Source: an uncultured delta proteobacterium (lineage in GTDB: Bacteria > Myxococcota_A > Polyangia > Fen-1088). From it: a stretch of DNA of 64,000 nucleotides. Positions 1-64,000 of this stretch are shown piece after piece. The stretch covers positions 176,457-240,456 of the forward strand of contig CAWCMR010000022.1 in assembly GCA_963796685.1 (NCBI GenBank), given 5' to 3'. The translations under genes and the position numbers were made by a program. The notes beneath the pieces are model-generated. The model did no database searches, was not told the origin of the DNA, and saw only the letters and a program-made list of their open reading frames with translations. How positions within the stretch are numbered: position 1 is the stretch's first letter; each line of letters opens with the position of its first letter.

Positions 1-166
1 AGGCAGAGGAACATGCCGTCTTATCGGCGGCCGCGCGCCGAAGTTGCCCCCTGGCCTCCACCCAACCAAGCTGTGGCATGCTGACGTGGCGCACCGTGCA
101 CCGAGCATCCACATTTTTCTCTTTCTGCTCAACAACGCCGCCACAGTGGTGTTCTCGAGATGAATC

Positions 167-784
167 ATGAGCGAAGCCCGCCCCAACGTCGTTCCCCTGC
201 GTAGCCTTGCCTCGGGCGTCGCGCTCGACCAGGGGGACGATGAGCAGTTGATGGCGTTGGCCGCGGGTGGCGCGAAGGTCGCTTTCGCCGTGCTGGTCGA
301 ACGCTACCTGCCCAAGGTCACGAAGTACTGCGCCCGCTTCGTCGGCCAGCTCGCGGCGGCCGAGGAGCTGGCCCAGGAGATCTTCCTCGAGGTCTGGCTG
401 CGGCGCACGCGCTACCGGTCGCAGGGCAAGTTCGTGGTCTTTCTGTTCACCTTGGCCAGGCATCGCTGCCTCAATCGCCTGCGCGACGACCGCCGCCGCC
501 ATCGCCGCGATCTCGATGTCGGCAGCGACGGCCTGGTTGCGGGAAGCTGCTCGCCCGACCAACTCGACGTGCTTCTGGAGCGCGAGCGCCAGCGCCGGGT
601 GCAGGCGGCGCTGCTCGGGCTCTCGACCAAGCTGCGCGAGGCGGTCCTGCTGCGCTTCGACCAGGGGCTCGACTATCCGGATGTCGCGCGCATCCTGGGT
701 TGCTCGCAATCGACGACCCGCTCGCGCGTTCGATTGGCCATGCTGCGGTTGCGCGACGAGCTGGCGGGAGGCTCTTTGCCATGA
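167..784 (+). CDS. ECF sigma-70 factor
   Basis: Region 2 (AEELAQEIFLEVW..FVVFLFTLARHRCLN) and region 4 HTH (LSTKLREAVLLRFDQGLDYPDVARILG); overlaps the next gene by 4 bp. Confidence 0.92.
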   Translation: MSEARPNVVPLRSLASGVALDQGDDEQLMALAAGGAKVAFAVLVERYLPKVTKYCARFVGQLAAAEELAQEIFLEVWLRRTRYRSQGKFVVFLFTLARHRCLNRLRDDRRRHRRDLDVGSDGLVAGSCSPDQLDVLLERERQRRVQAALLGLSTKLREAVLLRFDQGLDYPDVARILGCSQSTTRSRVRLAMLRLRDELAGGSLP

Positions 785-1608
785 ACATCCCCTGTCCCGG
801 CAGTCAGGAATGGTTGAGCCTCGTCGACGGCGAGGCCACGGAAAACCGCGCCGCCGAGCTGCGCGTCCATGCCTCCGGCTGTTCGCGCTGCGCGCGGGAG
901 CTCGAAACGCAGCTCCAGTTGGTGCGCGACCTCGCGGCGCCGGTGCCGGTGTCGGCGGACGCGGTTCAAACGGTCATGCGTAGCATCGAGCATGCCGAGC
1001 GGCCGGTGCGCAGATTCGGCTGGCGGGGTTGGGCGTTGGCCGGCGGCGCGCTCGCGGCGGTCACCGTGGCGGCGCTCGCGCTCCTGCCGTCGACCGGCGG
1101 CGAGCGCGGGGTCTTCACCGCCCGCGGTCACCGCGTGCCCTGGGCGCGCAAGGTGGGTGTCGAGGTCTGGGCCATCGACCATTCGCCGCGCAAGCTGGAG
1201 GCCGGCGCGGCGCTTTCGCCCGCCACGGGCATCGTGGCGAGCTACCACAACGTCGACGCCGACATCGCCTACCTGATGGTTTTCGCCATCGATGCCCGCG
1301 GCGAGCTCCACTGGGCCTATCCCGGCTTCGAGGACGCCAAGACCGATCCCGTGGCGGTTCGCCTGGAGCCCCTGCAGGTGAACAAGGTGCTTCCCGATTC
1401 CGTGATGCTCGACGATCTGGCTGCCGGGCCGCTGGAGCTGGTCACCTTGATCGCACGCGAGCCGTTGCGCGTCTCTCGCATCGAATCCCTGCCGGTTTCC
1501 GCCAGAAGTGCGGCCAGTCTGCGCACCCGCTTTTCCACCGCGCGCATCGAGAGCCTGTCCCTGCGCGTGGTGCCTGCCCCTGCTTTGCCCAGCAAGGAGA
1601 AGCCGTGA
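781..1608 (+). CDS. Zinc-binding (ZAS) transmembrane anti-sigma factor with extracytoplasmic C-terminal domain
   Basis: N-terminal H-x3-C-x2-C (HASGCSRC), single TM helix; ATG at 781 overlaps the sigma stop codon. Confidence 0.8.
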   Translation: MNIPCPGSQEWLSLVDGEATENRAAELRVHASGCSRCARELETQLQLVRDLAAPVPVSADAVQTVMRSIEHAERPVRRFGWRGWALAGGALAAVTVAALALLPSTGGERGVFTARGHRVPWARKVGVEVWAIDHSPRKLEAGAALSPATGIVASYHNVDADIAYLMVFAIDARGELHWAYPGFEDAKTDPVAVRLEPLQVNKVLPDSVMLDDLAAGPLELVTLIAREPLRVSRIESLPVSARSAASLRTRFSTARIESLSLRVVPAPALPSKEKP

Positions 1609-3506
1609 AAGCGATCGCCTTTCTGCCCGTCTTGCTTTTGTCCGGCCCGGCTCTGGCGGTTTCCCCGGAGCAGCCTTTCACGACCCTGGTGCTGATCGTG
1701 GCCAGCAACCGCGGCCCGGCGCTCGACCGGCCACCCTTGCAGTACGCGGACGACGACGGAGCCAAGTACCATGAGGTCTTCGCTTCCCTGGCCGGCGAGG
1801 CCAACACCACGCTCTTGACCGAGCTCGACGCCGACAGCGCACGCTTGTTTCCCCGCTTGGCGGCCTCTGTCGCGACCCCCACGCGCGCCCACGTCGATGC
1901 GGTGGTCGAACGCTTTACGCGCCAGGCGCATGAGGCGCACCAGGCCGGACGGCACGTCGGTTTCTACTTCGTGTTCGCCGGTCACGGCGACGTGGACGAA
2001 GGACGGGGTTTCTTGGAGCTCGCCGACGGCGCGTTTACCGCCGACGATCTCGACGCGCTCTTGCGCCGCATCGGCGCCGACGAGTCGCACGTCATCCTCG
2101 ACAGCTGCAACTCCTTCTTCGTGGTCAATCCGCGCAAGCCGGGCGGCCGGCGCTTCGCCACGCCTCGCGACGCTGCCGAGAAGCTGGCGCACCGGTTACC
2201 CAATGTCGGCGTGTTTCTGTCGACCAGCGCGGAGGCCGAGGTCTTCGAGTGGTCCGAGCTCCAGTCGGGCGTGTTCAGCCATGCCGTGCGCTCGGGCCTG
2301 ATGGGCGCCGCCGATGCCAACCGCGACGGCCGTGTCAGCTACGAGGAGCTGGCCGCCTTCGTCGCCACCGCGGCGGCCGAAATCAAGAATCCCCTCTACC
2401 GCCCCAAGGTCTTCGCGCGCGGCCCGAACGGCGACGACGAGCGCACGCTCTTCGACCTGGCGCGGACCCATACCCTGACCTTGACGGTCGACGAAGGTGC
2501 CGACACGCGCCTGGCGGTGCGCGACCGCGACGGCTTGCGCTGGCTCGATGCCCACAAGGAGGCGGGGCAGGTGCTTGACCTGCACCTTCCCTGGGCGTTC
2601 GCCGGCCATATGGAAGTGGATCGGTTGAGCGTCGATGGCCCCGTCGCCGGCTCGGTCCTGGCCCGCTACGAGGTGCCCGGAGACTCGGACAAGCCGGTGG
2701 TACTGGCGCAGCTCGCGGCCGAAACCCCGGAGAGCGGCCCGCGCGGCGGGCAGGAGCTCTTTCGCGGGCTCTTCGTTCGGCCCTTCGGCCCGCGCGCCCT
2801 GGCCGCCTATCGCGAAGAGCAGGCGCGCGCGCCCGAGCCGGTCTTCGGCATCTCGCGCGAAGACGCCCAGCGCATGGGCCTGCTGCTCGAACAGCTCGAG
2901 GCCATCGAGCACCAGCAGCGCCTGAGCTTGGCCACCATCAATTTCACCATGGGCGCGGTCTATGGAACCTATTTCGGGCTTGCGGCGCGCGAGCGCGGCC
3001 TGGCCGGGGACGAAAAGGCCGGCTTTCTCGCGGGCGGCATCATTCTGACCTCCATAAACATGGGAATGGGGTTGTATCGGCTGCTGCACGTCCCCGAGCG
3101 CGAGCGCGTCTACGAGCGCTTCCGCGCGGACATGTCCCGGCCCGACGCCGACCAGGCGCGCGTGGCCGCCGCCATCGAGACACGGCTGCAGCAGATCCAG
3201 GACGAGGAACGACACCGGCGCAAGCTGAAGCTGGTGGCGGGATACGTCGCCACCGGACTCTGCGTCGGACTGGCCGCGCTGAACGAGACCAATTCGCAGT
3301 CGCAGGACTCGCGCATTCTCGAGCGTGGGTTCATTCTCGCCGTGACCGGGACGCTGCTGACCGTGACCTTGCACGAGCAGTTCTCGACCGGCGCCACCGA
3401 CAAGCTCATCGAGCTGTGGCGCAAGGATCCGCGCCACCAGCCGCTCGATTTGTCCCTCGCGCCGGTGGCGGGCGGCGGGATGTTCGCGCTTTCAGGGACG
3501 TTCTAG
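1605..3506 (+). CDS. Caspase-like (peptidase C14) protein with signal peptide, EF-hand-like loop and C-terminal hydrophobic helices
   Basis: Catalytic dyad motifs FAGHG and ILDSC; DANRDGRVSYEE; GTG start overlapping the upstream stop, AAGGAG RBS. Confidence 0.82.
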   Translation: MKAIAFLPVLLLSGPALAVSPEQPFTTLVLIVASNRGPALDRPPLQYADDDGAKYHEVFASLAGEANTTLLTELDADSARLFPRLAASVATPTRAHVDAVVERFTRQAHEAHQAGRHVGFYFVFAGHGDVDEGRGFLELADGAFTADDLDALLRRIGADESHVILDSCNSFFVVNPRKPGGRRFATPRDAAEKLAHRLPNVGVFLSTSAEAEVFEWSELQSGVFSHAVRSGLMGAADANRDGRVSYEELAAFVATAAAEIKNPLYRPKVFARGPNGDDERTLFDLARTHTLTLTVDEGADTRLAVRDRDGLRWLDAHKEAGQVLDLHLPWAFAGHMEVDRLSVDGPVAGSVLARYEVPGDSDKPVVLAQLAAETPESGPRGGQELFRGLFVRPFGPRALAAYREEQARAPEPVFGISREDAQRMGLLLEQLEAIEHQQRLSLATINFTMGAVYGTYFGLAARERGLAGDEKAGFLAGGIILTSINMGMGLYRLLHVPERERVYERFRADMSRPDADQARVAAAIETRLQQIQDEERHRRKLKLVAGYVATGLCVGLAALNETNSQSQDSRILERGFILAVTGTLLTVTLHEQFSTGATDKLIELWRKDPRHQPLDLSLAPVAGGGMFALSGTF

Positions 3507-3576
3507 CGACCGACTCGAGGGCCGCCAGCGCCCTGGAACTGGATTCGCCCAGGCATGTGCCCTATGTTTCGGGCAC

Positions 3577-4824
3577 ATGCCTCCGTCAGACCATGACCAG
3601 CACGAATTGGGCGCGTCGCCGCGCAAGACCCTGATTCTGCTCGCGCTCTTCGCTCTTCTCGGCGTGATCTTCGCCGGGGTGTCGTCCTACGATTTCATCG
3701 CCCACCTCGACCGCCAGGTGCACGCCATCACCTGCTCCATCGTGCCGGGCCTCGGGCCCAAGGACACCAGCGGCGCGTCCGGATGCCACACCGTGCTCAT
3801 GAGCCCGTACTCCTCGGTGTTGCGCGATCTGACGTGGGGCGGGATCCCCATCGCCTTGCCGGCCTTCGGCGTGTTCGCCTTTCTGCTCTTTCGCGCCGTC
3901 GATCTGCTGTTGCGCAAGCGCATGGTGCGCGTCGAGACCGGGTTCATGGTCGCGGCGACCGCCCTGCCGGTGCTGACGTCGCTTGTCTATGCCATCATCT
4001 CGGCCACGCAGATCGGGACCTTTTGCAAGGTGTGCGTCGGTATCTATGTCTCGTCGCTGGGCGTGTTCGTGGCCGCCATCGCGGCCCACGTCTTCACCGC
4101 CCCGTCGCGGGATAGGGCCAGCACGAGCAGCCTCCTCGGCCAGTGGGGCTTCTACTTCGTCGAGGGGCTGGCCATGGTCGCCTTGCCGGTGCTGCTCTAC
4201 CTGGCGCTCAAACCGGCCTACGCGGATTCGCTGCTGCACACCTCGGGGCTGCGCCATCCCGAGGACAAATACGGCATCATGCTGGATCTGCACGGCCAGG
4301 GACAGGTGCCCGCGATCGAGGTGCTGGATCCACTGTGTCCCGCGTGCAAGGGCTTCTCGGAACGCCTGGCTGCAAGTGGAATGGGCGATCGACTGCACCT
4401 CGAGCTCGTGCTCTTTCCCCTCGACAAGGAGTGCAACTGGATGGTCGGCGAGTCGCTTCACCCCGGCGCGTGCGCGGTCAGCGAGGCGCTGCTGTGCGCG
4501 GGCGATCGGGCGGGCAAGGTCCTGGATTGGGCCTTCGCCAACCAGGCGGATCTGCGCGCTCGCGGCGCCAGCGGCGAGTCCGCGGTCTATGCGCGCATCA
4601 AGCAGGACTTCCCCGATCTCGCCAGCTGCGTGGGCCAGCCCGCGGTGCGGTCGCGGGTCAACAAGGGGTTGCGCTGGATCGTGTCCAATTCGCTGCCCGT
4701 GCTGACGCCCCAACTTTTCGTACGCAACCAGAAGGTGCCCGACGAGGATACCGATCTCGGGCTCGACTACGTTTTGTCGCGCATGCTTGCCCAAAGCGCG
4801 AACGCGGGTGAGGTGCGACGATGA
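3577..4824 (+). CDS. Vitamin K epoxide reductase (VKOR) fused to a DsbA/thioredoxin domain
   Basis: Loop Cys pair, TM CKVC motif, then DPLCPAC and cis-Pro TP motif. Confidence 0.85.
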   Translation: MPPSDHDQHELGASPRKTLILLALFALLGVIFAGVSSYDFIAHLDRQVHAITCSIVPGLGPKDTSGASGCHTVLMSPYSSVLRDLTWGGIPIALPAFGVFAFLLFRAVDLLLRKRMVRVETGFMVAATALPVLTSLVYAIISATQIGTFCKVCVGIYVSSLGVFVAAIAAHVFTAPSRDRASTSSLLGQWGFYFVEGLAMVALPVLLYLALKPAYADSLLHTSGLRHPEDKYGIMLDLHGQGQVPAIEVLDPLCPACKGFSERLAASGMGDRLHLELVLFPLDKECNWMVGESLHPGACAVSEALLCAGDRAGKVLDWAFANQADLRARGASGESAVYARIKQDFPDLASCVGQPAVRSRVNKGLRWIVSNSLPVLTPQLFVRNQKVPDEDTDLGLDYVLSRMLAQSANAGEVRR

Positions 4825-5510
4825 ACGCGGGAAGGACGCATCTGGTGCTGCTTCTGTGCGCCTTGGCGGGCGTCGGGCTCGCGGTGTCGTCGTGGACGCG
4901 CGCGGCCGGGGTCCGGCTGGCCGAAACCCAGGGCAAGGCGCCCGAGGTGGCGACGGCCAGCGCCTCGGACATGGGCTACTGCTCGGGCGAGCTCAAGGTG
5001 ATTCTCAAGCGCGTGCTGACCTCGTGCGGTCTCGTGGCCGGGGGAACCTCGCGCGGCTGCCAGCCCTTGCAGGCGCGCCAGGTGGCCGCCATGTCGGGTG
5101 GCGATTTCAATGCGCTCTTCTCACCGCTGGCCGAGCGCGCCGCGATCCTGCAGTTCGACAAGGACAGCGCCGATCTCGATGCCGCCGCCGCCGATCTGCT
5201 GGAAAAGACCTTCGCCGATCGCCGCGGGGCCTCGTACTTCTTCGTGGTGTCGCGCGCCTCGCCGGAAGGCTCGACCGAGCACAATCGCGAGCTCAGCCAC
5301 CGTCGCGGCAGCGCCGTGCTCGACCACATCCGGACCAAGTTCCAAGACCCCGACATCGATCAAGAGGTCGGGCTTCTGTGGCTGGGCGACGAGTTCGCCC
5401 AGCTCGATAAGCAGTTCTGCCAGTGGAAGCGCTCGCGTGCAGGCGACGCGTGCGGCACGCCGGAGCTGAACCGTTCGTCCTTCATCGCCTGGATCGACTG
5501 TCGGCTATGA
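4821..5510 (+). CDS. Cys-rich OmpA-like peptidoglycan-binding domain protein
   Basis: ILQFDKDSADL ... ASPEGSTEHNRELSHRRGSAV resembles OmpA_C. Confidence 0.7.
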   Translation: MNAGRTHLVLLLCALAGVGLAVSSWTRAAGVRLAETQGKAPEVATASASDMGYCSGELKVILKRVLTSCGLVAGGTSRGCQPLQARQVAAMSGGDFNALFSPLAERAAILQFDKDSADLDAAAADLLEKTFADRRGASYFFVVSRASPEGSTEHNRELSHRRGSAVLDHIRTKFQDPDIDQEVGLLWLGDEFAQLDKQFCQWKRSRAGDACGTPELNRSSFIAWIDCRL

Positions 5511-6100
5511 AACACGCACTGCTCGCCTTGTCACTCCTCTTGTGTGCCGCCTGCAACGAAAAGAGTCCGCAGCCCATGGCCTCGTCCCGCTACGAGGCGG
5601 TCAAGGCGGTTTCCAACCTGGCGGCACACTGGTGCGACACCTCGTTTGCCGGCGCCGCCGCGCCTCGCCTGACCCTGCCACCGCTGGCCGCGCCCAAGCC
5701 CGGCACCAGCCAGGTCGCGCTGCCCAAGGGTAAGCGCGTGTGGGTGAATCTGTGGGCCACCTGGTGCGAGCCGTGCCTGCGCGAAATGCCGCTCTTGCTC
5801 AAATGGCGGGACGATTTGCGCAAGGACGGCGTGGACGTGGACGTTCTGTTCCTCTCGCTCGACGAGGATGCGGGAGCCTTCGACGATTTTCTGGCCCACC
5901 ACAAGGACATCGCGGCGGCCAAGGTCGCGCGCGTGGCATCCCAGCACGACTACGAACAGTGGACCAAGGCCTTCTTGAAGGCTCCCGACACGCCCATTCC
6001 CATCCACATGCTCGCCACCGCCGACGGCAACCTGCGCTGCATCCGCAGCGGCTCGCTTCGCGAGGGCGACTATCCCGCGGCGAAATCCGTCCTGCGTTAG
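5507..6100 (+). CDS. TlpA-family thioredoxin lipoprotein
   Basis: VNLWATWCEPCLREMP; lipobox CAAC. Confidence 0.88.
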   Translation: MKHALLALSLLLCAACNEKSPQPMASSRYEAVKAVSNLAAHWCDTSFAGAAAPRLTLPPLAAPKPGTSQVALPKGKRVWVNLWATWCEPCLREMPLLLKWRDDLRKDGVDVDVLFLSLDEDAGAFDDFLAHHKDIAAAKVARVASQHDYEQWTKAFLKAPDTPIPIHMLATADGNLRCIRSGSLREGDYPAAKSVLR

Positions 6101-6157
6101 CAACCGTTGCTTACCGCGGGCTAGCCGGCCGGCGCCTCATGCGACTACAATGGGGCG

Positions 6158-8086
6158 ATGCTGGCACTGCTCGCTCTGTTCGGCCCCAAGCAAGGACTGC
6201 GCATTCCACTCGCCGGGCGGCTGACGCTTGGCCGCGGGGCGGATGCGGATCTGCGGCTGGAGGATGGCAAGGTTTCGCGCGAGCACAGTCGCATCGACGC
6301 CACCTCGGTGCGGGCGATGATCGAGGATCTCGGCAGTCAGAATGGTACCTATGTCAACGGCGAGCGCATCAGCCGTCCCACCCCGCTTGCCGAGGGCGAC
6401 GAGATCATGCTAGGCGACACGTTGCTGCTCGTCGCTGGCGACCCGATCGAGGTTGCGAACGCGCGCTACGGTGCGGGCACCTTGCTGGTCTCGCCGCGCG
6501 GACGCGCCAGCACGGCCTTGAATCCCGGCTCGCCTCTTCCCGAACAGGCGGGCAGGGACGGCACGCGCGGAATCGGTGCGCTGGCGGCGCGGCTGGCGGC
6601 GGCGGGCAGCGAAGAGGAGGTCGCCGCAGCCGTGCTCGACGCGATCGAAGGCGAGCTTGCGCCGAAGCGCGCGACGCTGCTCTTGCGCGTGTGGCAGGGC
6701 CAGGCCAAGGAGCGGGTCGTGGCGCTCGCCACGCGCGGCGAGGGCGGGGTGTTTTCCGTCTCGCGTACGCTGCTCGAACGCGCAGCCACATCGCAGCGAG
6801 GAATTTTGGTCGAGGATTCCACGGACAGCCGCGAGCTGCGCGGCGTGCGCAGCGTGGTTCTGCACGACCTGCGCTCGGTGCTGGTCGTGCCTTGGGGCCC
6901 GCGTGGGGATGGCGTGCACGGCGAAGGGCCGCGCGGTTTCATCCATGTGGATCGGGGTCCAGAGCGTCCCTTCGTTTCGTCGGATCTGGCCTGGCTGGAG
7001 GCTGTGGGGCACCTCGTGACCCTGCGTTTGGGCGAGCGTCCGGGGCCCGCACCCGCCGCGACCGTGGCGACCATGGCGACCATGGCGACCATGGAAGGTC
7101 CCGTCGGAGCAAGCCCTGCCTTCGTTGCCGCCCTCGGGTTGGCCACCTCGGCGGCGCGTGTGGATTCGACGGTGTTGCTCCTCGGCGAGCCCGGGACCGG
7201 CAAGGAAGATATTGCCCGTCTGATTCACACCCGCAGCGCGCGCCATCGCGGCCCGTTCGTGGCCGTCCACTGTGGGGCCATGGCCGAGACCCTGGTCGAG
7301 AGCGAGCTTTTGGGTCACGAAAAGTGCGCCTCCAGCGGCGTCGCCGTCACGCGCCTCGGTGCCTTCGAGGCGGCCGATGGCGGAACCTTGTTTCTCGACG
7401 AGATCGGCGATCTATCGCCTGCCCTGCAGACCAAGCTTCTGCGTGTGCTGAGGGAGCGGGCGGTGGTGCGGGTCGGCGCCGGCTTGTCCCGGCAGGTGGA
7501 CGTGCGCATCGTGGCCGCCACCCACCGCGATCTCGCCCACGACGTGAACGATGGGCTCTTTCGCGAAGACCTCTTCCTTCGCCTCGGCGTCCTCGCCATC
7601 ACCTTGCCGCCGCTGCGCGATCGGCGCGACGACATTCCCCTGTTGGCGCGCGTGCTCGTGGATCGCATCGCCGCGCGCCTCGGCCGGCGCTCTCCCGGCC
7701 TGACCGCCGATGCGGAGACCGCGCTGGCCGCCTGGGAATATCCCGGCAATGTGCCCGAGCTCGTCAACGTGCTCGAACGCGTTCTCGTCCTGCGCGATCC
7801 GCGCGATCCAGGAGCCATCGATCGCGACGATGTGCTGGCCGGGCTCGGGCGCCCCATGCGCCCGCTTGCCGGCCCGGCGGTGTCTTCCGGGCAGGATGCC
7901 CACGAGGGCAAGCTCGCGAACGCGATGGAGCGGCTCGAAAAGGGCAAGGTGGAAGCCGCCCTTCGTCGCGCGCGCGGCGTGAAGAGTCACGCGGCTCGCA
8001 TCCTCGGCATCAGCCGGCCCGCGCTCGACAAGAAGATCGCGGATCTGAACGTCGACCTGTGGGCCAAGGAGACCGGCGGCAACTAA
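6158..8086 (+). CDS. FHA-GAF-AAA+-Fis sigma54-type enhancer-binding protein, with GAFTGA degenerate
   Basis: FHA ([16 protein letters not shown]), Walker A GEPGTGKE, Walker B LFLDEIG, C-terminal HTH; the GAFTGA position reads CASSGV. Confidence 0.9.
7058..7093 (+). repeat. In-frame 9-bp tandem repeat (GCGACCRTG x4, [12 protein letters not shown]) in the GAF-AAA linker
   Basis: Read directly from the sequence. Confidence 0.85.
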
Positions 8087-8213
8087 AGCCGCCTGGCGGC
8101 CGCCACTACAGTACGCAGAACCAACCGTAGGATGGCGACAGCGGAGGTAGCGCTCGAGATCGGGGTGGAGGAAGTCGGGCGACGGCGCACCAGCGGTGCT
8201 CGCGCCCGCGGGA

Positions 8214-8861
8214 TCAGAGGATCGCCACCGTGTAGGCGAACCGGACGGCTCCTATGATCCAGGTGTGCACCGCCATCTGGTTGTCCGGGATGTCCCGGCT
8301 TGCGCCGCCCGCGCTGATGCTGCCATAGCGGCCGAGCTCGAAACCGAAGTAGGGCGCAATAGTCAAGCGCGGCGAGATCTCGAATTCGCCACCCACCTTG
8401 AGCGACAGGTATTCGTATCCGTCGATGCTGCCGCTCGTGCCAGACATGCCGATCTCGAGCGATTCGTAGCCGACGCCGACGCTGCCCCACAGGGGCGTGC
8501 TGGGCAGGTAGCCCCGGCCTTCGATGCCGAGCTCGGTGCGATCGGCCGAGCAGCTCGCGCCGCTCGGGCAGTTGTCGGTGAAGCCGAAGTCGTAGCCGAA
8601 GAGCAGGCCCGCGTAGAAGGCCTGGGAAAAGCGGTAGCCCAGCCCCAACGTCAAGGGAACCAGTGCTGGTACGTAGTAAGAGATGGCGTGGTCGTTTTCA
8701 ATCCAGTTTCCCGTTGAACGAGCGACGCCGAGGGCGGCCGACACCTCGATGCCGTGATCGATCGACGTTTGCGCCGAGGCCACGGTCGAGCCAAGGGCAA
8801 CGACCGCAAAGCCGGCAACGGCAAGAACAGTTCGGGTGGCACGGACGGGCTTTTGTCGCAT
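8214..8861 (-). CDS. Secreted outer-membrane beta-barrel protein
   Basis: Signal peptide ending ASA|Q; alternating aromatic/Gly strands (LTLGLGYRF, VGVGYE, AVRFAY). Confidence 0.65.
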   Translation of the reverse strand: MRQKPVRATRTVLAVAGFAVVALGSTVASAQTSIDHGIEVSAALGVARSTGNWIENDHAISYYVPALVPLTLGLGYRFSQAFYAGLLFGYDFGFTDNCPSGASCSADRTELGIEGRGYLPSTPLWGSVGVGYESLEIGMSGTSGSIDGYEYLSLKVGGEFEISPRLTIAPYFGFELGRYGSISAGGASRDIPDNQMAVHTWIIGAVRFAYTVAIL

Positions 8862-9203
8862 GGGGGAAGCTCCGCAAGAGAGTGTTGGTGAAAGAGGTCC
8901 CATCGAGTGTAGTCCAATCCCGCAATTCACTCTAGTGGTAGCTGACGCGGGCGTCGGCGTCACCTCACCAGCTCGAGTTGGTACACAGGAGCACGATCTG
9001 GGATCGTGAGCAGCCTTCGGTTGGCAGGTCCGCCGAGAACGGGAGACCACAAGGCCAGGCTTGGTCTCCGGTGCCTTGGCCCGCAGCCGCTAGCCCTCAA
9101 ACTCTGGCGGATATCGTCACGGCCCATGGCGGTCGCTTACTGCTGCCATGGCCCCTGAAATTTTTCGCGACGGTGGGGCTTCGGCCGACCAGACTCTGCC
9201 CCG

Positions 9204-10799
9204 GTGACACCGATGAGCCAGGCAGCCCCCAACAAATGGTTGGTGACCATCTCGATTACCTTCGGGACGTTGATGGGCGCCATCGACATGTCCATCGTCA
9301 ATGTCGCGATCCCGCACATGCGCGGCGCCCTAGGGGCCTCGGTCGACGAGATCACGTGGGTCTCGACCGGCTACATCATCGCCAACGTCATCGTCATGCC
9401 CTTGGTTGCCTGGCTTGGAGGTCGCTTCGGTCGCAAGAAGGTCTACCAGTCGTGCATGCTCCTCTTCCTGGTCGGCTCGTTCTTTTGCGGTACGGCGCGA
9501 TCGCTCGGAACCTTGGTTTTCTTTCGCATCTTGCAAGGGCTCGGGGCAGGGGGGCTGCAGCCCACCGAGCAGGCCATCTTGCGTGAGACGTTTCCGCTCG
9601 AGGAGCAGGCGACGGCCATGTCCCTCTTCGGGCTGGCGGTGATGATCGGTCCCGCCATCGGGCCGACGCTGGGCGGTTGGCTCGTGGACCACCAGTCTTG
9701 GCCCTGGATCTTCTACGTCAACCTTCCCGTCGGCGCGCTTGGCCTCATCATGGTCCAGCGCTTCGTGCACGATCCCGAGTTCTTGGTGGCCGGCAAAGAG
9801 CGGGCACGTCGCGAGAAGGTCGACTATCTCGGGCTGGCGCTGCTGGCCGTTGGCCTCGGCTCGTTTCAGCTTCTACTCGAACGCGGCGACCAGCTCGATT
9901 GGTTCTCGAGCCGCGAGATTGATGCTTTGGCAGTTATCGCCGTCATCGCTCTGACCGCGTTCGTGATCCGCGAGCTCACCACGGAGCACCCGATTGTCGA
10001 CCTCTCCGTCCTCAAAGATCGTTGCTTTGCGGGTGGAACCTTCATCGGCGGTCTGCTCGGCCTGTCGCTTTTCGGCAGCTTGTTCATTTTGCCGCTCTTC
10101 TTCCAGGAGCTGCGCGGCCTCTCGGCGGAGCAATCCGGCATCGAGCTCATGCCGCGGACCCTGGTCATGATGGTTACGATGCCGATTGCGGGCCTGCTGT
10201 TCAATCGTGTCGGTGCGCGCTTGATGATCGCGGTCGGCCTGGCCATCGGGGGCTACGCGGCCTGGACCATGAAGTACTTCACGCTCGATTCCAGCCTTGG
10301 GGACATGGTCACCCCGCAGATCGTCCAAGGGATTGGATTTTCCTTGGTCTTCGTGGCCCTGTCGACCGCCACCCTGGCGAAGTTGCCCAAGTCCAAGATG
10401 AGCGCCGCCACCGGGCTCTACAATCTGGTCCGCAATCTCGGCGGCTCGGTCGGCACCGCCATCATTGCCGTCCTGTTCGAGCGCGCGCAGGGATTCGCCT
10501 ACAGCGACCTCGCAGGACACATCACGCCCGCCCAGCCCCAGGTCGCCACGCGGCTGATAGCCGTGCATTCGCTGCTTGCAAGCCGCTTCGGATTCGCCTC
10601 CTCCGGCGACAGCTTGCGCGTGCTCGACCTGGAGGTCATGCGCCAGGTGACCCTACTCGCTTTCGAGCGCGTCTTCGCCATCATCGGGCTTGTCTTCTTT
10701 GCCTCGATCCCCTTCGTCCTGTTGCTTGAAAACGTGCGCCCGCATCGCAAGGCAACCGGATCAGAAGCCGAGCCAAAGGCCCGGCCGCAGGCGGGGTGA
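9204..10799 (+). CDS. DHA2-family (EmrB/QacA) MFS efflux transporter
   Basis: DMSIVNVAIP, GRFGRKK, GPAIGPTLGG, WIFYVNLPVG motifs. Confidence 0.93.
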   Translation: MTPMSQAAPNKWLVTISITFGTLMGAIDMSIVNVAIPHMRGALGASVDEITWVSTGYIIANVIVMPLVAWLGGRFGRKKVYQSCMLLFLVGSFFCGTARSLGTLVFFRILQGLGAGGLQPTEQAILRETFPLEEQATAMSLFGLAVMIGPAIGPTLGGWLVDHQSWPWIFYVNLPVGALGLIMVQRFVHDPEFLVAGKERARREKVDYLGLALLAVGLGSFQLLLERGDQLDWFSSREIDALAVIAVIALTAFVIRELTTEHPIVDLSVLKDRCFAGGTFIGGLLGLSLFGSLFILPLFFQELRGLSAEQSGIELMPRTLVMMVTMPIAGLLFNRVGARLMIAVGLAIGGYAAWTMKYFTLDSSLGDMVTPQIVQGIGFSLVFVALSTATLAKLPKSKMSAATGLYNLVRNLGGSVGTAIIAVLFERAQGFAYSDLAGHITPAQPQVATRLIAVHSLLASRFGFASSGDSLRVLDLEVMRQVTLLAFERVFAIIGLVFFASIPFVLLLENVRPHRKATGSEAEPKARPQAG

Positions 10800-10849
10800 A
10801 GTCCGCGAATTCACTTCGCGAACCAGGCGAGGACCGCGGCCTGCCCTTT
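10761..10849 (+). repeat. Dispersed ~90-bp palindromic element, copy 1
   Basis: Near-identical to the reverse complement of 36687-36776; contains the MFS stop codon. Confidence 0.85.
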
Positions 10850-10933
10850 TGGTGCCTGGGCGGGTGGCACTGCTTCTGAGCAAGACGGGTGCCATTCCCT
10901 TGCCTCACCACAGAGGCGTCTGCATCTATGTGT

Positions 10934-11176
10934 ATGAAACGTACAAATCTTGTGCTTGATGAGGAGTTGCTCGCGGAGGCAACGAGGCTCGGCGGGCAGA
11001 AGACGTACTCGGCAACAGTCAACGCCGCCCTCCACGACTTTGTCAGACGATTCCGTGCACAATCAGATTCTCTCGTTGCGCGGAACTGGAGCCTGGCAGG
11101 GCAACCTTTCCCACACGCGCGGAGACGATTCGGCTCGTTCTGCGCCACGCAGACGGGGTGCCCGTCGCGACGATGA
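10934..11176 (+). pseudogene. VapB-type antitoxin, frameshifted near 11060, with no toxin partner
   Basis: MKRTNLVLDEELLAEATRLGG.KTYSATVNAAL; the tail QILSLRGTGAWQGNL continues in another frame. Confidence 0.7.
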
Positions 11177-11558
11177 ACAGGCATGCAAAGACGATCTTCG
11201 ACGCATCGCAGGTCATCGCTCTCCTTCCCTGGCGCAAACAGGCTCTAGCCATGGTTTCTCGAACGGCCCAAGATCAACGGGTGCGTGTCGGGCCGCGCCG
11301 ACGCGGTCGGTGGGGACCTCGGGCAGGAGGTTGCCGAAATTCGAGCCACGGCGTGGTGGCGGTGGGGGCGAAGGCGCCGGGGTCGTGGCCAATCGTCGTC
11401 GGGAAAGCCGCGAACCAGCTCGGATCGAAGGTCTCGGGCTGTAGGCCGGCGCGGGGTTGTTCGAGCCGAAGAACCCGGAGACCCACGCGTTCTTGCGCAT
11501 CCATGGCTTGCCGGGCACGCACGCGACATAGTCCGGCGTTCGAACCAACGCCTGCGGT

Positions 11559-11986
11559 CTACCAGCCGATCGCAACCAGCATGTATTGCGGGTTGGCGTG
11601 CGACATGTAGCTCGAATAACTGCCGACATCGTCGTAGGAGAAGCCATACGCGCGCCCTCCGAGGGCATTGTCGTGCCAGAACCTGGCGTAGTAGTCGGCG
11701 GGGGCGGTTTGATAGAAGGTCGAGCTGTCCTTCCAGAGCGTCTTGTCGAGCAGCTTGCCGCTCGGGTCGAAGGTTCCGGCGAGGTGGCCGACGTGGCGGA
11801 AGATGGCGGCCGAAAGATCCGGATACGATCCCAGCCCGCTGCCGTTCGGGCCGGGTTTGGCGACCGTCAGGCCGTTGGCCGCCCACAAGGAATCGACAAA
11901 GGAATCGTAGTAATTGGCATACGCACCGCCGGTCTTGAATCCGTCCGCGCCTGGTTCGACGATGCGATAGGGAGGACTTTCATCAT
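11559..11986 (-). pseudogene. C-terminal fragment of a GH64 beta-1,3-glucanase
   Basis: FYQTAPADYYARFWHD..GRAYGFSYDDV motif; N-terminal half absent; the RBS-linked ATG is out of frame. Confidence 0.72.
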
Positions 11987-11997
11987 GAACGGCCTCC

Positions 11998-13130
11998 TCA
12001 CATCTGCGAAGCAACGCCCTGATTTGCCTGCCATGCCGCCACGACCGAGGCGGCGATTGCCGGGCCAAAGTCGAAGGCGCTCGCGTCCAGCCGCCGCAGC
12101 GAAATGCTGCCGACCACGCCGTCGAAGATCACGACGAAGGTGGCACTGGCAAGGGCCGGGCGCTGGAACGTGGAGCCGTTCCCGTTGCGCACCGACTTGA
12201 ACGAATAGATGGTCGACGTGGCCGCCATGGGGTCGTCGGACGAAAGCACCTCGGCGACATCGAGCTCGCCGCAGCCACCGGCACCGCCCATGCCACGGCA
12301 ATTGCAGCCGTATTGGGCCGTGCGCACCACCTGCGCCGGCAGGATCCAGTAGGCGGGTGTCACCATGCCGACCGGCATGCGCATCTTGACCGCGAAGATC
12401 TTGCTGCCGTCGGCGGATCCCTTGAATCCATGCAAACCTACGTCGCGGTAGAAGCCGCACTCGCTGCCGTCGCCGGTGCCCTGGCACAGGCTGGCGCTCA
12501 TCACGTTGACCCCGATGCCGTCGGCCAGCGATCCGGCGAACGGGGTGGGTGACTGGGCGGCCTCCTTGCCGTCGGCCGAAGCGTAGGACTGGCTGTTGCC
12601 GCCGCACACTGTCCACACCCCGCTGACACTGCCGCCGCCGAGGTTGTTCATGAAGACCAGGTTGTCGGACGAGCAGCCATTCCAATACGAGACACGCGCG
12701 TACCCGCCGACGTCGGGCGCGTAGATCGCGATGTCGTAGAGCTCGATGGGACCCGAGAAGACCATGGTCATCTCCTCGTCGAACGGAACCACGCGGCCGG
12801 ACACGGACTTGCTTGCCTTGACGCAGGCGTTGGCGTCGCTGCACGGAGGCGGCCAGGTTCCAGGAGCCATGTCGACGACGCGGTCGTAGCTGCCGGTGGC
12901 CCCGACGTTCAGAAAGGTGATCGCGTCGGTGACTTTCCAGTGGGAGGGCGCGGGCGGCGTGTCGGTCCCGAGCGGCGTATTGCCGTCCTCGCTTCGGCGT
13001 GCGCACCCACATCCGTCGTCGCAGCGGCGATTCCCGAGTCCTCTGCCGCGGCCGGCCCGCGCGACGTCGAGGAGCACCCGGGGAGCGACGCGAACAACAG
13101 CAGACTGCCAACGACGACTTGCGCGGTCAT
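11998..13130 (-). CDS. TOS1/DUF2401-DUF2403-like putative glycoside hydrolase lipoprotein (apparent frameshift near 13000)
   Basis: PFDEEMTMVFSGP, PAYWILPAQVVRTAQYGCNC, GCGELDVAEVL; lipoprotein signal (LPGC) lies in the adjacent frame from ATG 13130. Confidence 0.65.
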
Positions 13131-13284
13131 GGCGAATCCATCGCCTACCGGAAAGGCGCGCGAAGCACGTCGGCAGGGTTGCATCCCATCATGGTAACAC
13201 GGCGAAGGCGTAGCACGACGGACCCACACCCTTGGAGTCAAAGAGGGTGGACGACGGCTCACGCCCGGACCGACCAGGTGTCGC

Positions 13285-14430
13285 CTATGCCATGGATTCG
13301 TGCACGATGGTCGTCAATTCCTCGTCGGTAAGGACGATGGGATTTCCCCGCATGCTGCTGGCGACCTTGGCTTTCTCCACGAGCAAGGGAACGTCCTCCT
13401 GCCGGATGCCGAGGGCGCCGAGCTTCGGGATCTCGAGCGCCGAGGCAAGCTCGGCCGTCCATGCAACCGCATCGCCGCCAGCGGCGAGCAGGTCGTTCAA
13501 TTCCCGATAGCGGCCGAGGACGGGGCTCTGCGCATCTCGCCTGCTCAGGGCCACGATGTTGGCGCGCATGACCGCGGATAGAAGGGCCGCGCATACGGCG
13601 CCATGGGGCGCTTGCCATCTGCCACCGAGGGGCGCGGCGAATCCGTGCACGGCTCCAAGACCGGAATTGGCCAGGCAAAGACCGCCGAACAGGCTCGCCA
13701 CCGCCAGATCCTCGCGACGTTCTGCCGTCAAGCCGTGCTCGAAAGCGAGCCGCAGCAATCTTGCGACGCGGGCCATGCCTTCCCTGGCCAAGGCCAGCGA
13801 GAACGCGTTGGCTCGAATCGAGACGAAGGACTCGAGCAGGTGAGAGAGGGCGTCGAGGCCGGTGGGCGCGAGCACGGATCTCGGCATGCCGTCGAGCAAA
13901 TCGGGATCGACCAGGGCCAGTACGGGCAAAAGGTGCGGGCTGCGCAGGCTGGCCTTCACCTTGGCCTCGGGCGAGGTCAGCACGGAATTTTTCGTCACCT
14001 CGGCCCCGGTACCCGCCGTGGTGGGAATGGCGATGCAGGGCAGGCCCGGTCGAGGCAGCGGCTGGGCCTTGCCGACGATCTCCATGTGGTCGAGAAGATC
14101 CCCGTCGTTGCCGGCCAGCGCGGCGATGGCCTTGCCGGCGTCGACGGCGCTGCCGCCTCCCAGCGCAACGACGGCATCGCATTTCTCGCGCATCGCCAAC
14201 GCGCGACCCTCGCTCACCATGTCGAGCGTGGGTTCGCTGGGAATGACCCAGGTCACGGTCGGCAGGTTCAGATGGGCGCGAAAGGCATCGCCTCGCCGAC
14301 CGGATCGCCCGGTCACGAGCAGCACCCGCTTGGCCCCGAGCGCGCGCAGGGCCGGACCCGCCTGCGCCACGACCCCTGCGCCGAAGACGGTTCTCCCGGG
14401 GGCGGCCAGCTCAAACACGTTTGCGGCCAT
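13285..14430 (-). CDS. Iron-containing alcohol dehydrogenase
   Basis: ALGGGSAVDAGK, IPTTAGTGAEVT, DALSHLLES, HG..H metal ligands. Confidence 0.95.
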   Translation of the reverse strand: MAANVFELAAPGRTVFGAGVVAQAGPALRALGAKRVLLVTGRSGRRGDAFRAHLNLPTVTWVIPSEPTLDMVSEGRALAMREKCDAVVALGGGSAVDAGKAIAALAGNDGDLLDHMEIVGKAQPLPRPGLPCIAIPTTAGTGAEVTKNSVLTSPEAKVKASLRSPHLLPVLALVDPDLLDGMPRSVLAPTGLDALSHLLESFVSIRANAFSLALAREGMARVARLLRLAFEHGLTAERREDLAVASLFGGLCLANSGLGAVHGFAAPLGGRWQAPHGAVCAALLSAVMRANIVALSRRDAQSPVLGRYRELNDLLAAGGDAVAWTAELASALEIPKLGALGIRQEDVPLLVEKAKVASSMRGNPIVLTDEELTTIVHESMA

Positions 14431-14749
14431 CGCTCTCCCACGTCGCCGACGGTGTGATGGTGGCGTAGGATTTACTGGTGCGCGGCTCGGCCATCATGGG
14501 CGCCACGGCATCGCGCCAGGTTTGATAGTGCGCCGTCTGTTTGTGCGCCGCCGCGCCTTCCTGCCCACGGTAAACCTCGAACAGCACGAAGCGGGTGGGA
14601 TCGGCGCCCTCCTGCACGACATCGAAGCGCACGACGCCGGGTTCGCGAATGCTGGCCGCCGCGTTCCCCAGGGCGGCCGCGCGAAAGGCCTCGACCGATT
14701 CGGGCAGCACGTGGACGTAAACCAATACCGCAAGGTGCGAATCCGACAT
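14411..14749 (-). CDS. ABM/LsrG-like monooxygenase or isomerase
   Basis: EPGVVRFDV..DPTRFVLFEVY..AAHKQTAHY. Confidence 0.85.
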   Translation of the reverse strand: MSDSHLAVLVYVHVLPESVEAFRAAALGNAAASIREPGVVRFDVVQEGADPTRFVLFEVYRGQEGAAAHKQTAHYQTWRDAVAPMMAEPRTSKSYATITPSATWESDGRKRV

Positions 14750-14812
14750 GAGCGAAACCATAGCGGGTGCACCCAGTGATGCCAAGTCCATGCGCAACTC
14801 GGCGGATCCGGA

Positions 14813-14933
14813 TCTTTCACCACAGAGGGCGCAGAGGGCGCAGAGGGCGGAAAGGAAAGGGTTCTCCGAATCCCAGAATCCGAACCTGTCTTCGTCCGCA
14901 ACCTCTGTGCTCTCTGTGCTCTCTGTGGTGAAG
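14813..14933. repeat. Inverted repeat whose arms are 9-bp tandem units (CACCACAGAG[GGCGCAGAG]n / complement)
   Basis: Arms at about 14813-14850 and 14896-14933 pair; sits at the metH 3' end. Confidence 0.85.
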
Positions 14934-14937
14934 TTTC

Positions 14938-18599
<3,662 letters not shown>

Positions 18600-18603
<4 letters not shown>

Positions 18604-19577
18604 GGTGTTTCCTTGGCGGGTTGGGCAAGCTTGGAAAGAGTGTCAGGTTTGCGAGCGAAAGCACTGATCACGGCGAAGTGGGGCGGTCGCTTCTCGCGCG
18701 AGGTGATCTCGCAGCGTTCGACCGCGAGCCCCGCCTCGTGGGTCAGCCAACCTTGCAGCGCGCTTGGTCGGTATCCCGGGTTCACGTGACCGTAGGGCGC
18801 CGTGGCCTGCTTGTGCTCGTGGCGGGCCAGGGTGCTGATGGTGAGATCGCCACCGACGCGCAGGACGCGCGCAGCCTCGCGCAGCACCAAGACCGGATCC
18901 TTGGTGTAGGTCAGAACATTGAGCAGGAGCACGTGGTCGAAGCGTCCCTCGGGAAAGGGCAGGGCGTGCAGATCCCCGGGCGCGAAACCCACGTTGGCAA
19001 GCCCCGACAGCCGCTGCTCGGCGGCCTGCAGCACCTTCTCGCTTCGGTCGAGGCAGGTCACGCTTCGACAGCGCGGGGCCAGCACGGCCGCGATGGTGCC
19101 GTCGCCCGAGCCGGCGTCCAGCACGTCGCCCAGATGAATGAAGGGCAGGAATCCCAACATGGTCGCCTCCCAGGTCCGGCCGGGCGAGTAGTGCCGATCC
19201 ATCTGGCCGGCCACCGATTCCGGCCAGCTTCCCGGCTTTTCCCGACCGCGCAGCACCTCCTGGCAGCGCGCGCGGTCGGCGCGCAGAAGCGGCTCGTCCC
19301 GCGTTTCCGTGACCAGGTTCCACAGGCGCCGTACCTGCCCCGGCATGGTGGCTTCGTTCATGGCGTAGAAGGTGGAGGCGCCTTCGCGCCGGTCACGCAA
19401 CACGCCGGCCTCGCGCAATTTGCCAAGATGCGTTGACACGCGCGATTGCGGCATTTCCGTTATCTGCGTCATTTCGGCGACCGAAAGCTCATTTCCATCC
19501 AGAAGTGCGGCAAGACGTACCCGTGTCTCGTCGGCAAAGAGCCTCAGAATATCAACTGTTTCCGATAGGTTAGCCAT
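18600..19577 (-). CDS. sahR: ArsR-HTH plus SAM-methyltransferase regulator (SahR/SamR family)
   Basis: N-terminal ArsR ([15 protein letters not shown]), [17 protein letters not shown]; translationally coupled to metH. Confidence 0.85.
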
Positions 19578-19579
19578 CG

Positions 19580-19606
19580 TTTAATCCGGATTAAATGATT
19601 ATAGCA
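19580..19606 (-). promoter_or_regulatory. sahR promoter: extended -10 (TGcTATAAT) and a perfect 16-bp palindrome TTTAATCCGGATTAAA (probable operator)
   Basis: Palindrome at 19580-19595; -10 at 19598-19606 on the minus strand. Confidence 0.65.
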
Positions 19607-19655
19607 CGAGTGTAGCCATAAAATGAGCTTGAAACTCCTCAAGCCGCACTAACGT

Positions 19656-22205
19656 ATGTCGATAATGTGTCCCGTGACACCGAGCACGCCGGGGAGCGGC
19701 ACGCGCTTCTCGGAACGTTATGAAATCAAGAACCAGGCCGGCATGGGCGGCATGGGGACGGTGTACCAAGCGATCGATCGGGACAGCGGAAATCTGATCG
19801 CGCTCAAGATTCTTCATTCGCGCAGCACCATCGAACAGGCCCGTTTCGATCAAGAGGCCCGCGTGCTCTCCGAGCTCTCGCACCCGGGCATCGTGCACTA
19901 TTTCGATCACGGCGTGACGCCGAACGGCTCGCCCTACATCGCCATGGAGTGGCTCGAAGGCGAGACTCTCGAGGACAGACTTGGACGCGGAAATCTCGGT
20001 CCGGCCGCGGCGGCGCACCTCGCACGGCTGGTGCTGGAGGCGTTGTCGGCCGCGCACGCGCGCAACATCGTTCATCGCGACATCAAGCCGGGCAACATCT
20101 TCCTGGTCGGCTGGAAGCTGTCCGAGATCCGCGTGCTCGACTTCGGCATCGCTCGCCGCGTTTTCGACGACAAACGCCTCACGCGCAAGGGCTCCACCGT
20201 GGGCACGCCGCTTTACACATCGCCCGAGCAGGCCCGCGGCCGCGCCGATGTGGACGGGCGCGCCGACATCTTTTCCCTTGGTTGCGTGCTGTTCGAGCTG
20301 CTCACCGGAGAGCCGCCCTTTACGGGGGAAACCCCGCTCGAGGTCATGACCAAGGTTTGCGCGGGGCGCGTGCCCGAGCTTAGGAGTCGCCGTCCGGGAA
20401 TTCCCATGGTCGTGTCCTCGCTGGTGCACGGGATGCTCTCGCCCGATCCGGTCCACCGCCCGCAGTCGGCTGCGGCGCTGGCCGTCGAGTTCGCGGAGGT
20501 GGTGAAGGTGCTGGGGGGAATCACCGGGGAAAGCGCCGCGGCCAGCCTGCCGTCGCGCGCGACGCGTGCCAGCATCAGCGAAAGCGAGGATCATCTGGCC
20601 TCTGCCATCCTGGTGTCCCTTGGCAAACGCGAGCCGGAGAGCACGCCCGGGCTGTTGTCGTCTACCGAGGAGCGCCGGCGGGGACCCAAGGCGGCGTCGA
20701 TCTTCCCATCGATTGCCGAGCGTCCGGGCAAAAGCGCCGAAGATACGCGGCTGGCTGAAATTCGGCGCCTGCTCGAAGCCTACGCGTGCGAGATGGATCG
20801 GCTCCTCAACCGCACCCTGCTTCTCACCGCGCCCACGGTGTCGTCGGCGCAAGAGCAGGCCATCCAGCTCGCGTCCGCCGCACTGGCGCTGCACGATCTC
20901 CAGCCGGACGCCAAGATCGCCATCGCCACGGGGCGCGCCAGTTTTCTCGGTCGCTTGCCCGTCGGGCGGCTGATGGACTGCTTGCCCGTGCTCATGGAAG
21001 GTCAGGAGGCGGGTACCATCCGTCTCGACGACACCACGAGGCGGCTCCTGCCCGCGCGCTTCGCCACGGGCGGTGAGCCAGGCAGTTGGTTCCTCCTCGA
21101 CGAGGGCAATTCGCTTACCGAGGAACGATCGCGCGAATCCGAAGGCCGGGTCAGCCCGTTTCTCGGTCGCGAACGCGAAATCGCCTCGCTGCAATCCCTG
21201 CTGGAAGAGACCCGGGACGAGAAAGCGCCACGCGCGGTCTTGCTTCTCGGTCCACCTGGTCAGGGCAAATCCAGATTGCTGCGCGAGTTTTTGACCGCAA
21301 ACCCGGATGCATCCTTGCAGGTCGCACTGGCCAGCGGCACGCTCTTGCGTATCGAACGGCGCTATCCCGCCCTTGCATCGATGCTCGTCGCGGCAGGTAT
21401 CGACGTGCAGGGCAAGTCGAGCCAACACGTGGAGGAAGCGCTGGCGGCCTGGATCGAGAGTCGCTGCACGCCCAGCGGTTTCTTGTTGGTCGTCGAGGAT
21501 TTGCAGTGGGCCGACACCCCCAGCCTGGAGTTGCTGGATCGGTTGATGCACAGGCTTCACGACAAGCCCCTCATGGTCATCGGCGTGGGCCGCGACGAGG
21601 TCGAAGACAGGTTCCCGGGGTTGTGGAGCGCGCGTTCGGCGCGGCGCCTGCGTCTGCGCCCGCTGTCGCCCAAACAGGGGCTGACCCTGTTGCATTTCTG
21701 GATTCCGTCGGTGTCGCGGACAGCCGCGGACTTCATGCTCGATCGCTGGGAAGGAAACCCGCAGTTCCTCGAGGAGATGGCGGCGCACGCCGCCGACCGG
21801 GGCACGCTCGCGATTCCCGCGGTGGTTCATGCGGTTGGGGAGGGCCGACTCGAGGGCGTCGAGCCCGACGTGCGTCGGGTGCTGCGCGCGGCGAGCCTCT
21901 TCGGCGACAAACCGTTCTGCGTGGACGCCCTCATCTCCTTGCTCGGCGAATCCGCGCGCAAGGGCATCGCCGAGTGGCTGGAAGTCCTGGTCATGCGCGA
22001 CTTCATCGAGCGCGACATCAGGGCAGGCGAGGCGAGCTACCGCTTTCGCGAGCGGCTTCTGCGCGACGCCGCCTACCAGATGCTCACCTCGGCAGACCGT
22101 GTCCTCGGCCGTCGCCTGGCACGGGCCTGGCTGGAAGGCGCGGGCCGCACCCTGCCCGAGTGCCTGGCCTGCCCCACCGTCCACCGCAGCGCCGCCGGCG
22201 GATAG
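19656..22205 (+). CDS. Ser/Thr protein kinase with AAA ATPase domain
   Basis: GMGGMGTVY, HRDIKPGN, DFG, YTSPEQ; FLGRERE, GPPGQGKS, VVEDLQWAD. Confidence 0.93.
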   Translation: MSIMCPVTPSTPGSGTRFSERYEIKNQAGMGGMGTVYQAIDRDSGNLIALKILHSRSTIEQARFDQEARVLSELSHPGIVHYFDHGVTPNGSPYIAMEWLEGETLEDRLGRGNLGPAAAAHLARLVLEALSAAHARNIVHRDIKPGNIFLVGWKLSEIRVLDFGIARRVFDDKRLTRKGSTVGTPLYTSPEQARGRADVDGRADIFSLGCVLFELLTGEPPFTGETPLEVMTKVCAGRVPELRSRRPGIPMVVSSLVHGMLSPDPVHRPQSAAALAVEFAEVVKVLGGITGESAAASLPSRATRASISESEDHLASAILVSLGKREPESTPGLLSSTEERRRGPKAASIFPSIAERPGKSAEDTRLAEIRRLLEAYACEMDRLLNRTLLLTAPTVSSAQEQAIQLASAALALHDLQPDAKIAIATGRASFLGRLPVGRLMDCLPVLMEGQEAGTIRLDDTTRRLLPARFATGGEPGSWFLLDEGNSLTEERSRESEGRVSPFLGREREIASLQSLLEETRDEKAPRAVLLLGPPGQGKSRLLREFLTANPDASLQVALASGTLLRIERRYPALASMLVAAGIDVQGKSSQHVEEALAAWIESRCTPSGFLLVVEDLQWADTPSLELLDRLMHRLHDKPLMVIGVGRDEVEDRFPGLWSARSARRLRLRPLSPKQGLTLLHFWIPSVSRTAADFMLDRWEGNPQFLEEMAAHAADRGTLAIPAVVHAVGEGRLEGVEPDVRRVLRAASLFGDKPFCVDALISLLGESARKGIAEWLEVLVMRDFIERDIRAGEASYRFRERLLRDAAYQMLTSADRVLGRRLARAWLEGAGRTLPECLACPTVHRSAAGG

Positions 22206-22220
22206 CCGCCGCGGTGACTG

Positions 22221-23369
22221 CTAGGGGCACTCGGTCGGCGCGCCAGCGTCGGGGTGGCGGGCTCGCACCGGCATCGGGTCGTAGGGGGCGAACGCTTGAC
22301 GGGAAGAGCGTCGCTTGTTCATGGCCAAGAGCTCGCCGGGGCGATAGGCCAGCTCGCTGCCTTTGGGGAAGGCCTCGCGGATGATCGACAAGATGGTCGC
22401 GCGGGCCATGGCACCGTAGTCGGTTGTCGACTCCGACTCCTCCATGCACTCGTCCCAGATGGCGAAGACGAGCTCCCGGCGCTCGGCCGCGGACAGATCC
22501 GCGCGCGCGGCGACGCGTCTCACCTTGGTCGACAAAGAGAACAGCTCCTGTTTCTGCCGCTCGCCCTGGTAGCGCCGGGCCATGCACAACCGCTGCTCTC
22601 GAGTCTCTTCGGCCATCCTGCTCTTGACGGCCGCGTAGGGATCCTGGCCGGCGAGCTTCATGACCTGATCCGTGACGTCGAAGTGTCCCGACAGGCCCAC
22701 GCCCACGCCGGACCCCACGGCCTGGAAAGGCGAGTTGTCCAGGACGATGCCCTTGGAATCGTGGAAGCGAATGCTGCCGTCCTCGGCGACGTTGGCGGTC
22801 ACGCCCGCGCCTCCGTGAATCACCTTGGGCAGCTCGCTGGGCCGCGTCTCATCCTTCGCCACGGGCGGGGCGAGCAGGTCGCGCGGTTTCTCCGCGGGCG
22901 GGGGGAATTCCATCGGCCCGTTCAGATCGGGATGCGCCGGCTGGAAGGTGGCCAATCCATCGGATTGGCCATGCGATGAAGCACCCGGGGTCCGCACAGA
23001 GCCACCGCTGCTCGGCGCGGGAGCTTGCGTGGCTTCGGCCGCGCCTTTCGCCGTGCCCTCGTGAACAAGCTCGGTCTTTACTCGCGACCGGGACGCGGAC
23101 GGTGGCGACGACCGGAGTGAAGGAATCGTGGCCGGTTGCCGGGTCACGGTCGGGACCGCGGGCTCGAAACTATCTACGGCGATCTCCACCGTCTCGGCAG
23201 GCGGCGTGCGAAGAGTCCGGCTCTTCGCAGGCGCCCGCGAAACGAGCAGCCAGGCCAGCATCGCGTGGGCGGCAAGCGACCCGAGCAGAGCCCAGTGCAC
23301 GCGGGCAGCGGGCGGTCGCTTGCCCACGGCTTTCGCAGGTTCGGCGGGTTGCACGGAGCGCCACCCCAT
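22221..23369 (-). CDS. Hypothetical membrane-anchored protein with Pro/Ser-rich linker
   Basis: TonB-like N-terminal anchor (SLAAHAMLAWLLV), low-complexity linker, globular C-terminus. Confidence 0.6.
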   Translation of the reverse strand: MGWRSVQPAEPAKAVGKRPPAARVHWALLGSLAAHAMLAWLLVSRAPAKSRTLRTPPAETVEIAVDSFEPAVPTVTRQPATIPSLRSSPPSASRSRVKTELVHEGTAKGAAEATQAPAPSSGGSVRTPGASSHGQSDGLATFQPAHPDLNGPMEFPPPAEKPRDLLAPPVAKDETRPSELPKVIHGGAGVTANVAEDGSIRFHDSKGIVLDNSPFQAVGSGVGVGLSGHFDVTDQVMKLAGQDPYAAVKSRMAEETREQRLCMARRYQGERQKQELFSLSTKVRRVAARADLSAAERRELVFAIWDECMEESESTTDYGAMARATILSIIREAFPKGSELAYRPGELLAMNKRRSSRQAFAPYDPMPVRARHPDAGAPTECP

Positions 23370-23415
23370 GATGACGATTCTCTAGCACGAAGAGACGCGG
23401 GATACCTCACCTCCG

Positions 23416-23709
23416 TCATCGCTGCCGCAGCAGTCGTCTCAACCTGGCTCCGAGTCGAAGCAGCAGGACGAGCCCGATCACCAACAGCACGCTGCCCGCG
23501 ATGACCAGGACCCACCATCGTCTCGGATCGCAATCCAGGTCGGGATTGTTGAGGCAAAGGGCCAAGTCCTCCCGGCCTGCGTGGAGGAGAAACCGCCGCT
23601 GGGCCAACCCGGAGTAGCCGAGGGCCGCGCCCAGGGCGGCGGTGCCGAACGCAAGAAGGGATAGAATGGCGTAAGCAACGATCTTCTTGCGGGCTCGATA
23701 GGGGTTCAT
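23416..23709 (-). CDS. Small two-TM hypothetical protein
   Basis: GGAGG RBS, two hydrophobic helices. Confidence 0.55.
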   Translation of the reverse strand: MNPYRARKKIVAYAILSLLAFGTAALGAALGYSGLAQRRFLLHAGREDLALCLNNPDLDCDPRRWWVLVIAGSVLLVIGLVLLLRLGARLRRLLRQR

Positions 23710-23913
23710 GGTGGTGCACCTCCGAGCATAGTACGAAACCAACCGCGGACGCCGCCCGCAAGACGCAGCCCATGGCCCCGGCAAGATCCCTGGCCGGAGG
23801 ATCGTCGGCGAAGCTGGAATTTCCGCAGGGGACACCTCAAAATTGTGAGGGCCGAGACTCCCTAAGCCCGCCCACACCCAGGAAAACGGGGAAAGAGGAG
23901 AGCAGACATCGGC

Positions 23914-23929
23914 TGGCCCAGGTCTTGCT
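23914..23929 (+). promoter_or_regulatory. Sigma54 promoter candidate TGGCCCAGGTCTTGCT
   Basis: GG-N10-GC spacing, upstream of the GAGGAG RBS and ATG 23954. Confidence 0.55.
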
Positions 23930-23953
23930 CTATGCCGGCACCGAGGAGCTAGC

Positions 23954-26856
23954 ATGACAAGACGAGTCGGATGGTTCGTTCATTCCGTTGCCCTTCTGGG
24001 CGCGGGCACCCTTATGGTTGTCGGCTGTGGCGGAGACAGCCCGGGTGGTGGCGCCGGTACCGGTGCAGGCGGAACGGGTGGCGGCGCGGGCAGCGGTGGC
24101 GCGGGCGCCGACAGCGATGCCGGCAGCATCGACGCAACGGTCACGCCTCCACAAGACCTTACCGCGTACACGCTCAGCTACCGCAGCCAAGTGCGGGTCC
24201 CGGCGTCCGGAACGGTCTTGAGCTACGACGACTTCGCCGCCCAGGTCAGTCGCTTGGATCCGCTCGCAGCCATGCGCTGTCCGGTCAGCAACGCCGCCGA
24301 ATTCCAGACCGCGGTCGACGCCTTGGGCGGGATCAACTGGACCCACCCGGTCTCCATCTTGAAGGATCTGAGTCAGCCGCCTCTCTATCAAGGGCAGATT
24401 CCTCCCCCCCGCAACTACCCCATGACGGCCGGGGCGACGGACTCCGCGGGCTCGTCGGCGCCGACCATCGTGAGGCCCGACCTCATCGGGTATCAAGACA
24501 GCACGGCGATCTTCCTCTCCCAGCGGCACGGCCTGCTCGCGGTCAATACCGCGGGATCCAAACCCGTGTTGAGCTGCGCGCTCAAGTTGCCCGGGAGCTC
24601 CCAAGTACTTCTTCTACCAGGGCAAGGAGATCGTCCTGCTCGTCAATGGCGTGGCCTCGGGCACGTCCGGGTACGAGGCCGCGCTCCTCCGTTTCCGTGT
24701 CAATGCAACCGGTTTCGACTTCCTGGACGCGGTCATGCTGGACAACCAGCAGATCCAGGATGCGCGCCTGTTCGACAACACCCTGGTCGTCTACGCAACC
24801 CTGTACAGCCAGCCTGTCGTCGCCGCGACCACCAACCCCGATGGAGGTGCGGTCGCCGCCGTACCGGTCACCGGCGGCACCGGAGTCGGCTCTACCGGCG
24901 TCAGCGCCACCGGCGTGAAGGTGACCGTCGTCAACTGGGGAGCGCAGCTCGCCTTGGCCTGGCAAGAAGAGCTCCTCAACGACCACGTCAGCTCCGATCC
25001 CCTGGCTGGCCAGGACTTCGTCCAGGCCGTGAGCCAATTGACACCGGGCCAGGTGGTGTCCACCTACAAGAGCTACAAACCGTTCATCAGCGCCAGCGAC
25101 AGCTACTTCGTGGTCAGCCGCGACGTCAGCAAGACCGTCTTTACCGGCACCCAGTCCCAGACTTACACCTACTGTTCCGCCAGTCACCCCGGCCCCGATC
25201 ACACCGTCAAGTACTGCTATCCCAATTACGAGCAGCGGCCCAATCCCGACTACAAGGATCCGCAAAGCACCAAGGGCGACTACCCGTGCAACGGCAAGTC
25301 GCTGCTCGATTGCATCCAGGAGGCAGCCCCCGTGGTGAGCAAGTACATCTACGTTCGTGTCGGGGAAACCTGCAACAGCTACACGTACCACGACTACATT
25401 TGCGACAGCACCGAGACCAAGACGGTGTCGTACCCGACCTACCGGACCGATCAGTCCACCCAGTTCGTGGTGTGGCGCTATACCAGCGGGGATTTCGTCA
25501 AGCTGGACCAGCAGCTCTTCGAGATGGCGTCGCCGGGAACCACCACCGGCAGCGTGCCCTCGTTGACCTTCACCGGCGCGCCGCTGGAGGTCAGCGGGAC
25601 CATCGACAGCAAGAACGACCTGCAGTTCCAGCACGGGCAGTTCTACGTGCTCACCAACCAGGGGCAGGCGCTGCACACGCTGCTCATCGCGGGCAACTCC
25701 ATCGCCGAGCTGGGCGCGCAGGACACGCCCCGGCAGATCGGCAACTATTCCTATTCCGGTTCGCACTCGACCCTCTTCTCCGACACCCGGATGATGGTTT
25801 CGCGCGCCTACTACGACTCCACGGCACCCAAGGGGATCACCAACTGGTCGGACGTCATCATGATGGATCTGAGCACGCCGTCGTTCCCGACCCAGCTCAA
25901 CCACTTCGAGATGCCGGGGGCCAGTGTCCAGCTCGATTCTGGCGGGAGCCGGCATCCTCGGCCCGGGCACCGTGAGCTTCACCAGCAGCGGGGTTGCGCG
26001 CAACCTGCAGAAGATCACCCTGTTCAGTCAGGACAATGCCAGCGAGGTGGACAACGTCCTGCTCGGCACCGAGTACAATGCGGACTTCACGCAGACCTGG
26101 CTTGGCACTTCGGACGATCAGCGCATCCGCCTCGACTGGGGTAGCCAACGACTGTTCATGCCCTATGCCGGCTATCTGAATACGCCCCAGGCTTCCTTCA
26201 ACCCCCCGGCGCACCGCCTCAACATCACGGCGGTGGGCGTGGGCACGGGGCTCTCGTCCGAGATGACCTTCGACCCTGTCGAGGACATCGTGCGAACGGT
26301 TTCCATCGATTCGTCGCCGACCGGCGGAAGCGCGCTGGCCTTCGGCGACTCGTCAATCTATGCCTTCAATCAAGACGCGCAGGGCTGGTCCATGGACGTG
26401 CTGGAGGAATACGCCACCCCCTTCGCCGTGTATCGCATCGATGACACCGGCGACATTCACGCCCGCGTCGACCGCATCGGCTCGCGCTGTCTCATTTCGA
26501 CCTTCAGCGGGAGCCTCCATGCCTTCGCCCCGACGCCCCTGGCTTCGGGTCCGACCCTCGCATGCCCGGAGTCCGAGTCGCCGATGGCCATCGGGCTCGA
26601 CATCGTCTTCTCCAGCTCATCGACCGGTTGGCGTCTGAGTCAAGACGGTACCTCCATCACCGCCATGACTGCCGACGAGGTCAAGGAGGCGCTCACCCAT
26701 GTGCGCAACGACGTGTATTGCGCGCTCGACGGAACGAAGACGGACGGCACGCCGGTCCCCTACCTGGACGCCGTGCCTGCGAGCGTCTGGTGCTACCCCA
26801 TGCAGACCGGCGGTGGCGGCGTTGCGTTGCCGGGTGGAACCATGACCGCGCCGTAG
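23954..26856 (+). CDS. Large beta-propeller-like lipoprotein split by two frameshifts (about 24595 and about 25930)
   Basis: Lipobox VVGC and Gly-rich linker; three consecutive frames with coherent composition (23954-, 24651-, 25924-). Confidence 0.65.
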
Positions 26857-26898
26857 GCGCGAGCCTTGGCAGCACGACTGCGCCTCGTGAGGCGATGG

Positions 26899-28437
26899 CT
26901 ACCCGCGCGGGCCGCTGTACTCGAGCCGCCCGCGCTCCAGAACCAGCACGTTCGTCACGCTGGCGGGGATTTCCTCGGGGTCGTGGGTCACGTAGATCAT
27001 GGCGGCGCCGAGCGCTGCGACGGCCGCGGCCATGGCAACGGCCAGGGTAGCCCGACCCGCGGCATCGAGGCCTTGGCAGGGCTCGTCGAACAACAGCAGG
27101 GACGGCGCGTGGACCGCGGCTCGGGCCAGCAAGGCCAGACGGCGCGCCTCGGGGGCCAGGTCGGCCAAGAGGGAGTCGGCGTCCGCGCGCAACCCGAGGT
27201 GCTCCAGCCAGGTCCGCGCGAGGAGCGTTTGCTCGGGCGTGCTGCTCGCGTGCACCCCGAGCGAGCTGGCGAATCCCGACAGCACGACGTCGAAGGTTCG
27301 CGCATGCGCCGGATAGTAGGTCTCGAGCTCGGGCGACACCCAACCCATCCACGACTTCTGATCCCAGATGCTGCGCCCAGGACCGAGCCTCTGCCCGGCG
27401 ACGCGCACGTCGTTGGCATAGACCTGGGGATTGTCGGCCAAGAGCAAGCTGAGCAAGGTGGACTTGCCGCTGCCGTTGGGGCCGAGCAGCGCCCAGTGCT
27501 CGCCCTGGTCCACGCGCAGGGTGATGCCGTCGAGTAGGGTGACGGCACCGTGCCGGACGGTCACGTCTGTCATCTCCAAAATGGGAATGTCTTTCGGCAA
27601 CTGCCGCGTCTCGACCCTGGGGATGGAGAAGGTGGGCTTCGCGGTCCGTCGTGGAGGCGGTTCTTCGCGAGGTGCCTCGACACCTCGAATGGCGCCGGCT
27701 TCCACGCGCAGCACATGGGTGATGCCGGGGGGCAGATCGCCTTCCCGCTCGGTCGCCAGAACCACGCCCATTCGTTCAGCATCGAGCTCGTCGAGGATCT
27801 CCAGCAGGCGATGCCGACTGTGCTCGTCCAGGCCGGCGCTGGGATCGTCGATGAACAGCAGACGCGGTCGACGCAAGAGGGCTCGTGCCAGAACGAAGCG
27901 GTGCAATTCGCCGTTCGACAACGCCACCACCGGGCGACCGAGCAGGGGCGCGAGCTCGAGGCGTGCGATCTCCCGCTGCCGCGCTCGCTCGAAGTCGGGC
28001 GCGCCTGCATCGTCCAGCACGGCGAAGGGATTGCGCTGCTCGACGTGGGCGCGCATGAGCAGGTCGGACACGGTGGCGGTACCCCACGACAGGGAGCCGT
28101 GCCAGCGGTATTGGTGGAACTCCCGCGCCAGCAGCCACTGCCGGTGCTCCGTCATCGAGGCCAGGGCCATACTTCCGGGCGGCAGCACGCCGAACACGGA
28201 ATCCGCGAAGCGCGGATCGCCTTCGAGAAAAGGGTGTCGCAATCGCCCCGCGAGCAGCCCCAGCTTGCCCATGAGCCCGCCCACGAGCAAGCCCTTGCCG
28301 CTGCCGTTGGGACCGAGGATCGCCCAACGCTCGCCAGGCCGGATGGTGAGCGTGCAACCGGCGAAGATGGGCCCTCGCGGCCCGCGAAAGGTCGCGTCTT
28401 CTGTCTGCACGTAGGCTGGTGGTCGGTGGGCAGTCAC
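26899..28437 (-). CDS. ModF-like ABC ATPase with two ABC domains
   Basis: GPNGSGKG and GPNGSGKS, LSNGE, LLFDEPCQGLD, YVTHD. Confidence 0.85.
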   Translation of the reverse strand: MTAHRPPAYVQTEDATFRGPRGPIFAGCTLTIRPGERWAILGPNGSGKGLLVGGLMGKLGLLAGRLRHPFLEGDPRFADSVFGVLPPGSMALASMTEHRQWLLAREFHQYRWHGSLSWGTATVSDLLMRAHVEQRNPFAVLDDAGAPDFERARQREIARLELAPLLGRPVVALSNGELHRFVLARALLRRPRLLFIDDPSAGLDEHSRHRLLEILDELDAERMGVVLATEREGDLPPGITHVLRVEAGAIRGVEAPREEPPPRRTAKPTFSIPRVETRQLPKDIPILEMTDVTVRHGAVTLLDGITLRVDQGEHWALLGPNGSGKSTLLSLLLADNPQVYANDVRVAGQRLGPGRSIWDQKSWMGWVSPELETYYPAHARTFDVVLSGFASSLGVHASSTPEQTLLARTWLEHLGLRADADSLLADLAPEARRLALLARAAVHAPSLLLFDEPCQGLDAAGRATLAVAMAAAVAALGAAMIYVTHDPEEIPASVTNVLVLERGRLEYSGPRG

Positions 28438-28440
28438 GGG

Positions 28441-29037
28441 ATGCGCGGACGCAGTCTACCCCGCACGCGCGACTGGTTGGCGGCCCTCGCCCGGGTGGGG
28501 GCCCAGCTGGTCATGCACGGCTACACCCATCGCATGGCGGGCCGCAGCCTTTCGCCGCGCGGTCTCGTGTGGGCGCACGGTTTCGCGCGCGGCCAGGGCG
28601 AATTTTTCCGCTGCGACGCCGACGAGACCAAGGCACGCCTCGACCGCGCAAGCGCCATCCTCGAACGCGCAGGGTTCGCCGCAGCAACGAGGAGCTTCGT
28701 GCCCCCCGCCTGGCAGCTGTCGTCCGAGGCGCGCGATGTGGTCCGCGGCGCGGGGTACGAGTTCTACGAAATACTGGGTGGCATCGTGACCAAGCAAGGG
28801 GTGCATGCGCGGCGCCTGATCGGCTGGGGGGCGCTGAGCCGCATCGAGGCGCACGCTACTTCGTGGTGGGCCGCGCTCCAGCGCCGCCGTCGGCCGACTG
28901 ACACACGCCTTGCCATTCACCCGGCCGACCTGGCCAGACAGGTCACCACGGATTCGATCCGCGCGTGCCTGCAACAGCTTCTGCCCTGCACGGCGCCGTG
29001 CACCTACCGCGCCTTCTTGGCCGATCGCGAACCGTAA
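28441..29037 (+). pseudogene. DUF2334/polysaccharide deacetylase-like protein, probably 5'-truncated
   Basis: MHGYTH, GEF, FVPPAW, RLAIHPAD; N-terminal HDV motif missing; only 3 bp from the divergent gene start. Confidence 0.55.
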
Positions 29038-29049
29038 CGGCGGTCGCGC

Positions 29050-29247
29050 ATGCGCCTGGCGCGGTGGGTGTGGAACAACCCCGACGCCTTTGCCTACAAC
29101 CGCAAGTTTCGCGTGCAGGATCTGAAGGGCTCGTGCGCGGGGTGTGAATTTGGCGATGTGTGCCGCGGCGGCTGCACGTGGACCTCGGTGGCGCACGCGG
29201 GCCACCCGCACGAATTCCCGCACTGCTACTACAAGGTCGCGGGCTAG
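29050..29247 (+). pseudogene. Orphan SPASM-domain tail of a radical SAM protein
   Basis: CAGCEFGDVCRGGC...C with no radical SAM core upstream. Confidence 0.7.
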
Positions 29248-31733
29248 CCCTTCGTCTTCTTCTTTTTCGGCTCGCCGTTGTCGGCTTTGACTTCGTCCAT
29301 GGTGGTGCGCAGGGTGCCACCGGTGTCGTTGGCCCGCACGCCGAGCGGGCGCTCCCAGGGGATGTCCTCGAGCGGCTGGCCGGCGGTGACCTCGTAGAGG
29401 TAGCGCGCGGTCATGGGCACGGTGAGCATGTAGGCGGCGTCCTTGAAGCCGAGCGGGCGCTCGCGGCGGTCGTCGCCGATCCAGGCCGTGGTCATCCAGC
29501 GCGAGGTGTAGCCGATGAACCACGTATCCATGGTCGCGCTCGATGTGCCGGTCTTGCCGCCCACCAGCAGGCCCGAGCTGCGCAGGGCGGGGGCGTGGCC
29601 CTTGGTCACTACGTGGCGCAGAAGCTGCGAGGTCAGCCAGGCGGTGCGCGGCGGGATGACGTCCTTACTGCGCACGCCCGCCAGGGCCACCATGCGATCG
29701 AGGCGCTCGTCCGGGGCGCCCATGGGATCGGATACGGCGGTGTTGTCTTCCAGCACTTGGCCGCCGCGATCGCGCACCCGTCGGATGGAGACCGGCTCGG
29801 ACAGCGAACCGTTGCGGGCGAAGGCCGAAAAGGCGCGGGTCAGCTCGTCGACGCGCGTGCACGAAGCGCCGAGAGCAAGCGCCTGATCGGGGATGATGGG
29901 GGTGGTGATGCCGAGACGGCGCGCCCAGGCCTCGACGTCCTTGCCGCCCACCAGCTTGAAGAGCTGCACCGACGGGACGTTCTTCGACCAGATGAGCGCG
30001 TACTCCAGGGTCACCTGGTATTCGACGGTGTTGTTGAGGTTCTGCGGTACCCAGACCTCGCCGGTGATGGGGTCGACCTCGGCCCGCGGGGTATCGTTGA
30101 GCAGCGAGGCGTAGCCGTAGCCGCGATCGAGGGCCAGCGAGTAGTAGACGGGCTTGTAGGTCGAGCCGGGCTGGCGGCAGGCCTGCACCACGCGGTTGAA
30201 TTCCGAGCGGTCGAAGTCCAGGCCGCCGACCATGGCCACCACGTAGCCGGTTTGATGGTCGTAGGAATAAAGCGCGCCTTGAACCTTGGGCGTTTGCTCG
30301 AGTTGCAAGGCCACGGGACCGGACGGCGGCTTGCGCTCGTAGGCCGGGAGCCAATGCACCTCGCCCGCGTCGTCGTAGGTCCAGTCGGAGAAGCGGCGCA
30401 GATGCGAGCGATGCATGGGCGTCACCCACACCACGTCGCCTGGGTGAAGCACGCCATTGGTGCTGGTCAGGGTCTTGCCGTTGGTCGAATCCACCGTGCT
30501 GTACGGAAACGCCCAGTCCATGCCCGCCGAGGGCAGCGGGTAGAGCTTGTCGCCCACGCGCACCTGCGCCTTGCCGCCGCCTGTGCTCTCGACCAGGCCC
30601 AGGTACAGCTCGCCCTCGATGGGCACGGCGTTGCCGTAGCGCGCGCTCTCTCGGCGGCGGAGCTCGTCGGCCATGGGGCCCGCAACGTGCGCGAGCGGGC
30701 CCCGCCAGCCCTGGCGCTTGTCGAGCTTGCGCAAGGAGAAGTCGACGTTTTCCTGCGCCGACTCGTCGATCCACGGCACGAGCGTGGTTTCGATGTCGAG
30801 GCCACCCTCCCAGAGGGCCTTGTCGCCGTAGCGCTTGGCGATGTCCCGCCGCACGTGCTCGGCGAAGTAGGGCGAGCGCTCGCGAAACACATCGGGCGGC
30901 TGGTGAACGGCCAGGGGGCGCGCGCGCAGGTTGTCGGCCGTGGCCTCGTCGATGACGCCCGCGGAGGCCATGGCGGTAAGCACCTGGTCGCGCCGGGCGC
31001 GCGTGAGGTCGGGCGCGAGGAGGGGCGAGTAGCGGCTGGGTGCTTGCACGATGCCGGCGAGGGTGGCCATCTCGTCGAGATCCAGCTCGCTGACCTGCTT
31101 GTTGAAGTAGCGCCGCGCAGCCGCCGCCACGCCGTAGGACTGGTGCCCGAAGAAGACCTGGTTGAGGTACAGCGCCAGGATCTGATTTTTCTCGTACCTC
31201 GCCTCCAGGCGCCGGGCCAGGATGGCCTCGCGAATCTTGCGCTGGATGGTCTGCTCGGACGTGTGCAGAAACGAGCGCGCGACCTGCTGGGTGATGGTCG
31301 AGCCGCCCTGCACCACGTGTCCGGCGCGCAGGTTGGCCACCAGGGCGCGCAGCATGCCGCGGTAGTCGATGCCGCTGTGCTCGTAGAAACGGCGATCCTC
31401 GATGGCGACGAAGGTCTGCAATAGCTCCTTGGGAAAGGCTTCGAGTGGGAGAATCTCGCGCCGCTCGCTGGCCAGCTCGGCCAAGTCCGTGCCGTCCCAG
31501 GCGTGCACGCGCGTCGACTCCGCGGCCTCCAGCCGATAGCGGGCGAAGTCAGGCAGCGACGGCAGGGTGCTGGCGAAGTAGGCGTAAAGGCCGATACCAC
31601 CGAGCAGCCCCAGCCCGACGAGGCACAGGGCCGCGAATGCATAGAATTTGAAGAGCCAGAACCAGAACCCGCCGTCGGAAGGATTGATGACCTCGACGCG
31701 GGCCGCCTCTGGCGAGGTTAGTCGCCAACGCAC
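29244..31733 (-). CDS. mrcA: Penicillin-binding protein 1A (class A)
   Basis: EDRRFYEHSG, QGGSTITQQ, RKIRE, QPGSTYK, SKN, KTGT. Confidence 0.93.
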   Translation of the reverse strand: MRWRLTSPEAARVEVINPSDGGFWFWLFKFYAFAALCLVGLGLLGGIGLYAYFASTLPSLPDFARYRLEAAESTRVHAWDGTDLAELASERREILPLEAFPKELLQTFVAIEDRRFYEHSGIDYRGMLRALVANLRAGHVVQGGSTITQQVARSFLHTSEQTIQRKIREAILARRLEARYEKNQILALYLNQVFFGHQSYGVAAAARRYFNKQVSELDLDEMATLAGIVQAPSRYSPLLAPDLTRARRDQVLTAMASAGVIDEATADNLRARPLAVHQPPDVFRERSPYFAEHVRRDIAKRYGDKALWEGGLDIETTLVPWIDESAQENVDFSLRKLDKRQGWRGPLAHVAGPMADELRRRESARYGNAVPIEGELYLGLVESTGGGKAQVRVGDKLYPLPSAGMDWAFPYSTVDSTNGKTLTSTNGVLHPGDVVWVTPMHRSHLRRFSDWTYDDAGEVHWLPAYERKPPSGPVALQLEQTPKVQGALYSYDHQTGYVVAMVGGLDFDRSEFNRVVQACRQPGSTYKPVYYSLALDRGYGYASLLNDTPRAEVDPITGEVWVPQNLNNTVEYQVTLEYALIWSKNVPSVQLFKLVGGKDVEAWARRLGITTPIIPDQALALGASCTRVDELTRAFSAFARNGSLSEPVSIRRVRDRGGQVLEDNTAVSDPMGAPDERLDRMVALAGVRSKDVIPPRTAWLTSQLLRHVVTKGHAPALRSSGLLVGGKTGTSSATMDTWFIGYTSRWMTTAWIGDDRRERPLGFKDAAYMLTVPMTARYLYEVTAGQPLEDIPWERPLGVRANDTGGTLRTTMDEVKADNGEPKKKKTKG

Positions 31734-31796
31734 GGACCGAATCTAGCACCACAGAGGGCACGGAGAATTGGGAACTTCCCAGGGTTCCGCCAGACC

Positions 31797-31999
31797 GCGC
31801 GAGGCCGAGCGCAGCGAGGGGGAGGTAGGGCGGGTTGGTGGTGCCTCGGGTTTGGGAACCCTTTGAGGGTTCCCATGATCGCGTTGGCGTAGCCGGGCTT
31901 TGCCCGGCAGAGCCATAGCGCGCGAGGCCGAGCGCAGCGAGCGGGGTGGTGGGTGGCGGGTAGGGGCCTCGGGTTTGGGAACCCTTTGAGGGTTCCCAT
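31797..31999. repeat. Two 80-bp direct repeats (31797-31876 and 31920-31999), each ending in the hairpin TGGGAACCCTTTGAGGGTTCCCA
   Basis: Identical ends, variable G-rich middle of equal length. Confidence 0.88.
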
Positions 32000-32000
32000 T

Positions 32001-33272
32001 TCAATAAATCGCGACGCCGGCGGTGAACATCTCGGTCGCAGCCCAGCCGCCGTCGGGTGCGACGTGGGCGGAGGTGTAGTCGGCGCGCGCGGTGAGGGCG
32101 AGGCGTGTGGTGAGGGCCAGCTCGAGGATGAGGCCGCCTCCGAAAGCAGCGCCCTGGCGCGTACCGCCGCTGGCGTCGTCGGCGTATTGCACGCCGCCGT
32201 GCCCGAAACCGCCCAGGTGCAGGCGCCAAACGCTGACCGGAAAGACCTGTGCTTCGAGGGCCAGGGTGTGGCGATAGTACGACTTGCCGTCTGCATCCGA
32301 GCCGCCCGAGAAGGCCCACCCGGCGAGCAGGCCGAAGGCTCGGTGGGGGAAGTAGCCGAGCTGGAGGTTGGTTGCGAAGCCGTTCGCGGAGAAGGTGGAG
32401 GTGGACGAGTGCAGTGCGCCCAGGTCCAACTTGAACGCGAAGCCCTGGCGATCGAGCGGTCGGCGCCCGAGGCGCATGAGGCCCCAGCCCTCGTCGTCCA
32501 TGACCACGGCCTGCGAGGTCGACGACGCGTCGGCCGGCGTGAGCTGGGCCAGCGGAACTTCGCGTTCCTGGCCCCCGGCCTCCTTCAAATGAAGGGGCTG
32601 CCAAGGATACATGGCCACGCTGCCATCGTAGCGCGCGCCCTCGGTGGCGACCATGCCGACGGTGGCCACCAGGGCGGCGGCGATGATCACGGCCGCGAGC
32701 TCGTTCTTGCTGCCACCCCCTCCGCCGAGCTTGCTGCCGCCCGAGCCGGGTGACCGGGGACCATGGGGCGTCGTGGGCGCAGCGCGGCCAGGAACACCAC
32801 CGACGGGACCACGCGGCCCGGGCAGGGCGCGCGGGCCGACGCCGGGTCCCGGATGAGGCCCACCGAGCGGCACGGGCGGGCCGGGCGCGATGAGGATCCC
32901 GACGCCCACACCGACGTGCGAATCCGGACCTTCCTCCAAGTCCCCTTCGGGCGCGTATCCTGCGGGCGGCGGTCCGTAGGCCTGGCCTTGCGGGTACGGC
33001 TGTGGCGGCGGCGGAGGTTGGGTAGGAGGTTGGGTCGTGTCGATGGCTTCGCCTCGACGGTCGCCGATGTCCTGCACAACGTGCACGCGCTGTCCACGCT
33101 GCTCGGGCGGCAACTGCGCCAGACGCGCAAGCTCGGGCTTGGGGATCACGTATTCGTTCGAGAGACACCCGCCGCACGCATAGGACAGGAACGCGGCGAA
33201 GACGAAGACCGTGGGGATCTGCCTGTCATGGCGGAATCCATCGCTGGCGCGGAAAGCGGCTTGCGTTCGCAT
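32001..33272 (-). CDS. Hypothetical exported protein with Pro/Gly-rich region and C-terminal beta-barrel-like domain
   Basis: Lipobox-like YAC/GGC; alternating strands; terminal aromatic residue (AGVAIY). Confidence 0.65.
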   Translation of the reverse strand: MRTQAAFRASDGFRHDRQIPTVFVFAAFLSYACGGCLSNEYVIPKPELARLAQLPPEQRGQRVHVVQDIGDRRGEAIDTTQPPTQPPPPPQPYPQGQAYGPPPAGYAPEGDLEEGPDSHVGVGVGILIAPGPPVPLGGPHPGPGVGPRALPGPRGPVGGVPGRAAPTTPHGPRSPGSGGSKLGGGGGSKNELAAVIIAAALVATVGMVATEGARYDGSVAMYPWQPLHLKEAGGQEREVPLAQLTPADASSTSQAVVMDDEGWGLMRLGRRPLDRQGFAFKLDLGALHSSTSTFSANGFATNLQLGYFPHRAFGLLAGWAFSGGSDADGKSYYRHTLALEAQVFPVSVWRLHLGGFGHGGVQYADDASGGTRQGAAFGGGLILELALTTRLALTARADYTSAHVAPDGGWAATEMFTAGVAIY

Positions 33273-33285
33273 GCCGCCTGACGGT

Positions 33286-33301
33286 AGCAGTTTTCGTGCC
33301 G
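33286..33301 (-). promoter_or_regulatory. Sigma54 promoter candidate CGGCACGAAAACTGCT
   Basis: GG-N10-GC, 13 bp upstream of ATG 33272. Confidence 0.55.
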
Positions 33302-33528
33302 CGTGTGCACGCGGCGAGCAAGTGATTCCTTTCGCGGGGTTGCACGTCTGAGCCGGTGAGCGGCCGGGAAACCTGTGGCGTGGAAGTCACGCCATGTCTT
33401 CACGGCGGCACGGCGGGAGAATTCGCGCAAGCGACCACGATTCCTCGACGGCGGCTTCTTGCGAGGCTCGCTGAACGAACGTATAGTGAAAACCAGGTGA
33501 CGAGCAAAACTCAAGGTTGGGAGGAACC

Positions 33529-33837
33529 ATGGGAATTGACGTACGCGTGGAGACCGAATCAGGCGAAGTTCAAGATGAAGTTCTCGACGACAACAACCTG
33601 ACCGAGAAGCTGCTCCCCGACCGGGAGGACCGGACCTCGCCGTGCTTGCGCTTCGTCGATCCGTTCGGCGACACGCTCTTCAACCAGGTTCAGATTCCGT
33701 TCGTGATCGACGAGCTCGAAAAGCGCCTGCGCGGATCCTCCAAACCCGAGGTGAAGGCGCATTGCGAGGCAATCATCAAGGTGGTCACGGCCACCGTAGG
33801 CGAAGAGCACACCTACGTGCGTTTCTCAGGCGAGTAG
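33529..33837 (+). CDS. Small acidic hypothetical protein
   Basis: GGGAGG RBS, clean GC3-rich codon usage. Confidence 0.7.
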   Translation: MGIDVRVETESGEVQDEVLDDNNLTEKLLPDREDRTSPCLRFVDPFGDTLFNQVQIPFVIDELEKRLRGSSKPEVKAHCEAIIKVVTATVGEEHTYVRFSGE

Positions 33838-33838
33838 C

Positions 33839-35074
33839 TTGAAAACGGGTACCGCCGATCTGCCTTTGCACGGCGGGCGCGTGCCGATGTGGCTGGCTTC
33901 GCGCATGGCAAGCCTGGGGCGGGTCATCGTCGAGGCCCTGGTTCTCGAATACGGGCGCGACGAGGTCCTGCGCCGGCTCGCCGATCCCTTCTGGTTTCAG
34001 TCCTTGGGCTGCGTGATGGGCATGGACTGGCATTCGTCCGGAATCACCACCAGCGTCCTCGGCGCGCTCAAGCGTGGGCTGGCCCCGGTGGCGGACGAGC
34101 TGGGTATTCACGTGTGCGGCGGGCGAGGCCGACATTCGCGGCGCACGCCCGACGAGCTGCTGGCGCTCGGCGAGCGCATCTCCGTCGATGCCCCTGCTCT
34201 CGTACGCACGAGCCGCCTGGTGGCCAAGGTGGACAGCGCAGCCGTGCAGGATGGCTTCGATCTCTATCTGCACGGTTTCGTGGTGACCGATGACGGCAAG
34301 TGGGCGGTGGTGCAGCAGGGGATGAATCCCGACAAGCGTCAGGCCCGGCGCTACCACTGGCTGTGGGATCGCGCCGGCTCGTTCGTCGAGGAGCCGCACA
34401 ACGCGATCGAGGGCGAGCCGCAGCCGTTTCCCATCGTCAACCTGACCGATCGCGCGGCGGCGGATGCGCGCGCGCGGACCGTGGAGCTTGCGCTTTCCGA
34501 TCCCGCGCTCGTGGTCGCAGGCGTCGAGCGCGTGCTGACCATGCCAAGTCACCACGAGGTGCGCGCGGAGAACCTGGACCTGCGTCGGCTTGATGCGGCC
34601 CTGCAGGTCGCGGCCCACCTCGGGCCGACAAGCTTTCCCGAGCTTCTGCTCACCCCGCAGATCGGCAAGCGCACGCTGCTGGCCTTGGCCTTGGTCGCCG
34701 AGGTCGTGCACGGGGCGCCAAGCCGGTTCACGGATCCGGCGCGCTTTTCCTTCGCTCACGGCGGCAAGGACGGCCACCCTTTTCCTGTGCCGCTCAAGAT
34801 CTACGACGAAACCCTGCGCGTGCTTCGGTGTGCGGTGGACCGGGCGAAGCTCGACCAGGGCGCCAGGCGCATGGCCCTGCGGCGGCTCGACGAGCAATGT
34901 CGGATTTTCGAGGCTGCTTCCGAGGGACGGCCGCTGCCGTCGGACGCAGCACCGCTATGGTCCAGTTTGGTCGAGCGCGAGAGACGCGCGTCGTCGGCCC
35001 TGGACGGCCGCACCTGCGTGCGCAACGCCCCAAAACCGCGCCGGCGCCCGCGCCAACTGACCTTGCCGTTCTAG
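33839..35074 (+). CDS. DUF763 family protein
   Basis: ADLPLHGG, GMDWHSSG, KVDSAAVQDG, FSFAHGGKDGHPFPV. Confidence 0.92.
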   Translation: MKTGTADLPLHGGRVPMWLASRMASLGRVIVEALVLEYGRDEVLRRLADPFWFQSLGCVMGMDWHSSGITTSVLGALKRGLAPVADELGIHVCGGRGRHSRRTPDELLALGERISVDAPALVRTSRLVAKVDSAAVQDGFDLYLHGFVVTDDGKWAVVQQGMNPDKRQARRYHWLWDRAGSFVEEPHNAIEGEPQPFPIVNLTDRAAADARARTVELALSDPALVVAGVERVLTMPSHHEVRAENLDLRRLDAALQVAAHLGPTSFPELLLTPQIGKRTLLALALVAEVVHGAPSRFTDPARFSFAHGGKDGHPFPVPLKIYDETLRVLRCAVDRAKLDQGARRMALRRLDEQCRIFEAASEGRPLPSDAAPLWSSLVERERRASSALDGRTCVRNAPKPRRRPRQLTLPF

Positions 35075-35137
35075 AGCACCGAACGGTTTGAAAGTGCCGG
35101 GAATTCAAGAAGTTGCTACGCACGTGCGCGCTCCGAT

Positions 35138-35260
35138 CCCCTCGCCCCGCGCAGCGGGGAGAGGGCTAGGGTGAGGGGTCAGCGCACTCTCTCGCATGGC
35201 CGAACCCCTCACCCGACGCGCTTCGCGCGTCGACCTCTCCCCGCTTCGCGGGGCGAGGTG
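35138..35260. repeat. REP-like doublet (CCCTCACCC..CCTCTCCCC..GGGGAGAGG family) between convergent genes
   Basis: Two oppositely oriented hairpin units. Confidence 0.75.
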
Positions 35261-35391
35261 AACCTTCCGAGTACTTCGCAAGCTCTCGATTCTGCACGGC
35301 ATTCGACCCGTTCGGTGCTCTAGCCGGGCTGTGGTCGTTCTCGGCTCGAAGGGGATGTGTCGCGCCTGACGGCGCCATGGAACGAGCGTGC

Positions 35392-35580
35392 CTACCGCTC
35401 GCGAAGCGCCTTGACCAGGATCTTGAGGGCGAGCCGCTGTGGGCTGACCTTGTACGTGCCGTTGGCGACCAGCTGTCGCAGGTGTTGGACTCGCATCTGC
35501 CGAGCAACCGCGTCGGCATTCACGCCCAGCGGAGCTTTCGCGGGCGCTTTTCGTAGCTGGAGATTTTCCGATGGTGCCAT
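35392..35580 (-). CDS. flgM: Minimal FlgM-like anti-sigma28 factor
   Basis: RQMRVQHLRQLVANGTYKVSPQRLALKIL matches the FlgM C-terminal motif; directly downstream of fliA. Confidence 0.8.
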   Translation of the reverse strand: MAPSENLQLRKAPAKAPLGVNADAVARQMRVQHLRQLVANGTYKVSPQRLALKILVKALRER

Positions 35581-35588
35581 ACACAACC

Positions 35589-35615
35589 ACATCGGTCCCC
35601 CCGCCAGAAACCTTA
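35589..35615 (-). promoter_or_regulatory. Sigma28 promoter for flgM: TAAG-N15-ACCGATGT
   Basis: Spacing and CCGAT core match TAAA-N15-GCCGATAA. Confidence 0.7.
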
Positions 35616-35696
35616 AGCCGATTGTTACACTTTCGTGAAAGCTCAATGATTGCGCGTGGCTCGAGGTCTAGGAGGCTGGTGCTTGACACCAGCCTC

Positions 35697-36494
35697 CTAG
35701 GCCGCGACTGCGTCCTCGATGTCCGAGAGGGATTCGCGCAGGCGGCGGGTCGCCTCGCCGTGGATCTGGCACACACGCGATTCGGTGACGCCCAGGATTT
35801 CCCCGATCTCCTTGAGGTTCATGTTCTCGCAGTAGTAGAGCGAGAGCACTTGCTGCATCTTCTCGGGCAGATCGTCGATGCCGGAAACCAGACGCGCCAG
35901 CGCTTCGCGGTGGGCGGTGAGCTCGAAGGGATCGGGCGAGTTGGTGTCGCTCGTGCGATCGAGAAAATCGGGTCCCGCGTCGTCGATGCCGACCACGGAC
36001 GAGCCCGAGAGCTTCTGCTGGCGCGTGTAGAGCTCGTCGACCTTGAGGCCGAGGGTCTGTGCCAACTCGGCCTGGTCGGGCGAGCGGCCGAGCTCGGATT
36101 CCAGCTTGCGCGAAGCCTCGCGCAGCTCGTTGGATAGGCGACGCATGTCGCGAGAGAGCGTGTCGCGCGCGCGCAGATCGTCGAGCATCGCTCCGCGAAT
36201 GCGGAATTCGGCGAAGGCCTCGAAGCGGTCGACGCGCTTGGGGTCGAAGCGCTCGGCGGCTTCCATGAGTCCGATCACGCCGGCCGAAACCAGATCGTCG
36301 ATCTCGACGTGAGCCGGAAGTCGGCGCGCGAGACGGCGGGCAACCTTCTCGATGTAAGGGAAGAACTTCGCAGCGTAGACCTTGCGCCGACTGGCCAGTG
36401 CCTTGGCGGAGAGTTTGCGCACGGGTTTCTTGGCCTTGGTGAGTTCGGGGCGCTTTCGCTGCTTTCCAACCTGGTTCCGCTTCGCGTTTGGCAT
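35697..36494 (-). CDS. fliA: FliA/WhiG-family sigma28 factor
   Basis: DDLVSAGVIGL, RIRGAMLDDLR, LKEIGEILGVTESRVCQIH. Confidence 0.93.
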   Translation of the reverse strand: MPNAKRNQVGKQRKRPELTKAKKPVRKLSAKALASRRKVYAAKFFPYIEKVARRLARRLPAHVEIDDLVSAGVIGLMEAAERFDPKRVDRFEAFAEFRIRGAMLDDLRARDTLSRDMRRLSNELREASRKLESELGRSPDQAELAQTLGLKVDELYTRQQKLSGSSVVGIDDAGPDFLDRTSDTNSPDPFELTAHREALARLVSGIDDLPEKMQQVLSLYYCENMNLKEIGEILGVTESRVCQIHGEATRRLRESLSDIEDAVAA

Positions 36495-36506
36495 GCGGGA
36501 GCGGAG

Positions 36507-36522
36507 TGCAGGGGCCGTGCCA
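36507..36522 (-). promoter_or_regulatory. Sigma54 promoter for fliA: TGGCACGGCCCCTGCA
   Basis: Strong -24/-12 match 12 bp upstream of the ATG. Confidence 0.7.
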
Positions 36523-36686
36523 CGTTCAGGGTCGAGCTAAGTTGGCCATCTTCCTGGTTATTGGTTTTTTGATCGCTCTGGATCGTCAGCCAAATGACAT
36601 TTGCTCTGAGTACAAACCGTCAAGCAGGTGACGACGGGTCAGGAAAACGTTATGGCGCTGACGATCGAAAGACCGATGGACATTTC

Positions 36687-36776
36687 AAGGGGCGGGCCGC
36701 GGCCCGCCCCTCGTCCGCGAAGTGAATTCGCGGACTTCACCCCACCTGCGGCCGAGCCTTTGGCTCGGCTTTCTGA
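36687..36776 (-). repeat. Dispersed ~90-bp palindromic element, copy 2
   Basis: Matches 10761-10849. Confidence 0.85.
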
Positions 36777-36807
36777 TGACCTGTCCAATTGATGGACAGG
36801 TCATCAG
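36773..36807 (-). terminator. Long hairpin CTGATGACCTGTCCA-attga-TGGACAGGTCATCAG at the regulator stop codon
   Basis: 15-bp perfect stem; no U-tract. Confidence 0.5.
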
Positions 36808-38129
36808 GCCACGGTTCTTCTGCGCAGCTTTTCGACCAGCGTGGTGCGATTCAAGCCGAGAAGCTCGGCGGCGCGGTTCTTGTTCCCGTTCGTACGCTCG
36901 AGGGCTTGGCCGATGAGCCTGTCCTCGAGCTGGGTGAGCAGCAAGCGCAGATCGACGCCGTGAGGTGGCAGATCGACGATGCCGGTTCCGAGGGACTTCA
37001 CGTCCGTACGGAAGCTGGCCGGCAGATCGTACACGCCCACGCCGCGATCTTTGGCCGCGGCCACCAGGCGCTCCACCACGCTCTCGAGCTGGCGCACGTT
37101 GCCTGGCCACGGGCACTCGCTCAGGCGCACGAGCAAGTCGGGTGGAAAGGGCGGGGTGTTTCGACCGTGATAGGCATTGGCGGCCCGACGGAAGTGCTCG
37201 GCCAGGATGGGAATGTCCTCGAGTCGTTCGCGCAGGGGCGGGATCTCGATGGGAATGATGTTGAGCCGGTAGTACAGGTCCTCGATGAAGGTGCCTTCGC
37301 GCACCGCGGTTTCCAGGTTGCGCGATGTGCCTGCGACAATGCGGACATCGGCGCGGGCGCGAGAACCCGGATCGCGGACCAGGCGCAGGAGGCCGATTTG
37401 CGATTCGCGCGAAAGGTTCGAGATTTCGTCGATGAAGAGCGTGCCGTGCTCGGCTTGCGCGAGCCTGCTCGGGCCTTCCTTGGTGAGCCCGTTGTCCGAT
37501 GCCGACAGGCCTCCGAATAGATCGTTCGACGTGGGATGGGGCTCGCCGCCGGATAGGCGAACCGTGACGAAGGGCCCGCCGCGCCGGGCGCCGCAGGCGT
37601 GGATGGTGCGTGCCACGACTTCCTTGCCCGTTCCTTCTTCGCCGCGGATGAGCACGCTGGCGTTGGAATCGGCCACCTGGTCGACGCGTTCGAGCACGAC
37701 GTGCATCGCCGGGTGATCGCCTATCAGGGTGACGCCGCAGGTGCGCAGAGGCGACGAGGCACGGTTGCGTTCGACCAGGGCGCGCTCGATGACCTCACTA
37801 CCCAGCTGATCGTGGAAGGGCCGAGGCAGGAAGTCCTGTGCGCCCATGCGGAAGACTGAAACGATCTCTCTGACCGTGTCGTGCACGATGCGCGCCACAA
37901 CCGGAATGGGTCTTCTTCGCGCCTGCGCGGTGGCCAGGATGTTGCGAACGGCCTCCATGGGCAACCCCAGGGAAACCACGCACAGATCGATGGGCTTTCC
38001 CGAAAGGGCGTCCTGGGCCTGGGTGACGCTGCTCGCGGGCACGCCCTCGTAGCCGAGAGACATGACGACGCGGACGAGGGCCGCCTGGGTGCCCTGGTCT
38101 TCGTCCGCAATGAGAATCCGGGTGTGCAT
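36804..38129 (-). CDS. FleQ/FlrA-like REC-AAA+-HTH regulator with degenerate receiver and no GAFTGA
   Basis: GEEGTGKE, TLFIDEI, DLYYRLN, WPGNVRQL, AAELLGLNRTTLVEKLRR. Confidence 0.85.
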   Translation of the reverse strand: MHTRILIADEDQGTQAALVRVVMSLGYEGVPASSVTQAQDALSGKPIDLCVVSLGLPMEAVRNILATAQARRRPIPVVARIVHDTVREIVSVFRMGAQDFLPRPFHDQLGSEVIERALVERNRASSPLRTCGVTLIGDHPAMHVVLERVDQVADSNASVLIRGEEGTGKEVVARTIHACGARRGGPFVTVRLSGGEPHPTSNDLFGGLSASDNGLTKEGPSRLAQAEHGTLFIDEISNLSRESQIGLLRLVRDPGSRARADVRIVAGTSRNLETAVREGTFIEDLYYRLNIIPIEIPPLRERLEDIPILAEHFRRAANAYHGRNTPPFPPDLLVRLSECPWPGNVRQLESVVERLVAAAKDRGVGVYDLPASFRTDVKSLGTGIVDLPPHGVDLRLLLTQLEDRLIGQALERTNGNKNRAAELLGLNRTTLVEKLRRRTVA

Positions 38130-38282
38130 TCTCCGGCTGGTAATCGGCGGAAGGGGGCCGGGCCTGAAGCCCAGCCCTTTCAGGGTCCTGGTACCTCCCG
38201 CTCCGTCGCTCTCCTGGTCGCGGAATCACCGAGCGCGCTTCCGCTTGGCTTGTCGCGCCTCCCCGATCTATACGAGGGGGGA

Positions 38283-38666
38283 ATGTCGCAGTTTCTCGCG
38301 GTCACGTTGGGCGGAGCGATCGGCAGTGGGGCGCGCTACTTGCTCGGCACGTTCGTGCAGGGCGCGTCCGGCCTCGCCTTTCCGCTCGGCACCCTCGCGG
38401 TCAACGTGATCGGCTCGTTCCTCATCTGCGCCATCATGCACGTGGGCATCACCACGAATGTCATCTCGCCGACCCTGCGTTTGTTCCTGACCACGGGGCT
38501 CATGGGCGGGTTCACCACCTACTCGACCTTCGACTACGAGACCTACCGCTACACCCAGCAAGGGGCCTACGCGCTGGCTGCCTTGAATGTCGGGCTGACC
38601 CTGGTCGTGTGCTTCGCCGCCGGGGCGGCCGGGGACGCCGTCGCGAAATTGGTGCTCAGAAGCTAG
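38283..38666 (+). CDS. crcB: Fluoride channel CrcB/Fluc
   Basis: GGAIGSGARY, GTLAVNVIGSF, GGFTTYSTF. Confidence 0.95.
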   Translation: MSQFLAVTLGGAIGSGARYLLGTFVQGASGLAFPLGTLAVNVIGSFLICAIMHVGITTNVISPTLRLFLTTGLMGGFTTYSTFDYETYRYTQQGAYALAALNVGLTLVVCFAAGAAGDAVAKLVLRS

Positions 38667-38857
38667 CAAGCGCGTGCGGAGCCTGCCGGCTTCGCCATCA
38701 CCAAAGAAATAGGCGCGCGTCGGTCTGCTAATCGCCGCCGTCTTCATTTTGGCCGCCTCCGTTTTAGACGCGCTGCGCTTTAAATCTCCATCGCGATGTC
38801 CTGTCGAGGGGAGTTGACGTCCGGCCTTTCGCATCTCAAAGTGCTGTCCCTAGGCCA

Positions 38858-40741
38858 ATGGCCCTCGATCTCTCCCCTCAAACGCAGCAGTCCATCAACC
38901 GGGTGCGCGGGCACTATCCCAATTCGCAGGCCGCGCTGATCCCGGTGCTTCACCTCATTCAGGATGAGGCTGGTCATCTTTCCGACGAGGCGCTCGACTA
39001 CGCCTCCCGGCTGCTCGACCTGCCCCCGTCGCACGTTTTCGGCGTCGTGACGTTTTACACGATGTTTCGCCGCACCCCGCCTGCGCGCCACCGGCTGCAC
39101 GTGTGCAGCAACATCGGCTGCGTCGTGCGCGCCGGCTACGATGCCATGGAGCACGTGCACCAGCGCCTGGGCATTCGTCCGGGCCAGGCCACGCCCGACG
39201 GCACGTTCAGCCTGGACGAGGACGACGACATGATCGGGTGCGAGGGCGGCGCCTCGTTGGTGGACGGCCATGCCCGGCACCAGCACCTGACCGTCGACAA
39301 GTTGGATCGCCTGCTCGACGATTTGAGCAAGGCGCCCGCGCCCGAAGGCGCGCACCCGAACGGGTTTCCCCCCATCGATGTTCTTGGCGCCTTTCGCAGC
39401 ACCCCGGGCGAGAAGATCGTCACCAAGAACATCGGCGTGCCCGACATTCGCAAGCTCTCCACCTACCAAGCCCGCGGCGGTTGGCAGGCCTTCAAGAAAG
39501 CCCTGGGCATGCAGCGCACGGCCCTGGTGGACGAGGTCAAGGCCTCCAGTCTGCGTGGGCGCGGCGGCGCAGGCTTTCCCACCGGCATGAAGTGGGGCTT
39601 TTTGCCCAAGGACGCCAAGCAGGTGTACCTGGTGGTCAACGCCGACGAATCCGAGCCCGGCACCTTCAAGGATCGGGTCCTGCTCGTCGGCGACCCGCAC
39701 CTGCTCGTGGAGGGGATCGCCGTTTCCGCCTATGCTCTCGGTTGTACCCACGCCTATGTCTACATTCGCGGCGAATTGGCCAGCGAAGCGAAGATCCTGC
39801 AGGCGGCCATCGACGAGGTCTATGCTGCCGGCCTCTTGGGCAAGCCCCACGAGAGCGCGACGGGCGCGTTTACGCTGGACCTCACCATGCACCGGGGCGC
39901 CGGTGCCTACATCTGCGGCGAGGAAACCTCCTTGCTCAATTCGCTGGAAGGCAAGCGCGGCTGGCCGCGCATGAAGCCGCCGTTTCCGGCGGTGCGCGGG
40001 CTGTTCGGTCAGCCCACCATCGTCAACAACGTGGAAACCCTGATGAACATCCCCGATATCGTGATGCGGGGCGGGGCCGCCTTCGCCAAGCTGGGCATGG
40101 GCCGGTCGGGCGGCACGCGCGTGCTCAGCGTCTCGGGCCACGTCAACCGGCCCGGCGTCTTCGAGCTTCCCATGGGCATTCCCTTTCGCCAGCTCATCGA
40201 CGAACACTGCGGCGGCATGCTCGGTGGACGGCGCCTCAAGGGCATCATTCCGGGCGGCAGCTCGATGCCGGTGCTCGACGCCAGCGAGATCGACGTGCCC
40301 ATCGAATTCGACGCCTTGATGACCGACGCCCGCATCAAGGACGTCGAGATCAAGCCCGGCGTGCCCTTCGACATGGGCGGCGGCAAGAAGCTCAAGACCA
40401 TGGCCGGCTCGGGGGGCGTGGTGATTTTCGACGAGACCACCGACGTGGTCGCCTTCTGCGCCACCATCATGCGCTTCTACGCGCACGAATCGTGCGGCCA
40501 GTGCACGCCCTGCCGCGAGGGCACGGCTTGGCTGGCGCGCGTGTGCTCGCGCCTGGCCGAGGGCGAAGGCCGGCCGGGCGACGTCGCCCTGCTGGCCAAC
40601 ATCGCGGGCGGCGTCGCGGGCAACACCATCTGCCCGCTCGGCGAGGCCGCGGCCTGGCCCATGCTGGGCTTTCTCACCAAGTTTCGCGCCGAGTTCGAGG
40701 CCGCCGAGGCCAAGTCCAAAGCCGGGAGGACCACGCCGTGA
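38858..40741 (+). CDS. nuoEF: Fused NADH:quinone oxidoreductase subunits E and F
   Basis: NuoE (GVVTFYTMF, VCSNIGC) in frame with NuoF (LRGRGGAGF, NADESEPG, GAYICGEET, ESCGQCTPCREG, TICPLG). Confidence 0.92.
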   Translation: MALDLSPQTQQSINRVRGHYPNSQAALIPVLHLIQDEAGHLSDEALDYASRLLDLPPSHVFGVVTFYTMFRRTPPARHRLHVCSNIGCVVRAGYDAMEHVHQRLGIRPGQATPDGTFSLDEDDDMIGCEGGASLVDGHARHQHLTVDKLDRLLDDLSKAPAPEGAHPNGFPPIDVLGAFRSTPGEKIVTKNIGVPDIRKLSTYQARGGWQAFKKALGMQRTALVDEVKASSLRGRGGAGFPTGMKWGFLPKDAKQVYLVVNADESEPGTFKDRVLLVGDPHLLVEGIAVSAYALGCTHAYVYIRGELASEAKILQAAIDEVYAAGLLGKPHESATGAFTLDLTMHRGAGAYICGEETSLLNSLEGKRGWPRMKPPFPAVRGLFGQPTIVNNVETLMNIPDIVMRGGAAFAKLGMGRSGGTRVLSVSGHVNRPGVFELPMGIPFRQLIDEHCGGMLGGRRLKGIIPGGSSMPVLDASEIDVPIEFDALMTDARIKDVEIKPGVPFDMGGGKKLKTMAGSGGVVIFDETTDVVAFCATIMRFYAHESCGQCTPCREGTAWLARVCSRLAEGEGRPGDVALLANIAGGVAGNTICPLGEAAAWPMLGFLTKFRAEFEAAEAKSKAGRTTP

Positions 40742-41313
40742 ACGTCGTGCTTGCCGGACCCAGCGTCCTCGAAAAGATCGCCTTCGTGGTCTTCGCCTTG
40801 GGCGTGCTGGGCGGCGCTCTCGTCACCATCACGCGCAAGAGCGCGGTGGCCGCCCTCATCGCGCTGGTCGGTACCTTCTGCGCCCTGGCCGGCCTGTACG
40901 CGACCCTGTCGGCGCACTTCCTGGCCATTCTGCAAATCCTTGTCTACGCCGGCGCCATCATGGTGCTGTTCATCTTCGCGGTCATGATCGTCAACCGCGA
41001 CGACGAGCACCCCATCGCCCTGCGCGGCCTCTTCGTGCGCGCCACGGGCGTGCTGGCCACCGGATACCTTTTCTATCGCGTGGCCTGGATCGTGGTGCGC
41101 GAACGGCATACCGACGTGCTCGGCACCACCATCGCCTTGCCCATTCCCGGTTACGGCAACGTCGCCTCCATCGGGCGGCTCTTGTTTTCGGACTTCCTCT
41201 TCCCCTTCGAGGCCATCTCGCTGCTGCTTCTGACGGCGGTGGTGGGCGGCGTTCTCATCGCCCGGCCCTCGCGACCGAGGACGGACGAGACCATCGGCGG
41301 AGGCTCGGCCTGA
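40738..41313 (+). CDS. nuoJ: NADH:quinone oxidoreductase subunit J
   Basis: QILVYAGAIMVLFIF, PFEAISLLLL; GTG overlaps the nuoEF stop. Confidence 0.93.
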   Translation: MNVVLAGPSVLEKIAFVVFALGVLGGALVTITRKSAVAALIALVGTFCALAGLYATLSAHFLAILQILVYAGAIMVLFIFAVMIVNRDDEHPIALRGLFVRATGVLATGYLFYRVAWIVVRERHTDVLGTTIALPIPGYGNVASIGRLLFSDFLFPFEAISLLLLTAVVGGVLIARPSRPRTDETIGGGSA

Positions 41314-41612
41314 TGCCCGGCCATTACTACATTCTCGTGTCGCTGGCGCTGTTCTTCGTCGGCACTGCCGGCGCGCTCTTGCGGCGGAACGCGCTCTTCG
41401 TGCTCATGAGCCTGGAGCTGCAACTTGGCGCCGGTAGCCTGGCCCTGCTCACCTTCGCGCGCGGGCTCGGCGACCAGCGCGGCCACGTGGTGGCCTTCTT
41501 CGTCATGGCCCTGGCGGCAGCCGAGGCCGCCGTCGGCCTGGCCATCGTCGTTGCGGTCTATCGCTCGCGCAAGAAGATCGACCTCGACGCCATCAGCGAG
41601 CTGCGGAACTGA
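41313..41612 (+). CDS. nuoK: NADH:quinone oxidoreductase subunit K
   Basis: RRNA..MSLEL, AAAEAAVGLAI. Confidence 0.95.
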   Translation: MPGHYYILVSLALFFVGTAGALLRRNALFVLMSLELQLGAGSLALLTFARGLGDQRGHVVAFFVMALAAAEAAVGLAIVVAVYRSRKKIDLDAISELRN

Positions 41613-41614
41613 GC

Positions 41615-43834
41615 ATGTTCTCGCATCTGCACATGATTCCGCTCTTGCCGCTCCTCGGCGCGGCGTACCTGATTCTGTTCGGCCGGCGCCACTCGCGCGC
41701 GGTCGTGCAGACCATCGCCAGCCTGGCCGTGTTCGCCTCGTTCGTGGTTTCGGCCGACGCCTTCTTCTCGGGGTTGCCCGCCTCGGTCCACCAGGGCGGC
41801 CTCTCGGAGACGGTCTACAACTGGTTCTCCGCCGGCAGTGTCGACGTCGATCTGTCGCTGCGCATGGACCCGCTGTCGGGGCTTCTTTGCCTGGTGGTGA
41901 CCTTCATCGGATCCCTCATCCACGTCTACTCCGCCGGCTACATGGCCCACGACGAGGACTACCCGCGCTTCTTCGCCTATCTCAACCTCTTCTGCGGCGC
42001 CATGCTGATGCTGGTGCTGGGCGACAGCCTTCCCGTGGTGTTCATCGGGTGGGAAGGCGTGGGCCTGTCGAGCTACCTGCTCATCGGCTTTTGGTACAAG
42101 GAGAACGCCAACGCCAGCGCGGGCAAGAAGGCCTTCATCGTCAATCGCATCGGCGATTTCGGGTTCCTGATCGGGATGTTCCTGCTCTTCCGTGCCACGG
42201 GCACGCTCGACATCCCCGCGATTCTGGGCTCGGCCCACCCGGGCAGCGCGCTTGCGGCGCCGCTCTGGCTGGGGCAGTCGGTCGCCTTCTGGGCGGGCGT
42301 CTTTCTCTTCCTGGGCGCTGCGGGCAAGTCGGCGCAGATCCCGCTTTACGTTTGGCTGCCTGACGCCATGGCCGGTCCCACGCCGGTGTCGGCGCTGATT
42401 CACGCCGCGACCATGGTCACCGCCGGCGTGTACCTGGTGGCGCGCATGTCCGCGGTCTACATGCTGGCCCCGGCCGCCCTGGCCATCGTCGCCGTGGTGG
42501 GCGCGTTGACCGCCATGTTCGCCGCCATCATCGGCTTCGCCCAGAACGACTTCAAGAAGGTGCTGGCCTATTCCACCATCAGCCAGCTCGGCTTCATGTT
42601 CGTGGGCGTGGGCACCGGCAACTTCGCCGCCGGCATCTTCCATCTTTTCACGCACGCCTTCTTCAAGGCCGGGTTGTTCCTGTGCGCCGGCTCGGTCATG
42701 CACGCCATGAGCGGCTCGGGCGACATCACCAAGATGGGGGGCCTGGGCAAGAAGCTGCCGTGGACCGCACGGACGTTCCAGATCTTCTGGCTTGCCATCT
42801 GCGGTGTCCCGATCTTTTCGGGCTTCTTCTCGAAGGACGCCCTGGTCGACGGAGCCTTCGCGACCGAGGTCTATGGCCACGGCCTGGCGTGGGTGGGGCC
42901 GTTCGTCGGGGTCGCGCTTCTGGCCGCCGCGTTCGGCACGGCCTTCTATATGTCGCGCCTCTACTTCCTGGTCTTCACCGGTCCTTGCCGCGCCGACGAG
43001 GACGTCCAGCACCACATCCACGAGTCGCCCATTTCCATGGTGTTCCCTCTGGTGGTGCTGGCCGCGGGCGCGCTGCTCGGCGGCCTCGTCGGCGTGCCAC
43101 CCGCCATCCGCGAGCTCTTCGGCAAGCATGGCGAAAGCACGCTTGCGGTGTGGCTCGAGCCCGCCGTCGGCGCGCCCCTGGAGGTGGCCAGTCGCACCGA
43201 GTGGATGGCCATGGGCTTCTCGACCGCAATCGCCCTGGCGGGCATCGGTCTCGGCTATGCGTTCTTCGGGGGTGGGTACCGCGCGCCGGCGCGCGCTTTT
43301 GCACGGAGGTTCCCCGGCCTTGTGTCCCTGGTGCGCGACAAGTTTCGCATCGACGAGCTGTACGGGTTCCTCATCATCCGCCCCGTGCAGGCTATCTGCC
43401 GCCTGGTGTTCCAGGTCGTGGACCGCATCCTCATCGACAAGATTCTGATTGGCGGCTGGGCCTTTCTGACCGACATGGCCGGCCGTGTGCTTCGTTTCTT
43501 CCAGGCCGGCGACGTCCAGCGCTACCTGGCGGTGTTCGCCATCGGGCTTTCGGTCATGGTGTGGATGGCCGCCCGACCGGCCGCACCCGACGAGGTCCGG
43601 CTCTTGGTCGAGGGCAACACCGTGGCGGTCAGCCTGGTCGATCCCGAAGCCGCCGGTGGCGATCTGACCTACAGCTTCGATTTCGACGGCGACGGAATCG
43701 CCGATCGCCAGGGCAAGAGCCCGAGCGCAACCTGGACCTTCAGCGGCCCCGGCCGCTACACGATCCGTATCGTCATCGAGGATTCGCGCTGGCACACCCG
43801 GCGGACCATCAAACGGGACACCGAAATCCGATAA
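41615..43834 (+). CDS. nuoL: NADH:quinone oxidoreductase subunit L with C-terminal PKD-like domain
   Basis: GKSAQIPLYVWLPDAMAGPTPVSALIHAATMV, HAFFKA; extra tail TYSFDFDGDG..TFSGPGRYTI. Confidence 0.93.
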   Translation: MFSHLHMIPLLPLLGAAYLILFGRRHSRAVVQTIASLAVFASFVVSADAFFSGLPASVHQGGLSETVYNWFSAGSVDVDLSLRMDPLSGLLCLVVTFIGSLIHVYSAGYMAHDEDYPRFFAYLNLFCGAMLMLVLGDSLPVVFIGWEGVGLSSYLLIGFWYKENANASAGKKAFIVNRIGDFGFLIGMFLLFRATGTLDIPAILGSAHPGSALAAPLWLGQSVAFWAGVFLFLGAAGKSAQIPLYVWLPDAMAGPTPVSALIHAATMVTAGVYLVARMSAVYMLAPAALAIVAVVGALTAMFAAIIGFAQNDFKKVLAYSTISQLGFMFVGVGTGNFAAGIFHLFTHAFFKAGLFLCAGSVMHAMSGSGDITKMGGLGKKLPWTARTFQIFWLAICGVPIFSGFFSKDALVDGAFATEVYGHGLAWVGPFVGVALLAAAFGTAFYMSRLYFLVFTGPCRADEDVQHHIHESPISMVFPLVVLAAGALLGGLVGVPPAIRELFGKHGESTLAVWLEPAVGAPLEVASRTEWMAMGFSTAIALAGIGLGYAFFGGGYRAPARAFARRFPGLVSLVRDKFRIDELYGFLIIRPVQAICRLVFQVVDRILIDKILIGGWAFLTDMAGRVLRFFQAGDVQRYLAVFAIGLSVMVWMAARPAAPDEVRLLVEGNTVAVSLVDPEAAGGDLTYSFDFDGDGIADRQGKSPSATWTFSGPGRYTIRIVIEDSRWHTRRTIKRDTEIR

Positions 43835-43849
43835 GCCAACTACACGTCC

Positions 43850-45492
43850 ATGACCAGTCTTGCTCTCACGACCTTGTTGCCGCTCGTCGGCGCCCTCGTG
43901 GCGCTCGTGCTTCCACGCAACGACCAGAAGCTGTCGCGTGGTTACGGCATCGCGGTGGCGCTGGCGACCTTCCTGCAGTCGCTGTTCGTGCTGGCGGCCT
44001 TCGAGCCCGGCCAGGCGGGATTCCAGCTCGAAACCAACTGGGCCTGGGTTCCGACCCTGGGCATCCATTTTCACCTGGGCGTCGATGGCATCTCGCTGTG
44101 GCTGATGCTGCTGTCCACGTTGATGGTGCTTTTGACCCTGCTGTCGCCGCAGGCCACCGGGTTCGTGCGCGATCGCAACCGCGGCTTCGTGGCCGCCATG
44201 CTGATGCTCGAATCGGGCATGATCGGGGCCTTTCTCGCGCTCGACATGTTCGCCTTCTACGTGTTCTGGGAGCTGATGCTGATACCGATGTACTTCATCA
44301 TCGGCATCTGGGGCGGCGAGCGCCGGGTCTACGCCGCCATCAAGTTCATGATCTTCACCTTGACCGGCTCGCTCTTGATGCTGGCCGCGATCCTGGTCAT
44401 GGCCGCCACGGTCCACAAGGTGACCGGCCAGTGGAGCTTCGACTACACCACATGGTCGAAGCTGCTTCTGCCGCACGACACGCAGCTTCTGTGTTTCGGC
44501 GCCTTCGCGCTGGCCTTCCTCATCAAGGTGCCGCTCTTTCCGCTGCACACCTGGTTGCCCGATGCCCACGTCGAGGCGCCCACCGGCGGCTCCGTGATTC
44601 TGGCGGCGGTCCTGCTGAAGCTCGGCGCCTACGGGTTCCTGCGTTTCGCGCTGCCGTTCTTTCCCCTGGCCGCCGACGAGGCCGCGCCGCTCATCGCCTG
44701 GCTGGCCGTGATCGGCATCGTGTACGGGGCGCTCATGGCCTACGCCCAGGACGACATCAAGAAGCTGGTGGCCTATTCGTCGGTCTCGCACCTCGGGTTC
44801 GTGGTGCTCGGGATTCTCACCGTCACCGCGACCGGCGTCCAAGGCGGCCTGTACCAGATGCTCGCGCACGGCATCTCCACGGGCGGGCTCTTCCTCGCCG
44901 TGGGCATCCTGTACGAGAGACGGCACACGCGCAAGCTATCGGATTTCGGCGGCCTGTGGGCGCGAATGCCGGTCTTCGCCGCGTTTTTTCTCGTCATCGT
45001 CCTCGCCTCGGTCGGTCTGCCCGGTCTGTGCGGCTTTCCCGGCGAATTCATGGTGCTCATCGGAACCTTCAATGCCGGCAAGGTCTGGCACGAGCTCGGC
45101 ATCGCGCCGGCCTTCGCCCATCCCGCCCTGCTGGCCGCCATCTCGGCCACGGCGGTCATTTTGGCCGCGGTCTACCTGCTCACCATGTTCCAGAGGGTCA
45201 TGCTCGGACCGCTCGACAAGCCCGAGAATCGCGATGAAAAGGTGCGCGACCTGTCGTGGACCGAGAGGCTGGTGTTCGCCACCATCGTGGTGCTGGCACT
45301 CGGCATGGGTATCGCGCCTGGCCCCATCTTGAATCGCAGCGCGGCCTCGGTGGACGCGACGCTGGAAAGCTATCGCGGACGTCTCGCCGCCGCGCGCAGC
45401 AACCCCGAGGCGCCGCCGCGCATGTTCGGCCAGAGCGATTTGCGGCGGCCATTCGGCCCCCCAGTCGGGCACGCGATGCCCAGGAGGCGGCC

Positions 45493-45496
<4 letters not shown>
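43850..45496 (+). CDS. nuoM: NADH:quinone oxidoreductase subunit M
   Basis: IKVPLFPLHTWLPDAHVEAPT, AYSSVSHLG. Confidence 0.95.
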
Positions 45497-46998
<1,502 letters not shown>

Positions 46999-47253
46999 AC
47001 CAGTAGACCAGCAAGCCGGGGGCGTGAGCGCCGGGCGTATCGCGTCTTGCCCAGGCTCGGGTAGATCGGCGCGAGCCGGCGAGGTAGGTGGCCGACCGTC
47101 GGGCAGGCGGGTTTTCCAACGCAGAAATATCCCCATCGTTTCCCCTAAGCCCAAAGCTGCACGCACTGGTACAATCCGCAAATGGGGTTGCTTAGAAACA
47201 GCGTGGCTGACATAGCATCGAGTTGCCTGGTTGAATGTGGTCGCGGAGAAGAC

Positions 47254-48465
47254 ATGCCTACCATGCAAAGAAATTCGAAAGCGTTTTGGTACAGTGTAGC
47301 GGTGACGCTTGCCCTTTGCGCGGGGATGTTTCCCATCGCCTGCGGCGGTGGCGGCACGGGAACGGCAGGAGCCGGCGGCGTACCAGGCAGCGGTGGAACC
47401 TCGGCCTCGGGCGGGGAATCCGGCGGCGGAGGAGCCTCGGCCTCGGGCGGAACTGCTCTGTCCAGCGGCGGTGCGGTTTCGGGCGGCAGCGTGGGCTCGG
47501 GAGGAATCGCAACCGGCGGTCGGCTTGGATCCGGTGGCAGCAGCGCCAATGGAGGCTCAGCGGGTGTGGCTTCGGGCGGAAGTGCGGGTCAAGGCGGTGC
47601 AGCCGGCAGCGGTGGCAACAGTGGATCAGGTTCCGGGGGTTCCGGATCGGGAGGCAGCACTGGTCAGGATGGTGGCGCCGACGTCGCCCCGCGCCTGGAC
47701 GGAATCGCCGAACGGCCGAACAACGAAGTCCGCCCCGAAGTCGCGGACACGAGCTCGGCCACCGATGCCGCGAGCTATCAGCCGTGCACCAGCAGCCCGT
47801 GCAAGATTTTGCCTCTAGGGGATTCGATCACGGAAGGCTGTTGCACTGCACCCGAAGGTGGTTATCGCATCGAGCTATTTACGAAGGCGGTGAACAGCAA
47901 ACAGAACATCACGTTCGTGGGGGGAACGCTTAGCATTGGAGACGCGAAGCCCAACGGTCCCACGACGGTCGCTGGGCAAACATTTCCGCAGGGAAACGAA
48001 GGCAATGGCGGGTACACAATCGCCAGTCCTTCCTCCAAGGGAGGGATAGCCGGTGCGATCACCGATCAGTCCTGCTCGACCTACAAGCCGGACATCGTGC
48101 TCTTGATGATTGGCACGAACGATATTCTCCAGAACATCGACCTCGGCAATGCCCCAACGAGGCTCGGGAGTCTGATGGACGAGATCATGACCGATGCCCC
48201 GAGTGCGCTCCTCGTCGTATCGTCGATTCCTCCCTGCTGCAACGACACGACCGTCCAAGCCTATAACGCGACTATTCCAGACATGGTGAAGACCCGTGCC
48301 CAAGCCGGCAAGCACGTGCTCTTCGTCGACGCTCACGCGGCGTTCATCAAGGATGCGAATTACAAGACCGACTACATTTCCAGCGACGGGCTTCACCCGA
48401 GCGCCAACGGGTATGCGGTTGTCGGCGATCTGTTCTACGGGGCCATCAGCCCATACCTGCCCTGA
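47254..48465 (+). CDS. SGNH/GDSL esterase (CE3-like) lipoprotein with Gly/Ser-rich linker
   Basis: LPLGDSIT, MIGTND, DGLHP; lipobox PIAC. Confidence 0.88.
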   Translation: MPTMQRNSKAFWYSVAVTLALCAGMFPIACGGGGTGTAGAGGVPGSGGTSASGGESGGGGASASGGTALSSGGAVSGGSVGSGGIATGGRLGSGGSSANGGSAGVASGGSAGQGGAAGSGGNSGSGSGGSGSGGSTGQDGGADVAPRLDGIAERPNNEVRPEVADTSSATDAASYQPCTSSPCKILPLGDSITEGCCTAPEGGYRIELFTKAVNSKQNITFVGGTLSIGDAKPNGPTTVAGQTFPQGNEGNGGYTIASPSSKGGIAGAITDQSCSTYKPDIVLLMIGTNDILQNIDLGNAPTRLGSLMDEIMTDAPSALLVVSSIPPCCNDTTVQAYNATIPDMVKTRAQAGKHVLFVDAHAAFIKDANYKTDYISSDGLHPSANGYAVVGDLFYGAISPYLP

Positions 48466-48496
48466 CCTCCACGGCCGTCAGGCTTGACCCTCAGGC

Positions 48497-48520
48497 ATAT
48501 CTATAGAAATCTATGGATAT
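48497..48520. promoter_or_regulatory. Inverted repeat ATATCTATAGA-aa-TCTATGGATAT over the antitoxin start (probable autoregulatory operator)
   Basis: 11-bp arms with one mismatch; TTGACC at 48484. Confidence 0.55.
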
Positions 48521-48746
48521 TCCTACATTGTCCGTGCACCTGCCTGCGCTGCTCTACAAGAAGGTCCGCGCCGCTGCCAAGCGCGCCAAGCTGAAGCCAT
48601 CTCAGTTTGCCCGCAAGGCGGTCGAGAACGAGTTTCGGCGCATGCCTCCTGCGTTGACCATGGGCGCGCTGATCCGTACCGCCAGACTTGCGCCAGGCTA
48701 CGATCCTGCAGCACCTGTATTCGACGACAGCGACTGGCAACAATGA
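48513..48746 (+). CDS. Ribbon-helix-helix antitoxin
   Basis: TLSVHLPALLYKKVRAAAK..PSQFARKAV; overlaps the start of a PIN gene. Confidence 0.7.
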   Translation: MDIPTLSVHLPALLYKKVRAAAKRAKLKPSQFARKAVENEFRRMPPALTMGALIRTARLAPGYDPAAPVFDDSDWQQ

Positions 48747-49026
48747 CGGAGAAGCAGGCCTATCTTCTCGACACGCACGCCGCGATTTGGTTGCAGGTTG
48801 AGCCTTCGCGTCTTGGTGCGCGCGCCAGTCGGGCACTCGCGGAGCCGATCCACCGTACCTGGTTGTCCAGGAGATCCCGCTGCGAGGATTGCAGCAGGTG
48901 GAATCCCATCTCGACCGCCTTGTCCCGGCGCCGCAGGTCGAGCCGGCGGTGCCGAACGCCAACCCGCTGCGCGGCCTGCTGCACGTCTCGATCATCATCG
49001 AGCGGACCTACAAGCTCAAGCCGTAG
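48743..49026 (+). pseudogene. Truncated VapC/PIN toxin joined to an unrelated 3' fragment
   Basis: YLLDTHAAIW..RL..RTWLS, then similarity is lost at about 48868. Confidence 0.68.
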
Positions 49027-49201
49027 TTTATAAAAGGAAGACTTTTGTAAGGTCAAGTGTTCGCCTGCGGCAGCCCGCTTCGGGGTCACGGTCGACAACG
49101 CCGGTCACCGATTCGTCGCGGTCACCACGGTGGCCGCCTGAGGCAGGAGCGTCCAAACAAAGAGACGGGCGCCCTGGGGCGCCCGTGGGTGGATGACAAT
49201 G

Positions 49202-50296
49202 TTACTTGGCGGACTCCTCGATGCCGCGCGCGGCGGAGGCCACGCCCGAGCGTGCGGTCATGTAGTCGTTGACCGCGGTGAGGAAGGTCTCGAGGTCTTC
49301 CTTCTTCTTGCCCTTGCGCGACTTCTTGCCACAGCTTTCCCAAGCCTGCAGCTGGCGCATGTCCTCCTCGAGGAATTGCTTGTGCGAGGCCTTCCAGGTG
49401 GGGACCGACTTGGGATCGACCTTGGCGTCCTTGTCTGCGACCACCAGCAGGGGGCCGCAGTCCTTGCGCACGCGATCCATGAACACCACCGGATCCTTCT
49501 TGAAGCACTGGTCGCTCATGTATTCGAGGACCTCTTGCGCGTCCTTCATCTTGGCCAAGCCGGGGATGGCGCAGTAGAGGAACTTCTCGTAGGCCGCGGT
49601 CTCGGCGGTGATATCGGGCGTGGTGTGCCAGGCCGTGCCGAGCTCTTGGATGAGCTGGTCGGTGTCCTTGGTGGTGCCGCGCTTCTTGATGTTCTCGATG
49701 TAGTCCTCGAGCCCCGACTGCAGCTTGGGCAGGGACTCGCGGTACTTGTCGATGGGGCCGGCCAATTCGGCGGGGGCGTCGCGCAAGCCGCCGAAGGCCT
49801 GGCGTGCGCGCTCGATCTTGGGAATGCACTCGGTGGTGAGGTAGTCGGCGTAGGTCTTCTGCTGGGTGAAGTAGGCGGATTCGATGCGCTGCTGGAATTG
49901 CTCACCCTTCTGGAACATGCCGATGTCCACCTCGCTGGCCATCACGCAGTTCCAGAACGCGCCAGTCTCGCGCTTTTCCAGCTCGACGAACCTCTCGGCG
50001 AAATTCAGCTTGTCTTGCGCGGCGGCCTTGCGGTTGCGGTCTTGCACTTGCTTGAAGACGACGAAGCCTAGGACGATCAGCACGATGCCGCCGATGATCA
50101 TGCGATTGCGCCGGCGAACAGCCTCGCGGGCCGCCATTTGCCGGGCGTATTCCTCGACGCTGTCGATGCCACCGGGGCCGCCGGGAGCGCCTCCCGGATA
50201 ACCGCCGGGGACGGCTGCGGGAAGAGGGGTGCCGCACTGGGAGCAAGTCGTTGCGCTGGGTAGATTCTGGTGTCCGCATTTTGGACAGGAAACCAT
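49202..50296 (-). CDS. Zinc-ribbon, single-TM protein
   Basis: CPKCG-x9-CSQCG, TM helix, helical C-terminal domain; AAAGGAG RBS. Confidence 0.75.
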   Translation of the reverse strand: MVSCPKCGHQNLPSATTCSQCGTPLPAAVPGGYPGGAPGGPGGIDSVEEYARQMAAREAVRRRNRMIIGGIVLIVLGFVVFKQVQDRNRKAAAQDKLNFAERFVELEKRETGAFWNCVMASEVDIGMFQKGEQFQQRIESAYFTQQKTYADYLTTECIPKIERARQAFGGLRDAPAELAGPIDKYRESLPKLQSGLEDYIENIKKRGTTKDTDQLIQELGTAWHTTPDITAETAAYEKFLYCAIPGLAKMKDAQEVLEYMSDQCFKKDPVVFMDRVRKDCGPLLVVADKDAKVDPKSVPTWKASHKQFLEEDMRQLQAWESCGKKSRKGKKKEDLETFLTAVNDYMTARSGVASAARGIEESAK

Positions 50297-50339
50297 CGTG
50301 CTCTCCTTTGTTAAACGCGGCGCGACGGGCGCCACAAGG

Positions 50340-51644
50340 CTAGCCCTTTTTAACAGATTGCTTGGAAAACACGGCCCAAGATTTTAGATAGTCGAGGGCA
50401 ACCTGAAGCTGGTAGTCGGAAAGACGTTTGACCACTACCGCCTTTTCGCCTTGCTCGTTGCGTAAATGGCGGTCGAAATTGCGTTCCCGAGGCATTTCCC
50501 CCTCGGTGGTGTCGGCCGGCGGGGCGGTGGCGTCGACCATGATGTTGGGGATGATGCCCTGGCCCTGGATTGAACGGCCACTCGGCGTGTAGTAGCGCGA
50601 GACCGTCAGCTTGAGCCCGCACGGCTTCGGCCCGCAGCCGTCGATGGTCATGACGGTCTGGACGGATCCCTTGCCGAAGGTCGTGGTGCCCAGCACCACC
50701 GCGCGTTCGTGGTCCTGAAGCGCGCCAGCGACAATCTCGGCGGCCGAAGCCGTGGCTTCGTCGACCAGCACCACCATGGGAAAGCCCAGCCACGTGCCGC
50801 GGCTGTGCGCCATCTGGCGATCCATTTCCTTGCCTGCCTTGCCCACGGTGCGCACGATGAGGCCATCGGCGATGAAGCGGTCGGCGACCTTCACCCCCTG
50901 GTCGAGCAGGCCACCGGGGTTGTGGCGCAGGTCCAGGACGATGCCCTTGATGCCGCCGGTCTTGTCGGTCTGGCGCTTGATGTCCTCCAGGCCCTCGAGC
51001 ACCTTGGCGTCGGTGATGGACGAAAACACGCGCAGCTTGATGTAGCCGTAGCCATCGCCAAGCACCCGCCACTCGACGGCCTTGACCTCGAATTTTTCGC
51101 GCTTGATGTGGAAGGCGAGGGGGCGGCCGCGCCGGCTGATCGAGAGCGTGACCTCGCTGCCGGCGGGTCCTTGGATGCGCGCGATGGCATCGTTCCAGTC
51201 GAGCGGGCCGGCCTCGACCCCGTCGATGCGCTCGATGACGTCGCCGGTTTGGATGCCCGCGCGCCAGGCCGGCGAGCCCTCGATGGGCGAGACCACGACG
51301 AAGCCGCGCTTGCGCTTCTCGAGATCGATGCCGATGCCGGTGATCTCGGCGTTGCCCTCGGTTTCCTGCTTGAGCTTTTCGTATTCATCGGGATCCATGA
51401 AGCGCGAGTGGGGATCCAGGACATCGGTAAGGCCGCGGGCCGCGCCGTACATCAGCTCGGTCTCGGAGACGTCCTCGACGTAGTTGTTCTCGATGTAGGC
51501 CAGCACCTTGGTGAAGATGGTGAGCTTGTGGTAGGGGTCGAACCGGCCGGCGACAAGGGGGCGCGCGACCACCATGCCGCCGGCGAAGGCGGCAAGGGTC
51601 AAAAGCGCGGGGACAAGGAGGCGAGAAAAACGTCGACGTTTCAT
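50340..51644 (-). CDS. ctpA: S41 carboxyl-terminal protease
   Basis: LDPHS, PDZ GIGI, LDLRHNPGG, ASAAE, TFGKGSVQ. Confidence 0.93.
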   Translation of the reverse strand: MKRRRFSRLLVPALLTLAAFAGGMVVARPLVAGRFDPYHKLTIFTKVLAYIENNYVEDVSETELMYGAARGLTDVLDPHSRFMDPDEYEKLKQETEGNAEITGIGIDLEKRKRGFVVVSPIEGSPAWRAGIQTGDVIERIDGVEAGPLDWNDAIARIQGPAGSEVTLSISRRGRPLAFHIKREKFEVKAVEWRVLGDGYGYIKLRVFSSITDAKVLEGLEDIKRQTDKTGGIKGIVLDLRHNPGGLLDQGVKVADRFIADGLIVRTVGKAGKEMDRQMAHSRGTWLGFPMVVLVDEATASAAEIVAGALQDHERAVVLGTTTFGKGSVQTVMTIDGCGPKPCGLKLTVSRYYTPSGRSIQGQGIIPNIMVDATAPPADTTEGEMPRERNFDRHLRNEQGEKAVVVKRLSDYQLQVALDYLKSWAVFSKQSVKKG

Positions 51645-51682
51645 GCCCCGGCATTATGGCATGGCCACGGGTCCGGCTACCG

Positions 51683-52460
51683 CTACTTGTAGCTCATCAC
51701 CACGACAGCGGCCGCGGGCTTGTAGCGCAGCCCCGTGATGGCGATGCGGTTGCCCTGCTCGCGCCGGACGTTGGTGCGTCCGGCCAGAAAGGCATCCACG
51801 GGCGCCAGGTCCTTCATGGTCACGACATCGGTCTTGTAGTGCATGGGGACCACGCTCAGGCGCGGCCGGAATCTGGTCCACCACGTGCGTGGCTTCCTGC
51901 GCGTCGATGGTGGTTCCGCCGCCCACCGGCACGAGCACGACGTCGACCGAGCCGATGTCCGAGATCTGCTGGTCCGTCAGGGGATGGCCGAGGTCGCCGA
52001 GGTGCGCGATTCGCACGCCGCCGGTTTCGAAGATGAACACGGTGTCGAGCCCGTTTTCGGCCCCGCGCTTGGTGTCGTGGTACACGCCTACCGAGCGCAC
52101 CGAGATGTCCTTGATCTTCTCGTCGATCTTCATCCAGCCCTTCTTGTCGGCGGTCAGTCCGCGCAGAATGCGCGGCTTGCCCTGCACGAGCGCCACGTTG
52201 TTGTGATCGGAGTGCTCGTGGCTGATGGTCACCGCGTTGACGTGCAGGTCGGCGGGCGGCTGATAGCCGATGTTGGTCGGGATGGGATCCATGAGGATGC
52301 GCGTGCCGCTGGCGCTCTCGAGCATGAAGCAGGACTGGCCGTACCACGTCAGGTAGGCCACCGGGTGCGAGCCGGCGTGCGCCGGGGCGATACACGCGGG
52401 CGCAAGCACCGTGACCGCGAAAAGAAGGCAAGAGACCAGGCATCGCCACGTTCGGGACAT
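51683..52460 (-). CDS. Metallo-beta-lactamase-fold hydrolase (apparent frameshift near 51868)
   Basis: WYGQSCF, SHEHSDHN, HLGDLG; the conserved VPMHYKT tail is in another frame. Confidence 0.8.
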
Positions 52461-52575
52461 GGGATGAGTTAAGCACAACCTACCTGCCACGCGCCGGGTT
52501 TCGACGCTAGACTCTGTGTGCTTGTCCGAGATTGACGATCCACCCTTTGACGTGCCCCAGCTGCGCGACGCGGAA

Positions 52576-54705
52576 ATGGCGCCGGCCGAGCGCACGCTTG
52601 CCGAGATCCTGGAGCGGTTGCCCACCCAGCCCGGCGTGTATCTGATGAAGGATCGGCGGGGCAAGATCATCTACGTGGGCAAGGCGGCCAACCTGCGCAA
52701 CCGCGTGCGCCAGTATTTCCAGCCCGCCAGCGGCGACACCCGCGACTTCGTGCCCCTGCTGGAAGGCATCGTGGGCGACATCGAGACCGTGGTGACCGGC
52801 AACGAGAAGGAAGCCCTGCTGCTGGAGAACAACCTCATCAAGCGCCACCAGCCGCGCTTCAACGTCAAGCTGACCGACGACAAGAACTACCTGGTGTTGC
52901 GCCTGGACCCGCGCTCGGCGTGGCCGCGCCTGGAGGTCGTGCGCAAGATGGCCGACGATGGCGCGCGCTACTTCGGTCCGTACCATTCGGCCACCGCGTG
53001 CCGCGAGGCCCTGCGCGTGGTGAACCGGCACTTCCAGTTGCGTATCTGCACCGACCACACCCTGGCCAGTCGCAAGCGCCCGTGCCTGCAATACCAGATC
53101 AAGCGTTGCCTCGCGCCTTGCGTGCTGGCGGTCCCCCCTGACGACTACGCCGAGCAGGTGCGCTTCGTCAGCCTCTTCCTCGAAGGCAAGAGCGACGAGC
53201 TCTTGGACGATCTACGCCTGCGCATGAAGGACGCCGCCGGCCGCATGGCCTTCGAGCGCGCGGCCACCTTGCGCGACCAGGTGCGCGCCCTGGAATCGGT
53301 GCTGGAATCGCAGCGGGTGGTGCAGGACACCTTCGCCGACCAGGACGTGCTCGGCTTTCACCGCGAGGGCCAGGCCGTGGAGATCGTCGTGCTCTTCGTG
53401 CGCCAGGGCAAGCTGGTGGGCAACCGCGCTTTTTCCTTCGGCAAGCAGGAATTTCCCGACGACGAGATCTTGTCGAGCTTCCTCGGCCTGTTCTACGACC
53501 TGCAGGCCACGCCACCCGCCGAGGTGCTGTTGCCGTTCGCCATCGCCGACATCGAGGTGAAGGCCGAGTGGTTGACCGACAAGCGCGAAAAGAAGGTGCA
53601 AGTCTTCGTGCCCCAGCGCGGTCCGCGCCGCGCGCTGGTGGAGCTGGCGCGCAAGAACGCCGCCGCCAGCTTCGTCACCCGGCGCGATCACAGTAAGGAC
53701 ACCGAGACCACCCTGGCCCGCCTGCAACGCCGCCTGGGTTTGGCCAAGGTGCCGCGCGTGATCGAGTGCTACGACATCTCGCACGTGCAGGGCACGGATC
53801 CCGTGGCGTCCATGGTCGTGTTCGAGGATGGCGAGCCGGCCAAGGCACGCTACCGAACGTACAAGATCAAGCGCGCCACGGGCGGTGACGACTTCGCGTC
53901 CATGTACGAGGTGCTGTCGCGCCGGTTCCGCCGCGGGCGCGAGGCGACGGACGAGAACGACCCGTGGCGGCTGCCGGACTTGCTGGTCGTCGACGGCGGC
54001 AAGGGCCAGCTCGGCGTGGCGCTGGCCGCCGCGCGCGATGTCGGCATCGACGTGCGTCCTGGAGCCGGCCTGCCCATCGTCGCCCTGGCCAAGGAGCGCG
54101 AATCCGTGGCGTCCGAACCGGAAGCCCAGCTCGCCATGGATTTCAGACCGGCGGCCAAGGCCGAGCCCGTGGCGAGCACCGAGCCTGCGCCACGCAGCGA
54201 AGCCGAGGCAAGCGACGAAGCCACGCCAAGCAGCGAAGCCGAGGCGAGCAGCGAAGCCACGCCAAGCAGCGAGGCAAGCGGCGGGCCCGCGGCGCCGGCC
54301 GAGCCTGGCCCCAACCCCACGGGCCCCAGCCCCACGCCCGTGGCCAAGCAGGCGAGTCAGCGTTCCCCGACCAGCCGTCCCGACCGCGTGTTCCTGGCCC
54401 ACGGCAAAGACCCCATTCCCATCGGCCCCACCAGCGCCGAGATGTTCGTGCTGGCCCGCCTGCGCGACGAGGCCCACCGCTTCGCCGTCGGCTTTCACCG
54501 CAGCCTGCGCAAACGGCGCACCCTGCGCTCGGCCCTGTCCAGCATTCCCGGTGTCGGCCCGGCTCGCCAGCGCGCGCTGCTGCGCCACTTCGGCAGCCTG
54601 AAGAAGGTCGGCGAAGCGTCCCTGGAGGAATTGCTGGCCGCGCCCGGCATGACCGACTCCGCGGCGAGCGCCGTGCGCGAGCACTTCGCGGCCCAGGCGA
54701 AATAG
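52576..54705 (+). CDS. uvrC: Excinuclease ABC subunit C
   Basis: GIY-YIG (PGVY..YVGKA), IECYDISH, VDGGKGQ, RDEAHRFA, HhH; start could be 52516. Confidence 0.96.
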   Translation: MAPAERTLAEILERLPTQPGVYLMKDRRGKIIYVGKAANLRNRVRQYFQPASGDTRDFVPLLEGIVGDIETVVTGNEKEALLLENNLIKRHQPRFNVKLTDDKNYLVLRLDPRSAWPRLEVVRKMADDGARYFGPYHSATACREALRVVNRHFQLRICTDHTLASRKRPCLQYQIKRCLAPCVLAVPPDDYAEQVRFVSLFLEGKSDELLDDLRLRMKDAAGRMAFERAATLRDQVRALESVLESQRVVQDTFADQDVLGFHREGQAVEIVVLFVRQGKLVGNRAFSFGKQEFPDDEILSSFLGLFYDLQATPPAEVLLPFAIADIEVKAEWLTDKREKKVQVFVPQRGPRRALVELARKNAAASFVTRRDHSKDTETTLARLQRRLGLAKVPRVIECYDISHVQGTDPVASMVVFEDGEPAKARYRTYKIKRATGGDDFASMYEVLSRRFRRGREATDENDPWRLPDLLVVDGGKGQLGVALAAARDVGIDVRPGAGLPIVALAKERESVASEPEAQLAMDFRPAAKAEPVASTEPAPRSEAEASDEATPSSEAEASSEATPSSEASGGPAAPAEPGPNPTGPSPTPVAKQASQRSPTSRPDRVFLAHGKDPIPIGPTSAEMFVLARLRDEAHRFAVGFHRSLRKRRTLRSALSSIPGVGPARQRALLRHFGSLKKVGEASLEELLAAPGMTDSAASAVREHFAAQAK
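54196..54279 (+). repeat. 36-bp in-frame repeat (SEAEASxEATPS, about 2.3 copies) inside the uvrC insertion
   Basis: Read directly from the sequence. Confidence 0.8.
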
Positions 54706-54715
54706 GCGCGCCAAA

Positions 54716-55840
54716 CTATCCGTTGCCGTTGTCGTACAGCGTGCCGAGCTCGAGCACGCGGAAATCGGCCAGGCTGATCTTGTCTTGCAGCTCATAACTA
54801 CCCAGCACCCCCGAATCCCAATAGGCCTGCGCGTCGGCCGAACCGTCGGCGTAGAGGCTCATGGCCCCTGAGAAGTCCCCGACGTAGGCGCCGTATTCCT
54901 GGAGTGCCTGCATGATGATGCGGCCCGAAGGGGTGAGGCCGAGACTGTCGAGATTGATGCCGGGGTCGTACTGGATGCGACCGCCACACGGGATGCCCCG
55001 ATCCTTCTGGGCGCCGACGCCATTCGCCGCCTGCGCGGTGCTGGCCGGCGGCGTGTAGAAGCCCGCGCGGATGTGCGGATAGGCGACCACCAGGGCGTGG
55101 TCGATCCGCCCGCTCTGAATCTCGTCGACGCGGATGAGTCCCGCCACCAGTGGAAAACCGCAGGCGCGCGCGCCCGCCGACGTGTACCAGGTCGGGTTGC
55201 CCTGGGCCAGTGGTCGCACCCCCGTGCCGTTCAAGTCCGAGGTGGCGCAAAGTCCCGCGTGCCAGCCGGCGGTTTCATGCACCATGTCCCAACAGCCCCA
55301 CTCCTTCATTTGCTGCTTGTCGATGACCAACAGGTGGTGGTCGCTGTCGGGATCGGGCGCGGCATTGGCCGGAATGGGCATGAGGCCGGTGGTGTTCTGA
55401 CCGTTGCTGCCCGACCATCCAAAGCCGCCAACGTCGGCGCGCACGGTGTAGGTGGGCGTCGAGGCATCGGCGTAGAAGAGCGGGATGGAGTAGCCCTTGA
55501 TGTTGACGTCCAGGTGTTGACCATAGGGCGAGCTGGTTTGCCAATCGGCGATCAACGCCGTGCTGTCGGGATCGATCGTCGGAGTGGAGCCGATGGGGGT
55601 GTTCCAAGGGCTGTCGTCGGAGAATGGCCGCCACGCGGCCGTGGTCGCCCCGCCCGTCGCGGCGGTGCCCGCGGTGGAAGTCGTGGTCCCGCCCGCGGCC
55701 ACGGCGCCTCCCGTGCCGTTCGCGCCGCCGGCTCCGGCATTTCCTCCTGCCGCAGAGTCCGGTGCCGTGGCAGCAGGATGGGTCGTGCCGCAAGCGAGGA
55801 CCAGGAACGTCCAAGAGCAAAGACCGAGCGCCTTGACCAT
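54716..55840 (-). CDS. Hypothetical lipoprotein with Gly/Thr linker and a conserved globular domain
   Basis: Lipobox VLAC; PFSDDSPWNTPI, AGLIRVDEI..IDHAL, ALQEYGAYVGD. Confidence 0.72.
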   Translation of the reverse strand: MVKALGLCSWTFLVLACGTTHPAATAPDSAAGGNAGAGGANGTGGAVAAGGTTTSTAGTAATGGATTAAWRPFSDDSPWNTPIGSTPTIDPDSTALIADWQTSSPYGQHLDVNIKGYSIPLFYADASTPTYTVRADVGGFGWSGSNGQNTTGLMPIPANAAPDPDSDHHLLVIDKQQMKEWGCWDMVHETAGWHAGLCATSDLNGTGVRPLAQGNPTWYTSAGARACGFPLVAGLIRVDEIQSGRIDHALVVAYPHIRAGFYTPPASTAQAANGVGAQKDRGIPCGGRIQYDPGINLDSLGLTPSGRIIMQALQEYGAYVGDFSGAMSLYADGSADAQAYWDSGVLGSYELQDKISLADFRVLELGTLYDNGNG

Positions 55841-55951
55841 GCCGAATCTCCCTTCATCCAATGGCGGCGACGGAAAACAAGCCGCGCAGCGGATCATCGT
55901 AGACGCTCTTCGTCCGCAACTCCAGAACCCCAGGCCTTGTCTCACCGGTCG

Positions 55952-55967
55952 TGGCACGTCCTTCGCA
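55952..55967 (+). promoter_or_regulatory. Sigma54 promoter candidate for intI: TGGCACGTCCTTCGCA
   Basis: GG-N10-GC, 13 bp upstream of ATG 55981. Confidence 0.6.
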
Positions 55968-55980
55968 TTGTCTTTCGCCC

Positions 55981-57036
55981 ATGAAGAACAGCGGCCGAAA
56001 TAGCGACCAAAATGCAACCATCATCCCCCTTGTCCAGCCCCTCGTCCGGCCGAGTCCCGGACAGGCGGCTGGGATTCCGGCCAAACCGCCGAACCTTCTA
56101 GAACAAGCCCGAGAAAGCCTGCGCGCCCGTCATTACAGCGGCCGCACCGAGAAGGCATACCTTGGATGGATCCACCGCTTCATCAGGTTCCATGGCAACC
56201 GCCATCCCGAATCCATGGGTGAAGCCGAGATCGGCGCCTACCTGTCGAACCTGGCCGAGGACAAGGTCAGCTCGTCGACGCAAAACCAGGCCCTGGCTGC
56301 CCTGCTGTTCCTGTACCAGCAAGTGCTCGAGCGCGAGCTGGCCTGGCTTGGGAACATGGTCCACGCCAAACGGCCCAAACAGGTCCCCGTCGTGCTTGGT
56401 CGCCCGGAGGTGCGACTCGTGCTGGACCATCTCGATGGGATACCGTGGTTGGTGGGAGCCCTTCTTTACGGTAGCGGCTTGCGCCTGCTCGAAGCCCTGC
56501 GGTTGCGAGTGAAGGATCTAGACCTGGACCGTCGCGAAATCACCGTGCGCAGGGGCAAGGGCCAAAAGGATCGCCGGACCGTGCTGCCGGATACGTTGGT
56601 CGAGCCGCTACGTTCCCATCTTCTGAGCGTCAAGGCCCAGCACGACCGCGACCTCGGTCAAGGCGCTGGCGCCGTTGTCCTGCCCGACGCTCTCGACCGC
56701 AAGTATCCCAATGCCCCGCGCGAGTGGATCTGGCAGTGGGTCTTCCCCGCGACCCGAACCTACACCGATCCCGCCAGCCACGAAATCCGTCGTCACCACC
56801 TGCACGAAACCGTCATTCAGCGCGCTATCCGCAAAGCCGCCGTGACCGCCGGTATCGCGAAACCCGTGAGCCCACATACGCTGCGTCATTCCTTCGCCAC
56901 CCACATGCTCGAAGCTGGCTATGACATCCGCACCATCCAGGAGCTGCTGGGCCACCGGGACGTGAGCACCACCATGATCTATACCCACGTCCTCAACCGC
57001 GGAGCCTGCGGCGTGCGCAGCCCTCTCGACCGCTGA
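55981..57036 (+). CDS. intI: Integron integrase
   Basis: [34 protein letters not shown], IntI-specific insert ([19 protein letters not shown]), [15 protein letters not shown]. Confidence 0.97.
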
Positions 57037-57221
57037 AAACGAGCAGTTCTGCAGCGTTTTGTTATCGCGTTATCGAGCTTCCCGCAGGCGCGATCCGTGG
57101 CCCGAAAAGCCAGGTACCAGGATCCTCGCACCTGCAACACCGCGGAATCACTTGCCCCCGGCTTCCGTCCGACACAGCCAAGCGGCAATACTCTCGCAGG
57201 AATATTGGGGTACCCTCTGCA

Positions 57222-57240
57222 GGCTAATAGTAAGTTCGAC
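57222..57240 (+). other. attI site (L box GGCTAAT, 5-bp spacer, R box G|TTCGAC)
   Basis: GTTCGAC is the exact reverse complement of the first attC R'' (GTCGAAC). Confidence 0.75.
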
Positions 57241-57297
57241 AGTCACGCATCCGGGTGGGTAGAGGTCTGGCTTGGCTCCCGGCAGCTCTAGCAAACA

Positions 57298-57777
57298 TCA
57301 GCGGCCGCCGGGTGTCTGCGTCGCTCTTACCTGGCGGATTCTCGCTTCCAGGTGGCTGATGTGCCAGTCGAGGTGGCGGTAATAGTCGTGCGCCAGGTAC
57401 TCCAGGCTCAGTTCCTTGTCACCGACGATCCAGACGTTGCCAAGGCGCGCGGGATCCAAGTTGGAAACCAGGTGCAGCACAAAGGCGTTGTAGGACCGCA
57501 GGAGGTCGAGCATGGTCTTCCAAGCCAGGCCCTCGGGCTTTTCGATGGCGACCCAAGGCTCCGCCTCGTAGGGAGGGAAAACCAGACGCTGGGTGCGCTG
57601 CAGGTGCGTGAAGCGCTGGTGGTTGTTGCTGGCCGAATCAACGAGATGGCAGGCGATCTGCTTGATACTCCAGTCCTCGGCGGAAGGCTTGAGGTCGACC
57701 AGCGACTCGGGCACGGACTCGAACAGCGCCAGCAGGCGCGCAAGTGTGGCTTGAAAGCCAGCGATTGTAATTTCCAT
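57298..57777 (-). CDS. DinB-family protein, cassette 1 (inverted)
   Basis: WSIKQIACHLVDS..NNHQRF, DYYRHLDWH. Confidence 0.88.
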   Translation of the reverse strand: MEITIAGFQATLARLLALFESVPESLVDLKPSAEDWSIKQIACHLVDSASNNHQRFTHLQRTQRLVFPPYEAEPWVAIEKPEGLAWKTMLDLLRSYNAFVLHLVSNLDPARLGNVWIVGDKELSLEYLAHDYYRHLDWHISHLEARIRQVRATQTPGGR

Positions 57778-57872
57778 GACACGACCCTAGCCCATCAATC
57801 GGCGTTGTAGAAGGACCGATATCGCTGATTGTGGACGAACCGTGAGGAACGCTCGTCGAGGAGAGGTGTGCT

Positions 57873-57976
57873 GTCGAACAAGCCGTTGCAGCGGATGTGG
57901 TCGCCGCGGGGACATCGTGTAGAATCGCGGCGCCAGCTTGGCGGCGCCCACACCGCTGAACGGCAAGGAGTTGGGC
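57873..57976 (+). other. attC site 1 (104 bp)
   Basis: GTCGAAC-AAGCCGTTGCAGCGG...CCGCTGAACGGC-AAGGA-GTTGGGC. Confidence 0.9.
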
Positions 57977-58068
57977 AGACCGCCGCGCCAGCGCATCTTG
58001 ACTTGGTGGCGCAAACAGAGCAATTCCGCTAATGTGTAGGAGCGAACAGCAGCTAGAACAGGAGAACG

Positions 58069-59145
58069 ATGGGCGACATCAACATCGGCGAAGAAGTGCG
58101 AAAGGCATTTGAAGAAGCCATGCGCGAGCGCGGCCATGCGAACATCCTCCTTGCTGGGCGGACAGGTGTGGGTAAGAGCACACTCGTCAACAGTGTGTTC
58201 CAGGGAGAATTCGCCACAACTGGGCAGGGTCGTCCGGTGACGACTGGGACGAGGGAAATCAACAAGCCCGGGACACCTCTTACCATCTTCGATACTCGTG
58301 GGCTGGAGATGGCCGAGTTCGCCGCGACTATCGCCAACCTAAAGTCCTTCCTTGCCGAGCGTCGTGCGGAACACGATCCGCGCCGACACATTCACGTTGC
58401 CTGGGTCTGCATCGCCGAGGATCTCCGCCGAGTGGAGAATGCCGAGTCAGCCTTGGTTGAAATGCTGGCAGACTTCATGCCAGTGCTGGGGGTGATCACC
58501 AAGGCTCGGGCCGACAACGGCTTTCGCGCTGAGGTTCAGCGCCTTCTTCCGCGCACCACAAATACGCTTCGTGTTCGCTCCATCGCAGAACAGCTTGACG
58601 ATGGTCACAGCCTTCCGCCGATGGGTCTAGTTGAACTCGTCCGCGCCACGGTGGACCTAATCCCGGAGGGACAAAGGCGGGCCTTCGTTGCCGCTCAGAA
58701 GGCTGATCTAGCGCTCAAGCGCAAGAAGTCTCAATTCATTGTGGCCGGAGCTGTGGTAGCAGCAACTGGCGTGGCCTTTATCCCGCTGCCGTTCGCCGAC
58801 GCGCTCGCGCTTGTCCCGATTCAGATTGGTATGCTCGCCGGGATAACTGCCACCTACGGCCTCGATTTTTCCGACGGATTTCTGAGTACCTTACTTGGCG
58901 CCACTGTGGGCAGCGGTGCCGCAACACTTGGTGGAAGAGCTATCGTCGCCGGCCTGCTCAAGCTGATCCCGGGGGCCGGCACCGCGTTGGGCGGTGTGAT
59001 AAGCGCGGCGACTGCTTCTGCATTGACGACGGCTCTCGGGGAAGCTTACATCGCGGCTTTGGACCTTCTGTTCGCAAAACATGGGGGTGAGCAGCCGAGT
59101 GCAGATGAAGTATTGGCTGCCGTGAAGACTCACTTCCACAAATAG
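58069..59145 (+). CDS. Era/MMR_HSR1-like GTPase with C-terminal DUF697-like hydrophobic region, cassette 2
   Basis: GRTGVGKS, DTRG, PLPFADALALVPIQIGML, LLKLIPGAG. Confidence 0.85.
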   Translation: MGDINIGEEVRKAFEEAMRERGHANILLAGRTGVGKSTLVNSVFQGEFATTGQGRPVTTGTREINKPGTPLTIFDTRGLEMAEFAATIANLKSFLAERRAEHDPRRHIHVAWVCIAEDLRRVENAESALVEMLADFMPVLGVITKARADNGFRAEVQRLLPRTTNTLRVRSIAEQLDDGHSLPPMGLVELVRATVDLIPEGQRRAFVAAQKADLALKRKKSQFIVAGAVVAATGVAFIPLPFADALALVPIQIGMLAGITATYGLDFSDGFLSTLLGATVGSGAATLGGRAIVAGLLKLIPGAGTALGGVISAATASALTTALGEAYIAALDLLFAKHGGEQPSADEVLAAVKTHFHK

Positions 59146-59148
59146 GCT

Positions 59149-59219
59149 GCCCAACAAGCCGTTGCAGCTGACGGTCGGCCGCAGACGGCCGCCCGCAGCT
59201 GAACGGCAAGGCGTTCGGC
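59149..59219 (+). other. attC site 2 (71 bp)
   Basis: GCCCAAC...GTTCGGC with a paired stem. Confidence 0.92.
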
Positions 59220-59238
59220 GGACGCGAATCGGTGAAGG

Positions 59239-59266
59239 TTGACCCAAGGTCATACCGGGTTATACT
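59239..59266 (+). promoter_or_regulatory. Cassette-internal sigma70 promoter TTGACC-N16-TATACT
   Basis: Ends 6 bp before the antitoxin ATG; overlapped by ATAC/GTAT repeats. Confidence 0.7.
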
Positions 59267-59272
59267 GGGGGT

Positions 59273-59509
59273 ATGAAGACCGCAGTTTCCATCCCAGACG
59301 AGATCTTTGAGCGGGCTGAGACCCTCGCGCACCGGGCGAAGCGCTCGAGGAGTGAGGTCTATTCGTGTGCACTCAGCGAATACGTGGCGCGCCACGCGCC
59401 GGACAGTGTCACAGAGGCGATGAACCGTGTTCTCGACGACGTGAAGGAGCCGGCCGATGGATTTGCATCGCGTGCTGCCCGGCGCACGCTGGAGCGTAAC
59501 GAGTGGTGA
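59273..59509 (+). CDS. RHH antitoxin, cassette 3
   Basis: MKTAVSIPDEIFERAE..SRSEVY. Confidence 0.88.
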   Translation: MKTAVSIPDEIFERAETLAHRAKRSRSEVYSCALSEYVARHAPDSVTEAMNRVLDDVKEPADGFASRAARRTLERNEW

Positions 59510-59850
59510 CGGTCTCTCAGGGAGAGGTGTGGTGGGCGGATCTCGGCGAACCACGCGGATCGAAGCCAGGATTCCGACGGCCGGTATTGATCATACAAGG
59601 TGATGCTTTGAACCGGAGTCGAATCGCGACTGCCGTATGCGTTGCCTTGACCAGTAACGTGAAGTGGGCTTCTGCCCCGGGCAACGTTCTTCTTTCCGAG
59701 AGCGCGACCGGGCTACCCAGGGAATCGGTGGCGAATGTCTCGCAGATTGTGACTCTCGACAAGTCCGAGTTGACTGCGCGAGTGGGCAAACTGCCCAAGG
59801 CGAAACTGGAGCTTGTCCTGTCCGGAGTGGACGTGGTGCTTGGACGGTAA
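59503..59850 (+). CDS. mazF: MazF/PemK endoribonuclease toxin, cassette 3
   Basis: QGEVWWADL..GSKPGFRRPVLIIQ, SVANVSQIVTLDK. Confidence 0.92.
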   Translation: MVTVSQGEVWWADLGEPRGSKPGFRRPVLIIQGDALNRSRIATAVCVALTSNVKWASAPGNVLLSESATGLPRESVANVSQIVTLDKSELTARVGKLPKAKLELVLSGVDVVLGR

Positions 59851-59856
59851 GCCGCC

Positions 59857-59927
59857 GCCGAACAAGCCGTTGAAGCGGATGGTCGGCCGCGGACGGCCGC
59901 CCACCGCTTAACGGCAAGGCGTTCGGT
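59857..59927 (+). other. attC site 3 (71 bp)
   Basis: GCCGAAC...GTTCGGT. Confidence 0.92.
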
Positions 59928-60053
59928 GGGCGCGCGGGCCAGCTTGGAGATCGCTGGCCGTCGGTGGGTGCGCGGGTCTTCTCTCGCACGTTGGTCTGGA
60001 GGAAGCGGACGACAAAGACCGTGCCGGCGAGGTGCTTCAGATGGCTGGCCGCC

Positions 60054-60220
60054 GCCGAACCGGCCGTTGCAGCGGTCGAGGGCCTGTCAACTCTCGGTCG
60101 ACGGTCAACGAGCCGGGGCCGCGCGGCTCATCAGACGAACGAAGGCCGCCGCGCGGCCCCGGCAGTGCTACTATCGATCAGCCGGGACGGCCCTCGCCGC
60201 TGAACGGCACGCCGTTCGGC
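60054..60220 (+). other. attC site 4 (167 bp, branched), closing a gene-less cassette
   Basis: GCCGAAC-CGGCCGTTGCAGCGG...CCGCTGAACGGC-ACGCC-GTTCGGC. Confidence 0.85.
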
Positions 60221-60373
60221 GGACGCGAATGAGCCCCTGTCGGTAGTGGGACGATGCCATTCCGAGATTCCGGGTCACAGCGGAAGGAGCCGCGGTGTGT
60301 GATGGACACCTCCATGCGAAGGTCACGCCAACGCTTGTCGCCGTTGAACCGACCATTGGAGTACGATGTGGCG

Positions 60374-62440
60374 ATGGACCACGATGATGTGCTGGAGGCA
60401 AATCGCTCTGCCTTTGAGCGGAACTTCAAGATACAGGATCTCTCCGGTGCGGACATTCTCCGCTTCCTGGCTGCATCCGAGGTGGAAGCCACATGGATTC
60501 GCGCCTTTCAGGACGGTAAGGTGTGGGCTCTCGTCGCCAAGGCCAAGTCGAAGCCCCTCGTCGAAGGCCTTGGACTGAATCGTGAGTTCCTGATCCTTAT
60601 TTCATCGTTTGACGACTTCCAACCTCGAACGCTTTCCCTACGCCAGGCAGTAGATTCATCCCTCCAGACACCGGGACGCCTCGACAACATCACAATCGTA
60701 GTGAGTTCTGATCCCGTTCTTCGCGACATCCTTCCAAAGCTCGAAGACCCACGGCAGATCCTCCTCGGGATTGCGCCATCAGAGGTCCTCTCCGCGCTTC
60801 AAGGGGGCCATCCAAGTGAGCGGTTTCGACAGTTCCTTCAGGAACGGCTGTACGCGCGAGACTTCTTCGACCGATCGGGACCGGTCTACGGTGCAGATTT
60901 CTTTGGCAGAGAGAAGACGCTGCAAGACGTGGCGGTACAGCTGAAACGTGGCAGTCATGTAGGATTGTATGGCCTCCGAAAGGTTGGCAAAACCTCGATC
61001 ATCAATGCCCTCCGCGAGCGCCAGGCAACCCTCATACCCGAGGCTCACTTCGTTCACCTTGACCTGCTCTCTGTGACACCGGCGAATCGAAACTATCGGT
61101 TCCTGTACTTCCTGATCGCGACAGAGCTGAAGAAGCTTGGCCTACCCGCGACGTCCGTTCCATCCAATGGACGATTCGACGCAATAGCCGACCTGAATGC
61201 GTTCGAAAGAGGCTTTGACGCCGACCTTCGTGAGGGGCTTGCCAAGCTTCGGGAGCGAGGGCAGCGTCTCGTCCTCATCCTCGATGAAATAGAGCGGCTG
61301 TTTCCGGCTCTAGACGTGCGCACTGGGTTTGACGGCTACGATGCGTTCCTGGAGTACGTCCGCGGTCTATCCCAGTCCGCCGGTCCCTTGTCGCTGATGG
61401 TCGTTGGCGTAAATCCTCACGTATCCGAAGCCGAGCTTCTCGGAAATCGCCAGAATCCAATGTTCGGCTTCTTCGTTACTCGGTACGCTCCGCCAATGTC
61501 CGCCGAAGAGGTTAACGAAATGGTCAAGACCCTCGGAAGATCTTCCGGGGCCCACTTTGATCATGAGGCGATCACCCTGATGCATTCGTATCTCGGTGGC
61601 CACCCATTCCTTATCCGCCGGTACTGCTCGCTGGTGATCAAGGATAGAACCCGCCCGGCTCAAATATCCCCTACTGACATCGAGAATAATCGGGAGCGAT
61701 TCCTTCGACAAGAGACGAGCCTCTTCGCGGAGATGGTTTCAGTAGTTAAGGATTTTTATCCGGAGGAGTTCAGCGCGCTCCATCGAATTGCGACCGGGGA
61801 CCACCTTAATGCCAGCCACTTCAACCGCAGAATCGTCGCACACCTTGAGGGATACCAGCTTGTCGAGGAGAGCGGCGGCAAGCTCGAGATGCGATACCGC
61901 CTTATGAAGGATTGGATGCTCGGTGTCAGCAGAAGAGTAGCATCTGAGGTGAGCAAGCCCCTCGTCTCGTTTGGTAGCGAGCGCGATGACGCTGGCCCTA
62001 ATACAATCGACCACGAATTGATCGCCGACACAATCAAGGAGCTGGAACTTTCGCTGCGAGGCAAGATTCGTCAGGTCCTTGAGGAGCGCTACGCCGGGAA
62101 GGCTGACCAACGCGTTGAACTGGCAATTGGCGCGGATGCTTTGACCATGGCCCAGGAACGGCTCGCTAGATCGTTGCGCTTTCGTCCGGCTTCGGACAGC
62201 TCGACCTCTGAAATACTCGAGTTCCTGTACATCGGTGATCTCGAGCGAATTATCTGTGGGAACGAATGGCAGCACTTTCGAGAAATCTTTGGCGACAAGA
62301 AGGAAACGCAGAGAAATCTCCAGATCGCTGCGGGATGTCGGACCGAGGTGCAACACTTTCGGACACTACCAAGGCGCGAGTGCGCAAAGGCATGGGTCGC
62401 AGCATCCGAACTACTCGACAAGGTTGGGAATGATGGGTGA
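60374..62440 (+). CDS. STAND/AAA ATPase with winged helix and C-terminal HEPN-like domain, cassette 5
   Basis: FFGRE, GLRKVGKT, LVLILDEIE, GGHPFL; C-terminal LEFLYIGDL..W..F..R-TEVQ-H; start could be 60254 or 60302. Confidence 0.8.
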   Translation: MDHDDVLEANRSAFERNFKIQDLSGADILRFLAASEVEATWIRAFQDGKVWALVAKAKSKPLVEGLGLNREFLILISSFDDFQPRTLSLRQAVDSSLQTPGRLDNITIVVSSDPVLRDILPKLEDPRQILLGIAPSEVLSALQGGHPSERFRQFLQERLYARDFFDRSGPVYGADFFGREKTLQDVAVQLKRGSHVGLYGLRKVGKTSIINALRERQATLIPEAHFVHLDLLSVTPANRNYRFLYFLIATELKKLGLPATSVPSNGRFDAIADLNAFERGFDADLREGLAKLRERGQRLVLILDEIERLFPALDVRTGFDGYDAFLEYVRGLSQSAGPLSLMVVGVNPHVSEAELLGNRQNPMFGFFVTRYAPPMSAEEVNEMVKTLGRSSGAHFDHEAITLMHSYLGGHPFLIRRYCSLVIKDRTRPAQISPTDIENNRERFLRQETSLFAEMVSVVKDFYPEEFSALHRIATGDHLNASHFNRRIVAHLEGYQLVEESGGKLEMRYRLMKDWMLGVSRRVASEVSKPLVSFGSERDDAGPNTIDHELIADTIKELELSLRGKIRQVLEERYAGKADQRVELAIGADALTMAQERLARSLRFRPASDSSTSEILEFLYIGDLERIICGNEWQHFREIFGDKKETQRNLQIAAGCRTEVQHFRTLPRRECAKAWVAASELLDKVGNDG

Positions 62441-62447
62441 GGCCGCC

Positions 62448-62518
62448 GCCGAACAAGGCGTTGCACCCGACGATCGGCCGCGGACGGCCGCTCGCGGGTG
62501 AACGCCAACGCGTTCGGC
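62448..62518 (+). other. attC site 5 (71 bp)
   Basis: GCCGAAC...GTTCGGC. Confidence 0.92.
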
Positions 62519-62531
62519 AGACCAGGCTCCC

Positions 62532-62601
62532 ATGACAGGCAGTAGAAACCTTTGGCGCTTTCTTGGTGTTGCCCTCGTCGCCGTCGGCATCGTACTAGCC
62601 C
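62532..62601 (+). pseudogene. 5' end of the cassette 6 ORF (hydrophobic N-terminus), interrupted by IS4
   Basis: MTGSRNLWRFLGVALVAVGIVLA runs into the IS terminal repeat. Confidence 0.5.
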
Positions 62602-64000
62602 CAATGCCAGTCGGTTAAGCATTTGAAGGCCGTTTTCTCGGGAAATTGCTCATTTTGATCTTCACGGCCCGTGGATATCTGCGGGCCGTGCGCCGCTCTG
62701 GGAGAACAAGGCTGGTGAAGAGCTCTCGCATGGTCTTGAGGCGAGTAGGCAAAGCGCCGGGCGAGGCGAGCGCACACCATGACCAGGTGTCACAGATGAT
62801 CCGAAGTGACGTGACGAAGCTGATGCGGGTGGGCTCGACGCCGAAATCGTCGGCAGTCCTTTCCATTTCGAGGCGAATCAAGTTGTACGCGAGAAGAATG
62901 CCCCACAATTCCTGCTCGACGCCAGCGACGCTGCGGCAGCGGATGCTTTCGAGACGGTCGAGCATATCGGTCTTGATTTCGCCATAGCCCAGTTCCAGCT
63001 CCCAGCGCTCGTGATAAAGGCGGGCGACCTCGGCAGCGGGGAAGGCGTCGGGGTCGAGCATCGAGGTGAGCACGATCTGAGGACGGAATCCCTTCACCTG
63101 GTAGGTGATCGCACGTGCCAGATAGGTCGCTGGCAAACTTGGGTCCTGCTTTCGCGCCTCGCGCGAAACCGTCAACTCGACCAGGTCGTCGTTCTTCCCG
63201 AGGTGCTCCACGACGCGCCATTTTGTGGTCGACTTGGCGCGAGTCAGCCAATGGCGATTCTTTCCATCGCGGGCCAGCGGCACCAGGATTCCGGCTGCCA
63301 GGAAGCCGCGGTCGACCATCACCAGCGCATTGTCCGGCACGGCTCGCCACAGAAACGCGCTCAGCGTGATTTCACTGTCTTCGTAGGGGCCGAATTCGGC
63401 GGCCACCAGAATGTGCGAACGCAACGCCATCAACGCGGCGATTCGAACCAGCGGATAGCCACTGTCGCCTCGGTCGCCTCGGGTTCCACCGAAATGAGCG
63501 CGATTTTCCGGAGAGTCTGCCACGCGAAGCGTGGACCCATCCACACCGTAGAGCGCCAGGCCTCTCCATGCGTGCTTGCGCGCGCTCTCGTGGCCCCACT
63601 TCTGAGCGCTCATCTCGAAGATCCGTTCCAGCGGCTCGGCACCAACGCGCGCCCGAGCCTCAGCGACCGTGCTGGGAACAACCGTTGCTCGTGGTCCAGG
63701 CAGAACCAAATTCAGCTTCCCAACCAAGTCCGCAATAGGCCACTTCCGAAACATGGCCATTCCAATCACCAGCCACACCACCTGGTCGGCCGGAAGCCGT
63801 CGCTTTCGCACCGTGGCTGTTCCAGTCGCCGCCAGAGCCTCGGCCACCCACGCAGGGTCAATGTGCTGCCTGATGCTCTCGAACTGCTCGGGCGCCGTGA
63901 ATACGCTTACCGTCTTGAGGGAACTATCCAGATGCATGACCTTCTCCATCGAAGATCGATGCATGGTGACTTCGCTTCTTGCCTAAAGGCAAGAAGCGAA
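62602..64000 (-). mobile_element. IS4-family insertion sequence; its other end lies beyond the window
   Basis: Terminal repeat CAATGCCAGTCGGTTAAG resembles the IS4 end; subterminal hairpin at 63971-64000. Confidence 0.88.
62615..63937 (-). CDS. IS4-family DDE transposase
   Basis: VRKRRLP, VDGS, VDRGF, YHERWELELGYGEIK (YREK motif). Confidence 0.95.
   Translation of the reverse strand: MHLDSSLKTVSVFTAPEQFESIRQHIDPAWVAEALAATGTATVRKRRLPADQVVWLVIGMAMFRKWPIADLVGKLNLVLPGPRATVVPSTVAEARARVGAEPLERIFEMSAQKWGHESARKHAWRGLALYGVDGSTLRVADSPENRAHFGGTRGDRGDSGYPLVRIAALMALRSHILVAAEFGPYEDSEITLSAFLWRAVPDNALVMVDRGFLAAGILVPLARDGKNRHWLTRAKSTTKWRVVEHLGKNDDLVELTVSREARKQDPSLPATYLARAITYQVKGFRPQIVLTSMLDPDAFPAAEVARLYHERWELELGYGEIKTDMLDRLESIRCRSVAGVEQELWGILLAYNLIRLEMERTADDFGVEPTRISFVTSLRIICDTWSWCALASPGALPTRLKTMRELFTSLVLPERRTARRYPRAVKIKMSNFPRKRPSNA

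Follow-up and report, generated by a model that had tools for sequence, protein, structure and literature searches.

A PKD-type domain follows the anchor helix of complex I subunit NuoL in the class Polyangia

Bacterial complex I is customarily seen as a minimal core of 14 subunits, and extra mass as a mitochondrial (and alphaproteobacterial) development. In canonical NuoL/Nqo12 (E. coli and Thermus thermophilus; PDB 3rko and 4he8) an antiporter-like core is followed by a lateral helix and TM16, with NuoJ, NuoK, NuoM and NuoN as neighbours, and the chain ends within a few residues of TM16. In the E. coli study, the amphipathic helix lies along the N-side and TMH16 returns across the membrane; removal of TMH16 costs only 24 residues, and its loss leaves a fragile complex (PMC3274701). 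Periplasmic additions to antiporter-like subunits are known from Paracoccus denitrificans ND5/Nqo12 and ND2/ND4, where periplasmic hairpins are said to stabilise the arm at places where mammalian subunits are missing, and the bacterial ND6-TMH4 lies toward ND5-TMH16 (PMC11522691). In mitochondria, NDUFA11 (near ND5-TMH16) and NDUFA8 and NDUFS5 (on the intermembrane-space face) provide extra mass that holds the anchor or the P-side face of the arm (PMC11522691; bioRxiv 10.1101/2022.02.11.480065).

The NuoL described here has the core, lateral helix, TM16 and neighbours of the canonical subunit and adds an 88-residue PKD domain on what is, by homology, the periplasmic side. It thereby resembles the Paracoccus subunits, although the additions there consist of hairpins formed by loops and, within the TMH14-15 loop, of a flexible insertion that is disordered in part, rather than of a folded domain after TM16 (PMC11522691). 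The tail may work like the mitochondrial supernumerary subunits, but these are separate eukaryotic polypeptides of unrelated folds and we claim no homology with them. The best structural matches of the domain itself are PKD1 of the Vibrio metalloproteases Epp (6aem) and PrtV (4l9d), with the PKD-like domains of clostridial collagenases, and the WDFGDG-type loop is common to all. These belong to soluble, secreted multi-domain enzymes, whereas the NuoL tail is a single domain on an integral membrane subunit and carries a clade-specific R-[W/F]-x-T loop. In the literature searched, which extended neither to subscription journals nor to bioRxiv supplements, we found no description of a NuoL with a PKD or other Ig-like/beta-sandwich tail, myxobacterial and Sandaracinus complex I included, in line with the original prediction, which likewise knew of none.

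A genuine nuoL with a PKD-type tail

The window, the whole 64,000-nucleotide stretch of DNA that was analysed, carries complex I genes of an uncultured member of the Polyangia in the order EF-J-K-L-M-N (Table 1). The GTG start of nuoJ overlaps the nuoEF stop and has GGGAGGA ahead of it, and nuoM starts 16 nt past the nuoL stop. The order J-K-L-M-N is kept in 19/20 loci of the family. A CrcB-like gene lies upstream of the cluster and a GDSL-family gene downstream. Genes nuoA, B, C, D, G and H were located on contig C13 of the same genome, and no nuoI was found among the ORFs scanned on that contig.

Table 1 Features of the nuo cluster and of the NuoL tail (positions in the window)
Feature	Position	Strand	Basis
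nuoE-nuoF fusion, 627 aa, opening the cluster	38858..40741	+	Pfam 2Fe-2S_thioredx, Complex1_51K, SLBB and NADH_4Fe-4S in a single ORF
nuoJ, 191 aa	40738..41313	+	Pfam Oxidored_q3, E 2.1e-32
nuoK, 99 aa	41313..41612	+	Pfam Oxidored_q2, E 1.7e-22
nuoL, 739 aa + stop	41615..43834	+	One open frame runs from the NuoL core over the lateral helix and TM16 into the PKD tail
NuoL proper, residues 1-651, incl. amphipathic lateral helix	41615..43567	+	NuoL profiles end at 651; Nqo12 alignment
TM16 anchor helix, residues 634-653	43514..43573	+	Helix 20-39 of the 125-aa piece, AF2 model
Linker RPAAPD, residues 654-659	43574..43591	+	Separates helix 20-39 from strand 46-52, AF2 model
PKD beta-sandwich, residues 660-739 (seven strands over 660-738)	43592..43831	+	PF00801, AF2, Foldseek
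FDFDGDG PKD signature loop, residues 688-694	43676..43696	+	Conservation in tails
R725-W726-H727 loop past strand F	43787..43795	+	Clade-specific motif D-x-R-[WF]-x-T
nuoM, 548 aa	43850..45496	+	Pfam Proton_antipo_M, E 3.3e-75
nuoN, 501 aa (GTG 45493) or 481 aa (ATG 45553)	45493..46998	+	Pfam Proton_antipo_M, E 2.1e-63

The nuoL product was matched by NF005141 with 685.9 bits (cut-off 556) over residues 4-651, by TIGR01974 with 659.2 bits (cut-off 407.5) over residues 6-651, and by both Pfam Proton_antipo_N and Proton_antipo_M. In a phmmer comparison with the 606-residue Nqo12 of Thermus thermophilus (E 4.5e-130), query residues 10-648 align with Nqo12 residues 8-600, so that Nqo12 residue 600 pairs with query residue 648. 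Pfam, this alignment and the AF2 model together place an antiporter-like core, then the lateral helix, then a 16th TM helix in the protein. Compared as stretches rather than residue by residue, GWEGVGL, GKSAQIPL and THAFFKA show complete or almost complete identity between the two proteins; they may carry the TM5 Glu, TM7 Lys and TM12 Lys of the proton path. The gene is a genuine nuoL, and the complex I to which it belongs is of the 14-subunit type and has its genes divided between two loci. A second NuoL of the same genome ends at TM16 and has no tail.

The original prediction had placed an in-frame continuation past the last NuoL helix at 43570-43834 and assigned it to the PKD family, and both points hold. 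Residues 652-739 (88 aa, approximately nt 43568-43831) extend in frame past the normal end of NuoL, and the letters DLTYSFDFDGDG...SATWTFSGPGRYTIRIVIED are located at residues 683-723. The tail alone matches PF00801 (PKD) with 34.4 bits and E 2.2e-8 (cut-off 23.5), which is far beyond chance; within the whole NuoL protein the same profile scores 31.0 bits, and PF18911 (PKD_4) reaches 24.1 bits on the tail, under its cut-off of 27.

An AF2 model of a 125-residue piece (NuoL residues 615-739) has a mean pLDDT of 80.5 and contains helices at 2-16 and 20-39 followed by seven strands, with pLDDT of 79-91 for the blocks of the domain. When this was searched against the PDB with Foldseek, the top three chains were PKD1 domains from two entries (6aem and 4l9d; E 2.5e-5 to 1.1e-4, TM(target) 0.70-0.72, 23-24% identity). 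The tail is thus one PKD-type beta-sandwich of about 80 residues, the fold that had been proposed for it. As it follows the last TM helix, comparison with homologous complex I structures places it on the P side, in the periplasm (PMC3274701), which agrees with the location first suggested.

The PKD consensus has a WDFGDG-type loop with G-x-Y ... V-x-D strands. In the 24 tails of alignment A1, D689, F690 and D691 are invariant, D693 and G694 are at least 90% conserved, and P655 of the linker is almost invariant. Across families, D689 is found in 43/44 tails and D693 in 42/44; by motif, the counts over the 44 tails are 39-43 for FDFDGDG, 32 for G713-x-Y715 and 39 for D723. The R725-W726-H727 loop is particular to this group: position 726 is W or F in 43/44 tails, with R725 in 32/44 and T728 in 35/44, and we know of no aromatic corresponding to W726 in the general PKD consensus.

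A profile built from A1 gave 30,372 matches at E<=0.001 among representative proteins. The best 150 of these were mostly giant multi-PKD proteins, as expected for PKD, and among the same 150 the only match to begin in the TM16 region was a 261-aa fragment. This result supports the PKD identity of the tail and carries no information on NuoL fusions in other phyla. A protein-atlas search with residues 600-739 returned one Myxococcota cluster, whose value of 0.84 is too low to be informative.

Occurrence and conservation in Myxococcota

The tail is present in 23/24 genomes of the family and in 61/66 public MAG loci, and 42 NuoL-sized protein clusters carry it, 41 of them of 733-743 aa and one a 591-aa partial sequence. 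In three pairs the tail had a dN/dS of 0.10-0.18 and the NuoL body one of 0.095-0.13, so the tail is under purifying selection. The few broken copies among the public loci are L080, which is masked, L088, which is frame-broken, and L092, which is cut by a contig end. Genus g3 (G014, G240 and G310) shows an apparent 'short NuoL with tail' of 421-481 aa and was left out of the alignments; G014 has masked stretches, and its open-frame lengths were therefore not trusted. Loci L159 and L166 (both with partial NuoN), L161 (short NuoK) and L170 were left out of alignments A2-A4.

A lost stop, a mis-assembly or a chimeric MAG contig might have joined an unrelated PKD gene to nuoL, and the source genome is indeed a draft in 26 contigs, with 88.6% completeness and 6.48% contamination. 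Against this stand the equal length of the fusion in independent public loci and protein clusters, the selection on the tail and the position of nuoM just past the nuoL stop. We rejected this explanation, whose probability we regard as negligible; the fusion had been predicted to recur in relatives if it were real, and it does so.

Outside the family, 39/39 NuoLs picked from 22 other families of Polyangia have at least 84 residues after TM16. PKD was matched at E<=0.01 in 20 of these 39 tails, 16 of them above a cut-off, and a Pfam match is absent from the other 19. The tails differ considerably: two from family f11 are proline-rich and have no PKD match, one tail, in a single family, exceeds 341 aa, and inserted beta modules occur in the Sandaracinus-type and f19 tails. 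Among the tailed proteins is a 951-aa NuoL that bears the name Sandaracinus amylolyticus and has an all-beta tail at residues 755-936 (block pLDDT 71-90).

In other classes of Myxococcota a NuoL-type match was obtained in 44/58 genomes, and all matches end at residue 84-117 of the 180 in the query. The 20/20 NuoLs checked from these classes stop 2-11 residues after TM16 and have no tail; together with E. coli, whose TMH16 makes up the last 24 residues (PMC3274701), they bear out the premise that NuoL normally ends just after this helix. Thus the survey of NuoL lengths that had been suggested separates Polyangia from the rest: what was noted as a single oddity is common to the class, and restricted to it among the Myxococcota classes sampled. 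In the sources checked, the tailed proteins are named plainly 'NADH-quinone oxidoreductase subunit L', and PKD is among the precomputed Pfam domains in only 12/42 of the NuoL clusters with a tail.

Proposed placement on the membrane arm and possible roles

We propose that the tail is a built-in periplasmic accessory domain, docked on the arm and capping the TM16 anchor, a proposal that we regard as about as likely as not. As TM16 anchors the long lateral helix and the linker has about six residues, the domain would most likely lie flat against the proximal membrane arm on its periplasmic face, above NuoN, NuoJ and NuoK. The picture is that of a rivet head: the lateral helix would clamp the arm on the cytoplasmic side, TM16 would run across the bilayer, and the PKD domain would dock via the conserved R-[W/F] loop, hold the anchor seated and stabilise the arm, a role comparable to that of the supernumerary subunits and periplasmic hairpins of other complex I enzymes.

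A complex model of NuoN, NuoJ and NuoK with the tail piece including TM16 was given a score of 0.78, a mark that 116/157 solved complexes and 2/215 mismatched pairs reach; the best of 3 controls had 0.00. Between runs at least 94% of the contacts agree, and the partner pLDDT is 72 or higher. Modelled TM16 contacts are with NuoN 158-230, NuoJ 94-121 and NuoK 18-30. The confident PKD contacts comprise only four residues, positions 64 and 111-113 of the piece, the latter being R725-W726-H727; the clade-specific aromatic W726 is accordingly predicted to touch the membrane arm. It is largely the helix end and TM16 (partner residues 5-42) that carry this pass; they resemble solved complex I and may have produced the pass by that likeness, and with TM16 in the modelled piece the docking of PKD is inseparable from the textbook TM16 contact. 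Two observations argue against a cap. Tails differ widely within Polyangia in length and Pfam content, and less variation would be predicted for a precise docking role; moreover, the other Myxococcota classes, as well as the second complex of this very genome, manage without a tail.

The main rival to the cap is that the tail serves as a docking site, either for a respiratory partner in a supercomplex (a quinol-oxidising complex or an oxidase) or for a periplasmic regulator or user of complex I. PKD and other Ig-like folds are frequent mediators of protein contacts, and NDUFA11 faces complex III in respirasomes. Mammalian ND5-TMH16 lies on an exposed side of the arm, beside NDUFA11 (bioRxiv 10.1101/2022.02.11.480065). 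The variation in tail length and the inserted beta modules would fit an outward surface co-evolving with partners, as would the small number of PKD residues that touch the arm in the model. Nevertheless, no candidate partner was identified, and the clade-specific position with the highest conservation is predicted to point at the arm rather than into the solvent; we consider this reading rather unlikely. The same variation would also suit a tail that acts mainly in biogenesis, where a folded periplasmic domain would fix the topology of the last, weakly hydrophobic anchor helix while the complex is inserted and assembled, and have no role in the finished enzyme: any bulky or folded tail, PKD or proline-rich, would do, TM16 stands alone at a distance from the NuoL core, and the E. 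coli complex is fragile without it (PMC3274701). Such a role leaves the class-wide R-[W/F]-x-T loop unexplained, and elsewhere among bacteria TM16 is inserted with no extension of this kind, which makes it improbable as the main function.

The original prediction spoke of an adhesion-type domain that might tether complex I to the wall or a partner; the term describes the fold rather than a demonstrated function. PKD domains are found in many surface and carbohydrate-active proteins, and the Foldseek list also holds glycan-binding proteins, at E about 1e-3; both points would favour attachment of complex I to the wall or the outer envelope, or else glycan binding. Peptidoglycan, however, lies many nanometres from the inner membrane, and the short linker between TM16 and the first strand in the model would hold the single domain at the membrane surface; the glycan-binder matches are weaker than those to the PKD1 protease domains. 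We judge both variants very improbable.

Whichever of these roles applies, the Polyangia, which live in soil and sediment, have as a class joined a folded periplasmic domain to the helix that anchors NuoL's lateral 'coupling rod'. Should the domain clamp this anchor, Polyangia would provide a natural experiment on the part that TM16 plays in stability and coupling. Should it bind a partner instead, it would point to an unknown respiratory supercomplex or regulator, and would be an independent bacterial counterpart of mitochondrial NDUFA11 and the intermembrane-space subunits. Tentatively, Polyangia might then be the first bacteria found to have in their complex I a folded periplasmic 'supernumerary' domain that is built into a core subunit and is more than a cap, namely a partner contact, with the expansion of the tail between families tracking changes of partner. 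As Sandaracinus amylolyticus, the species named on the tailed 951-aa NuoL, is in culture, these possibilities are testable.

NuoL carries a conserved C-terminal PKD domain

The window protein is recognised as a NuoL, and its C-terminal tail as a PKD domain, by their respective membership tests. The protein scored 685.9 bits against the NCBIfam NuoL equivalog NF005141 (cut-off 556), and Pfam detects Proton_antipo_N and Proton_antipo_M. The matches to NF005141 and TIGR01974 both end at residue 651, and in the alignment with Thermus thermophilus Nqo12, the best match among solved structures (E 4.5e-130), the last query residue, 648, pairs with residue 600 of a 606-aa chain; 88 residues (652–739) therefore lie past the normal NuoL terminus. 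Searched alone against Pfam, this tail matched PKD (PF00801) with 34.4 bits (E 2.2e-8, cut-off 23.5), which bears out the original prediction of a NuoL continuing beyond its last transmembrane helix into a PKD-type tail. An AlphaFold2 model of residues 615–739, built from a 24-row alignment, had a mean pLDDT of 80.5 and comprised, in order, the end of the lateral helix, TM16 (634–653), a 6-residue linker and seven strands (block pLDDT 79–91). The top three PDB chains found by Foldseek were all PKD1 domains, from Vibrio anguillarum Epp (6aem) and V. cholerae PrtV (4l9d, two chains), with E-values of 2.5e-5 to 1.1e-4 and TM-scores of 0.70–0.72 on the target.

A word-indexed search with the tail returned 43 proteins, with a lowest tail identity of 57%. 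All are NuoLs except one unrelated 1,133-aa PKD-repeat protein; the 42 NuoLs are 733–743 aa long apart from a 591-aa partial sequence, are called only 'NADH-quinone oxidoreductase subunit L' where the source names them, and have PKD among their precomputed Pfam domains in 12 cases. The tail is present in 23 of 24 whole genomes of the same family, the single miss being a genome that is 74% complete. Scanning one genome per species gave 66 loci, and a complete tail was in frame with TM16 in 61; the remaining five were a masked stretch, a frame break within the tail, a contig-end cut and two genes ending right after TM16. The record titles of the scanned MAGs read Polyangia, Myxococcales, Myxococcota or 'delta proteobacterium'. 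At the frame-broken locus (L088) nuoL departs from the PKD frame about 25 residues into the tail, through a frameshift or sequencing error, and at the masked one (L080) the masked stretch lies within the tail. Of 20 family loci, 19 preserve the order nuoJ-K-L-M-N. In comparisons with three close relatives, the tail had dN/dS values of 0.10, 0.18 and 0.18, and the NuoL body values of 0.095, 0.13 and 0.13. The tail is a part of the protein under selection and not the product of a lost stop; an artefactual fusion, arising from a lost stop or an assembly error absent in relatives, is excluded.

Distribution of the tail in Myxococcota

Residues 560–739 were searched against 401 genomes of class Polyangia, counting matches at E<=1e-5. 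In total 307 genomes matched, a tally that includes G339 and G369, which are flagged unpublished and enter no other result. Many matches outside the family reached the query end, and matches were few or absent in four families (f13, 0/14; f2, 3/21; f23, 0/3; f27, 0/1). From 22 other families, 39 C-termini were chosen by hand as a non-random sample (20 strong matches, 14 early-stopping matches and 5 from near-complete genomes), and all 39 extend at least 84 residues past the TM16 position. PKD or PKD_4 was found by Pfam at E<=0.01 in 20 of these tails, 16 of them above a cut-off; the scan gave no match in the other 19, although in many of those a W-D-[FL]-D-G-D-G-like stretch is visible on inspection.

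Two tails of family f11 are proline-rich, look unlike PKD, and may have degenerated or been replaced. These (L131 in G034 and L132 in G187, genomes of 9.6 and 15 Mb) are 93 and 99 aa long, of low complexity and without a PKD match. The 203-aa, Sandaracinus-type tail at L135 (G401, family f33) is 95% identical to a 951-aa NCBI NuoL named Sandaracinus amylolyticus, which NCBI taxonomy places in Polyangia; an AlphaFold2 model of that protein has TM16 at 730–749 and an all-beta tail at 755–936 (block pLDDT 71–90). At L134 (G282, family f19) the tail exceeds 341 aa; a Y-R-Y-D-L-D-G-D-G loop is followed by a cysteine-rich stretch and then, at the end, a V-E-V-R-N-A-F-G strand. Both look like PKD domains bearing large inserted modules.

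Among 58 Myxococcota genomes of other classes, each at least 90% complete, 45 matched, 44 of them with a NuoL-type match. All 44 end between residues 84 and 117 of the 180-residue query, in several cases at a stop codon, and separate PKD-only matches lie mostly in large open frames away from nuoL (806–3,197 aa; one of 226 aa). As anticipated for an ordinary NuoL, all 20 proteins fetched from these classes stop 2–11 residues past TM16. The second NuoL of the source genome, in a contiguous cluster on contig C8, is 48–50% identical to the window NuoL and ends at TM16 without a tail. Compared within Myxococcota, the tail is therefore a trait at the level of the class, confined to a single complex I lineage.

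Complex I gene sets and other features

Coordinates of complex I genes and other features in the source genome (window positions unless a contig is named)
Feature	Position	Strand	Description
nuoE-nuoF fusion	38858-40741	+	627-aa ORF: 2Fe-2S thioredoxin-like, Complex1_51K, SLBB and NADH_4Fe-4S
nuoL	41615-43834	+	one open frame, 739 aa
12-nt tandem repeat	45494-45555		nuoM/nuoN junction; 5.2 copies, 76% matches
nuoA, B, C, D, short nuoG (524 aa), nuoH	contig C13, locus L096 3058-8488		partner half of the enzyme
Second contiguous complex-I-like cluster	contig C8, ~716.9-725.9 kb (L002, L003)		D, H, J, L, M, N
Tos1/YJL171C-family ORF, both halves	11998-13077	-	C-terminal part E 1.1e-46, N-terminal part E 1.7e-15

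The window cluster runs fused nuoE-nuoF, nuoJ, nuoK, nuoL-PKD, nuoM, nuoN, and lacks nuoG; together with the set at a second locus, on contig C13, it makes up an enzyme of the 14-subunit type. No nuoI was found among the ORFs scanned, and those scanned after nuoH gave no NuoI-type match (L096 8583–9308, no match at all; 8825–10675, PETase-like). The nuoJ start overlaps the nuoEF stop directly before it (GTGA). A nuoN start at GTG 45493, behind AGGAGG and overlapping the nuoM stop, would make the repeat encode a reiterated (A/V)-(T/M/K)-G-A N-terminus; a start at ATG 45553 would leave it intergenic. The genome has five Complex1_51K matches in all, and further clusters on contigs C11 (~87.8–94.4 kb) and C14 (~137.4–143.7 kb) hold NuoD-, NuoH- and antiporter-like genes (hydrogenase- or Mrp-like). 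Elsewhere in the window, the Tos1/YJL171C ORF is notable in a myxobacterium because this family, a cell wall protein by its Pfam description, is mainly fungal.

Predicted position and role of the domain

In E. coli, removal of TMH16 costs NuoL just its last 24 residues, and the truncated protein yields low amounts of a fragile complex (PMC3274701); by homology, residues past TM16 would thus be periplasmic. PMC11522691 positions ND6-TMH4 towards ND5-TMH16 in bacterial complex I, and credits periplasmic hairpins of ND2 and ND4 with stabilising the arm in the absence of the mammalian NDUFA8 and NDUFS5. In mammals NDUFA11 lies beside TMH16 (bioRxiv 10.1101/2022.02.11.480065). Since the linker has only six residues, the PKD domain should sit at the membrane surface near NuoN/J/K.

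NuoN, NuoJ and NuoK were folded from their alignments with the tail piece (residues 615–739, TM16 included) as partner. The model scored 0.78, whereas none of three controls exceeded 0.00. Among solved complexes 116 of 157 reach that mark, and among mismatched pairs 2 of 215; contact agreement between runs was at least 94% and partner pLDDT at least 72. Confident contacts join tail-piece residues 5–42 (helix end and TM16) to NuoN 158–230, NuoJ 94–121 and NuoK 18–30 and 91–98. The pass may stem from the likeness of the TM16 part to solved complex I, and alone says little. Within the PKD domain, residues 64 and 111–113 of the tail piece are the only ones in predicted confident contact, the latter being R725-W726-H727. 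Of 44 tails (24 from the family and 20 Pfam-positive ones from elsewhere in the class), 35 have W and 8 have F at position 726; R725 is retained by 32 and T728 by 35. The general PKD consensus is not known to carry an aromatic at the position matching 726.

Because this conserved loop is among the predicted arm contacts, we favour, at roughly even chances, a built-in accessory domain that would cap the anchor of the lateral helix, docking through R725-W726-H727. The data establish what the domain is, its side of the membrane (by homology) and its conservation, while its docking and stabilising role is inferred. Against such a cap, the model brings only those four PKD residues into contact with the arm, tail length and sequence vary greatly between families, and other Myxococcota classes do without the tail. 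The between-family variation suits an outward-facing or partner-binding surface, and so speaks for the main rival, a site at which a respiratory or periplasmic partner would dock, which we consider possible and distinctly less probable than the cap. A purely biogenetic role of the tail is possible but less probable still. The original prediction that the tail could tether complex I to the wall did not hold up well: the short linker makes it very unlikely.

A literature search, with most subscription journals outside its coverage, found no description of a NuoL-PKD fusion, and to that extent the expectation of novelty stands. In the closest described systems, Paracoccus has hairpins formed by loops, plus a loop insertion that is disordered, whereas here a folded domain follows TM16; mitochondrial supernumerary subunits are separate, whereas this domain is fused to a core subunit. 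Tailed NuoL sequences are already public, some with an automatic PKD label, and the novelty is recognition of the feature rather than new data. It is the combination that is new: a core membrane subunit continuing past TM16 into a fused, folded Ig-like domain.

Follow-up and report, generated by a model that had tools for sequence, protein, structure and literature searches.

A reverse integron beside uvrC in a Polyangia bacterium, with hints at how its integrase and cassettes may be switched on

A 64,000-nucleotide stretch of DNA (hereafter the window) very probably carries a reverse (inverted-integrase) integron in the chromosome of a Polyangia (Myxococcota) bacterium. This reading is based on the parts of the locus and their orientation, the hairpins, the cassette limits and the intact residues, and on a relative (L001) with an integron at the same site and repeated cassettes. 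The back-to-front layout is already in print (PMC3607928, PMC4889954) and the locus is a genuine and intact gene-capturing system of this known kind; what is newer here are two leads, hinted at by the sequence, on how the recombinase and the captured genes may be switched on.

The integrase gene intI (55981-57036, + strand) is transcribed toward the array, facing the same way as the five attC sites, and attI lies past its 3' end (57200-57240, + strand, left limit approximate), with the crossover between G57234 and T57235, 197 bp beyond the intI stop. This bears out the initial annotation, which had described an inverted integron with intI pointing at the array, and the same layout recurs in L001 and in most relatives for which it could be called (26 of 38 such loci). 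At the G/TT crossover of attI, which adjoins intI, nine of nine bases match the first R'' box, and AATAGTA stands directly 5' of the GTT both in the window and in L001. The array had also been called complete, which is true only technically: intI and attC sites are present, but a sixth cassette, from 62512 onward, is broken by an IS4 transposase.

IntI (351 aa; TIGR02249, 461 bits, cut-off 265) is intact, with the integron-specific insertion and all catalytic residues (R168, K193, H299, R302, H325, Y334), and its start Met is unchanged in 36 of 36 aligned proteins. The IntI relatives P0002-P0008 are 82-85% identical, and the named relatives are Polyangia. In a quick, unrooted tree without outgroup (25 inverted and 9 canonical rows) IntI clusters with other inverted integrases, and the orientation label takes 2 changes versus 8.1 when shuffled (0 of 500 shuffles as low); the inverted-integrase group is paraphyletic in PMC4889954. 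A search for plasmid IntI returned none at E 1e-100 and a best identity of 60.7% at 1e-40; plasmid DNA searched with the array DNA gave no match, nor did Rfam and tRNA scans. An altered base-binding pocket suited to an extrahelical C was considered and rejected, the contact residues K178, R190, K241, Y242, W251, P264, H272 and H273 being the IntI1 set listed in PMC3053210.

The attC sites, all on the + strand, have R''-L''-L'-R' boxes, extrahelical bases and a bottom-strand hairpin. Three of them are 71 bp long (attC2, 59149-59219; attC3, 59857-59927; attC5, 62448-62518), while attC1 (57873-57976) has 104 bp and attC4 (60054-60220) 167 bp. A strict scan recovered four of the five on the + strand, missing attC1 (R boxes 5/7), and none on the - strand; no site turned up in any of 200 dinucleotide shuffles. 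Bottom-strand DNA folds have z values of -3.96 to -7.30, and for none of the five sites did any of 200 shuffles do as well; in all four attC pairs tested the bottom strand is more stable than the top, by 0.2-3.6 kcal/mol. The sites likewise stand up to an attC covariance model, home-built from L001 sites only: the five rank first in 64 kb, with E between 1.7e-23 and 9.8e-6 and a match to attC4 that is only partial, and the best match outside the array has E 0.11. The tip said to be common to the three 71-bp attC is confirmed and recurs in three L001 sites. The extrahelical pattern is T-N6-C in four sites and A-N6-C in one, both of which were excised in assays (PMC3053210); for this reason, and because blaIMP attC have the same L boxes, we rejected the extrahelical C as a novelty. 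The lineage-specific attC family that had been proposed is real in so far as the window and L001 have it in common, but its features and L boxes are not confined to the lineage; the GTTC core, C as the first extrahelical base and the 8-nt spacer are each found in other phyla.

All five core pairs quoted in the initial annotation are found in the sequence, and the cassette starts do complement their own R'', with 29 of 30 bases matching (positions 4-9), a level also reached by 6 of 120 permutations; chimeric pairing of neighbours gives 24 of 30. The L001 array has 96 of 96 own-cassette core matches versus 66 of 96 in chimeric pairing (0 of 100,000 permutations). The description of the cores as GTTCGRY-type needs amendment, since five of the six are GTTC and one (57970) is the canonical GTTGGGC. 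GTTC cores also occur in seven other loci and account for 26 of the 131 sites of inverted loci, in L006 for 8 of 16, and the core bases in question derive from the downstream cassette (PMC11014356). Being a property of the incoming cassette and present elsewhere, the GTTC core is not diagnostic, and we rejected it as a lineage marker.

Cassette 1 (57235-57970, + strand, 736 bp) carries its gene in antisense, a member of the DinB superfamily (57298-57777, - strand; PF12867, E 7.6e-11), with TAGGGT (57784-57789) 6 nt before its ATG as a candidate leaderless promoter. Cassette 2 (57971-59213) encodes a GTPase with DUF697 (58069-59145, + strand; PF01926 and PF05128 above cut-off). In cassette 3 (59214-59921) promoter and domain searches indicate a toxin-antitoxin region with a sigma-70-type promoter (59239-59850, + strand), composed of an RHH antitoxin (59273-59509, + strand; E 0.0048, below cut-off) and a PemK/MazF toxin (59503-59850, + strand). 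Cassette 4 (59922-60214, + strand, 293 bp) is gene-less, and its attC takes up more than half of it. The gene of cassette 5 (60215-62512) encodes a STAND-like ATPase (60254-62440, + strand; PF25201, E 1e-6) whose C-terminus is weakly HEPN-like (HEPN_Swt1, E 0.088, below cut-off); an alternative start at 60374 has TACGAT 6 nt upstream. PADLOC gave weak matches only, for cassettes 2 and 5. Cassette 6 is a 5' stub on the + strand (from about 62512/62513 to 62601, right limit approximate) with an ORF from 62532 cut short. It is followed by an IS4-family element (62602-64000, - strand) that extends beyond the window edge and contains a transposase (63964-62615; NF033592, 244 bits, cut-off 115). Its left end at 62602 is an estimate from a repeat resemblance; plasmid relatives yielded no boundary.

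The host gene at the chromosomal site is uvrC (52516-54705, + strand; TIGR00194, 549 bits, cut-off 285; 88-90% DNA identity to L001), next to a 374-aa gene without Pfam family (54716-55840, - strand), divergent from intI, of which only the 3' end is left in L001. Among the matches listed, at least one relative, L001, carries an integron at this uvrC site too; its 16 attC belong to the same family, and its DNA is 85-90% identical to the window across four flanking blocks. One of its cassettes is present in three copies (positions 1, 4 and 14) and two more are duplicated. We interpret the same site, the 16 attC and the tripled cassette as support for shuffling by a chromosomal integron in this lineage. 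A local flip of intI in an originally canonical integron, or its chance position beside an orphan attC cluster, is extremely improbable: an inverted intI is on record for a class 1 integron (PMC4889954), but L001, which largely refutes this explanation, and most callable relatives have the inverted layout too, and in callable relatives attI, where located, mostly lies about 190-300 bp beyond the end of intI.

The initial annotation had called the integron active and sedentary, and both terms need qualification. Activity is indicated for the lineage by the intact residues and sites and by the repeated cassettes of L001, but not for the window's own strain, in which no duplicated cassettes or other traces of recent recombination were found. 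Sedentary character agrees with the retention of the uvrC site in L001 and with plasmid IntI identities of at most 60.7%, but less with the left junction, which differs, and with the silent divergence of intI. Of 158 fourfold sites in intI, 75 are unlike those of L001, compared with 158 of 731 in three neighbour genes (Fisher p 1.6e-10), with a corrected divergence of 0.85 versus 0.21-0.31; the upstream and intI-attI spacers are likewise unlike those of L001. Together, these differences suggest a possible exchange or re-insertion of the platform. We regard a horizontally exchanged platform using a hotspot beside uvrC, and hence not strictly sedentary, as a possible but rather unlikely explanation. 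It would account for the roughly threefold silent divergence, and is consistent with the lower GC3 of intI (0.76 and 0.70 versus 0.83-0.90), the truncation of the gene beside intI in L001 and the placement of the two IntI in separate subgroups in the quick tree. However, the left flank is free of transposon and plasmid genes, the top plasmid IntI is as distant as noted above, and silent sites often change more quickly in genes of low expression. Still less probable is a silent, decaying integron, its integrase unexpressed although the parts look intact and its array broken by the IS insertion. The cut cassette 6, the lack of repeated cassettes in the window and the failure to find a sigma-70 promoter upstream of intI would fit such decay, but the catalytic residues are all six retained, as are the start codon and an upstream motif whose position is conserved, and the cores continue to match at 29 of 30 bases.

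In the reverse chromosomal integron that we favour, each attC would be bound by IntI as a folded bottom strand that shows an extrahelical C, six pairs and an extrahelical T or A, with a central spacer of 5/8 nt. Cassettes would be excised through attC x attC recombination and the circles inserted at the G/TT of attI, following known integron biochemistry, with the distal array interrupted by the IS4 element. A sigma-54-type promoter would drive the integrase, and most cassettes would depend on their own or attC-borne -10 elements instead of one Pc.

The first of the two leads is a GG-N10-GC motif 14 nt before the intI ATG (55952-55967, + strand), which we take to be a sigma-54-like -24/-12 element and candidate intI promoter; it fits 11 of 12 positions of the consensus, and its distance from the intI start is identical in the window, in L001 and in L002. 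No sigma-70 promoter was found upstream of intI, and the gammaproteobacterial LexA pattern, which may not be that of the host, is absent from the intI promoters of the window and L001. We give sigma-54 control of the integrase, instead of the SOS response, about an even chance. The intI-attI spacer contains no consensus Pc promoter, nor one conserved between the window and L001; its TANNNT candidates, at 39 and 17 nt in the window and 16 nt in L001, lie in unlike sequences.

The loops of the long attC provide the second lead, a -10-like TANNNT hexamer (TAGAAT at 57920-57925 in attC1, TGc-TACTAT at 60166-60174 in attC4), which is replicated in 28 other loci; a -35 consensus was not found with it. 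TA with T at +6 occurs on the top strand in 19 of 44 cases versus 11 of 44 on the bottom strand, in a tally that drops L081 and L029 and keeps 46 of 71 sites. Stop codons as the source of the hexamer are made less plausible by this top-strand excess and because shuffles preserving TA counts still fall short. A tally with L001-model matches was set aside as biased because the model itself contains the motif. We tentatively suggest that long attC might be portable outward promoters, in which the loop -10, without a -35, drives any downstream cassette; each long-attC cassette would then bring a switch for its neighbour. While the element gives a known class a well-preserved example from Myxococcota, these leads weigh more, as they concern the switching-on of integrases without a LexA box and the expression of cassettes far from Pc. 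If true, each would answer part of these two questions.

According to PMC3607928, PMC7691350 and 10.1101/427781, the reverse integrons of Treponema denticola, Chlorobium and Blastopirellula likewise have an intI that points at attI and the array, an attI about 200 bp beyond it, and toxin-antitoxin and gene-less cassettes. The present locus differs from them in its Myxococcota host and its GC-rich attC family with an 8-nt spacer. The IntI of T. denticola (L050) is 55% identical, and a sigma-70-like Pint without LexA box was proposed for that species, in contrast to the sigma-54-like motif here. Vibrio-type sedentary chromosomal integrons are similar in their host-gene flanks, homogeneous attC family and toxin-antitoxin and gene-less cassettes, but have a divergent intI under LexA control (PMC3108266), whereas the gammaproteobacterial box is absent here and that of the host may differ. 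Nothing on integron orientation was found in PMC8618304 or PMC12614218, and the two Myxococcales rows, of three, covered from a 2016 survey are integrases without cassettes.

In the supplement of PMC4889954, the attC of blaIMP-1, -4 and -5 have an L'' of GTTGCAGC and an L' of GCTGAAC, identical to the attC here, which makes C the first extrahelical base; their L'-R' spacer has 5 nt, compared with 8 nt here, and a search of 11 of the 16 supplement files did not find GGCAAGGC as a spacer. The top matches of the L001 attC model are in Engelhardtia mirabilis Pla133 (L041) and an Acidobacteriota locus (L049), both likewise inverted. As here, all their attC (5 of 5 and 19 of 19) combine the 8-nt spacer with a top-strand G at L'' position 4, but their cores are GTTA and their IntI merely 55-60% identical.

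The initial annotation had described an integron with an att chain, which our analysis bears out. An intact integrase gene lies at 55981-57036 on the forward strand (TIGR02249, 461 bits against a cut-off of 265 in a profile search). Aligned to 2A3V, its product keeps all catalytic residues (R168, K193, H299, R302, H325, Y334) and all contacts to the extrahelical bases (K178, R190, K241, Y242, W251, P264, H272, H273), a set identical to that given for IntI1 in PMC3053210. The attI crossover is G57234/T57235, 197 bp beyond the intI stop, and five attC sites are located downstream of intI (57873-57976, 59149-59219, 59857-59927, 60054-60220, 62448-62518). The 8-nt L'' box comes first in all five, so that they are oriented like intI. 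Four of the five were recovered by a strict attC scan, which gave none on the opposite strand of the window; none of 200 dinucleotide shuffles contained any site. The bottom strands fold with z between -3.96 and -7.30, and a covariance model ranked the five sites first in the 64 kb when built solely from the 16 sites of L001, a related genome with its integron at the same uvrC site. Beyond GTT, the first bases of the cassettes match the R'' boxes of their own attC at 29 of 30 positions (6 of 120 permutations are equally good).

A DinB-superfamily gene lies in antisense in cassette 1 (736 bp). Cassette 2 has a gene for a GTPase with DUF697, and cassette 3, whose PemK/MazF toxin-antitoxin pair has a sigma-70-type promoter of its own, is followed by the gene-less cassette 4 (293 bp). 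The gene of the large cassette 5 (2298 bp; gene at 60254-62440) encodes a STAND-like ATPase with a weakly HEPN-like C-terminus (E 0.088), and is a candidate anti-phage gene (PADLOC PDC-M34B, E 4.4e-5). Cassette 6 begins at 62512 and is broken about 90 bp in by an IS4 element running out of the window; a perfect 13-bp inverted repeat (63971-64000) lies just upstream of the transposase start. Gene-less cassettes of 293-295 bp are found at 59922-60214 of the window and at 12484-12778 and 15953-16247 of L001, and their attC have a CGGCC / GGCAC spacer subtype in common.

The L001 integrase is 77% identical to that of the window. All 16 attC of L001 within the 10 kb examined have the same 8-nt spacer and a top-strand G at L'' position 4, and own-cassette matches amount to 96/96. 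One 790-bp cassette is present three times (positions 1, 4 and 14) and two further cassettes twice each; replicative excision and re-insertion leave repeated cassettes. The L001 array (11235-21041) also includes ParE and PIN toxin cassettes (PIN in antisense) and a UDG-family cassette.

The window element is a genuine, well-preserved reverse integron, with intI transcribed toward attI and the array, of already described architecture. Reverse integrons have been reported from Treponema, Chlorobium and Blastopirellula (PMC3607928, 10.1101/427781, PMC7691350) and, in PMC4889954, as a paraphyletic group. An IntI scan of species-representative genomes returned at least 80 loci, to which three plasmid regions were added; a loop-blind attC scan found 155 sites in 84 sources, against one false match in 1.10 Mb of shuffled sequence. 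Twenty-six sources (window included) are inverted, 12 canonical and 46 without a call. In a quick unrooted tree built from 85 proteins, with six loci left out for stops or length, orientation requires 2 changes, compared to 8.1 with shuffled labels. Plasmid 1 of Gemmatirosa kalamazoonensis (L081, 16607-30360) bears an inverted integron with 27 attC matches in 15 kb, in a record that came without annotation, and an inverted acidobacteriotal integron (L049, 11879-21004) has 19 near-identical short attC, all with an 8-nt spacer.

The headline features of the window integron are already known or not diagnostic. The proposed lineage-specific attC family is real and common to the window and L001, but its component features also occur in other loci and in other phyla. 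Inverted and canonical loci differ in GTTC cores (26/131 vs 0/21 sites; seven loci besides the window), in C as first extrahelical base (100/131 vs 4/21 sites; by majority, 13/26 vs 2/12 loci) and in the 8-nt spacer (54/131 vs 0/21 sites), all counts that are inflated by big arrays (L001, L006, L049, L081) and by kinship. The 8-nt spacer is also present in one planctomycete and one acidobacterium. The core bases after GTT are contributed by the cassette that follows, the triplet alone being conserved (PMC11014356, PMC5027507); an extrahelical C is rare in classical sets yet tolerated (PMC2727003, PMC3053210), spacers usually have five to six nucleotides (PMC5027507) with up to ten permitted (PMC7370490), and blaIMP attC sites have the same L boxes as the window family (supplement of PMC4889954). 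As core, extrahelical C and spacer are all found elsewhere, the family is built from non-unique features.

The added interest of the element lies in two putative regulatory leads, both statistically supported from sequence, rather than in its architecture. At 55952-55967, a GG-N10-GC motif matches 11 of 12 positions of a sigma-54 consensus, and we infer that a sigma-54-type promoter may drive intI. The -24/-12 motif lies at a fixed 14 nt before the conserved intI start codon in the window and the two nearest loci, L001 and L002; the distance is 12 nt in L008 and 23 nt in L003. Among the 82 loci whose upstream DNA was long enough, 7 reach a score of at least 10 (shuffles 0.8, maximum 3 in 200), two of them (L027, L055) with the motif far from the intI start. 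The two strands of the 64-kb window together contain 11 motifs of this kind. No LexA box of the gammaproteobacterial pattern was found upstream of intI. Among the literature matches listed, no paper connects RpoN or sigma-54 to integron integrases, and RpoN goes unmentioned in PMC3108266.

The second lead concerns long attC sites, the loops of which are enriched in a -10-like hexamer, a possible promoter element. TANNAT is on the top strand of all nine distinct long attC of the window and L001, which have common ancestry, and on no bottom strand (shuffle mean 0.24); the window's TANNNT hexamers are at 57920-57925 and 60169-60174. In an independent set of 71 long sites from 28 other, partly related loci, TANNNT ranks first of 64 patterns (z 4.5 vs dinucleotide, 3.2 vs base shuffles). 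Its summed per-locus fraction is 12.8, against 5.9 (dinucleotide) and 7.6 (base) in shuffles (0/500), 7.0 on the bottom strand and 7.7, 9.7 and 5.7 in equal-length flanking stretches. TANNNT is likely the host's -10 element, as several window genes, those of the DinB and antitoxin cassettes among them, have it exactly 6 nt ahead of their ATG (6146, 47170, 59261 and 60362 on the forward, 57789 and 13196 on the reverse strand; eight listed, at least two doubtful), and the host may use many leaderless transcripts.

Cassette 5 may have its own leaderless promoter at 60362. A -35 consensus was not found in the long sites, many of which have no TANNNT (L081 has it in 1/24), and according to a review (PMC8876359) upstream attC sites left downstream transcription unchanged in E. 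coli. In favour, one transcription start inside an attC is on record (PMC11014356); the literature searched, which takes in few subscription journals, listed no paper on promoters in attC loops.

The integron is chromosomal. To its left are host genes, among them uvrC and one for an S41 peptidase, and no mobile genes; the best plasmid IntI match is 60.7%. Named close relatives of the peptidase are three Polyangia and one Deltaproteobacteria among the 120 matches listed; together with those of IntI they point to a host in Polyangia, Myxococcota. L001 and the window have four flanking blocks in common (85-90% DNA identity), with the integron in the same place after uvrC. The site occupied in at least one relative, the left flank free of mobile genes and the distance to plasmid IntI favour the sedentary state initially annotated. 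Observations against strictly vertical inheritance of intI are its silent-site divergence from L001, about three times that of neighbouring genes (75/158 fourfold sites vs 158/731 in three neighbours, p 1.6e-10), the truncation of the adjoining gene in L001, and spacers that differ between the two genomes both before and after intI. UvrC contains an Ala/Glu/Ser-rich insertion from an 18-bp tandem repeat (54162-54275). A small RHH/PIN-like gene pair (48513-49033, family names by inspection) is missing from the L001 alignment blocks; its first gene has no Pfam match and its second appears frameshifted. A 91-bp direct repeat is found at 31789-31999, and a 91-bp inverted repeat pair at 10760-10849 and 36687-36777, 26 kb apart; sigma-54-like motifs at 10894 and 36522 lie near 91-bp repeats.

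Follow-up and report, generated by a model that had tools for sequence, protein, structure and literature searches.

A single-gene integron cassette encoding a STAND ATPase with a Swt1-like HEPN tail, a candidate anti-phage system

An integron cassette with a single gene

The window, the whole stretch of DNA analyzed here, comprises 64,000 nt of contig CAWCMR010000022.1 (assembly GCA_963796685.1; uncultured delta proteobacterium, Polyangia, Fen-1088). Near its end lies a cassette array (Table 1), with the integron integrase gene upstream on the same strand. The array is composed, in order, of cassettes encoding DinB, a GTPase-DUF697 protein and an RHH-MazF pair, an apparently empty cassette, the cassette with the gene under study (STAND-HEPN) and an IS4 element at the contig end. 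Five attC repeats start at positions 57870, 59146, 59854, 60051 and 62445, and the hairpins formed by their bottom strands have z scores of -3.5 to -7.8. The two repeats that border the STAND-HEPN cassette have z scores of -7.8 (60051-60222) and -6.5 (62445-62520), and none of 200 shuffled sequences folded as well. The repeat spacing in attC repeat family D2 is 2298, equal to the length of the cassette. With its single ORF, an attC site containing R'' and R' boxes, a bottom-strand hairpin and a place in an IntI array, the STAND-HEPN gene is a complete integron cassette, and the single-gene cassette implied by the title of the first-pass annotation is borne out.

Since the contig ends at position 64000, just past the IS4 element, the array may continue elsewhere. 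The source genome contains 87 attC-like matches (E<=1) and three full integrases; contig joints at the attC sites of the cassette were indistinguishable from repeat artefacts. A sigma-70-like promoter was found before the RHH-MazF genes (59239-59266) and none within the STAND-HEPN cassette. Read-through from this promoter toward the STAND-HEPN gene could occur. Integron cassettes are described as known stores of defense genes in the available part of 10.1101/2024.07.02.601719.

The STAND-HEPN frame translates to 688 aa without a stop. It is open already from position 60254, and the 84%-identical homologue P0003 shares the same start methionine. As the annotation had stated, codon usage is less GC biased than that of the backbone: GC3 was 0.63, whereas four backbone genes had 0.85 to 0.90 and uvrC had 0.70; codon adaptation was 0.47, against 0.59 to 0.75 in five reference genes. 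The gene was not found in the 46 same-family genomes searched, 7 of which belong to the same genus, and of a further 300 genomes from the class, 3 gave a partial match. Fragments about 95 to 97% alike are present in four DNA metagenome runs; no RNA dataset was listed as holding the sequence. Searched against PDB sequences, the protein matched no solved relative, and the family profile found 2fna alone (E = 0.03).

Table 1. Features of the integron and of the STAND-HEPN gene (positions in the window)
Feature	Position	Strand	Remarks
Integron integrase IntI	55951..57036	+	TIGR02249, E 2e-138, 461 bits vs cut-off 265
RHH antitoxin and MazF/PemK toxin	59273..59850	+	Upstream cassette
attC of preceding, apparently empty cassette	60051..60222	+	R' box is left border of STAND-HEPN cassette
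Integron gene cassette, single gene	60215..62512	+	Crossover G/TT to crossover G/TT, 2298 bp
STAND-HEPN ORF	60374..62440	+	688 aa; REase-like N-terminal domain (predicted), STAND NTPase, winged helix, Swt1-like HEPN
N-terminal domain	60374..60853	+	aa 1-160; predicted restriction-endonuclease-like alpha/beta fold, no PD-(D/E)xK
STAND NTPase module, MNS-type	60854..61933	+	aa 161-520; NBD, helical domain with GxP, winged helix
Walker A, GLRKVGKT	60971..60994	+	aa 200-207; K206
Walker B, VLILDE	61271..61288	+	aa 300-305; D304/E305
GGHP, GxP motif of STAND helical domain	61595..61606	+	aa 408-411
Swt1-like HEPN domain, all-helical	62006..62437	+	aa 545-688; predicted RNase effector
R-x4-H motif, RTEVQH	62339..62356	+	aa 656-661; R656/H661
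attC of STAND-HEPN cassette	62445..62520	+	4 nt past stop codon
IS4 transposase	62615..63964	-	Directly past attC

Domains of the encoded protein

STAND NTPases of the MNS type are defined by a P-loop NBD with an N-terminal hhGRE motif, Walker A and B motifs, sensor-1, a helical domain with GxP and a winged helix. Every motif listed at first pass was found in the ORF, together with FFGRE at residues 176-180 (hhGRE) and N347 (sensor-1). Among 186 stored proteins, G200, K206, D304, E305, G408/G409 and P411 were at least 98% conserved. In the full-length structural model (mean pLDDT of 81), residues 163-517 matched 2qen with a Z score of 21.9 (rmsd of 5.2, 319 residues aligned) and 2fna with a Z score of 19.5. 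The match extends to residue 516-517 and so backs the winged helix. These archaeal MNS-clade STANDs, PAB2304 (2qen) and SSO1545 (2fna), are the best fold matches but lack the front domain and the HEPN tail. Plant NLRs and Orc1/Cdc6 came next, TnsC was also among the closest, and Foldseek matched the cores of Avs3 and Avs4 (E = 2e-8 and 8e-7). Pfam models matching the module were nSTAND6, AAA_16 and AAA_35. AAA_35, which we take to be the Npun2340/2341 family, matched 16 of the 16 close homologues; the window protein itself scored 25.9 bits, below the curated cut-off of 27. By its motifs and fold match, the core is an MNS-type STAND NTPase with a winged helix, in agreement with the initial assignment of both parts.

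About 170 aa follow the winged helix, and the predicted model of this tail is all-helical, with six to seven helices. The R-x4-H HEPN domain suggested at first pass holds at the level of the family, as a Swt1-like match, and falls short for the window copy alone, whose tail matched Pfam HEPN_Swt1 (PF18731) at E = 0.074 (13.8 bits against a cut-off of 27.5). Among the 16 close homologues, 11 matched the same model at E<=0.05 (best, 4.2e-7); of 35 tails scanned in isolation, 9 matched it. PF18731 is the precomputed assignment of relatives P0013 and P0239. In an Atlas search with the tail, 18 of 30 matches carried HEPN_Swt1, the best scoring 0.90 with 177 features shared. Comparison with PDB sequences gave chance matches only, and the list from a whole-protein fold search was filled by ATPase matches. 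A PF18731 search of the source genome returned no match, and its control was likewise silent. On the family evidence, we assign the tail as a Swt1-like HEPN domain.

At the position of the motif histidine, this residue is present in 150 of the 155 stored proteins (the window protein being counted twice). The spacing is R-x4-H in 33, R-x5-H in 1 and R-x3-H, shorter than the canonical R-x4-6-H, in 113; 3 have the histidine without the arginine. Thirty-four therefore have the canonical spacing, and 8 lack the arginine or the histidine. The prevalence of R-x3-H and the three losses of arginine would fit a noncatalytic tail, serving as an RNA-binding or adaptor module in a signaling STAND, as would the adaptor-like small helical or TCAD2 domains in which some relatives end. 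The HEPN domain of eukaryotic Swt1 is also described as inactive in the available part of PMC3710099. We consider such a module improbable, as both residues are kept in 147 of 155 proteins at an overall tail identity of about 20%, and the clade of the window protein has the canonical spacing (R-x4-H in 14 of 16 close homologues; P0005 and P0015 lack the arginine). The R-x4-H reported at first pass is thus typical of this clade and not of the family at large. By analogy with HEPN RNases, the tail is quite probably catalytic.

The N-terminal domain had been called unrecognized. Pfam indeed gave no match and PDB sequences only chance matches, and an Atlas search yielded a single match, at 0.85 and without a family; modeling nevertheless predicted a fold. 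The domain was modeled alone from 48 sequences (pLDDT of 94.9), and a fold search returned N.BspD6I, FokI, RPB5, AF1548 and EndoMS at Z scores of 6.3 to 6.9, led by N.BspD6I (6.8-6.9, at rmsd values of 4.3 to 4.5), RPB5 and FokI (both 6.7). Most of the top rows are proteins that we take to have the restriction endonuclease (REase) fold, all at Z scores below 8, a weak range that the tool assigns to common fold arrangements; Argonaute MID and receiver domains scored nearly equally. The best Foldseek match, RPB5 (E = 9e-3), was likewise weak. The front domain is therefore predicted, from its model, to have a restriction-endonuclease-like fold. It lacks the catalytic PD-(D/E)xK residues: among the 186 proteins, no Asp is conserved on strand two, nor does strand three keep a (D/E/Q)xK. 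E71, R85 and R102 are the only front-domain positions conserved in more than 90%. That these three positions persist whatever the effector type would suit a structural element no less than a sensor.

Family spread, exchange of tails and neighboring genes

Fifteen full-length homologues with 38 to 84% identity form the near clade of the window protein (SH-aLRT of 100 for the 12 rows of it used in a quick tree). A profile of 36 sequences retrieved 1028 representatives at E<=1e-30. Among the best 150 of these, 110 have the front domain, the STAND module and a Swt1-like tail, 16 have another tail and 24 are mostly fragments. In a genome collection, a single ORF encodes the full architecture at 32 of 80 loci, and a further locus is truncated where its contig ends. 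These loci come from Bacteroidota, Bacillota, Actinomycetota, Myxococcota, Chloroflexota, Ignavibacteriota, Pseudomonadota, an Acholeplasmataceae genome and methanogenic archaea. With relatives in at least eight phyla of bacteria and in archaea, the spread is wide but patchy. Sixteen Klebsiella plasmid records hold a relative, 15 of them covering more than 90% of the query; phage genomes searched with relative P0040 gave no match. A generally cassette-borne family was rejected: among 63 single-gene loci (counting duplicates), an attC-like hairpin was flagged downstream of only 3, and it was strong only at the window copy.

The 16 other tails among the best 150 representatives were TIR (4), Schlafen AlbA_2 (2), a helical domain with R-x4-H (8) and a small helical domain (2). 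Profile comparison of the helical R-x4-H tails with the Swt1-like tail revealed no similarity, so this second R-x4-H type is left unassigned. Protein kinase tails were found at 8 genome loci and TCAD2 at 2. In a quick tree built from 100 ATPase cores and rooted at the midpoint, TIR tails appeared at four places and Schlafen tails at two, scattered among HEPN tails, which suggests repeated exchange of the tail; no direction of exchange is claimed. The front end varies by addition. A scan of 51 selected proteins for alternative domains found a cold-shock domain in 7 and OST-HTH in 2, and the front-domain profile matched 8 of 11 cold-shock-TPR-STAND proteins, which carry no tail. These RNA-binding and TPR additions lie in front of the N-terminal domain, and none was seen behind the winged helix.

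At four loci (L003 and L111-L113), the design is split over two adjacent STAND genes, and the second gene ends in a HEPN domain that is 26 to 29% identical to the window tail and has R-x4-H. In other two-gene relatives the second STAND ends in TIR (L024 and L054) or CHAT (L007). The effector STAND of these pairs lacks the front domain and keeps a Walker A motif, GGRQSGKT. None of the upstream partners tested matched the front-domain profile at E<0.05.

To describe the neighborhood, we scanned 132 neighbors of 32 loci (up to three upstream and two downstream, each of at least 100 aa). Housekeeping cross-matches (DEAD helicases, an ABC ATPase, ClpB and a weak Cas12f match) were left out of the count. 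A defense neighbor was found at 9 of the 32 loci (E<=1e-75), and 23 had no recognized one. The neighbors were type I and II restriction-modification (RM) systems, Wadjet, Mokosh, Dodola and three PDC candidates. Control regions, taken from 20 of the same genomes on the same contig about 20 kb or more away (97 proteins, E<=1e-30), contained no clear defense match, one ambiguous partial match and two housekeeping cross-matches. In the matched test of 20 genomes, a defense neighbor was present at 8 of 20 genes versus 0 or 1 of 20 controls (Fisher P of 0.003 or 0.02, respectively). Of the 9 positive loci, three are from Ruminococcus and related to one another, and three depend on PDC candidate models; with the Ruminococcus loci merged, the comparison became 6 of 18 versus 0 or 1 of 18 (P of 0.019 or 0.088). 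Against a null of 0.0153, taken from the accessible part of PMC13581612 and obtained there with a different tool, 9 of 32 gave a P value of 9e-10 and a strict count of 4 of 30 gave 1e-3. Several Bacteroidota copies sit among housekeeping genes.

The neighborhood also bears on a stress- or mobile-element-related toxin not aimed at phages, acting in addiction, against plasmids or as a dormancy switch. The gene lies two cassettes past a MazF toxin-antitoxin cassette, its relatives adjoin replication and partition genes on the 16 Klebsiella plasmid records, serine recombinases or IS genes lie beside 5 of 32 loci, and most loci have no defense neighbor. We judge this reading distinctly unlikely: no conserved accompanying antitoxin gene was found at the family loci, and both the swapped tails (TIR, Schlafen and kinase) and the neighbors (RM, Wadjet, Mokosh and Dodola) are those of anti-phage systems. 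Evidence from the family, its context and its domain swaps thus speaks for the defense reading of the first-pass annotation, and a role in defense is likely.

Relation to known systems and a proposed mechanism

No PADLOC model covers the chassis in the window protein, 10 relatives or 28 variants and neighbors, which is in keeping with the candidate's standing as an undescribed system. Partial matches only were obtained: PDC-M34B on the tail, ThsB on TIR tails and PD-T4-6 on kinase tails. The Avs models of PADLOC 2.0 (library of 2023) gave no match, and NCBIfam models gave nothing near the cut-off for the window protein. Neither TPR nor nSTAND2 was matched in Pfam scans of the window protein and its close homologues. 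A full-text literature search, with the Supplementary Tables of PMC13581612 and bioRxiv supplements outside its reach, found no paper describing the order of front domain, STAND and HEPN, and the available parts of PMC7159879, 10.64898/2026.10.19.760177 and 10.64898/2026.03.17.712381 do not describe it either. No match came from a Walker A motif search of the readable PMC13092281 and PMC13581612 supplements; long cells and some incomplete files make it a weak search. The 589 clades of PMC13581612 could well include that of the ATPase, and the architecture may be listed in an Aravind-group supplement.

The closest functional comparison is with Avs/AVAST (Avs1-24; PMC13581612). As described in the available part of that paper, these proteins have in common with the window protein a STAND switch with a winged helix, a single-gene format and an exchangeable toxic effector, and by analogy the window protein may work like an Avs-type defense protein. 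However, Avs proteins have a long C-terminal TPR-like or other repeat sensor, of at least 400 aa, and a mostly N-terminal effector, whereas the approximately 170 aa past the winged helix of the window protein would be the effector and a repeat sensor is absent. A C-terminal effector had been put forward at first pass as a feature that separates the protein from Avs. Position by itself does not do so, for in the accessible source data of PMC13581612 the effector mutation of EhAvs10 (E1263A-K1265A) lies near the C terminus; the real difference is the missing repeat sensor. Because this defining sensor is absent, the protein would fall outside the named Avs families. The sensor clustering of PMC13581612, as far as its available text describes it, set aside proteins with fewer than 400 residues after the NTPase.

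Other known proteins share parts of the design. In the nSTAND2 two-gene system (PMC8195603, available part), a STAND module likewise has a variable C-terminal effector, often HEPN, but the system consists of two genes and its effector-bearing STAND is inactive, whereas the window protein is encoded by one gene with intact Walker A and B motifs. Members of the paired Npun2340/2341 family (Pfam AAA_35) resemble the window family in that its relatives also occur as adjacent STAND pairs. Fusions of a Swt1-like HEPN domain with STAND, TPR and S1 domains (Table 1 of PMC3710099, Npun_F6454 and others) combine the same HEPN family with a STAND; in the accessible part of that source they are predicted defense RNases, some with cold-shock/S1 domains. 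Compared by description only, they place HEPN at the N terminus and the OB fold at the C terminus, whereas the window protein has the reverse order and no TPR. A regulated HEPN effector is common to the abortive-infection RNases DARNA, DS-11 and ApeA, none of which has a STAND NTPase. DARNA (PD-T7-3) carries an R-x4-H HEPN activated by single-stranded DNA through oligomerization (10.64898/2026.02.22.705581, available part), and DS-11 has a HEPN_Swt1 domain under CBS control (PMC13092281, available part). Identity with DARNA was rejected, since according to the accessible description its HEPN is N-terminal and it has no ATPase.

The window protein belongs to a widespread family that exchanges its tail for other toxic domains, and it is likely an anti-phage system, with its order reversed relative to the usual bacterial NLR-like sensors. 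Because the back end is where effectors differ and the front end is where binding modules are gained, we read its polarity as sensor, switch and effector. We favor, with some reserve, a one-protein abortive-infection RNase gated by its STAND module, with sensing at the front and the effector at the back. A phage-derived signal would be read at the front end; its binding would switch the ATPase between ADP and ATP and lead it to oligomerize, as is established for other STANDs. Oligomerization would pair the HEPN tails into a composite active site, as in known HEPN dimers, and RNA cleavage by the paired tails would then halt the infected cell.

The front end is where this scheme is most exposed. 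From its predicted fold, the front domain may be a sensor or regulator. The chances that sensing takes place there are about even, and a sensor with nucleic acid as its ligand is the claim with the least support. PMC12839542 proposes, in its available part, a sensor function for inactive REase domains that are paired with NTPases; this proposal, itself a prediction, would fit our reading. Alternatively, the front domain of a defense RNase could be only structural or an autoinhibitory lid, and the trigger would act on the ATPase or winged helix; a phage protein, DNA or an altered nucleotide state of the host could serve as such. The AAA+ and winged-helix parts of Orc1/Cdc6 and TnsC bind DNA, and these are the closest folds after the MNS STANDs. 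The two-gene relatives point the same way, with an effector STAND lacking the front domain and no profile match in the upstream partners tested. Against this stand the RNA-binding and TPR domains added before the N-terminal domain, which mark the front as the input end, and the conservation of R85 and R102 (91 to 96%); we hold a mere lid to be unlikely.

The STAND sensors dissected in PMC13581612 all recognize phage proteins via long C-terminal repeats, according to its available text. The window family has no repeat sensor, yet it bears marks of defense (effector swapping, patchy spread and defense neighbors), which raises the question of how such a STAND detects infection. We tentatively envisage, as a possibility short of an expectation, a large and so far undescribed class of reversed bacterial and archaeal NLR-like receptors. 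In these, a catalytically dead REase domain, with or without cold-shock, OST-HTH or TPR domains, would sense invader nucleic acid at the N terminus, and a STAND ring would fire an exchangeable C-terminal effector (HEPN RNase, TIR, Schlafen or kinase), either in one protein or by coassembly of a sensor STAND with an effector STAND. Should the dead nuclease fold indeed read nucleic acid, prokaryotes would have an NLR-like receptor that senses nucleic acid. It is the family, more than the window copy, that is of interest. With HEPN, TIR, Schlafen and kinase versions of a single chassis occurring naturally, the family provides its own controls, and a single gene encoding 690 aa is easy to test.

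Alternative C-terminal tails on a shared chassis

The chassis of the STAND-HEPN protein (a predicted REase-like front domain, a STAND NTPase and a winged helix) was also found with tails other than the Swt1-like HEPN domain. At eight loci of relatives (L006, L008, L011, L020, L022, L041, L048 and L075), a Ser/Thr-kinase domain occupies the C-terminus, in hosts that include Actinomycetota, Planctomycetota and one cyanobacterium, among others. The five kinase-tailed proteins included in the quick, midpoint-rooted tree of 100 ATPase cores all fell on one branch. Another helical tail type, of about 170 aa and carrying R-x4-H, was present in the homologues P0184, P0197, P0204, P0208, P0210, P0212, P0216 and P0222. 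Pfam and PADLOC scans of this tail gave no match, and profile comparison with the Swt1-like tail found no relationship.

Paired STAND genes and genomic settings of relatives

STAND genes lie in adjacent pairs at L003 (7125-11065), L111-L113, L024, L054 and L007. The first gene clusters with cold-shock-TPR STANDs. In the second, the Walker A motif is intact and the C-terminal domain is HEPN, TIR or CHAT. Such a pair, a candidate sensor/effector hetero-oligomer, is not covered by any PADLOC model.

The plasmid-borne relative WP_094716518.1 is flanked by replication/resolvase genes on one side and, on the other, by a cluster that includes a HEC-04-like ATPase and VapBC. At three Ruminococcus loci (L050, L052 and L076), there is a 4-nt overlap between the chassis gene and the stop of the type II methyltransferase gene that precedes it, which suggests that the two form one operon.

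Other cassettes of the integron array, and a full-length plasmid relative
Feature	Location	Remark
GTPase + DUF697 protein cassette	window 58069-59145	weak PADLOC matches to LeoBC and mad8
291-bp cassette	window 59924-60214	between MazF cassette and STAND-HEPN cassette
WP_094716518.1, full-length relative	L101 7971-9974	conjugative IncF Klebsiella plasmid

Integron layout and allele variation

In integrons, the integrase and the array are usually divergent. Here the layout is reversed: the attC sites and the integrase share one strand (window 55951-57977), and the array starts downstream of the integrase 3' end. The DinB gene of the first cassette lies on the opposite strand. The GTPase-DUF697 cassette, whose weak PADLOC matches have an E of about 8e-7, is possibly another defence cassette. 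No clear gene was found in the 291-bp cassette, whose attC is long (172 nt).

Contigs from both metagenome runs spanning window position 61056 (X1 and X4) carry one additional letter there. This letter would cause a frameshift, whereas the window allele stays in frame with its homologues; the X1/X4 allele is possibly an inactivated version of the STAND-HEPN gene in related strains.
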